From: Frankiales bacterium
GTDB taxonomy: Bacteria > Actinomycetota > Actinomycetes > Mycobacteriales > SCTD01
DNA: 37,019 nt
NCBI GenBank assembly: GCA_043740815.1
Contig: JAYUBO010000219.1
Span: forward strand, 1 to 37,019
Direction: 5' to 3'
Shown piece after piece: positions 1 through 37,019 of this stretch. A model generated the notes under the pieces. The model saw only the letters and a program-made list of their open reading frames with translations. It did not search any database and was not told where the DNA came from. Made by a program: the position numbers and the translations under genes. The stretch's first letter is position 1. Every line of letters starts with the position of its first letter.

Positions 1-678
1 CTGCAGGGTCGCGCGCAGATCGGCAAGGGCATGTGGGCGGCGCCCGACAGCCTCGCCGCGATGCTCGACAAGAAGGTGGAGCACCCGCTGGCGGGAGCGA
101 CCTGTGCCTGGGTTCCGTCACCGACCGCCGCAACCCTGCACGCTCTGCACTACCACCAGGTCGACGTCCAGCAACGCCAGCGCGACCTCACCGGTGGGCG
201 GCGCGCCACTCTGGCACAACTGCTCACCATCCCGGTTGGCGAGGGATCTGCGTGGTCGGAGCAGGACCGGCAGGCCGAGCTCGACAACAACCTGCAAGGA
301 ATTCTTGGCTACGTGGTGCGATGGGTCGACGCCGGTGTCGGCTGCTCCAAGGTTCCGGACATCCACGGTGAGGCGCTCATGGAGGACAGGGCGACATGCC
401 GCATCTCCTCCCAGCACGTCGCGAACTGGCTGCTGCACGGCATTGTCACGACTGAGCAGGTCGAGCAGACGCTCCGTCGCATGGCCCTCGTGGTCGATGC
501 GCAGAATGCCGACGACGCGACCTACGTCCCGATGGCTCCGTCCTTTGACGGAGAGGGGTTCCTGGCCGCACGCGAGCTCGTCCTTCACGGTCGCCAGCAG
601 CCGAACGGTTACACCGAGCTGGTCCTACACCGCCGCCGCCAGAGCGCGAAAGCCCTGGCACGAAAGGGATTGACATGA
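1..678 (+). CDS. glcB: Malate synthase G, C-terminal part (truncated by window start)
   Basis: Frame open from base 1: [45 protein letters not shown] (catalytic Asp) and QPNGYTE are malate synthase G signatures. Confidence 0.96.
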
Positions 679-1100
679 CCCTTGACCTCAGCGCCGCCCG
701 CGCCCTGATCACTGCTGCGCGCTCCTACGCGCAGGCTGCGGGATTCAAGCCGGTCACCGTGGTTGTCCTGGACGCCGGCGGCCACGTTCTTGCCGCGGAG
801 CGAGAAGACGGCTCGTCCAACAAGCGGTTCGAGATCGCGTACGCCAAGGCGCACGGCGCCATCTCCCTCGGCATAGGCTCGCGCACCCTCATGGAACGCG
901 CTGAGCAGCAGCCCTTTTTTGTCACGGCAGTGACCTCAGCGATCGGGGGCGCCCTCGTCCCGGTCCCGGGCGGCGTACTGGTGCGGGACTCAAGCGGTGG
1001 GCTCGTTGGCGCCGTAGGTGTCTCCGGTGACACCTCGGACAACGACGAACAAGCTGCTGTGGCAGGTGTGGAGGCGTTAGGGCTCGTCGCTCAGCTGTGA
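675..1100 (+). CDS. GlcG/HbpS-family heme-binding protein
   Basis: [36 protein letters not shown] motifs; ATGA overlap with the glcB stop; glcB-glcG adjacency is typical. Confidence 0.9.
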
Positions 1101-1147
1101 CACGTCGTGAGGGCAGTGGTGGCCGCCGAGCTTGAGCAGGGCTTTTT

Positions 1148-1585
1148 TTACCAGCTGGTTTCACGCCGTCTTTCCAAGTGGGAGAACGGGCGTGGGGGGG
1201 CCGGGAGGGCTGCCCGCGGGCAGTCATCGAGCGACAGACCGGCGTGTCTGAAGGCGTCGTCGCAAAGCGAGGACGTGGTCCATCCCTTGCGCAGTCCGTA
1301 GGCGGTCAGGGACACGCGAAAGATGGTGACGCTGTAGCGAGCCGGGCTGTCGTAGACGGAGCTGATCGTGCCGATGTGGACCGCCTCGCCAGGCCGGTCG
1401 GCCCCCGGGGCCCAGGGCGCCTCGTACCGGCGCCAGGTGCCGACCCGCGTCCACCAGTGACCGCCCTCGCGGACGTCGTCCTCGGACAGCGCCTTCAGGA
1501 TGGTCCGGGCTGCCGTCTCCGACAGCACGGCAGCCGGCCGGATGACCTCCTGCGCGGCGAAGTCGTTCGTGCCAACTGTCGTCAT
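1148..1585 (-). CDS. Hypothetical protein (145 aa, Trp-rich)
   Basis: ATG at 1585, 2 nt after the GGDEF-EAL stop; coding-like GC-rich third positions; MTTVGTNDFAAQEVIRPAAVL...GGHWWTRVGTWRRYEAPW. Confidence 0.7.
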   Translation of the reverse strand: MTTVGTNDFAAQEVIRPAAVLSETAARTILKALSEDDVREGGHWWTRVGTWRRYEAPWAPGADRPGEAVHIGTISSVYDSPARYSVTIFRVSLTAYGLRKGWTTSSLCDDAFRHAGLSLDDCPRAALPAPPRPFSHLERRRETSW

Positions 1586-1587
1586 CC

Positions 1588-3615
1588 TCACAGCCTCGAC
1601 AGGGGTACGCGCGCACCCAACGGGCTGGGGCGACCGAACAGGTAGCCCTGCCCGTGGCTGCAGCCCATCGCCCGGAGCATGTCGAGCTGGGCCTCGTTCT
1701 CGATGCCCTCGGCGACCGTCTTCAGACCCAGGTCGGCGCACATGCCCAGGACTGCCTTGACGATGGCCTGAGCGCTGGGGTCGGTCAGGAGGGGCGCCAC
1801 GAAGGACATGTCGATCTTCACGACGTCCACCGGAAACTGGCGCAGCAAGCAGAGCGAGGAGTAGCCGGTGCCGAAGTCGTCCAAGGAGATGTGTACGCCG
1901 AGCTCGGAAAGCTCCTGCAGCTCCCGCGCCAGGGTCGACGTCGCGGAGATAAGTGCTGTCTCGGTGATTTCCAGGTGCAGCCGTTCAGGAGCCAGGCCGG
2001 ACTCCACCAAGGCCTGGGTGACGTCCGCGGCGACACCAGGGCGGGTCAGTTGGGACGGTGAGGCGTTGACGGCCACCCAGGTGCCCGTCGGAAGGCCCCC
2101 CGAACGTGTCGCGTCTTCGCAGGATTGCTTCAGCATCCACCAGCCCAGCGGGTGGATCAGGCCGCTGCTCTCAGCCAGCTCGAGGAACTGCGCCGGCGGG
2201 AGCAGCCCGTGCTGAGGGTGTTCCCAGCGGACGAGGGCCTCGTGACCGATCACCGCTAGGTTGTCAAGTGACACAACGGGCTGGTAGTAGGCGCGCATCT
2301 CGTCGGCGCCGAGTGAGACGCGGAGCTCGTCTTCTAGCTGGAGGTCGGCTCGGGTCGCGATCCGGTCTACGGCTGGGTCGAAGGCGATGTAGCGGGCGCG
2401 GCCGAGTCGCTTCGCCCTGAGAAGGGCCAGGTCGGCGCGCATGAGGACGTCGTCCGCGCTGTCGGGGTGCGCGCCAATGGTGCCGCCCAGTGAGAGCGAC
2501 ACGGCGTGCTGATGACCGCCGAGCTGGAACGGCGCTTCGAGGGCTGCGGTCATCCGCTGGGCGATGCTGGCCAGTTCGGCGTGGCTCGAGACGCCTTCGA
2601 AGATCATGACGAACTCGTCGCCTCCCACGCGGCCGAGCAGGTCCTCGGGACGCAGCGGCCCACGGAGGCGCTCGGCGACCTGCATCAACAGGTGGTCGCC
2701 CGCCGCGTGACCGAGCGAATCGTTCACGAGCTTGAACCGATCGACGTCGCAATAGAGGACACCGACACCGCCCCCCGGGTGGTCCTCCAGAGCGGAGGCG
2801 AGCCACTGCCTGGTCAAGAAGCGGTTCGGGGCCCCTGTCAGGCCGTCGTGGAGCGCGCGGTTCGCGAGCTCGAGCTCGGCTTCGCGACGACTGGTGATGT
2901 CCTCGAGCTGCAGCACCACCCGCGCGCCCGAGCCCGCCGTGCCCAAGGCGGCGGCTGTGAGGCGGCCCCAGACAGGCTCCGCTCCGAACAGGAGCAGCCG
3001 GTCGGCCTGAACGTTCTTGCCGTCCGCAGCAAGGACAGCCGCCCAGAACTCCCGGATCGGTTGACCGGTCTGGTCAGACAGGATGTCGCTGAGGTGCATG
3101 CGGGTCATCTCGTGCTCGCGCCAGCCGCTCATCCGCACGAGGGCCTCGTTGACGACCAGGATGTTGCCGTCCGCGTCCAGCAGGGCTCCACCGATAGGGG
3201 AGTGCTCGAAGGCCACCCGCCATTGGTGCTCGGAGGCGGCAAGCAGGTCCGCCGCCTCTACCTCATGGGTCACATCACGACCGACGACCAGGATCGGTGT
3301 CCCTGGCTCGTCGGCCAACAGCTTGGCCGAGACGTCCAGCCAGGACGTCCCCGACGGCAGGGTGGTCTGGAGGGTCATCCGGGCGCTTCCGGTCGTGAGG
3401 ACCCGGTGGGACAGCTCTCGACCGGCGGCCCGTTGAGTCTCGTCGAGAACGACGGTGGCCAGGCCTACGGTGGCCGCAGCTTCAAGGGACGAGCCGAGCA
3501 ATCGGGACACGTTCTCACTGGCAGCCAACAGCTCGCCGGTGAGCGCGATACGCATGACGAAGTCCGCGTCCGTCGCGGCGATGACGGGCACACCGTTAAA
3601 GGGCGCTGGGGTCAT
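1588..3615 (-). CDS. PAS-GGDEF-EAL diguanylate cyclase/phosphodiesterase
   Basis: HDGLTGAPNR, DVDRFKLVNDSLGH, RPED I-site five residues before GGDEF, EALVRW, DDFGTGYSSL, AEGIE, QGYLFGRP; two PAS-like segments; probable ATG at 3615. Confidence 0.93.
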   Translation of the reverse strand: MTPAPFNGVPVIAATDADFVMRIALTGELLAASENVSRLLGSSLEAAATVGLATVVLDETQRAAGRELSHRVLTTGSARMTLQTTLPSGTSWLDVSAKLLADEPGTPILVVGRDVTHEVEAADLLAASEHQWRVAFEHSPIGGALLDADGNILVVNEALVRMSGWREHEMTRMHLSDILSDQTGQPIREFWAAVLAADGKNVQADRLLLFGAEPVWGRLTAAALGTAGSGARVVLQLEDITSRREAELELANRALHDGLTGAPNRFLTRQWLASALEDHPGGGVGVLYCDVDRFKLVNDSLGHAAGDHLLMQVAERLRGPLRPEDLLGRVGGDEFVMIFEGVSSHAELASIAQRMTAALEAPFQLGGHQHAVSLSLGGTIGAHPDSADDVLMRADLALLRAKRLGRARYIAFDPAVDRIATRADLQLEDELRVSLGADEMRAYYQPVVSLDNLAVIGHEALVRWEHPQHGLLPPAQFLELAESSGLIHPLGWWMLKQSCEDATRSGGLPTGTWVAVNASPSQLTRPGVAADVTQALVESGLAPERLHLEITETALISATSTLARELQELSELGVHISLDDFGTGYSSLCLLRQFPVDVVKIDMSFVAPLLTDPSAQAIVKAVLGMCADLGLKTVAEGIENEAQLDMLRAMGCSHGQGYLFGRPSPLGARVPLSRL

Positions 3616-3623
3616 GCCCTCAT

Positions 3624-3650
3624 GTCGACAGGTTTGGCCCAAAGGTTGAC
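3624..3650 (-). promoter_or_regulatory. Possible sigma28/FliA-type promoter of the GGDEF-EAL gene
   Basis: Minus strand GTCA-N17-GTCGAC ending 8 nt before the ATG; resembles the CTCA-N15-17-GCCGA pattern recalled for actinobacterial FliA promoters. Confidence 0.3.
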
Positions 3651-3821
3651 CCCTGGCCGAGACGCAATCCGCTGTTGACCTGTTGGGCCGTTCGGAGCAG
3701 TAGCTGGGGCACAACAGGAGCACGTGCCGGGCGTCGGCTGAACAGCGTCCAACGTGCGACCGATCGGGCGCGGCGCGACAGCGTGCAGACGGAGGGTCCA
3801 TGGGAAACAGGACGGGGGCGT

Positions 3822-3827
3822 TACGCT
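3822..3827 (+). promoter_or_regulatory. -10 box of a probable leaderless transcript
   Basis: TACGCT (TANNNT) 6 nt before GTG 3834, with no SD between them. Confidence 0.5.
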
Positions 3828-3833
3828 CCCGCG

Positions 3834-4898
3834 GTGACCGAGGTGTCGGAGTCTGTGAGCCCAACCCGGCCGGGTGCCAGCCAGGAGCCCGATGTCCGGC
3901 TGCACGGCGTGACGAAGCGCTTCGCCGACGTTCTCGCTGTTGACGATCTGTCTCTTGAGGTCTACCCGGGCGAGTTCTTCGCACTGTTGGGCCCGTCCGG
4001 ATCGGGCAAGACCACGTGCTTGCGGATGATCGCCGGTTTCGAACAGCCGACGGCTGGCACCGTGTGGCTGGCCGGCCGGGACGTCACGCAGGTCGCGCCG
4101 TTCCAGCGCGAGGTCAACACCGTCTTCCAGGACTATGCGCTGTTCCCGCACATGACGGTCGACGATAACGTGGCGTACGGCCTCAGGGTCCGGAAGGTTC
4201 CCAAGGCCGAGCGGCTGGAGCGGGTGCAGGAGGCGTTGCGCACAGTTCGGCTTGTGGGGTACGGCGACCGCCGCCCCGGTCAGCTCTCGGGTGGCCAGCG
4301 CCAGCGGGTCGCGCTTGCCCGGGCGCTAATCAACCGTCCGAAGGTGCTACTGCTGGACGAGCCGCTCGGCGCGCTCGACCGCAAGTTGCGTGAGCAGATG
4401 CAGTTCGAGCTCAAGTCCCTGCAGCGCGAGCTTGGCATCACGTTCGTGTTCGTCACGCACGACCAGGACGAGGCGTTGACCATGTCCGACCGGATTGCGG
4501 TCTTCAAGGACGGCAAAGTCGAGCAGGTCGGCACCCCCGAGGACGTGTACGACCGTCCGGACACCCCCTTCGTCGCCGACTTCATCGGCACCACCAACGT
4601 CGTCGAGGGTGTCGCCGCGGTCACCCTGTTCGGCACCGAGGGCCCTTACGCGCTGCGTCCCGAGCGTCTGCAGCTGCTCGTTGGCGAGCACACCCCCGGA
4701 CCCGGACGGGGTGCGGCCACCGGCCGCGTCGTCGACCTTGTCTCCGCGGGTGCCCAGTTCCGGCGGGTGGTCGCTCTCGACCTCGGCCCGAGCTGGGTGG
4801 TGACCACCCCGGCCACCGGCGATTCCTCACACGGCCCGCGCCGAGGTGACCGGGTGACACTCACGTGGCACGACGATGCGGCACGACGACTCGGTTGA
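3834..4898 (+). CDS. Polyamine-type ABC transporter ATP-binding protein (PotA/YdcT-like)
   Basis: GPSGSGKT Walker A, NTVFQDYALFPHM, LSGGQRQR, LLLDEPLGALD, VTHDQDEA; TOBE-like C-terminus. Confidence 0.92.
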   Translation: MTEVSESVSPTRPGASQEPDVRLHGVTKRFADVLAVDDLSLEVYPGEFFALLGPSGSGKTTCLRMIAGFEQPTAGTVWLAGRDVTQVAPFQREVNTVFQDYALFPHMTVDDNVAYGLRVRKVPKAERLERVQEALRTVRLVGYGDRRPGQLSGGQRQRVALARALINRPKVLLLDEPLGALDRKLREQMQFELKSLQRELGITFVFVTHDQDEALTMSDRIAVFKDGKVEQVGTPEDVYDRPDTPFVADFIGTTNVVEGVAAVTLFGTEGPYALRPERLQLLVGEHTPGPGRGAATGRVVDLVSAGAQFRRVVALDLGPSWVVTTPATGDSSHGPRRGDRVTLTWHDDAARRLG

Positions 4899-4943
4899 AC
4901 CACTCCGTTCACACAGCGCGAATGAAACAGAGAGAAGGACACC

Positions 4944-6149
4944 ATGTACGGACGGCACAGAACGCTGGCAGTGATGTCGGGGCTTGTCGCATCGGTGCTG
5001 CTCGCCGCCGGGTGCGGCAGCTCCAGCAGCTCCAGCAAAAGCAACAACGCCGCGCCGGCCGTCCCCAAAGTCCCTCTGCAGAAAACGGTCGGTCCTGGTG
5101 AGGGCCAGCTCGACCTGGTGAACTGGGCCGGATACGCCGAGGACGGCACCAACGACAAGACCGTGGACTGGGTGCACCCCTTCGAGAAGGCCACCGGCTG
5201 CAAGGTCAACGACAAGATCGGCAACACCTCCGACGAGATGGTCACGCTGATGAAGTCCGGTCAGTACGACGGTGTCTCGGCCTCTGGGGACGCCACCCTT
5301 CGGTTGGTCTACGGCGGCGATGTCGCCCCGGTGGCCACCGCGCTGGTCCCCAACTACGCCAGCATTCAACCTTTCTTGAAGGACCGTCCCTGGAACTCCG
5401 TGAACGGCCAGATGTACGGCATCCCGCACGGCTGGGGTGCCAACCTGTTGATGTACAACGCGGCGTCGGTCAGGCCGGCACCAACCTCGTGGAGTGCGGT
5501 GTTCGACCCGAACTCGCCGTACAAGGGCAAGGTGACGGCGTATGACTCGCCCATCTACATCGCTGATGCGGCGCTCTACCTGAAGGCGACCAAGCCGGAC
5601 CTGAAGATCACCAACCCCTATGCGCTGGACAAGACCCAGCTTGCTGCCGCAGTGGTCCTGCTGAAGGCGCAGCGCAAGAACGTCGGCGAGTACTGGGCTG
5701 ACTACACCAAGGAGGTGCAGGCCTTCGAGTCGCGCAACAGCGTCGTCGGTACCACCTGGCAGGTGATCGCGAACCTGGTGGCGGCGGACAAGAAGGTGGG
5801 GGTACAGGCGATCACCCCCAAGGAAGGCACCACCGGCTGGTCGGACACCTGGATGATCGCCGCCAAAGCCAAGCATCCGAACTGCATGTACAAGTGGATG
5901 AACTGGATCACGTCGGCAAAGGTCAACGCCCAGGTGGCCGAGTGGTTCGGGGAGGCGCCGGCGCAGTCCCTGGCGTGTACCGAGACCGCCGACAAGGGCT
6001 TCTGTACGACCTATCACGCAGCGGACAAGGCCTACTCGGACGCGATCGCGTACTGGACCACCCCGACCACCCACTGCCTGGACGGACGGGGCAACATCTG
6101 CACCGACTACGCCGCCTGGACCCAGGCGTGGACCGACATCAAGGGCTGA
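4944..6149 (+). CDS. Polyamine-type ABC substrate-binding lipoprotein (PotD/YdcS-like)
   Basis: SD AAGGA; lipobox LAAGC plus Ser linker; WAGYAE, ASGDA, GWGANLLMYN, PKEGTTGWSDTWM. Confidence 0.9.
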   Translation: MYGRHRTLAVMSGLVASVLLAAGCGSSSSSSKSNNAAPAVPKVPLQKTVGPGEGQLDLVNWAGYAEDGTNDKTVDWVHPFEKATGCKVNDKIGNTSDEMVTLMKSGQYDGVSASGDATLRLVYGGDVAPVATALVPNYASIQPFLKDRPWNSVNGQMYGIPHGWGANLLMYNAASVRPAPTSWSAVFDPNSPYKGKVTAYDSPIYIADAALYLKATKPDLKITNPYALDKTQLAAAVVLLKAQRKNVGEYWADYTKEVQAFESRNSVVGTTWQVIANLVAADKKVGVQAITPKEGTTGWSDTWMIAAKAKHPNCMYKWMNWITSAKVNAQVAEWFGEAPAQSLACTETADKGFCTTYHAADKAYSDAIAYWTTPTTHCLDGRGNICTDYAAWTQAWTDIKG

Positions 6150-7009
6150 CGCAGCGCGGGTCTGGCTGGCTGCATCGCCACGCCAACGCCCGGCTGCTCG
6201 GCCTGCTGTCGCTGCCCGCAGCGTGGCTCGTGCTCGCCTACCTCGGCGCGCTCGTGGCCATGCTGCTGGCCGCGTTCTGGACCACCAACGACTTCACCGG
6301 CGCGATTGAGCACACCACCACGCTCACCAATTTCACGGCGCTGGTGACCCAGCCGGTGTACCGGACGATCGCGGTGCGCTCGCTCGGGGTAGCGGCGCTC
6401 GTCACGCTCGTCGATGCCGTGGTAGCCATGCCGATGGCCTATTACATGGCCAAGGTGGCTTCGCCCCGGGTGCGGCGGATGCTGTTGGTGGCGGTGCTCA
6501 CGCCCCTGTGGGCGTCGTACCTGGTGAAGGCCTATGCCTGGCGCGTGATGTTGGCCAATGGCGGGGTCATCGACTGGCTACTGGCCCCTGTCGGGCTGCA
6601 CGGACCGGGCTACGGCCTGCTGGCGACGGTCCTGACCCTGTCCTACCTGTGGTTGCCGTTCATGGTGCTGCCGCTGTTCGCCGGGCTCGAACGCATCCCT
6701 GACACCTTGCTCGAGGCGTCGGCGGACCAGGGGGCGCGGGCCGGACGGACGTTCCGGTCGATTGTCCTGCCGCTGTTGTACCCCGCACTGTTCGCCGGCG
6801 CCCTCTTCACGTTCTCCCTGTCGTTGGGGGACTACATCACGGTGAAGATCGTGGGCGGCGCCACCCAGCTGGCCAGCAACGTGATCTACGACAACATCAC
6901 CACCGGTGGCAACCTGCCGTTTGCCGCTGCGGCGGCCTTCTTCCCCATCCTGGTCATGGTTTTCTTCCTGGTCGGAGCACGACGCACCGGCGCACTGGAC
7001 GAGCTGTAG
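6128..7009 (+). CDS. Polyamine-type ABC permease (PotB/YdcU-like); start uncertain
   Basis: PLWASYLVKAYAWR, LPFMVLPL, EASADQGA (EAA loop), SLGDYI; candidate starts GTG 6128, CTG 6146/ACG 6149, GTG 6230. Confidence 0.88.
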   Translation: MDRHQGLTQRGSGWLHRHANARLLGLLSLPAAWLVLAYLGALVAMLLAAFWTTNDFTGAIEHTTTLTNFTALVTQPVYRTIAVRSLGVAALVTLVDAVVAMPMAYYMAKVASPRVRRMLLVAVLTPLWASYLVKAYAWRVMLANGGVIDWLLAPVGLHGPGYGLLATVLTLSYLWLPFMVLPLFAGLERIPDTLLEASADQGARAGRTFRSIVLPLLYPALFAGALFTFSLSLGDYITVKIVGGATQLASNVIYDNITTGGNLPFAAAAAFFPILVMVFFLVGARRTGALDEL

Positions 7010-7807
7010 ATGCTGGGGAGCCGGGGACGTCGCCTGCTCGCCGGGCTGATGGCGCTCGGGCTGCTGATCGTCTACCTGCCGCTGGCAGTGGTGCTCCTCA
7101 ACAGCTTCAACAGCTCCCGGACGTTCAGCTGGCCGCCCACCTCCCTCACCACGCACTGGTGGTCGCAGGCCTGGGACAGCCAAGGTGCGCGGAGTGCGCT
7201 GCGGACCAGCGTCGAGGCGGGGCTGGGCGCGACCGCGATCGCGCTGCTGCTGGGCACGATGGCCGCCTTCGCCGTGGCCCGGTACAGGTGGTTCGGCCGC
7301 AGCACGGTGTCCTTCCTGGTGCTGCTCCCCATCGCGCTGCCCGGAATCGTTACGGGCATTGCGCTGAACAACGCCTTCCGGGTTGCGGGCACCACGTTTG
7401 GCCTGGTGACGATCATCATCGGCCACTCGACGTTCTGCATCGTGCTGGTCTACAACAACGCGCTCGCCCGGCTGCGCAGGGTGGGGGGCACCCTGGAGGA
7501 GGCGTCCATGGACCTGGGTGCCGGGGTCTGGCAGACCTTTCGCTTCGTCACCTTTCCGCTGCTGCGGTCGGCCCTGTTGGCCGGCGCCCTGCTGGCATTT
7601 GCCCTGTCCTTCGACGAGATCATCGTCACGACGTTCACCGCCGCGCCGGGGGTGCAGACCCTGCCGCTGTGGATCTTCGCGAACCTGTTTCGACCCAACC
7701 AGGCGCCGGTGATCAACGTGGTGGCGGCCGGGTTGGTCGTGCTGTCGGTGATCCCGGTCTGGCTCGCGCAGCGAGTGTCCGGCGAGCCGGCCGGCGTGCG
7801 GCGCTGA
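7010..7807 (+). CDS. Polyamine-type ABC permease (PotC/YdcV-like)
   Basis: LPIALPGIVTGI, LEEASMDLGA, LSFDEIIVTTF, QTLPLWI; ATG directly after the upstream TAG. Confidence 0.92.
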   Translation: MLGSRGRRLLAGLMALGLLIVYLPLAVVLLNSFNSSRTFSWPPTSLTTHWWSQAWDSQGARSALRTSVEAGLGATAIALLLGTMAAFAVARYRWFGRSTVSFLVLLPIALPGIVTGIALNNAFRVAGTTFGLVTIIIGHSTFCIVLVYNNALARLRRVGGTLEEASMDLGAGVWQTFRFVTFPLLRSALLAGALLAFALSFDEIIVTTFTAAPGVQTLPLWIFANLFRPNQAPVINVVAAGLVVLSVIPVWLAQRVSGEPAGVRR

Positions 7808-7811
7808 GTCG

Positions 7812-8696
7812 CTACGCCTCCGCGCGGGTGAGGAAGTCGTTCATCGTCCGCATGCAGTCTTCGCGCTCTTCATAGAAAGGCATATGCGCACTTTTCTCGA
7901 ACAGGGCGAACTCTGAACCGGGGAGGTGGTTGTGCATCAGCTCCATGTGCTCCGGGGTGCACTCGTCATAGCGGCCGGCGATGAACAAGGTCGGCAGGGT
8001 GATCTCCTTCAGCCGGTCCAAGATGTCCCACTCCTTGAGGTTGCCGATGACCTTGAAGTCGCTGGGCCCCACCATCGTCATGTAGATTTCTATGCCGACG
8101 TTGGCGAAGGACTCCTCGAGACCTCTGGGCCAGGGCTGCAAGCGACAGATGTAGGTCTGGTACCAGATCGCAATCGCTCCCTGGTACTCCGGACAGTTGT
8201 AGAACTCGTTGTCCTCGTGATAATCGATGGTGTCCTGCACGTCCTGGGGCAGCAAAGCCTTCAGCCGGGCGGTGTCCTGCGACAGTCGCGGCATGCTCGC
8301 CAGGCTGTTGGACACGATCAGGCTGACCAGGTCCGTCGTGCGGTCGAGCACGTACTGCTGCGCCAGCATGCCACCCCAGGAGTTACCGAACAGGTGGTGA
8401 CGATCGAGGCCGAGCTGCTCGCGGACGGCGTCGACCTCACGTAGCGAACGGTCCATCGTCCACAGCGATGTGTCGCTGGGCGTCTCGGACTTCCCGCAGC
8501 CCAACTGGTCCCAGAAGATGACTCGACGGCGGTCGGCCAGGTCCTCCAGCGGCGTCAGGTAGTTGTGCGCGAAGCCGGGTCCGCCGTGGGCGACCAGCAG
8601 CGGCGGCAGGTCCCCTTCCTCCCCCACGGACTTGTACCAGACCTTCCCCCCGGGAACGTCGAGCGTGCCTTCTTGGGTACGCAGTGCGGCGGTCAC
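7812..8696 (-). CDS. Proline iminopeptidase-family peptidase / L-amino acid amidase (S33)
   Basis: HGGPG, DQLGCGKS, nucleophile GNSWGG, GRYDE, SAHMPFYEE; GTG start overlapping the upstream stop (GTGA). Confidence 0.9.
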   Translation of the reverse strand: MTAALRTQEGTLDVPGGKVWYKSVGEEGDLPPLLVAHGGPGFAHNYLTPLEDLADRRRVIFWDQLGCGKSETPSDTSLWTMDRSLREVDAVREQLGLDRHHLFGNSWGGMLAQQYVLDRTTDLVSLIVSNSLASMPRLSQDTARLKALLPQDVQDTIDYHEDNEFYNCPEYQGAIAIWYQTYICRLQPWPRGLEESFANVGIEIYMTMVGPSDFKVIGNLKEWDILDRLKEITLPTLFIAGRYDECTPEHMELMHNHLPGSEFALFEKSAHMPFYEEREDCMRTMNDFLTRAEA

Positions 8697-9682
8697 AGTT
8701 CTCCCTCGGATCGACCAACAGGTGGCGTGCTTGCAACGAGCCAGCATCGGGACCGCACGGTCTCCGACACCAAAAAAAGTGGCGGTTCTTCGGCGCACCG
8801 GTCGTGCGCGTGACCGCATCGACCCCGGAACAGGCAGCCGTCCTCGGCAAGGAAGCCCCGGTCAGGGCGTTGCGTGAGTGACATGCCCTGGTGTGGCACC
8901 GAGTCCAGCAGCAACTGGCTGTACGGGTGAGCTGCCGCGTGGAAGACCTGTTCCACCGGGCCCTGCTCCATCAGCTGTCCGCGGTAGAGCACCAGGACGC
9001 GGTCGGCCACCTGACGAATGACAGCCAGGTCGTGCGAGATGAAGATGTAGGTCAGAGCGAGCTCGGCGCGCAGGTCACTGAGAAGGTTCAGGATCTGGGC
9101 CTGGATCGAGACATCAAGAGCCGACACCGCTTCGTCGAGCACGATGACCGAGGGCTCCGCTGCCAACGCCCGGGCTATGGCAAGGCGCTGACGTTGACCC
9201 CCGGACAGCGAGCGGGGTACCGCGGTGGCGTAGCTCGCTCCGAGCCCTACGGCCTCGAGCAGCTCTGCCGTGCGTGCGGTGCGCTCGGCCTGGCTCCGGT
9301 CGAAGTGAACGCGCTGCACCTCATCGAGCACCAGGCCCACCGGCTGCCGTGGGTCCAGCGAGGAGTAGGGGTCCTGAAACACCATCTGGATCCGCCTGGC
9401 ATGCCTTTTGCGGTCGGCGGCTTTTGGCGGCTCCGGCAGCGTCTCGCCGTTGACCGTGATGGTGCCTGAGCTGGGCACCTCGAGCCCCACGAGCATCCGG
9501 GCCAGCGTGGACTTCCCAGAGCCGGACTCGCCGGCGATGCCGAGGCATTCAGCTTGCCCGACGGTCAACGAGATGTCGCGGACAGCGTGGACATCATTGT
9601 TCTGGGCCGAACGCTTGCGCCGGGCATGGAAGGTCTTCGACAGTCCTTGCACCCTGACCGCGTCGTTCGTGGGGTCAGTCAC
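8693..9682 (-). CDS. Oligopeptide/dipeptide ABC ATP-binding protein (OppF-like)
   Basis: GESGSGKST, QMVFQDPYSSLDPR, LSGGQRQR, DEAVSALDVSIQAQILNLL, HPY motif, Cys-rich tail. Confidence 0.93.
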   Translation of the reverse strand: MTDPTNDAVRVQGLSKTFHARRKRSAQNNDVHAVRDISLTVGQAECLGIAGESGSGKSTLARMLVGLEVPSSGTITVNGETLPEPPKAADRKRHARRIQMVFQDPYSSLDPRQPVGLVLDEVQRVHFDRSQAERTARTAELLEAVGLGASYATAVPRSLSGGQRQRLAIARALAAEPSVIVLDEAVSALDVSIQAQILNLLSDLRAELALTYIFISHDLAVIRQVADRVLVLYRGQLMEQGPVEQVFHAAAHPYSQLLLDSVPHQGMSLTQRPDRGFLAEDGCLFRGRCGHAHDRCAEEPPLFLVSETVRSRCWLVASTPPVGRSEGEL

Positions 9683-10736
9683 CGAGGTGCACGCTTTGCT
9701 TCATCTGGTCGCGGAGCTGGTCCGCACGGATGCATGCGGTCAAGGTCCCCGGCTCCAGCTGGTACAGAGCGGGCGTCATCTGCTCGCAGTCCGCGACCGC
9801 GTAGCTGCAGCGTTCCCTGAAGGGGCAGCCGGTCGTGGTCTCACGCGCCGAAGCGGGTCGCCCAGGTACGACCTGGAGCCGCTCGACCCTGCGATCCAGA
9901 CGCGGCCTGGCTCCGACCAGTGCGGCGGCATACGGATGCGCAGGGGCGTCGAACAGGTCAGCCGCCGACTGCACCGCCATGGGGCGGCCGGCGTACATCA
10001 CCACGACTTTGTCGCACAGGACCGACGCCAGCGCGAGGTCGTGGGTAATGAACAACAGGGACAGGCCCCTCGACTCCTGCAGGTCACGCAGGATGGCCAA
10101 GATGTCGGACTGGACGGTGACGTCCAGGGCCGTAGTGGCCTCGTCGGCGATGATCATCTTCGGCTCGCAGGACAGTGCACCGGCAATCATCACCCGCTGC
10201 AGCATCCCGCCTGAGAGCTGCCCAGGGTAGGAGCCGAGGACCCGGTCGGCCTCGCCGATGCCCAGGCTGTGCAGGAGTGTCGCCGATCGTTCACGGGCTT
10301 GCTGCTTCGTCATGCCCTTGTGCAGACGCAGGCCTTCCCCGATGTAGTCCTCGATGGTCCACAGCGGATCGATGTGCGCACGGGGGTCTTGGAAGATCAT
10401 CCCGATCTGGTCGCTACGGACCTTGCGCAGTTCCCGCCGGGTCATGGTGAGCGTGTTGTTGCCCAAAAAGTGCACCTGGCCGGTGCTGCGGGCGCCGGGT
10501 GGGAGCAGACCGATGATGGATCGGGCGGTGACGGACTTGCCGCTTCCGGACTCACCGACGAGCCCCACCACTTCACCTGCCTGGATGGTCAGGCGCATCT
10601 CCCGCACGATGGGCTGCAACGCCCCGCCGATGAGCAGGGAGGTGGTCAGGTCCTGGATGTCGAGGACTGGTGCGCCGGGCGGTAACCCCGTGGGAGGTGC
10701 GGACGCCGACGCGGGCAAGGCACTGGGTATCGTCAC
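9675..10736 (-). CDS. Oligopeptide/dipeptide ABC ATP-binding protein (OppD-like)
   Basis: GESGSGKSVT, MIFQDP, YPGQLSGGMLQR, DEATTALDVTVQ, HPY, GCPFRERC; GTG 10736 overlaps the upstream stop. Confidence 0.93.
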   Translation of the reverse strand: MTIPSALPASASAPPTGLPPGAPVLDIQDLTTSLLIGGALQPIVREMRLTIQAGEVVGLVGESGSGKSVTARSIIGLLPPGARSTGQVHFLGNNTLTMTRRELRKVRSDQIGMIFQDPRAHIDPLWTIEDYIGEGLRLHKGMTKQQARERSATLLHSLGIGEADRVLGSYPGQLSGGMLQRVMIAGALSCEPKMIIADEATTALDVTVQSDILAILRDLQESRGLSLLFITHDLALASVLCDKVVVMYAGRPMAVQSAADLFDAPAHPYAAALVGARPRLDRRVERLQVVPGRPASARETTTGCPFRERCSYAVADCEQMTPALYQLEPGTLTACIRADQLRDQMKQSVHLGD

Positions 10737-11590
10737 GCGCCCCGGACCAATCGCTTGGCGATGGCATCGCCCAGCACGTTGAACGCGATGACGGCGACCG
10801 CCACGGCGACGGAGGCAACGGTCACCTGGGTGACGGAGAACAGGATGCTCTGCCGCCCGTCGGAGAGCATCTGCCCCCAGTCCGGGGTGGGCGGCTGTAC
10901 GCCCAGACCCAAGAACGCCAGTCCGGCCAGGTCCAGCAGGGCATAGCCGAAGTTCAGCGTCGACTGCGCCACAATCGTCCCCGCCACGTTCGGGAGGATG
11001 TGGAACAGGCAGACCCGAAGGCCGCTGAAGCCCTGGATCCGACAGGCGTCGACGTAGGCATTGCTGCACTCCACGAGCACCACGCCACGCACGACCCTGG
11101 TGAGCAGCGGGATGTAGGTGATGGCGATGGCGATGACGGCCGTCCAGAAGCTGGCACCGAAGGTGGCCACGATGACGATGGCGAGCAGCAAAGGCGGAAA
11201 GCCGAACACCATGTCCCAGATCCTGGACAGCACCGAGTCGACCCATCCTCCGCGGTAGCCGGCAACGAGGCCGGCCGGCACACCGATGAGGATCGACATC
11301 AGCACGACAGCGAGGGGACCGAGCAGGCTCAGCCGGGTCCCGTAGATCAGTCGCGACAGGATGTCGCGGCCGGCCGCGTCGGTCCCGAGCAGGTGCTCAC
11401 TACTGATCCCCGAGAGGGTCTGGCTCAGCTGGATCGTGTTTGGGTTGTGCGGGGCCAGCAGCGGGGCTGCCGCCGCCACGAGCAGCAGCAGGCCGATCAC
11501 GGTGCCTCCCACGGCGAACCCGAGGAAGCCCGGAAGCCGGGGGGTGCCTCGCCGGATGACCAGGGGAGTTGCCAGATCAAGGGTGGTCAT
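10733..11590 (-). CDS. Oligopeptide ABC permease (OppC-like)
   Basis: HLLGTDAAGRDILSRLIYGTR, HILPN, FLGLGVQPPTPDWGQML, FNVLGD. Confidence 0.93.
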   Translation of the reverse strand: MTTLDLATPLVIRRGTPRLPGFLGFAVGGTVIGLLLLVAAAAPLLAPHNPNTIQLSQTLSGISSEHLLGTDAAGRDILSRLIYGTRLSLLGPLAVVLMSILIGVPAGLVAGYRGGWVDSVLSRIWDMVFGFPPLLLAIVIVATFGASFWTAVIAIAITYIPLLTRVVRGVVLVECSNAYVDACRIQGFSGLRVCLFHILPNVAGTIVAQSTLNFGYALLDLAGLAFLGLGVQPPTPDWGQMLSDGRQSILFSVTQVTVASVAVAVAVIAFNVLGDAIAKRLVRGA

Positions 11591-12537
11591 GACCGTCCGT
11601 CCGAGACTCGGATCCGTGGGTCGACCACGCCATAGAGCAGGTCGACAACGAGATTGAGGCCGATGAAGACGGCCGTAAACAGCAGGGTCACGGCCTGTAC
11701 GACTGAGTAGTCCTTCGCCTCGACCGCTTGCACTAGCAGTGAACCGAGCCCGTTGAGACCGAAGGTGTACTCGACCAGGACGGCGCCGCTGATGAGGTAG
11801 CCCACGGCCAGTCCCGCCACCGTCAGGATCGGGATGAGGGCGCTTCGGAGGACGTGCTTGAGCAAGACCCGACGATCGGTGAAACCGCGAGCGCGCACCG
11901 TCTCGACGAACTCCATCGCCAGGACCCGGACGACCGAGGCACGCGTCGTCCGTGCGATCAGCGCAATGAGGCTGAGGGCCAGGGCGAACGCGGGCAGAGT
12001 CAGGTGGAGCAAGCGGTCGGTGCCGCCCGTGCCGGTGCCGATGATGGGGAACCAGCCAAGCTTGACGCCGAAGACCACCAGCAGGACGACTCCTGAGACA
12101 TAGCTGGAGATCGAGGCCAGCACGAGGACGACCCCGGAGATCGCGGAGTCAGCCAGCTGCCCCTGCCGCAGGGCGGCAGCTGCCCCGAGAGCGACGCCGA
12201 CCACGACGGTGATGGTGGCCGCGTAGACCGCGAGCTCCAGGGTGGGCATCACCCGCGAGCCCACCACCGAGGACACCGGAGTCTTGTAGGTGATGGAGTC
12301 GCCCAGGTTGAAGTGCAGGACCCCGTTCAGCCAGATCCAGTACTGCTCGGGCAACGAGGCGTCCAGGTGGTACTGATGGCGGATGGAGGCGATCAGCGCA
12401 GGCGTGGACGGCCGGCCGCCGAGCAGCACGGACTCGGCATTGCCGGGCGCGAGGTGCTCGAGCAGGAACAGGACAATGGACGTGACAAGCAGCAATCCTG
12501 CGGCTGCTGCTGCCCGCCGGGCGAGATACCGCTGCAT
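11587..12537 (-). CDS. Oligopeptide ABC permease (OppB-like)
   Basis: QYWIWL, LGDS, FVETVRARG, KHVLRSALIP, GAVLVEYTF, NLVVDLLYGVVDPRIR; ATG 12537 preceded by a GGGG/AGGA SD-like sequence. Confidence 0.93.
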   Translation of the reverse strand: MQRYLARRAAAAAGLLLVTSIVLFLLEHLAPGNAESVLLGGRPSTPALIASIRHQYHLDASLPEQYWIWLNGVLHFNLGDSITYKTPVSSVVGSRVMPTLELAVYAATITVVVGVALGAAAALRQGQLADSAISGVVLVLASISSYVSGVVLLVVFGVKLGWFPIIGTGTGGTDRLLHLTLPAFALALSLIALIARTTRASVVRVLAMEFVETVRARGFTDRRVLLKHVLRSALIPILTVAGLAVGYLISGAVLVEYTFGLNGLGSLLVQAVEAKDYSVVQAVTLLFTAVFIGLNLVVDLLYGVVDPRIRVSDGRS

Positions 12538-12554
12538 GTCCTGTCCCCGCTCCG

Positions 12555-14222
12555 TTACGCGCCGCTGAGGTCTGCGGCCCAGCCGCTGTCCCAGTACCAG
12601 AGTGGCCGAAGCTCGTAGCCACCGAGACGCTTGTTGAGGGGCATCGTGGTCGAGGGCGTGAACAGCACGATCCACGACTGGTCATCGACGATCTGCGCCT
12701 GCGCGGTGTTGAACTCTTTCGCCCGCGCGGCCGGGTCACCCTCTATGGCCGACTGCGTCAGGGCGGCCGTGACCTTTGGATCGTTGTACTTGGTGTAGTC
12801 GGTCAGGTTGTTCTCCAGGAAACACTGCACCAAGGTGCCGCCCGGGTCTGGGTAGTCCGAGGACCACTCGAGCAAGAACCCGTCGTAGTCGTGCGCCTTG
12901 TCAGCGATCTTGGCCAGCAGCTGGGTGTACGGGATGTTCTGCAGCTTGATGTCGAGGCCGATGGCCTTGGCGGCTGCCTGGACGATGACGCCCTCCTCCT
13001 GCTCGTGCGGCGTGGCCACCAGGATCGTTGCTGACGCCCCTTCCGCACCGGCTTCCTTGATCAGTGCCTTGGCCTTCGCCACGTCGAGGGCAAAGTCCGG
13101 GAGGGCGTCGTAGGCGGACTGGAAGGCCTTCTGCTCGAAGCTCCACATGGCCGGCGTCGAGGGCGACTTGGACAGCGACCCGGCGCCTCCCCAGGTGGAG
13201 TCGAGGATCCCCTTCTTGTCGATGGCGTACGACAGCGCCTGCCGCACCCGAATGTCGGTGAAGGGCTTTCGCGTGACGTTGAGCCCCATGAAATGGACGA
13301 AGTACGACGGGGCGGTGGCGACCACCATGTTGGAGGCCCGGCTCAGCGCCTTCAGGTTCTTACCCGACAAGTTGAAGGCCCCGTCGATGTCACCGTTGAT
13401 CATCCCTTCGATCACAGTGGTCTCGCTGGCAATGACCTTGAAGACGATCTGGGCCACCTTCGGCTGCCGGCCCGGGTTCCAGTACTGGTCGTTCTTGGCA
13501 ATGATCGCCTGCTGTCCCTGCTGCCAGGAGACGAACTTGTACGGCCCAGTGCCGATGATGCCGACATTGGGCTTGCCGACGCTCTTGCCCTTGCTGTCCA
13601 GGAAAGCCTTGGGCGACACCGCTCCGACGGTGGTCGCCGGCACGTACTGCCAGAGCGCATCGGGCCGGGAGAGCTTGACGGTCAGCTCGTACGGGCCGGT
13701 CGCCGAGACGGTCTTGACGTTGCCGACGAAGGACGCCAAGTAGCTGCCCAGAGCTGGGTCGATGATGCGCTTCATCGAGGCTTCCGCGTCAGCGGCGGTC
13801 ATCACCGTGCCGTCGTGGAACTTCACACCCTGCCGCAGGGTGTAGACGTAGGTCGTCTCGTCCACTTTCTTCCAGGACGAAGCGAGGTTTGGCTGCAGCT
13901 CACCGGACGGCGACATCCGCAGCAGCGACTCCACGATGTTGGTGACCACCGGGTTGGTGTTGAAGTCGTACGCGAAGGCGTAGTCCATCGACACCGGATC
14001 CGCGAACAGTGCCCAGGTCATCTTGTCGACCGGCTTACCAGCGCCGGGTGGGAAGGATGCGGACGTGGCGACCCCTGGACCGGTGCCCTTCGGGGCCTTC
14101 GCACCCGAGCCGCAGGCGGCGAGCAGCTGCGACAGAGCCAGCGCGGAGACTCCGGTCGCAGCCCCGGCGAGCACCCGCCGACGGGTCACGCCGGTACTGG
14201 TGAACGGCATGTCATCGTTCAT
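12555..14222 (-). CDS. Family-5 (OppA/DppA-like) substrate-binding protein, Tat-type lipoprotein
   Basis: TRRRVL twin-arginine motif, LLAAC lipobox, LRQGVKFHDGT, GTGPYKF, PFTDIRVRQALSYAID, DYPDP. Confidence 0.92.
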   Translation of the reverse strand: MNDDMPFTSTGVTRRRVLAGAATGVSALALSQLLAACGSGAKAPKGTGPGVATSASFPPGAGKPVDKMTWALFADPVSMDYAFAYDFNTNPVVTNIVESLLRMSPSGELQPNLASSWKKVDETTYVYTLRQGVKFHDGTVMTAADAEASMKRIIDPALGSYLASFVGNVKTVSATGPYELTVKLSRPDALWQYVPATTVGAVSPKAFLDSKGKSVGKPNVGIIGTGPYKFVSWQQGQQAIIAKNDQYWNPGRQPKVAQIVFKVIASETTVIEGMINGDIDGAFNLSGKNLKALSRASNMVVATAPSYFVHFMGLNVTRKPFTDIRVRQALSYAIDKKGILDSTWGGAGSLSKSPSTPAMWSFEQKAFQSAYDALPDFALDVAKAKALIKEAGAEGASATILVATPHEQEEGVIVQAAAKAIGLDIKLQNIPYTQLLAKIADKAHDYDGFLLEWSSDYPDPGGTLVQCFLENNLTDYTKYNDPKVTAALTQSAIEGDPAARAKEFNTAQAQIVDDQSWIVLFTPSTTMPLNKRLGGYELRPLWYWDSGWAADLSGA

Positions 14223-14272
14223 GGTTAGCCCTCGACTCGATGTTGTTGGTGATCCTGCTGGCGGGTGCGTGC

Positions 14273-15082
14273 TCACGTGCCCTGTGGCCGGTTCTTGGAC
14301 AGGAAGTCCAGAAAGGCCTCGTTGAAGGCCTCTGGGTGCTCCCAGATGCAGGCGTGCCCGCCGAGCGTGCTGCGCCAAAGCGATCCTGGGATGAGGGTGT
14401 GCAGCTCGTGTGACAGCGCGGTCGGAATGAGGATGTCCTGCTCACCCGCCAAAACCAGCGTGGGGGTCGCTATCTGGCTGAGCTCGGCGGTGGTGTCGTG
14501 CTGCTGGATCACGGCCAGCTGGGCGAGGTAGGCCGCAATGGGCTGGTCCATGTAGCGCATCGCCGTCTCGAACTCGGCCAGCTCGTCCTCGCGGTCCCGG
14601 AAGAAGTCCAGTGTGAAGGCCCAGAGCGTCACGTCACGCATCACGAACGGGACGCCGTGCACCGATGCCGTCTCCGCCCACAGCGCGAACATCCGGGAGC
14701 AGAACGGCCCCGGGGCGGCATAGGTGCAGGCCAGCGTGAGGGAACTGAGGTCGTGTGGGTAGTCCAGGGCGTACCGCTGGGCGATCATCCCACCCATGGA
14801 CACACCCATGAGGTGCACCTTGGTCAGCCCCAGGTGGTCCACCAGGGACTTCGCATCCGCCGCAAGCAGGGCCGTGCTGTATGGGCCAGCCGGTTTCGAG
14901 GAAGCCCCAACGCCACGGTTGTCGAAGCAGACCACCCGGTACCCGGCCGCGAGCAGTGCGGGCGTTTGGTACATCCACGTGCTGAGGTCGTCGGCGAGAC
15001 CGTTGACCAGCAGGACGGTCTGGTCCCCTTCCCCCTCGACCTGGTAGTGGATGTCGATCCCGTTCAGGCGTTCCACAGGCAT
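14273..15082 (-). CDS. Alpha/beta-fold hydrolase (PcaD/enol-lactonase-like fold)
   Basis: FDNRGVGAS, GVSMGG nucleophile elbow, AGEQD acid residue, GGHA histidine. Confidence 0.85.
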   Translation of the reverse strand: MPVERLNGIDIHYQVEGEGDQTVLLVNGLADDLSTWMYQTPALLAAGYRVVCFDNRGVGASSKPAGPYSTALLAADAKSLVDHLGLTKVHLMGVSMGGMIAQRYALDYPHDLSSLTLACTYAAPGPFCSRMFALWAETASVHGVPFVMRDVTLWAFTLDFFRDREDELAEFETAMRYMDQPIAAYLAQLAVIQQHDTTAELSQIATPTLVLAGEQDILIPTALSHELHTLIPGSLWRSTLGGHACIWEHPEAFNEAFLDFLSKNRPQGT

Positions 15083-15086
15083 GTCG

Positions 15087-15839
15087 TTACCCCCTTCTGC
15101 TAGCGAGCGGACCGGGCGTGATCCGGGCGTGTAGGTCGCGCAGTGTTGCTTCGGTGAGGGAAAAGTGCTCAGCCGCGTGGCGTGCAGCCGCTTCGGGCTG
15201 ACGGTCGATAACAGCCTGGGCCAGCAGCGGGTGCTGCTGGAGCGCCCGGCCTCGGACTGCCTCGTTGTACGGCTCCGCCTCGAAGCCCAGGCTCACGTCC
15301 CGACGGATGCGAAGGCTCAGGTCGGCAAGCTGGGGATTGTGCGTCGCCACGGCCACGGACTGGTGCACATCCAGGTCGGCGAGACGGGACGACTCGCGGT
15401 CCCTGCCGGCCTTTTCGTATCCCCGCAGAGCGGCCTTGATGCGGGTGGCGTCTGTACGGGTGCAGCGCTCAGCGGCCGTGCGTGCAATCTGCTGCTCGAT
15501 GACCGAGCGCAGGTCCAGGGTGACCACGAGCTGATCCCACTGTGGTTCCAGGGCGCGCCAGACGCTGGCATCGGAGTCGTTGTTCCAGTGGTCGGTGACG
15601 AACGCGCCGCCACTGCGCCCGCGCCGGACCACTACATATCCCAGGGCCGACAGTCGGCTGAGGGCCTCGCGCACCGTGCTCGGGCTGACCTCGAGGAGCT
15701 CGGCCAGCCGCTGCACGGTCGGGAGCTTCTGCCCGGCGACGAACTGTCCGAGCGCGATGGCGGTGACGAAGCGGTCAGCGATCCGCGACGCGGCGGTTTC
15801 GGGAGCCAGCGGGCGCAACGCCCCGCTGGCGGTCGTCAC
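15087..15839 (-). CDS. GntR/FadR-family transcriptional regulator
   Basis: GQKLPT..LAELLEVSPSTVREAL..L...G.V..RRGRSGGAFV wHTH; FCD-type DLDVH..VA.ATHNP; GTG 15839 overlaps the upstream stop. Confidence 0.9.
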   Translation of the reverse strand: MTTASGALRPLAPETAASRIADRFVTAIALGQFVAGQKLPTVQRLAELLEVSPSTVREALSRLSALGYVVVRRGRSGGAFVTDHWNNDSDASVWRALEPQWDQLVVTLDLRSVIEQQIARTAAERCTRTDATRIKAALRGYEKAGRDRESSRLADLDVHQSVAVATHNPQLADLSLRIRRDVSLGFEAEPYNEAVRGRALQQHPLLAQAVIDRQPEAAARHAAEHFSLTEATLRDLHARITPGPLASRRG

Positions 15840-17134
15840 GTCACGTCCTGGTGGCGAAACCAGTCGAGCAGGAACCGGGCCACCGTGCGAGCACAGTCCA
15901 CGATGCTCGCCAGCTCCACCGCCTCGTCGGTGCCGTGCATGTTCCTCGTCCTGGGGCCGTAGGCCACCGTGGGCATGCCGAATTGGTTGACGTAGAAGCG
16001 GGCGTCCGTCGTCGAGGCGATCGTGACCCGCGCCGGTTCGGCACCGTGGGCAGACCGATGGGCTGCGCCGAGCTCCGTCACCAGGCGTGCGTCTTCGTCC
16101 TGGATATGCCGTTGCGCGCGGAAGCCGGTGAGCCTCAACCGAGGTGGGTGCGACGCCAGCCACTCGTCGGTCTCACTGACACTGGCGACGGCGGCCTGTA
16201 CCTGGGCGAAGGCCTCGTCACTGTTCCAGTGTCCCGGGTGTCCGACCCGCACGTCGAACCGTGCGACCGCGGGAACGCTTGACGCCCAGTCACCGGCACG
16301 GAACGTGCCGATGTTGACGTTGTAGGGGTGGCCGATGTGAGCGAACGCGTCGTCCCGGGTCTCGCCCTTGACGTGCTCGTCGTTCATGTCGGCTTCGAGC
16401 GCGCGGAGCGCCTCGACCACCGGCAGCGCCGCCAGGATGGGGTTGACGGAGCTCTGGGCGACCTGCGCATGACCGGACAGCCCGTCGACCTCCACGCTGA
16501 CCCAGATGATGTTGATGCCACCCAGTAGGAGCTCCAGGTTGGTCGGCTCCAGCAGCAGTGCCGCGTCCGCGATGTAGCCGGCGCGGCCGGACGCGAGGGT
16601 GCCGTTTCCGGTGCACTCCTCCTCGATGACCGAGACCCATGTCAGCTTCCCGGTGAGCCAGCCGGGCATCCCCTGATCCAGCGCCCAGATGGCAAGCAGC
16701 CCGGCAGCAAAGCCGGCCTTCATGTCGCCGGCTCCCCGCCCCACCAACCAGCCGTCACGCAGCGTGGGGGTGAACGGCGGGCTGCTCCAGACAGACGCGT
16801 CCTCGGCAGGGACAACGTCAATGTGCCCGTTCAACAGCAGCGACCCGGAGACGTCGCCGGCGTCGCCGCGCTCACCGATCACGTCGTACCGACCCGCATA
16901 GCTCCGGCTGGGTACCCCTGCCGACGGGTCGGCCCCGATCGACTCCGGAATCATCAACCGGGTGATCTCAAAGTCGGCGTCATGCAGGGCCGCCGCAAGG
17001 ACTTCCTGAGCGCCTGCCTCCTGGCCCACGGTGCTCGGCTCGGCCACCAGACGCTCCAGCAGTTCAAAAGCGCGCGGTGACAGTGCCGTGATCGCGGAGT
17101 CCAACTGCCTCAAGTTGTCCAGCGTGCTCGCCAT
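15836..17134 (-). CDS. M20-family (ArgE/DapE-like) metallo-amidohydrolase/deacylase
   Basis: NGHIDVVP, GRGAGDMKAG, IEEEC, EPT, TTDARFY, MHGTDE metal-binding motifs. Confidence 0.9.
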   Translation of the reverse strand: MASTLDNLRQLDSAITALSPRAFELLERLVAEPSTVGQEAGAQEVLAAALHDADFEITRLMIPESIGADPSAGVPSRSYAGRYDVIGERGDAGDVSGSLLLNGHIDVVPAEDASVWSSPPFTPTLRDGWLVGRGAGDMKAGFAAGLLAIWALDQGMPGWLTGKLTWVSVIEEECTGNGTLASGRAGYIADAALLLEPTNLELLLGGINIIWVSVEVDGLSGHAQVAQSSVNPILAALPVVEALRALEADMNDEHVKGETRDDAFAHIGHPYNVNIGTFRAGDWASSVPAVARFDVRVGHPGHWNSDEAFAQVQAAVASVSETDEWLASHPPRLRLTGFRAQRHIQDEDARLVTELGAAHRSAHGAEPARVTIASTTDARFYVNQFGMPTVAYGPRTRNMHGTDEAVELASIVDCARTVARFLLDWFRHQDVT

Positions 17135-17141
17135 CCCTCGG

Positions 17142-17164
17142 TGAATCAGCTATTTCGTGATTCA
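17142..17164. promoter_or_regulatory. Putative operator palindrome upstream of the M20-GntR-Opp operon
   Basis: TGAATCA-N9-TGATTCA perfect inverted repeat between a minus-strand -10 (TATGTT, 17170-17175) and ATG 17134. Confidence 0.55.
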
Positions 17165-17402
17165 TTGGCAACATAGTGCACTTCGGCACAGACAGAAAGC
17201 GCCCCTGCGGCCGGTCCGGGAACCTCTGTGGGCAAGGCACACCAGCAGCGTCAGGCCCGGTGGGTCCGCTTCGCCCCCCGCCGTGAGGTCCCGCCGCGCG
17301 GCTGCCCGCCCGCTCGAGCGTGACCGGGAGGGTCATTTGGAAAGCAGGACCAAGCCATTCGGACTATAGGTTCAGCGCTGACAACGTGGTGCAGTTCGCG
17401 TT

Positions 17403-17540
17403 ATGCCCGTTCGGCCGGTGCGACGTTCTGCACTTGTCGTCGCGCTTTTCTCGGCGTCCTTCGTCCTCACCGGCCTGCCTTCGCCAGCGCCCGCTCAGGC
17501 CGCCGCCTCGGTCGCCGGCTGCGCCGGGACCGAGTGCTGA
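17403..17540 (+). CDS. Small ORF (45 aa): signal peptide plus short two-cysteine peptide
   Basis: MPVRPVRRSALVVALFSASFVLTGLPSPAPAQA-AASVAGCAGTEC*; basic n-region, hydrophobic h-region, AQA cleavage motif; possible -10 TAGGTT at 17367-17372; absent from the ORF track. Confidence 0.5.
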   Translation: MPVRPVRRSALVVALFSASFVLTGLPSPAPAQAAASVAGCAGTEC

Positions 17541-17573
17541 CCACGGCTCACCCACCTGCACCAGGAGCATTCC

Positions 17574-20500
17574 ATGCGCAGCAAGCCCCTCGTCGTCGGA
17601 CTGCTGACGGCCGCCCTGGCGCTCACCGGCCACCCCCCCGCCTCGGCCGCCCTCACCGACAGCGAGGCACCGCAGCTGGTGGCGCTCACGCTTGCCCCGC
17701 CGGCGGTCAACGTGACCACGGACAGCGCCACGACGGTGGCCGTGCTGCGCCTGACCGACGCGGACGGCGCAGGGGCTGCCGGTACCGGGGTTGCCTCCGG
17801 CAGTCTCACCCTGAGCAAGGGAGCGACGTCCCTGCCACCGGTCTCGTTCCTCGGCGCGCAGCGGGTCAACGGCAGCGCGACCGACGGCACCTGGGACGTC
17901 TACGTCAGCCTTCCCCAAGGCCAGGCGGGCGGCACGTATACGGTTTCCGACCTCACGCTGATCGACGGGTCGGGCAACGTCCGGAGCGTCACGTCCGCTG
18001 CCGCCCTGTCGGTGACGCGCCAGCCGGACACCGCCGCGCCGGCGCTCGCCGGCCCGCTAGGCGTCTCGCCTACGACCGTCGACGTCACCCACGGCAGCAA
18101 GGAAGTGCTTCTCACGGCCACCGTGACCGACGATGTGTCCGGAGCCGCCTCGGCCGTCGCCACCCTCACCGGTCCTACACCACCCTCGCCACCGGGGGGC
18201 ATCCCGCCGACCAAGAGCGTCACGCTGTACAAAGCGACCGGCACGGCACTCAACGGCACCTGGACTGGTGGCACGACCTTCTACCCTGCTGCTGGCGAGG
18301 AGGGGAGTTGGAGCATCACCTCGCTGGCTCTCACCGACGGGTACGGCAACACCACCAACGTGACCAGCGGCCTCGGTAGCGCCATCGCGGTGTCCGGTGC
18401 CGCGGACACCACAGGTCCGACCCTTGACAGCATCACGGCCAGCTCCGTGGTCGACACCACGCAGAGCGACAAGACGATCGGGCTGTCCGCCCACCTCTCG
18501 GACGCGGTCAGCGGCGTCACAGGTGCGAGCTTCACCTGGACGGCGCCGAACGGGACCAGCACCGTCACCGGTTTCACCAACGAGCTGACCAGTGGCACGA
18601 CGAACTTCGGAACGTGGGACTTCCAGGTCACCGTCCCGGCGCGCTCCCAGCAGGGCACCTGGACGCTGACCGATGTCCAGCTATACGACGTCTACGGCAA
18701 CCCCACGGTGCTGACAGCCGCCGCCGTTCCACCCAGCACCATCACCGTGACCACCGTCGCTGACCCGGACGGACCGGCCCTGGTCAGCCTTCAGCTCGGC
18801 CCGGACACCGTCGTCGTCGGAACCTACGGGGGTGCCCTGGACGGTCACCTGCACGTCACGGACGGCGTGTCCGGTCTGAAGACCGCGGTCCTGACCTTTA
18901 AGGATCCGAGCGGCGTGGTGGCCCCCAGCCTGACGACGACCCTGCACCTGCAGGACGCAGCGACGGGCGGCACCCCGACCGACGCGATCTTCCACTTCAG
19001 CGTCCCGGTGGGCACCAGCGCTGTGGACGGCACCTGGATCCTTGACACGCTCGTGCTTACCGATGTGGCGGGCAACCTCACCACCCTGTCCAACGCGGAC
19101 CTCTCGACCGGCGACCGGAGCTTCGTGGTGTCTCACGCGACGACCGACACGACCGCGCCGACGCTGACGTCCCTCAGTGTGTCCCCCACGTCGGTGACCA
19201 CGACAGGGGGTGAGCAGACGGTCACCGTGACAGTGGGAGCGACCGACGCCGGCAGCGGGGCGCAAGGGCTGGCCGGGGTCGATGTCGTCCTGTCCTCACC
19301 CAGCGGCAGCAAGCAGGTCTACGCCTTCCTGTCCCGGTCCGACCTCTTCAGCGGCGACAGCGTCAACGGCACCCTTCGCGGCACGCTCACCATTCCTCAA
19401 TACACCGAGAGCGGCACGTGGGTCGTGTCCGACGTGAACCTGTTCGATGCCGCATACAACCAGCGTGACGTCCTGCAGGGCGACCTTGCCGCCGCCGGCC
19501 TCACGACGACCGTTGCCGTCACGGCCGCGCAGGACACGACCCCTCCGGTGCTGACCGGTCTCACGCTCACGACGCCGACGGTGGACACCACCGTCAGCAG
19601 TATCGTCAGGTTCACCGCCGCAACCAATGACCCTGCCTCCGGACTGGCCACGGTGAGGCTGACCCTGAGCGGACCGGGGGGACGCACCGGCACCAGCACG
19701 CAGTACCCAGGTGTCCCGGGCGGATCGACCTCCACGCCGATCGCCGTCGACGTGCCCTACTTCGGGTCGTCCGGCACCTGGACCACCAGCTCGGTGACGC
19801 TCACCGACAACGTCGGCAACGTTCGCACCTACGGTCCGGCCGAGCTCACGACGCTGGGACTGAGCAGAAGCGCGACGGTCACCGCCCCGGTCGACACCAC
19901 CGCACCCTCGCTGGTGTCGCTGCAGCTGACGCCGGCGCCGACCGACAGCACCTCGGCAGCCGTGGACGTGGACGTGCTCGCCCACGTGACGGATGCGACC
20001 GCTGGCGTGGCGTCCAGCTCCCTCACCGCGACCAGCCCGCACGGCTACCAGACCGTGAAGGCCACCCTGGGCCGGATCAGCGGCTCCGCCCAGGACGGTT
20101 ACTGGCAGGGCACGCTGCACATCCCGCAGTACGTCGACGGTGGCGCCTGGGTGCTGCAGCCGTTCAAGGCGACCGACCTCGCCGGGAACGCGCTCAGCCT
20201 GACCAGCGCGCAGCTCACTCCGGGTACCTTGACCGTGACCGGCGCGACCGACAGCGTCCTGCCGGCGCTCAGCAGCTTGGCCATCAGCCCGAGTTCTGTG
20301 GAGACCAGCACGGGGGACAAGACCCTGGCCTTCGCTGCCGGCGCCACCGACGGGCAGTCGGGCGTGGCGTCGGTGACCGTGACCGTGAGCGCCCCGAGCG
20401 GGGACCCGCGGCAGGTCACCACGTCGCTGGCCACCGGCACCGCCGCCTCGGGGAGCTGGACGGGCTCGCTGCTCCTGCCGGCCTACTCCGAGACCGGTGC

Positions 20501-23399
20501 CTGGTCCGTCACCAGTCTCAGCGTCACCGACGTCTACGGGAACGTGCACTCGTACACCCATCAGCAACTCGTGGACGCGGGCGTGACGAGCAGCGGCTTC
20601 ACGGTGACGGGGACCCCCGACACCGTGGCACCGCAGCTGACCGGGCTCACGCTGTCGGCCGCTAGCACCGATGTGTCGGCTGGGGCGGCCACGCTCACCG
20701 GGTCCCTCACTGCCACCGACGCGGGCTCTGGAGTGCGGTCCGCCTTCTTCAGCTTCGTCAGCTCCGCCGGGGACCGGTCCGTGTCAGCCGGTGTGACCGT
20801 CGGCGAGCGCACGGCCGGCACCCCGCAGGCCCCGACGCTGCCGTTCACGTTGCAGGTTCCGCGCTTTGCGCAGGCCGGCACGTGGACCTTGAGCGATCTG
20901 TCCCTGGAGGACACCGCGGGCAATGTCGTGACGTATCCCGCGACGCCCTTCCCCGCCTCCGGGGTCACGCAGTCGTTCACCGTGGTCGACAGCAACCCGG
21001 ATCTGATGGCTCCCGCCGTGGTGGGGGTGAGCATCTCGCCGTCCTCGCTGGACGTCCGGACGGCCGCCGCCGACCTGACGGTGGACGTGCACGTGACGGA
21101 TGCCGTCAGCGGCGTGTCGGGCGGCACCGTGCACCTGATCAGCCTGCAGGGCGTCGACCTGCGGGACGTGGGGTTCAGCAGCAACGAGCGCCTCAGCGGT
21201 GACCTGCACGACGGCATCTACCGCATCAGCGTCCCGTTCGGGACGTCCAGCGAGTCGGGCACCTGGGCCATCGAGGTGCGTCAGCTCACCGACGCCGCAG
21301 GCAACGTCACCTCCTACACGGGAACCTCTGTGCCCGGCACGCGGCAGGTGCAGATCCTCGGCACCCCGGTCGTGCCGGCGGCGCCGACCGACGTCGTTGC
21401 CGCACCTGGCAACCAGCGGGCCACCGTCTCCTGGAACGCGCCCGCCAACGGCGGATCTGTCATCACCAGCTACGCCGTCACCCCGTCGGTGGCAGGTGTG
21501 GCACAGACCCCTGTCGTCGTCGGGAACGTCAGCTCAGCCAACCTCCCGGGGCTGACGAACGGCACGGCGTACACCTTCACGGTCACGGCCACCAACGCGG
21601 TCGGCATCAGCCAGGCGTCGGCGCCCTCGGCTCCGGTCACGCCAGGCCCGACCGTGGCCGGTTCCCCGACGATCACGACAGCCACGGCCGGGGACGCCTC
21701 GGTAGCGCTGGCCTGGACACCCCCGACCGATGACGGCGGGTCGCCGGTGACCAAGTACATCATCACGACCTACACCGACGCGGACGTGCCGATCTCGAGC
21801 ACCGATCTGGGCAACGTCACGTCCACCACGGTGACCGGACTGACCAACGGCGTCGGCTACTACCTTGCCGTCCGGGCACTCAACGCACTCGGGCCCGGCG
21901 CACCCGACTTCTCGGGGCTCGTCACGCCCCTGTCCGCGTCCACCACGGTGCCCGGAGCCCCGACGATCGGGACTGCCACGCTGGTGGGTGCCACCAGCGC
22001 CAGCCTGACCTGGACGGCGCCCTCCGACGGTGGCGCACCACTCACGGGCTATGTCATCACGCCCTACCTCGGGCCGGTGGCGCAACCGGTCACATCGGTC
22101 GGCGGCGGCACCAGTATGACGGTCACCGGGCTGTCGAAGGGCAAGACCTACACGTTCACGGTGAAGGCCGTGAACGCCAAGGGTGCCGGGGTCGAGTCGG
22201 CGATGTCCGGGCCGGTGGTGGTGCCCACGACGCTGCCAGGAGCTCCGACAACCCTGGGCGCCTCCACAGCGGCCGGCGGAGTCGACAGCATCGTGGCCAG
22301 CTGGAACCCACCGACGGACAATGGCGGAACCGCCCTCACGGGCTACGTGGTCACGCCGTACGTGAACGGGGTGCTCCAGACCCCAGCGACGACCACCGAC
22401 ACCGTCTTCGCCGTCGATCACGTGAGTGCCGGCGTGCCCTACACGTTCACCGTGCACGCCCTGAACAGCATGGGGAACGGACCGGAGAGCGCGCCCTCCA
22501 ACGCGGCCGCCTACCCCGGTAGTCTTCCTTCACTGCCTGGACGTCCGGTCGCGATCCCGGGCAGCGGGTCAGCCAAGTTGACCTGGACCCCGCCCGGGTC
22601 CTCAGGCGGCTACCCGATCAGCGGCTACGACGTCACGCTGTACAAGGCCGGTGTCGCGCTCGTCGTACGTGTCGGGATCCGGCTTACCACCACGGTGACC
22701 GGGCTGACCAACGGCGCCAGCTACACCTTCACCGTCGCCGCCCGCAACCCCATCGGGGTGGGCCCGGCCTCGCTCGCCAGCGCGGCTGTGGTGCCGCGCG
22801 TACCGACAAAGGTGGCCATCACCTCGGCCCCGACGCTGGCGACATACGGCGTCGCGATCCGGGTCGTCGGCAAGCTCGTCCGGGCCGACAACGGAGCTGC
22901 CCTGGCCGGCCAGAGCGTGCAGCTGCAGGCCCGCAAGAAGGGGACGACCGTCGCGTTCGGCACCGTGGCGACGGTGGTCTCGGGCAGTACGGGCGTCGTG
23001 ACGTTCACGACGTACAAGCCGACCTACCCGGTCGAGATCCGACTGGTCCGCCCCGTCGTGGCGAACAACCCGTGGGGCACCTCGACCTCGCTCAGCAAGG
23101 TCATCGCGTGCCAGCTCAGGGTGAGTGCGGTCACCTCCGTCGCCGCGGTGACGCTGGGGAAGTCCTTCACCCTCACGACGACGGTGGCTCCGTCGCGGGC
23201 GGGAAAGAGCGCCTACCTCCAACGCCTCGTCGGGTCGACCTGGACGACGATCGCCACCAAGGTGCTCTCCTCCACCAGTGCTGGGACCTTCGTGGTCAAG
23301 CCGGCCTCGCGTGCCACCTTCAGCTACCGGGTGCTCGTCAAGGCAGATGCAGTCTTCAGTCTTTCGACCTCGATCGTGAAGAAGGTGACGGTGAGCTGA
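17574..23399 (+). CDS. Large secreted/surface protein (1941 aa): 10 Ig-like repeats, 5 fibronectin type III domains, basic C-terminal region
   Basis: SD AGGAG; signal peptide MRSKPLVVGLLTAALALTGHPPASA; repeated DxxxPxL...D..SG...GtW...DxxGN units; FN3 W.pP..GG....Y and Y.F.V.A.N..G motifs. Confidence 0.9.
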   Translation: MRSKPLVVGLLTAALALTGHPPASAALTDSEAPQLVALTLAPPAVNVTTDSATTVAVLRLTDADGAGAAGTGVASGSLTLSKGATSLPPVSFLGAQRVNGSATDGTWDVYVSLPQGQAGGTYTVSDLTLIDGSGNVRSVTSAAALSVTRQPDTAAPALAGPLGVSPTTVDVTHGSKEVLLTATVTDDVSGAASAVATLTGPTPPSPPGGIPPTKSVTLYKATGTALNGTWTGGTTFYPAAGEEGSWSITSLALTDGYGNTTNVTSGLGSAIAVSGAADTTGPTLDSITASSVVDTTQSDKTIGLSAHLSDAVSGVTGASFTWTAPNGTSTVTGFTNELTSGTTNFGTWDFQVTVPARSQQGTWTLTDVQLYDVYGNPTVLTAAAVPPSTITVTTVADPDGPALVSLQLGPDTVVVGTYGGALDGHLHVTDGVSGLKTAVLTFKDPSGVVAPSLTTTLHLQDAATGGTPTDAIFHFSVPVGTSAVDGTWILDTLVLTDVAGNLTTLSNADLSTGDRSFVVSHATTDTTAPTLTSLSVSPTSVTTTGGEQTVTVTVGATDAGSGAQGLAGVDVVLSSPSGSKQVYAFLSRSDLFSGDSVNGTLRGTLTIPQYTESGTWVVSDVNLFDAAYNQRDVLQGDLAAAGLTTTVAVTAAQDTTPPVLTGLTLTTPTVDTTVSSIVRFTAATNDPASGLATVRLTLSGPGGRTGTSTQYPGVPGGSTSTPIAVDVPYFGSSGTWTTSSVTLTDNVGNVRTYGPAELTTLGLSRSATVTAPVDTTAPSLVSLQLTPAPTDSTSAAVDVDVLAHVTDATAGVASSSLTATSPHGYQTVKATLGRISGSAQDGYWQGTLHIPQYVDGGAWVLQPFKATDLAGNALSLTSAQLTPGTLTVTGATDSVLPALSSLAISPSSVETSTGDKTLAFAAGATDGQSGVASVTVTVSAPSGDPRQVTTSLATGTAASGSWTGSLLLPAYSETGAWSVTSLSVTDVYGNVHSYTHQQLVDAGVTSSGFTVTGTPDTVAPQLTGLTLSAASTDVSAGAATLTGSLTATDAGSGVRSAFFSFVSSAGDRSVSAGVTVGERTAGTPQAPTLPFTLQVPRFAQAGTWTLSDLSLEDTAGNVVTYPATPFPASGVTQSFTVVDSNPDLMAPAVVGVSISPSSLDVRTAAADLTVDVHVTDAVSGVSGGTVHLISLQGVDLRDVGFSSNERLSGDLHDGIYRISVPFGTSSESGTWAIEVRQLTDAAGNVTSYTGTSVPGTRQVQILGTPVVPAAPTDVVAAPGNQRATVSWNAPANGGSVITSYAVTPSVAGVAQTPVVVGNVSSANLPGLTNGTAYTFTVTATNAVGISQASAPSAPVTPGPTVAGSPTITTATAGDASVALAWTPPTDDGGSPVTKYIITTYTDADVPISSTDLGNVTSTTVTGLTNGVGYYLAVRALNALGPGAPDFSGLVTPLSASTTVPGAPTIGTATLVGATSASLTWTAPSDGGAPLTGYVITPYLGPVAQPVTSVGGGTSMTVTGLSKGKTYTFTVKAVNAKGAGVESAMSGPVVVPTTLPGAPTTLGASTAAGGVDSIVASWNPPTDNGGTALTGYVVTPYVNGVLQTPATTTDTVFAVDHVSAGVPYTFTVHALNSMGNGPESAPSNAAAYPGSLPSLPGRPVAIPGSGSAKLTWTPPGSSGGYPISGYDVTLYKAGVALVVRVGIRLTTTVTGLTNGASYTFTVAARNPIGVGPASLASAAVVPRVPTKVAITSAPTLATYGVAIRVVGKLVRADNGAALAGQSVQLQARKKGTTVAFGTVATVVSGSTGVVTFTTYKPTYPVEIRLVRPVVANNPWGTSTSLSKVIACQLRVSAVTSVAAVTLGKSFTLTTTVAPSRAGKSAYLQRLVGSTWTTIATKVLSSTSAGTFVVKPASRATFSYRVLVKADAVFSLSTSIVKKVTVS
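17658..21360 (+). repeat. Ten diverged tandem protein repeats (119-129 aa)
   Basis: Unit starts (Asp codons) at 17658, 18027, 18405, 18762, 19146, 19533, 19893, 20250, 20619, 21000. Confidence 0.85.
21370..22795 (+). repeat. Five tandem fibronectin type III domains
   Basis: ATVSWNAP, VALAWTPP, ASLTWTAP, VASWNPP, AKLTWTPP, each followed by GG.P/A..Y and Y.F.V.A.N-like motifs. Confidence 0.88.
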
Positions 23400-23432
23400 G
23401 CGAGAGGTATCAGGCACGTGCCGCTACTGCCG

Positions 23433-24635
23433 CTACAGGGCCGGGCGACGCCATTCGAGCATGAGAAGGGTTGCGTCGTCGGTCAGCTGTTCGGCGTGAT
23501 GGGTGAGCAGCTCGCGAACGACCCGACGCATGGTCTCGGGCGCGTCGAGACCGCCGGCGAGCTGAATGGTCACCAGCTCGGCCAGCCGTGCGACCCCGAA
23601 GAACTCTCCCTCGGGTGAGCGTGCCTCCACGACGCCGTCGCTGTAGAGCAGGATCATGTCACCGGGCTCGAGCTGCTCCTGGCCGAGGTGCGGCCCCTCG
23701 TCTGCGAGCAGGTGACCCAAGCCCAACGGAGGTCGAGGGTCCGTCTCGAGCACTTTGATCAGCTTGCCCCCGCGCAGCAACAGGGGAAAGGGATGTCCAG
23801 CGTTGACCCAGGTCAGCAACCCTGTGTCGGTGTCCAGGTCGGCCATGACGGCGGTGCTGAAAAGCTCTCCACCCAGCCCGGTCACGAGCGCCTCGTCCAC
23901 GCTGTCGAGCACCTCGACCAGGCCCAGGCCCGCGCGTCGTGCGCTCCGGTACGCCGCAACGGTGAACACCGCGCATTGGGCGCTGTGCAGGCCGTGACCC
24001 ATCCCGTCGAAGATGGCGACCTGCGTGCGTCCTGGGTCTACCGAGTAGTCCACGGCGTCGCCGGCAACGGCGTAGCACGGCTCCAGGGCGGCCGACACGG
24101 TCACCTCGGTGGTGGCGTAGCTCAAGGGGGGCAGGACCGAATAGTGCAGCTCAGCTGCCACGCCCAGGTGATGACTTCGACGCAGCAGGACGATCGTGTC
24201 CCCGTAGGCGCTTTTTGCTTGCAGGAGCACCCCAGCTGCGTCAGCCAGGCGACCGAGGGCAGCCATCTGGTCTGCGCTGACCGCGTCGGCGAAGGTGGCT
24301 GACAGCACACCCAGGCGGTGCGAGCCGATGCCCACCGGCAACCAGAGCCGTGTCCGACCCTCGGACTCCAACTGGGTCTGTGCCTGCACGGTCTGGTAGG
24401 CCCGACCGGCCAGGGTGCCATCGACCGGCAAGACGGGCAACGCCCGCCGCTCGGGTGACGCGTTGGGCCCGAGCAGCGGTTGCAGCACGCGCTGCTGCAG
24501 GTCGGTGATGTAGACGAGCCCGTCGTCCGCTCCGAGCTCCTGCGCGCACGCATCGAACAGGTCGGCGAGCTCGTGGGGTGCTGCGAGGGCCGCTCCCCGC
24601 GCCAGGGTGTCCAACGCGTGCTCGGTCCAGGCCAT
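23433..24635 (-). CDS. SpoIIE/PP2C-family (RsbU-like) Ser/Thr phosphatase with GAF-like N-terminus
   Basis: AGDAVDY, IFDGMGHG, NAGHPFP, YSDGVVEA, DDATLL; TAAGGT -10 box 6 nt before the ATG. Confidence 0.9.
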   Translation of the reverse strand: MAWTEHALDTLARGAALAAPHELADLFDACAQELGADDGLVYITDLQQRVLQPLLGPNASPERRALPVLPVDGTLAGRAYQTVQAQTQLESEGRTRLWLPVGIGSHRLGVLSATFADAVSADQMAALGRLADAAGVLLQAKSAYGDTIVLLRRSHHLGVAAELHYSVLPPLSYATTEVTVSAALEPCYAVAGDAVDYSVDPGRTQVAIFDGMGHGLHSAQCAVFTVAAYRSARRAGLGLVEVLDSVDEALVTGLGGELFSTAVMADLDTDTGLLTWVNAGHPFPLLLRGGKLIKVLETDPRPPLGLGHLLADEGPHLGQEQLEPGDMILLYSDGVVEARSPEGEFFGVARLAELVTIQLAGGLDAPETMRRVVRELLTHHAEQLTDDATLLMLEWRRPAL

Positions 24636-24737
24636 CCAGCGACCTTAGGCGCTCTGCGCGCCGTCCCGCGCGGAACAGGGGAACCCCACGGGGCAAGCGA
24701 GCGTGCCGATCATGAATAGCCGGCGCACGGCCGCCTG

Positions 24738-25145
24738 TCAGGTCGCGGCGAAATGAGGGTTGACGATGAAGCCCACGACGGACCCCTGCGGCGTCAGCAC
24801 GCTGGCGGTGACGATGCCGTCGCCGACCTCGGTCGACGTGGTGTGCAGCGTCGCTCCCTGGGCGGTTGCGGCGTCGACCGCGGCCTGTGTGTCTGCCACG
24901 CCCCAGTAGGTGACCGCGCCGTCCGCAGGGTCGCCATCCGGGAGCAGACCGAGCTCGTAACCGGCCACCTCGAAGCCGACGTAGAAGGGCTCACGGAAGT
25001 ACGGGCCCGTGCCGAGCAGCTCGGTCCACCATGTTGTTGCGGCGGCCAGGTCAGGCGCCGGGTAGATCACGGTGCGCAGTCCGAGCAGCTCCAGTCCCGT
25101 ACACGTGAGTCTGTCACGGCGGCTCCGCGTAACCTTCTCGCCCAT
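24738..25145 (-). CDS. VOC/glyoxalase-family protein; start uncertain (ATG 25145 or non-canonical ACG 25100)
   Basis: GLRTVIYPAPDLAAA..WW..LLG..PYF.EPFYVGF..GYELGL, TYWGVAD, EVGDGI. Confidence 0.82.
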   Translation of the reverse strand: MGEKVTRSRRDRLTCTGLELLGLRTVIYPAPDLAAATTWWTELLGTGPYFREPFYVGFEVAGYELGLLPDGDPADGAVTYWGVADTQAAVDAATAQGATLHTTSTEVGDGIVTASVLTPQGSVVGFIVNPHFAAT

Positions 25146-25938
25146 GACCACCTTTTGTGCGCCGTGCCTCGCCGATCTGGCTCTTGTCCGCGAGGCCGTG
25201 ACGGCCGTCTCCGGCACCGCCGCCTGCATGGCCCATGCGGTCCTGCTCACCCACCCGACCGACACGCCGCAGCGCAGACTGACCCGGCTCGGGGAGCTAC
25301 GGACCATGGCGGAGAGCAAGCTGCTGACTGCCTCCACCGAGGATGCGCCCACGATCGAGCTGCTCGTGCAGGAGTACGCGCTGGCCGGCGCCATGGACAT
25401 GACGGTGCCGCTGCGCGACCTGGCTGGTGATCGCACGCCCCGACCGGCCAAGGGTCGCCGTACCCGGCCGGGCCGCGGTGACCGCCCCGAGGGTGTTGAG
25501 GGTGGCCGTCCCGAGGGTGGCCGTCCCGAAGGGGAGCGTGGCCCCCGGGGCGAGCGAGGTCCGCGCGTTGAGCGGGGCCCGCGTCCCGAGCGGACCGCTG
25601 AGGCCGGTGCCGGCCTCAGTGGTGACGGCAGCGCTGAGGTGACCCCGGTGAGGAACGACGAAGCGCCCCAGTCCAGCCCCGCGCAGATCGACAGTGCCGC
25701 TCCCGACAGTCCCGCTCCCGAGAGGTCCGGTACCGAGTCGCCCGGTACCGAGACGGCGGCTCCCGAGCGGACGGCTCCCGAGACGGCGGCTCCGGCGATG
25801 GCTGCAGAGGCACCCGCCCCCACGCCCACGCCCACGCCGGTGCCCACGCCCGGGCCCGCGCCGGCTGCGCCCGCTGCCGACGGGCCCGTCGAGCGGGACG
25901 TGCCTGCCGCCGCGCCCGCTCCCAGCTCGTCGGTCTGA
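25144..25938 (+). CDS. Hypothetical protein (264 aa): N-terminal CxxC-x19-CxxH domain plus low-complexity tail
   Basis: Coding-like third-position GC over the first ~95 codons; TAACCT -10 box 8 nt before the ATG; GGRPE, RGPR, APETA and PT repeats. Confidence 0.65.
   Translation: MTTFCAPCLADLALVREAVTAVSGTAACMAHAVLLTHPTDTPQRRLTRLGELRTMAESKLLTASTEDAPTIELLVQEYALAGAMDMTVPLRDLAGDRTPRPAKGRRTRPGRGDRPEGVEGGRPEGGRPEGERGPRGERGPRVERGPRPERTAEAGAGLSGDGSAEVTPVRNDEAPQSSPAQIDSAAPDSPAPERSGTESPGTETAAPERTAPETAAPAMAAEAPAPTPTPTPVPTPGPAPAAPAADGPVERDVPAAAPAPSSSV
25498..25851 (+). repeat. Short coding tandem repeats
   Basis: GAGGGTGGCCGTCCC x2 (25498-25527), 15-nt-period CCGAG(AC/CG)G..GGCT units (~25748-25795), CCCACG tandem copies (~25819-25836). 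Confidence 0.7.
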
Positions 25939-26115
25939 CCTGCGCGCTGGTCCCACTGAGTGATCCCCTGACCGCCGAGGATGACCTCGAGGGCCGGCTG
26001 CGCAAGGCCGTCGACCACACGGGGGTCCTGCTCGGCGACACCGCTGCGGTCTGGGTCTGAGGGCTTTGTGCGCAGCGCCCCTCGGCTCGATGTCACCGCT
26101 CGTAGGCTGAGGCTC

Positions 26116-27060
26116 ATGTACGACTGGCCCTCCGCCGTCGGCCTCGCGTCCGGGCTCGGTCTGGACGCGCTGCTGGCCGACCCTCGACGTGGGCATCCGG
26201 TCGCCGCCTTCGGCACCCTCGCCGGGGCGACGGAACGCGTGGTGCACCGCGACTCGCGCGCGGTCGGCGCCGCCTACGCGTTGGTCCTGACGGGAGGCAC
26301 CGCCCTGGCCGGCGCCCGCATATCCCGAAGGATGCGACGACCCGGCGGCCGAGCCGCTCTCACGGCTCTGGCGACCTGGGCCGTCGTCGGCGGGACGTCG
26401 TTGCGGCGCGAGGCCGCCACGATGCACGGTCTGCTCGAGGCCGAGGACCTCGAAGGGGCCCGGGCGCGACTCTCGCACCTGTGTGGCCGCGACCCGTCGC
26501 AGCTCGACGTCGCCGGGCTGGCCCGTGCCACGGTCGAGTCGGTCGCCGAGAACACCTCTGACGCGGTCGTCGGACCGCTGGTCTGGGGAGCCGTTGCCGG
26601 GGTGCCTGGCCTGCTGGCCTATCGGGTGGTGAACACGCTGGACGCGATGGTCGGGCACCGCTCGCCCCGCTACGCCCGCTTCGGCTGGGCCGCGGCCCGC
26701 CTGGACGACCTCGCCAACCTCGCGCCCGCCCGGCTCACTGCCGGCCTGACTGTCCTGCTGGCACCGCTCGTGGGTGGCCGACCGTCGGCGGCGGCCCGGT
26801 CCTGGCGCCGGGACGGCCACAAGCACCCCTCACCCAACGCCGGTCCGGTCGAGGCGGCCTTCGCCGGTGCCCTGGGGCGCACCCTGGGTGGACGGCTGGC
26901 CTACAGCGGACGGGTCGAGGAGCGGCCGTTACTGGGCGACGGACCCGCGCCCACGGTCGACGACATCGTTCGAGCCGCCCGGCTGTCGGCGGCGGTGTCG
27001 GTGGCTGCAGGCGGGCTCGCGGCGGCCACTGCGTACCTCGTTCGCAGGACCCGTCCGTGA
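26116..27060 (+). CDS. cobD: Adenosylcobinamide-phosphate synthase CobD/CbiB
   Basis: [58 protein letters not shown]; TAGGCT -10 box 7 nt before the ATG. Confidence 0.95.
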
Positions 27061-28553
27061 CGGGGTCCTCGGTGCGGGGGGCGTTGCTCGTGGCGGGTAC
27101 GACGTCGGATGCGGGAAAGTCCGTCCTCACTGCGGGCCTGTGTCGCTGGCTGGCGCGCCAGGGGGTGAAGGTGGCGCCGTACAAGGCCCAGAACATGTCG
27201 TTGAACTCGGCCGTGACAGTCGACGGGGCCGAGATCGGCCGAGCCCAGGCTGTGCAGGCTGCCGCGGCCGGCATCGCACCCGAGGCCGCCATGAACCCGG
27301 TGCTGCTGAAGCCTGGGTCCGACAGCACCTCGCAGGTCGTCGTCCTCGGCAAGCCGTACGCGAACGTCACCGCCGTGTCCTACCGCGAGCACAAAGCCGC
27401 TCTGCTCGAGGTCGCCCTGGACTGCCTCGCCGACCTGCGCTCCCGCTTCGACGTCGTGATCTGCGAGGGCGCCGGGTCGCCGGCCGAGATCAACCTGCGG
27501 GCTACCGACATCGCCAACATGGGGCTGGCCCGCGCTGCCTCGCTGCCTGTGATCGTCGTCGGTGACATCAATCCCGGTGGCGTCTTCGCCGGGCTGTTCG
27601 GGACCCTCGCGCTGCTGTCGCGCGAGGACCAGGCGCTGGTCTGCGGCTTCGTCGTCAACAAGTTCCGGGGGGACCCGGCCCTGCTCGCGCCCGGCCTCGA
27701 CATGCTGCTCGGGCTGACCGGTCGTCCGACTCTCGGCGTCATCCCCTGGACGGAGGGCCTGGAGCTCGACGTCGAGGACTCGCTCGGGCTGTCCGCCCCG
27801 GTCGCGCCCCTGCCCGCGGTGGGTCGCGACGTGCTGCGCATCTCGGTGATCCGGCTCCCGCGCCTGTCCAACTGGACCGACATCGACGCGCTGCGCACCG
27901 AGCCGGGCGTCCTGGTCCGCTTTGCGACCACCCCCGAGGAGCTCGCCGACGCCGACCTCGTCATCGTGCCGGGCACCCGGCAGACCGTCGCTGACCTCGC
28001 GTGGCTTCGCGACCGTGGGCTCGACGTGGCCCTGGTGCGTCGAGAAGGCCCGATCCTGGGCATCTGTGGGGGTTTCCAGATGCTTGGTACGTCGATCACC
28101 GACGGCGTCGAGTCCGGTGTGGGGGAGGTCCGCGGCCTGGACCTGTTGCCGGTCCGGACGGTGTTCGGCACCGAGAAGGTGCTGTCCCGGCCGGTCGGCA
28201 GCTGGCGCGGTCAGCTCGTGGACACCGCCTACGAGATCCATCACGGCCTGATCACCGCGACCGCCGGCGAGGCGTTCCTGGACGGGGTCCGGGTGGGCGC
28301 CGTCTGCGGCACCGTCTGGCACGGGGCGCTCGAGTCCGACGGCTTCCGGCGCACCTATCTGTCGGAGGTCGCCGCCCTTGTCGGCCGCGCCTGGGAGCCG
28401 GGAACGGTGGCGTTCGAGGACGTCCGACAGGCCCGCCTGGACCTGCTCGGCGACGCCGTTGCCAACTACCTGGACACCGACGCGGTCCTGCGGCTGCTGG
28501 CTGACGGGGCCCCTGGCGGCCTGCCGTTCGTGCCACCGGGCGCACCAGCCTGA
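27057..28553 (+). CDS. cobQ: Cobyric acid synthase
   Basis: [58 protein letters not shown]; GTGA overlap with cobD. Confidence 0.96.
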
Positions 28554-28584
28554 GCCACCGACTCCGTAGCCGGGGCCCCTTGGC

Positions 28585-30141
28585 TCAGCCGGCGACGCTC
28601 TCCTTGAGAGAGGCGGCGGCCTGCTCCGGGCTGAGCCGGATGAGCAGGGTGCAGACCACGGCGGCGGAGGCCAAGAAGGCCGCGCCCACCACGAAGCCGA
28701 CGCTCCAACCGGACACCAGGGCGTCGTTGACCTTCGCGCTGAGCTGTTGCAGGGCCGGCGTGAACGAGTGCGTCGCCGCCGCCTGTTGGAGCTGGCCTTG
28801 GGCCTGCTCGATGCCCGGCAGGATCCCCTTGGTCTTGGAGCTGCTGACGGCGGTGAGGATGGCGAGGCCCAGGGCGCCGCCGACCTGCTGACCGGCGTTG
28901 AGCAGCGCTGACGCGATGCCGGCGTCGTCGGGGTCGACCCCCGCCACGGCGGCGCTGGTCAGTGCCACGAAGGTGAAGCCCATGCCGCCGGCGACCAGCG
29001 CCAACGACGGAAGGATCGTGCCGAGGTAGGACGAGTCCGGCTGAAGGCGCAGGCCCAGCGAAAGCAGCCCGCTGGCGGCGAGCAGTGGACCGACGGTCAG
29101 CAGCGGCCGCGGGCCGATCCTGCCGAGCAGCTGCGAGCCGATGCCGGCCCCGACGCCGATGAGCACGGTCATGGGTAGGAAGGCCAGGCCCGCCTTGATG
29201 GGGGAGTAACCGTTGATGACCTGCATCCACAAGATCAGGAAGAAGAAGATCGCGAAGATCCCGGCGCCGACCAACAGGGCACCGATGTCGGCGCCCCTCA
29301 CGCTCCGGGACTGGAACAGCCGGAACGGCACGAGCGGGGTGGCGCTGCGCAGCTGCACGAGGACGAAGCTGACCAGCAGGACCACGGCAACCACGAGGGT
29401 GGCCACGGTCTGGAAGGAGCCCCAGCCCGCATCGTTGCCCTTGACGAGCGCGTAGACCAGCGCCATCAGGCCTCCGGTGACCAGCACCGCACCGGGGATG
29501 TCGAAGCCCTGTGCTCGCTCGTCCTTGCTCTCCGGCACGAACCGGAGCGCGCCGACGACGGCGACGACGGCGATCGGCACGTTGACGAACAGCACCCAGC
29601 GCCAGGAGGCGTACTCCGTCAGCACGCCACCGAGGATGAGCCCGAGGGCCGCGCCCCCGGCAGTGATGGCTGCCCAGATGCCCAGTGCCCGGTTGCGCTC
29701 CTCGCCTTCTTTGAACACGACGGTGAGAAGCGACAACGCGGCAGGGGACATGAGCGCCCCGCCGATGCCCTGCAGCGCTCGGGCGGCGATGAGCAGCCCG
29801 AGGCTGCCGGACAGGCCGCCCATCATCGAGGCCACGGCGAACAGCACCGCTCCGCCCATGAAGACGGTCCGTCGACCGACCCGGTCGGCAATCTTGCCGC
29901 CGAGCAGCAGGAAGCCGCCGAAGGTCAGGGTGTAGGCGGTGACGATCCACGACAGGTCGCTGTTGGACCGCACGTGCAAAGACGTGGCGATGTCCGGCAG
30001 GGCGACGTTCACGATGGTGGCGTCCAGGACGACCATGAGCTGGGCAATGGCCACGGTGAGCAGGGCGAGGCCCTTGTGGACCTCCCTCCCGTCGGCGTGC
30101 GTGAGGTCCGGACGGCCGGCCTGTGCCTCGGTGAAAGCCAT
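28585..30141 (-). CDS. DHA2-family (EmrB/QacA-like, 14-TM) MFS efflux transporter
   Basis: LDATIVNVALP, WIVTAYTL, GGKIADRVGRR, ARALQGIGGA, WRWVLFVNVPI; SD GAGGGG. Confidence 0.93.
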   Translation of the reverse strand: MAFTEAQAGRPDLTHADGREVHKGLALLTVAIAQLMVVLDATIVNVALPDIATSLHVRSNSDLSWIVTAYTLTFGGFLLLGGKIADRVGRRTVFMGGAVLFAVASMMGGLSGSLGLLIAARALQGIGGALMSPAALSLLTVVFKEGEERNRALGIWAAITAGGAALGLILGGVLTEYASWRWVLFVNVPIAVVAVVGALRFVPESKDERAQGFDIPGAVLVTGGLMALVYALVKGNDAGWGSFQTVATLVVAVVLLVSFVLVQLRSATPLVPFRLFQSRSVRGADIGALLVGAGIFAIFFFLILWMQVINGYSPIKAGLAFLPMTVLIGVGAGIGSQLLGRIGPRPLLTVGPLLAASGLLSLGLRLQPDSSYLGTILPSLALVAGGMGFTFVALTSAAVAGVDPDDAGIASALLNAGQQVGGALGLAILTAVSSSKTKGILPGIEQAQGQLQQAAATHSFTPALQQLSAKVNDALVSGWSVGFVVGAAFLASAAVVCTLLIRLSPEQAAASLKESVAG

Positions 30142-30168
30142 GTTGAGTTCCCCTCTTGGTGCATTGGC

Positions 30169-30214
30169 TCAACGACCGTAGACCCTTGCGTGGTGAACGG
30201 TCAACGGTTGTAGA
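30169..30214. promoter_or_regulatory. Two putative TetR operators in the divergent MFS/TetR intergenic region
   Basis: TCAACGACCGTAGA (30169-30182) and TCAACGGTTGTAGA (30201-30214) are near-palindromes of TCAACG-N2-CGTTGA; the second overlaps the TAGAGT -10 box. Confidence 0.6.
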
Positions 30215-30223
30215 GTGACGTCT

Positions 30224-30877
30224 GTGACACCGACGTCCCCTCCGCCCAACAGCCTGCCGCCGGCCTCTGACAGTTCGGTCGCCCAGCCGCCGCTCCCGGC
30301 CGTACCGGTGGCCGTTCCACGGGAAGAGCGCCGCCGTCGTACCGAGGCTGCGATCTTGGAGGCGGCCAGGGAGCAGTTCGCCGAGCAGGGTTTCGAGCGC
30401 ACCACGATCCGGTCGGTCGCGGCTGCGGCCGGCGTCGACCCCGCCCTGGTGATGCAGCACTTCAAGAACAAGGAGGGGCTGTTCGGCGCGTCCGCCCGGT
30501 GGCACGTCGACCACAAAAAGCTGTCGGAGGCCACCCTGGGGGACGTTCCCCGGACGGCCCTGGACGACTTGTTCGCCGGCTTCGAGGACCCCACCCGCCG
30601 CGACAGTGCGATCGCCCTGCTCAGGAACTGCCTCACCCATGAGGCTGCCCTTGACGTCATGCGCGAACAGGTGATGTGCGAGCCGCAGGCCATGGTGGCC
30701 GCGACCATCGGTGGCGAGCAGGGCGAGCTGCGGGCTGGCTTGCTGGGCGCCACCATGATCGGCATCACGATCGCGAAATACCTGCTGAAGATCCCGGTCG
30801 TCGCCGGGGCTTCCCGCGAGCAGATCGAGCAGATCATGACGCCGGTCCTGCAGGCCCTGGTGGACCCGGAGCGCTAG
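30224..30877 (+). CDS. TetR-family transcriptional regulator
   Basis: AILEAAREQFAEQGFERTTIRSVAAAAGVDPALVMQHFKNKEGLF HTH; GTG 30224 lies 7 nt after TAGAGT (alternative start 30215). Confidence 0.93.
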   Translation: MTPTSPPPNSLPPASDSSVAQPPLPAVPVAVPREERRRRTEAAILEAAREQFAEQGFERTTIRSVAAAAGVDPALVMQHFKNKEGLFGASARWHVDHKKLSEATLGDVPRTALDDLFAGFEDPTRRDSAIALLRNCLTHEAALDVMREQVMCEPQAMVAATIGGEQGELRAGLLGATMIGITIAKYLLKIPVVAGASREQIEQIMTPVLQALVDPER

Positions 30878-30907
30878 GCCGGTTTGACACCTGTGGACAC
30901 TATCCAG

Positions 30908-33900
30908 GTGCTGCTGATGCTCTCTACCGCCGACACCGACCTGCTGGCCGCCGGTGCGATCACCGACCCCGCGCTGCCCGTTCGCCTGGGCAACCCGGCC
31001 CGCCTCGACGCTCCGGTCGACCTCGACGGAGTCTCCCTCGTCGTGGTGCGGCTGCTCGGCGGCCGACGGGCCTGGGAGGGCCTCGACGACCTGCTCGCCA
31101 GGGCCCGGGTCCCGGTCGTGCTGCTGGGGGGCGAGGGCCTGGACGCCGAGCTCACGGCCCTGTCGACCGTGCCCCCTGGCGTCGTGTCCGAGGCCGCCGC
31201 CTACTTCCGGGAGGGGGGTGTCGACAACCTGCGCGAGCTGGTGGCGTTCTTGTCCGACACCGTGCTGCTGACCGGCAACGGCTTCGCCGCGCCGGTGAGC
31301 CTTCCCGCGTACGGCGTGCACGGCACGCGCCCGAGGGCCGCCGACCGCCCGACGGTGGGCGTCGTGTTCTACCGGGCGCATGAACTGTCCGGGAACACGG
31401 CCTTCGTCGACGTCCTCTGCGACGCCCTTGAGGCGCGAGGCGCCAATGCCCTCCCGATCTACGTCGGATCCCTTCGCCCGGACGCCGAGGGTCGCATCCC
31501 GGCGGTCAGCGAGCTGCTGGCGGGCCAGGTCGACGCGCTGGTCGTCACCGTCCTGGCCGGTGGCGGCTCGAACGCCGCGGACGCCGAGGGCTGGGATGCG
31601 CGGGCGCTCGAAGCCCTCGACGTACCCGTGCTGCAGGCGCTGTGCGTCACGAGCAGCCGGCGGGAGTGGGAGCACTCGGCCGCGGGGCTTGCGCCGATCG
31701 ACGCCGCCATGCAGGTCGCGATCCCGGAGTTCGACGGGCGGCTGATCACCGTGCCGTTCTCCTTCAAGGAGCAGGGCGCCGACGGCGTACCGGTCTATGT
31801 CGCCGACGCCGAACGGGCCGGCCGGGTGGCCGGCGTGGCCGTGGCCCACGCCCGGCTGCGTTACACGCCGAACGCGGACAAGAAGATCGCGTTGGTCCTG
31901 TCGAGCTACCCGACCAAGCACGCCAGGGTCGGCAACGCCGTCGGTCTGGACACCCCTGCCTCCGCCGTGCTCCTGCTTCAGGCGATGGCAGCCGCCGGCT
32001 ACGACGTCGGAGACCCGCCGACCGACGGCGACCAGCTGATCCACACCCTGATCGCGGCCGGTGGTCACGACGTCGAGTGGCTCACCGAAGACCAGCTGTC
32101 GGCGGCCGTCGCGCGCGTGCCGCTGTCGTCCTACCAGCGCTGGTTTGCCGAGCTGCCAGGTGAGCTTCGGGCCAGGATGACCGAGCACTGGGGTCCGGCT
32201 CCCGGCAGCCTGTACGTCTCTGGCTCGGGTGCCGACGCCGCCATCGCCCTGGCCGCCCTGCAGTACGGCAACGTTGTGCTGGCCATCCAGCCGCCTCGCG
32301 GGTTCGGCGACAACCCGATCGCCATCTACCACGATCCCGACCTGCCGCCGAGCCACCACTACCTGGCGACCTACCGCTGGCTGGCACAGGAGTTCGGGGC
32401 CGACGCCGTCATCCACCTCGGCAAGCACGGGACGCTGGAGTGGCTGCCCGGCAAGGGACTCGGGCTCTCCGCGTCGTGCGCTTCCGACGCCGTCCTGGGG
32501 GACCTGCCACTGTTCTATCCGTTCATCGTCAACGACCCCGGCGAGGGGACGCAGGCCAAGCGCCGCGGCCACGCGACCGTCATCGACCATCTCGTGCCGC
32601 CGATGGCGCGGGCCGAGACCTATGACGAGATGGCCCGCCTGGAGCACCTGCTCGATGAGTACGCCACCGTCCAGGCGCTCGACCCGGCGAAGGTGCCGGT
32701 GCTGCAGGCACAGATCTGGGAGGTCGTCACGGCCGCGCAGCTGCACCACGACCTGCACGTGTCCGAGTCGCCTGACACCAAGGAGTTCGACGAGTTCGTG
32801 CTGCACCTCGACGGCTACCTGTGCGAGGTCAAGGACGTGCTGATCCGCGACGGGCTGCACATCCTGGGCCAGCCACCGGTGGAGGACTCGCTGGTCAACC
32901 TGGTGCTGGGCATCCTGCGCGCGCAGCAGACCTGGGGCGGAGCAACCGGCGCGGTCCCTGGGCTGAGGCGGGTTCTCGGGCAGGCCTATGGGATCGCCGA
33001 GGACGACCGGGTCGGGTCCGACCAGCTCGAGACCCTCGCGCGTGCTCTGGTCGAGGGCGTCGCGGCCAACGACTGGTCCGGTGCGGCCGAGGTCGCCTCG
33101 GCTGTCCTGGACCGGGAGGTCCCTGGCGCGGTGGCCTCACTGGAGTTCGCGTGCACCGAGGTCGTTCCGCGGCTACGCCGGACCACGGACGAGATCGACA
33201 ACCTGCTGCACGGGCTGTCCGGTGGGTTCGTCCCCGCTGGACCCTCCGGGTCGCCCACTCGCGGCCTTGTGGGGGTCCTCCCGACCGGCCGCAACTTCTA
33301 CTCCGTCGACCCCAAGGCGATCCCGTCCAAGAACGCCTGGGATACCGGGGTCGCGCTCGGCGACTCGCTGCTCGCCCGTTACGTCGCCGACCACGGTGAG
33401 TACCCGGCCTCGGTCGGGCTCGTCGTGTGGGGAACCTCCGCGATGCGGACCGCCGGCGATGACATCGCCGAGGCCTTATGGCTGCTCGGTGTGAAGCCGG
33501 TGTGGGACACCGCGTCCCGGCGCGTCACGGGGCTCGAGGTCGTGCCCGCTGCCGAGCTGGGCCGACCCCGGATCGACGTCACCTTGCGGATCAGCGGCTT
33601 CTTCCGCGACGCCTTCCCGCACGTGGTCACCCTGCTCGACGACGCGGTCCGGTTGGTGGCTGTTCTCGACGAGCCGGCCAACTTCGTGTGGGAGCACGTG
33701 CAGGCCGATGTCGTCTCCGGCGTCGAGGAACGGCGGGCTACTGCCCGCATCTTTGGCTCCAAACCCGGTGCCTACGGCGCCGGCCTGCTGCCGCTGATCG
33801 ACTCGCGGGACTGGAAGACCGACGCCGACCTGGCTGAGGTCTACGCGGTGTGGGGCGGCTACGCCTACGGCACCGGACTGGACGGTACGTCCGCCCGTCG

Positions 33901-34459
33901 CGATATGGAGCGGGTCTACACCCGGGTCCGCGTCGCCGCGAAGAATCAGGACACGCGCGAGCACGACATCGTCGACTCCGATGACTACTTCCAGTACCAC
34001 GGCGGGATGGTGGCGGCCGTCCGCGCCCTGACGGGGGAGTCGCCCGAGGCCTACGTCGGTGACTCGGCGATCCCCGACACGGTCAGGACCCGCACCCTGC
34101 AGGAGGAGACCCACCGGGTCTTTCGCGCCAGGGTGGTCAACCCGCGGTGGATCGCTGCGATGCAGCGGCACGGCTACAAAGGTGCCTTCGAGATGGCAGC
34201 GACCGTGGACTACCTGTTCGGGTACGACGCGACGGCGGGCGTCGTCGAGGACTGGATGTACGACAAGCTCACCACCGAGTACGTCTTCGACGAGACCAAC
34301 CGGGCCTTCATGAAAAAGAGCAACCCGTGGGCGCTGCGCGGCATCGCTGAGCGGCTCCTGGAAGCCGTCGACCGCGGGCTGTGGGCCGACCCGTCGAAGG
34401 AGGCTCTCGACGGGCTGAAGGCGACGTACCTGGAGCTGGAGGGCGACCTCGAGGGCTGA
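30908..34459 (+). CDS. cobN: Cobaltochelatase subunit CobN
   Basis: LSTADTDLL N-terminus, QVAIPEFDGR, YHDPDLPPSHHY, HLGKHGTLEWLPGK, SGSPTRG, PTGRNFY, ISGFFRDAF, HGYKGAFE; start could also be 30884 or 30893. Confidence 0.96.
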   Translation: MLLMLSTADTDLLAAGAITDPALPVRLGNPARLDAPVDLDGVSLVVVRLLGGRRAWEGLDDLLARARVPVVLLGGEGLDAELTALSTVPPGVVSEAAAYFREGGVDNLRELVAFLSDTVLLTGNGFAAPVSLPAYGVHGTRPRAADRPTVGVVFYRAHELSGNTAFVDVLCDALEARGANALPIYVGSLRPDAEGRIPAVSELLAGQVDALVVTVLAGGGSNAADAEGWDARALEALDVPVLQALCVTSSRREWEHSAAGLAPIDAAMQVAIPEFDGRLITVPFSFKEQGADGVPVYVADAERAGRVAGVAVAHARLRYTPNADKKIALVLSSYPTKHARVGNAVGLDTPASAVLLLQAMAAAGYDVGDPPTDGDQLIHTLIAAGGHDVEWLTEDQLSAAVARVPLSSYQRWFAELPGELRARMTEHWGPAPGSLYVSGSGADAAIALAALQYGNVVLAIQPPRGFGDNPIAIYHDPDLPPSHHYLATYRWLAQEFGADAVIHLGKHGTLEWLPGKGLGLSASCASDAVLGDLPLFYPFIVNDPGEGTQAKRRGHATVIDHLVPPMARAETYDEMARLEHLLDEYATVQALDPAKVPVLQAQIWEVVTAAQLHHDLHVSESPDTKEFDEFVLHLDGYLCEVKDVLIRDGLHILGQPPVEDSLVNLVLGILRAQQTWGGATGAVPGLRRVLGQAYGIAEDDRVGSDQLETLARALVEGVAANDWSGAAEVASAVLDREVPGAVASLEFACTEVVPRLRRTTDEIDNLLHGLSGGFVPAGPSGSPTRGLVGVLPTGRNFYSVDPKAIPSKNAWDTGVALGDSLLARYVADHGEYPASVGLVVWGTSAMRTAGDDIAEALWLLGVKPVWDTASRRVTGLEVVPAAELGRPRIDVTLRISGFFRDAFPHVVTLLDDAVRLVAVLDEPANFVWEHVQADVVSGVEERRATARIFGSKPGAYGAGLLPLIDSRDWKTDADLAEVYAVWGGYAYGTGLDGTSARRDMERVYTRVRVAAKNQDTREHDIVDSDDYFQYHGGMVAAVRALTGESPEAYVGDSAIPDTVRTRTLQEETHRVFRARVVNPRWIAAMQRHGYKGAFEMAATVDYLFGYDATAGVVEDWMYDKLTTEYVFDETNRAFMKKSNPWALRGIAERLLEAVDRGLWADPSKEALDGLKATYLELEGDLEG

Positions 34460-34488
34460 TTACCCCACGTGCACGCCCTCACCACCGT

Positions 34489-34554
34489 CTGACCCCCCTT
34501 TGGCTCAAATCCACACGACCCAGGCCGTGTGGATTTGAGCCAAAGGGGGGTCAG
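34489..34554. repeat. Perfect 29-bp inverted repeat with 8-nt spacer (bidirectional terminator and/or REP/MITE-like element)
   Basis: CTGACCCCCCTTTGGCTCAAATCCACACG (34489-34517), ACCCAGGC, exact reverse complement (34526-34554); lies between convergent cobN and DUF779 genes. Confidence 0.9.
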
Positions 34555-34565
34555 GGGCCCTGAGG

Positions 34566-34966
34566 TCAGGTGAGGGAGGGGGCGTCGCGGTCGCCGGTAC
34601 GCGGCGGCCCCTCGGCTTCCAGCAGCGCCTGCTCGGCCTCGTCGTACAGGCGGGAGCGGATCAGGAAGCGAACCCCACGAGGGGCTTCGAGGCTGAACCC
34701 GCTGCCTCGGCCGGGGACGACGTCCACGGTGAGGTGCGTGTGGCTCCAGTACTGGAACTGTGGACCGCTCATGTAGAACGGCGTGTCGTCCACGTCGCCC
34801 AGGTAGACGTCCCGGCTGCCGACCCGGAACTCCGGCCGGGGGTAGCACATCGGGGCGCTGCCGTCGCAGCAGCCGCCCGACTGATGGAACATCAGCGGGC
34901 CGTGTTCGGCCGTCAACGACGCCAGCAGCTCGAGGGCTGCTGGCGTCGCGGCGACTCGCTCGAGGC

Positions 34967-34970
<4 letters not shown>
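34566..34970 (-). CDS. DUF779-family protein; apparent non-canonical start
   Basis: [48 protein letters not shown]; typical location downstream of an aldehyde dehydrogenase. Confidence 0.88.
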
Positions 34971-36484
<1,514 letters not shown>

Positions 36485-36552
36485 GGCTCTGTCCTCCTGC
36501 AAGCGTGACGGCCGCACTGTCGCGAGCCGTGGATGCAACGCTCCGCTGGGAG

Positions 36553-36572
36553 GGTTGGCCCGAGGTTGGCCC
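36553..36572 (-). promoter_or_regulatory. Tandem direct repeat upstream of the aldehyde dehydrogenase (candidate activator site)
   Basis: GGTTGGCCC at 36553-36561 and 36564-36572 (11-bp period; GGGCCAACC on the coding strand). Confidence 0.45.
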
Positions 36573-36573
36573 C

Positions 36574-36589
36574 GCTCCCAGAAGGGAGC
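36574..36589 (-). terminator. Short hairpin after the regulator stop codon
   Basis: GCTCCC-AGAA-GGGAGC (6-bp stem) about 10 nt beyond the stop at 36600; no U-tract. Confidence 0.3.
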
Positions 36590-36599
36590 CGCTCGTGGG

Positions 36600-37019
36600 T
36601 CAGGCCGAGCGGGCGCGGTCGAGTCGGGCCCTCGCGGCGGGCCGGCGCAGGTCGCCGGCGGGCAGCACGTCGACCAGGTGCTGCTGCACCTGCTCGTCGT
36701 ACGGCTGGATGTCGGCGAGCGTCATCGCACTGGTCACGTCGTCGCTGCCCAGGACCGCCGAGCGCAGCGCCACCTCCAGGTAGCGCCGCCACTCCTCGAG
36801 GTCCGGGGACGTGGACTCGGGCAGCAGTGGTCCGCGCACGGCCGCGACCGCCGTCGGGACGTCGCCGGCGTCGAGGGCGCGAAGGGTCCGCTGCAGGTCG
36901 CTGTCCACGGGCACGGTCAGCCGATAGGGACGGGAGCCGACCCCCCCGTCGAGCGCGCTGCGCAGGTGTGACACCTCCGCCTTCAGGGTGGACGTGCTGA
37001 TGGCGGCGTCGCCGTACAG
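36600..37019 (-). CDS. C-terminal part of a transcriptional regulator of the type usually found (with a GAF domain) upstream of actinobacterial aldehyde dehydrogenases; truncated by window end
   Basis: LYGD...[28 protein letters not shown]-like segment, [10 protein letters not shown]; the GAF part lies outside the window and is inferred. Confidence 0.75.

What the first reader, a model, noticed from the sequence alone, without database searches (positions are those of the whole stretch)
17403..17540. Hidden 45-aa ORF: full signal peptide releasing a ~12-aa peptide ending in CAGTEC
Seen: ATG 17403 to TGA 17540 encodes MPVRPVRR / SALVVALFSASFVLTGL / PSPAPAQA / AASVAGCAGTEC. This is a textbook tripartite signal peptide with an RR pair, followed by only ~10-12 residues whose two Cys could close a six-residue disulfide ring. 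It lies 33 nt upstream of, and in frame with, the giant protein, which has its own SD and signal peptide. Inference: either a secreted signalling or bioactive micro-peptide, or the 5' remnant of a deleted secreted-protein gene. Its SD is weak.
Basis: partly seen in the sequence, partly recalled or inferred. Interest (0 to 1): 0.7.

Follow-up and report, generated by a model that had tools for sequence, protein, structure and literature searches.

The report
Signal-peptide stub of deleted RHS gene
The 45-codon reading frame is real, but in a related strain the same signal peptide runs on into a much longer secreted protein with RHS/YD repeats, so this is likely the leftover front end of a deleted gene, and its two-cysteine tail is likely an accident of the deletion, not a purpose-built signalling peptide.

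Summary
The ORF (17403-17540, 45 aa), its signal-peptide-like anatomy, the 33-nt gap and the shared frame with the 1,941-aa giant gene are confirmed. A contig from another study (run X5, ~88% identical over 17276-17519) keeps the upstream region, the ATG and codons 1-39, then breaks off exactly before Cys40 and reads on in frame without stop or Cys. Database protein P0023 (409 aa) matches residues 11-39 at 28 of 29 and residues 40-45 at 0 of 6. It continues into unnamed actinobacterial 'PxRVLDTR' repeats and RHS/YD repeats. The gene body was not found elsewhere in this 87%-complete genome. Three contigs span the junction unchanged, so it is not a misassembly. The locus is decaying: P0023 is itself broken, congener G019 has lost this ORF and nearly all of the giant gene, and a truncated giant variant exists. 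Verdict: an ordinary 5' gene remnant.

The parts
17276..17402 (+). Upstream non-coding region inherited from the parent gene (likely its promoter and 5' leader)
   Evidence: Colinear with the same X5 contig that carries the parent's N-terminus: 14 listed substitutions and a 2-nt gap in 127 nt. No sigma-70 consensus found.
17403..17519 (+). Codons 1-39: signal peptide (predicted cleavage near A31-Q-A33) plus short linker of the deleted secreted gene
   Evidence: X5 contig aligned through 17519 with the ATG unchanged; 28 of 29 residues identical to P0023 over residues 11-39; codons 12-39 +20 bits coding-frame score.
17519..17520 (+). Inferred deletion junction, between Gly39 and Cys40
   Evidence: X5 loose end of 52 letters begins behind 17519; P0023 diverges at the same residue; contigs of X2, X3, X4 span it with 0, 0, 2 differences over 2,401 nt.
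17520..17540 (+). Six-codon tail (CAGTEC) and TGA from the far side of the junction; origin unresolved (non-coding read-through or the natural end of the last deleted gene)
   Evidence: 0 of 6 residues shared with P0023; no coding-frame signal (-0.3 bits).
17563..17567 (+). Shine-Dalgarno-like AGGAG of the giant gene
   Evidence: Sequence; 6 nt before ATG 17574.
17574..23399 (+). Neighbouring 1,941-aa secreted surface protein gene (DUF7035/DUF7743/DUF7034 repeats and five fn3 stretches); context, with its own signal peptide
   Evidence: Pfam; 3,576 relatives at E<=0.001 among 50%-identity representatives.

Best explanation
The ORF is likely the 5' stub of a deleted gene for a large secreted protein, probably of the RHS/YD-repeat kind: codons 1-39 match the signal peptide and linker of a longer protein in a related strain, and the six-residue two-cysteine tail likely comes from whatever sequence the deletion joined behind codon 39. 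Shown: homology through codon 39, an abrupt break at codon 40, the relative's in-frame continuation into 'PxRVLDTR' repeats and RHS repeats, and no trace of that body in this assembly. Inferred: the direction of the event (loss here, not gain there); its size (probably kilobases); export of the parent by the general Sec route like B. subtilis WapA; the giant gene now lying just behind the parent's upstream region. If the stub is still translated, it would be exported or degraded as a by-product without a selected function.
For:: the X5 contig (303 nt, depth 3.8; study P2, not the source study) aligns over 17276-17519 with 29 other letters and a 2-nt gap, then has 52 loose letters; the 30 shown read in frame EVYATTPTKV, with no stop or Cys. 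P0023, the only hit among 702 candidates of 80-2,000 aa, is 28/29 identical over residues 11-39 and 0/6 over 40-45, and carries the same L11M change and continuation as X5. P0023 has PF05593 (39.9 bits, cut-off 22) and TIGR01643 (31.3, cut-off 15.8); of the listed X5 changes, those in codons 12-39 are only two, both synonymous, as expected for a part of a working gene; no RHS match, no close P0023 match and no match to the relative's junction motif in G000; three contigs span the junction. G019 keeps both flanks (92% and 85%) but only the last ~60 codons of the giant gene. P0169 matches the giant over residues 1-154 (99%) and then ends after an out-of-frame-like tail. P0023 has a cut-short second repeat, and its residues 351-409 fit a shifted frame by 27 bits.
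Against: Only one related lineage was found: X5 and P0023 share their changes and may be the same strain or sample. The X5 contig is a single piece under depth 5. No intact parent gene was seen, and no contig was seen that links the RHS body to the giant gene. P0023 is itself broken and could be an assembly chimera behind residue ~225, so the RHS label is less sure (about 0.7) than 'longer secreted protein'. In the 4 listed homologues that combine both domain types (of 120 listed), the match to P0023's repeats lies inside or behind RHS repeats, not at the N-terminus. G000 is 87% complete, so a missing body is not proof of absence. The stub itself is still intact, which fits a recent deletion but does not exclude selection.
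Confidence: 0.9

Rival explanations
1. Co-opted secreted micro-peptide: whatever its origin, the stub is translated, cleaved after A33 and releases a ~12-residue disulfide-ringed peptide that is now under selection as a signal or bioactive peptide.
For: Intact signal peptide with AxA sites; upstream region and ATG retained; the same junction in contigs of 2021 and 2023 samples of study P1.
Against: The Cys pair and stop are absent in the relative. Two Cys arise in 2.2% of short random tails. No full-length homologue of the region in 77 genomes of the family. No peptide-processing, receptor or modification genes among the window's Pfam-annotated neighbours, apart from a divergently transcribed peptidase and peptide ABC transporter that G019 keeps without the ORF.
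Confidence: 0.04
2. Duplicated 5' end of the giant gene: the stub arose by a 156-nt-offset duplication of the giant's own signal-peptide region.
For: The giant's signal region is the best ungapped DNA match in the genome to the stub's core (32 of 48; boundaries chosen after seeing the likeness). With boundaries fixed beforehand it ties for 3rd of 1,738 ORF starts (DNA) and for 2nd of 1,995 (protein).
Against: The stub is 28/29 identical to P0023 but only about half identical to the giant's signal peptide, and unrelated signal peptides score as high or higher. At most the two neighbouring genes share an old signal-peptide module; the stub's direct parent is the P0023-type gene.
Confidence: 0.02
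3. Regulatory upstream ORF or stop-codon read-through: the ORF controls translation of the giant gene, or read-through of the TGA gives the giant protein a second signal peptide.
For: Same frame, 33-nt gap and no further stop before the giant's ATG.
Against: The giant gene has its own SD-like site and signal peptide. The frame match is a 1-in-3 event. No terminator-like site was found in 16900-17800. The arrangement is not shared by the relative.
Confidence: 0.04

Closest known systems
Bacterial gene remnants (5' pseudogene stubs left by deletion); Kuo and Ochman 2010, PMC2916853 (abstract and outline read)
   Same: Start region and first codons retained, body lost, a short junction-derived tail to the next stop; patchy among strains; further deletion in a congener (G019). 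The abstract reports that young pseudogenes are rapidly removed by deletion.
   Different: Nothing essential; here the retained part happens to be a complete signal peptide followed by a tail with two Cys.
Signal-peptide-bearing RHS/YD-repeat proteins of Gram-positive bacteria, such as B. subtilis WapA (Jamet and Nassif 2015, PMC4436062; 12 passages read) - for the parent gene, not for the stub
   Same: N-terminal signal peptide, accessory repeats, then RHS repeats (PF05593, TIGR01643 in P0023). [quoted passage not shown]
   Different: The parent's N-terminal repeats are a ~129-aa actinobacterial domain without a Pfam family. No RHS core domain, toxin tip or immunity gene was seen, because P0023 is broken before them.
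Small secreted cyclic or disulfide signalling peptides (recalled, from no call)
   Same: Signal peptide followed by a short mature peptide with two Cys.
   Different: Such peptides are conserved in length and Cys position and sit with dedicated processing or sensing genes; here neither conservation nor such genes were found.

Membership tests
5' gene remnant | A relative carries a longer ORF that begins with the same sequence | tested here: met
   X5 contig and P0023
5' gene remnant | Homology ends abruptly at a junction; what follows is unrelated to the parent | tested here: met
   28/29 identity before, 0/6 after codon 39; loose end behind 17519
5' gene remnant | The gene body is missing from the genome | tested here: met
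   Not found in the 87%-complete assembly with three queries; not proof of absence
5' gene remnant | No selection on the remnant since the deletion | tested here: inconclusive
   No variation within the ORF in the three spanning contigs of one study
Conserved secreted disulfide micro-peptide | Length, stop position and Cys pair conserved in relatives | tested here: not met
   no full-length DNA match in 77 family genomes
Conserved secreted disulfide micro-peptide | Translation, cleavage and disulfide shown | not testable with these tools
   Needs Ribo-seq and MS
Tat substrate | Twin-arginine consensus signal | tested here: inconclusive
   RR present at 7-8, but no NCBIfam match at E<=1; TatP/SignalP not available
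RHS/YD-repeat polymorphic toxin (parent gene) | RHS/YD repeats | tested here: met
   P0023: PF05593 39.9 bits over cut-off 22; TIGR01643 31.3 over 15.8
RHS/YD-repeat polymorphic toxin (parent gene) | RHS-associated core domain (TIGR03696) | tested here: inconclusive
   Not found in P0023, whose residues 351-409 read as out of frame, so the place where it would lie was not seen
RHS/YD-repeat polymorphic toxin (parent gene) | Variable C-terminal toxin tip with downstream immunity gene | not testable with these tools
   The contig that encodes P0023 could not be fetched

The most novel reading that the evidence does not exclude
Gene birth by deletion: loss of the body of a secreted RHS-type gene fused its promoter and signal peptide to a two-cysteine tail and created a new secreted disulfide-ringed 12-mer, caught at the moment of origin, that this lineage now makes and uses.
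Probability: 0.04. Interest if true: 0.65.

Novelty: new member of a known kind. Interest (0 to 1): 0.12.

Why it matters
As found, it matters little: it is an ordinary remnant in a decaying accessory island of an uncultured actinobacterium. It is a clean cautionary case for small-protein mining: a complete signal peptide with a short Cys-pair tail can be a deletion scar, and one low-depth contig from another sample was enough to show it. Of side interest: the parent pairs a signal peptide and a widespread ~129-aa actinobacterial repeat that has no Pfam family with RHS repeats. If the novel case held, it would be a datable example of a secreted peptide born from a deletion junction.

Tried and rejected
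Searches for loci with the giant gene's N-terminal part found none in genome contigs (147 pattern matches, 0 confirmed) or metagenome contigs (169, 0 confirmed), nor in 60 related genomes. Exact DNA pattern scans found 0 matches in genome contigs (the pattern spanned the junction, so it could not match an intact parent locus) and 0 in metagenome contigs. The 45-aa sequence is not in the 15-billion protein collection, which may only reflect gene-caller length limits. DNA search of 77 family genomes: 33 had short weak matches (<=79 nt, E>=7e-6), none over the region; the two best in the genus were checked and lie in unrelated genes. Class sample: 21 of 400 genomes had distant giant-like matches (29-39% identity; two of them, G130 and G136, are unpublished and enter only this tally, as G023 does); their neighbourhoods were not examined. 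RHS genes of 8 of 22 congeners were fetched: none carries the PxRVLDTR motif or a DNA match to the stub, so none is the parent. The tblastn of P0023's tail against those loci was dominated by low-complexity hits and was not used; the composition test was used instead. No RNA holder listed. X5 has no cover over 17520-17720, so the origin of the tail could not be read. Misassembly rejected. Promoter/terminator scan empty. Literature searches: 3 papers, listing only, not relevant; 7, listing; one read in passages; 0 papers; listing; one abstract read; no claim that something is not in print is made.

Full report
Observation. It has three arginines near the start, a hydrophobic core and AxA sites at residues 29, 31 and 33, so it looks like a signal peptide; SignalP was not available. 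It matches no Pfam family and no NCBIfam family at E<=1, Tat models included. A codon model trained on 1,738 long ORFs of this genome gives codons 12-39 +20 bits for the coding frame, codons 1-11 -8.4 bits and codons 40-45 -0.3 bits: the middle is gene-like, the tail shows no signal either way.

Setting. The genome (G000; 2.75 Mb, 357 contigs, 87% complete, 69.7% G+C) is an actinobacterium by inference from G+C and from the named homologues of its proteins. The ORF lies between a divergently transcribed M20 peptidase gene and a giant secreted protein with DUF7035/DUF7743/DUF7034 repeats and fn3 domains, followed by a SpoIIE-type phosphatase gene on the other strand. The giant gene's first 400 residues were not found in 60 related genomes, though it has thousands of distant relatives elsewhere (3,576 at E<=0.001). 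Congener G019 is colinear with the window over 12101-17221 (92%) and again from 23219, with about 70 unaligned bases between; it keeps only the last ~60 codons of the giant gene and has nothing of the small ORF. Congener G006 joins window 7818 directly to 23440. The block is therefore a variable island that is being eroded.

Is the junction real? Logan contigs of three runs (X2, X3, X4; one study, possibly this DNA's source) span 16800-19200 in one piece with 0, 0 and 2 differences, none in the ORF. It is not an artefact of this one assembly, but these runs are not independent strains.

The decisive evidence. Run X5 (glacier metagenome, another study) holds a 303-nt contig of depth 3.8 that aligns over 17276-17519 with 29 other letters and a 2-nt gap. 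It keeps the ATG and the frame. Of the 26 listed differences, 14 lie upstream, 10 in codons 1-11 and 2 in codons 12-39, the latter both synonymous (3 differences near the ends are not listed). Exactly behind codon 39 the contig leaves the window's sequence for 52 letters; the 30 shown read EVYATTPTKV in frame, without Cys or stop. A search of longer proteins with the 45-mer then returned one hit among 702 candidates, P0023 (409 aa, ENA). It is identical to residues 11-39 at 28 of 29 positions (the exception is the L11M also seen in X5) and to residues 40-45 at 0 of 6, and it continues with the same ten residues. X5 and P0023 may be one strain, so they count as one lineage seen in two assemblies.

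What the parent is. Behind the linker P0023 has a ~129-aa repeat that begins with a PxR/KVLDTR motif, then the first ~57 residues of a second copy (38 of 57 identical), then RHS/YD repeats (PF05593 39.9 bits, TIGR01643 31.3 bits, both over cut-off). The first domain has no Pfam family; its nearest Atlas clusters are unnamed and mostly actinobacterial, and it recurs in many secreted proteins (172 longer proteins match P0023 1-350; 53 of 77 family genomes match). Four of the 120 listed homologues carry RHS repeats as well, though in another order. P0023 is itself broken: the second repeat is cut short, and residues 351-409 fit the composition of a shifted frame 27 bits better than an in-frame one. 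No RHS core, toxin tip or immunity gene was seen. The review PMC4436062 (12 passages read) describes Rhs proteins as typically over 1,500 residues and B. subtilis WapA as a signal-peptide-bearing member likely exported by the general pathway; congeners' RHS frames run 2,068-3,201 codons where complete. So the parent probably worked like WapA, but membership of the polymorphic toxins is not shown, and a chimeric assembly of P0023 behind residue ~225 is not excluded.

Is the body elsewhere in this genome? Not found: P0023 gives only two weak repeat matches on another contig (33-35%), PF05593 gives 0 matches in G000 against 8 of 22 congeners, and the relative's junction motif gives 0 matches at up to 3 mismatches. 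The assembly is 87% complete.

Mechanism. Shown: shared upstream region and codons 1-39, a break at codon 40, a long continuation in the relative. Inferred: a deletion, probably of kilobases, removed the gene body and joined codon 39 to sequence lying just before the giant gene; the frame runs six more codons to a TGA. Short tails are common (28,996 of 200,000 random junctions give <=10 aa), and 2.2% of them hold two Cys, so the Cys pair needs no special cause in a scan of many windows. Whether the tail is non-coding DNA or the natural end of the last deleted gene is open, because X5 has no cover over 17520-17720. X5 also holds pieces of the giant gene at similar depth (4.2 and 3.6), which suggests but does not show that parent and giant gene are neighbours in that strain. 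Other lineages show the same decay: G019 above, and P0169, which matches the giant over residues 1-154 and then ends. The abstract of PMC2916853 reports that young bacterial pseudogenes are quickly removed by deletion, which fits.

Results against, and a side observation. Only one related lineage was found, from a low-depth contig and a broken protein; the intact parent was not seen; the stub is undamaged, which fits recency but does not exclude selection. The stub's core resembles the giant's own signal peptide 156 nt downstream: best ungapped match in the genome with boundaries chosen after the fact (32 of 48), tied 3rd of 1,738 (DNA) and tied 2nd of 1,995 (protein) with fixed boundaries. 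This hints that the two neighbouring genes share an old signal-peptide module, but unrelated signal peptides score as high, and the stub's direct parent is the P0023 type.

Earlier scan notes describe five similar stubs in other genomes; they are unchecked here and are not used as support. Look-ups by place and by sequence returned nothing.

Verdict. Observation confirmed; micro-peptide reading not supported; remnant reading supported (0.9). New member of a known kind; interest 0.12.

Noticed in passing
window 17433-17501 versus 17589-17657: The stub's signal-peptide core resembles the giant protein's own signal peptide at DNA and protein level (32/48 nt; top 2-4 among ~1,700-2,000 ORF starts), hinting at a shared signal-peptide module between two neighbouring genes with unrelated bodies.
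   Followed up: partly
window 7819-23439; L027 (G006), L128 (G019): A ~15.6-kb block (hydrolases, peptide ABC transporter, GntR regulator, M20 peptidase, stub, giant gene) is missing at this site in G006, which joins the flanks directly; G019 has the block but only the last ~60 codons of the giant gene.
   Followed up: partly
P0023 residues 29-160: A ~129-aa repeat starting with PxR/KVLDTR has no Pfam family, yet occurs in 53 of 77 family genomes and in many actinobacterial secreted proteins (amidases, S8 peptidases, fn3, PQQ, RHS proteins); it may be an unnamed surface-anchoring module (function inferred, untested).
   Followed up: partly
P0169 (window 17574-18035 equivalent): A 161-aa database protein 99% identical to the giant's first 154 residues and ending in an out-of-frame-like tail: a broken giant allele or a sequencing error in a close strain.
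   Followed up: partly
window 17365-17372: An A/T-rich stretch with a TAnnnT hexamer (consensus recalled, from no call) about 30 nt before the ATG is unchanged in the X5 contig; a candidate -10 box, not found by the sigma-70 scan.
   Followed up: no
L125 (G012:C164), L124 (G016:C12): RHS genes of two congeners appear split into consecutive frames (1,426 + 849 codons in G012; frames of 409 and 511 codons in G016), so broken RHS genes seem common in the genus.
   Followed up: no
window 24741-25955: Region between the SpoIIE-type gene and cobD with long Pro/Ala-rich repetitive frames on both strands and no Pfam match; conserved in part in G019, G006 and G003.
   Followed up: no
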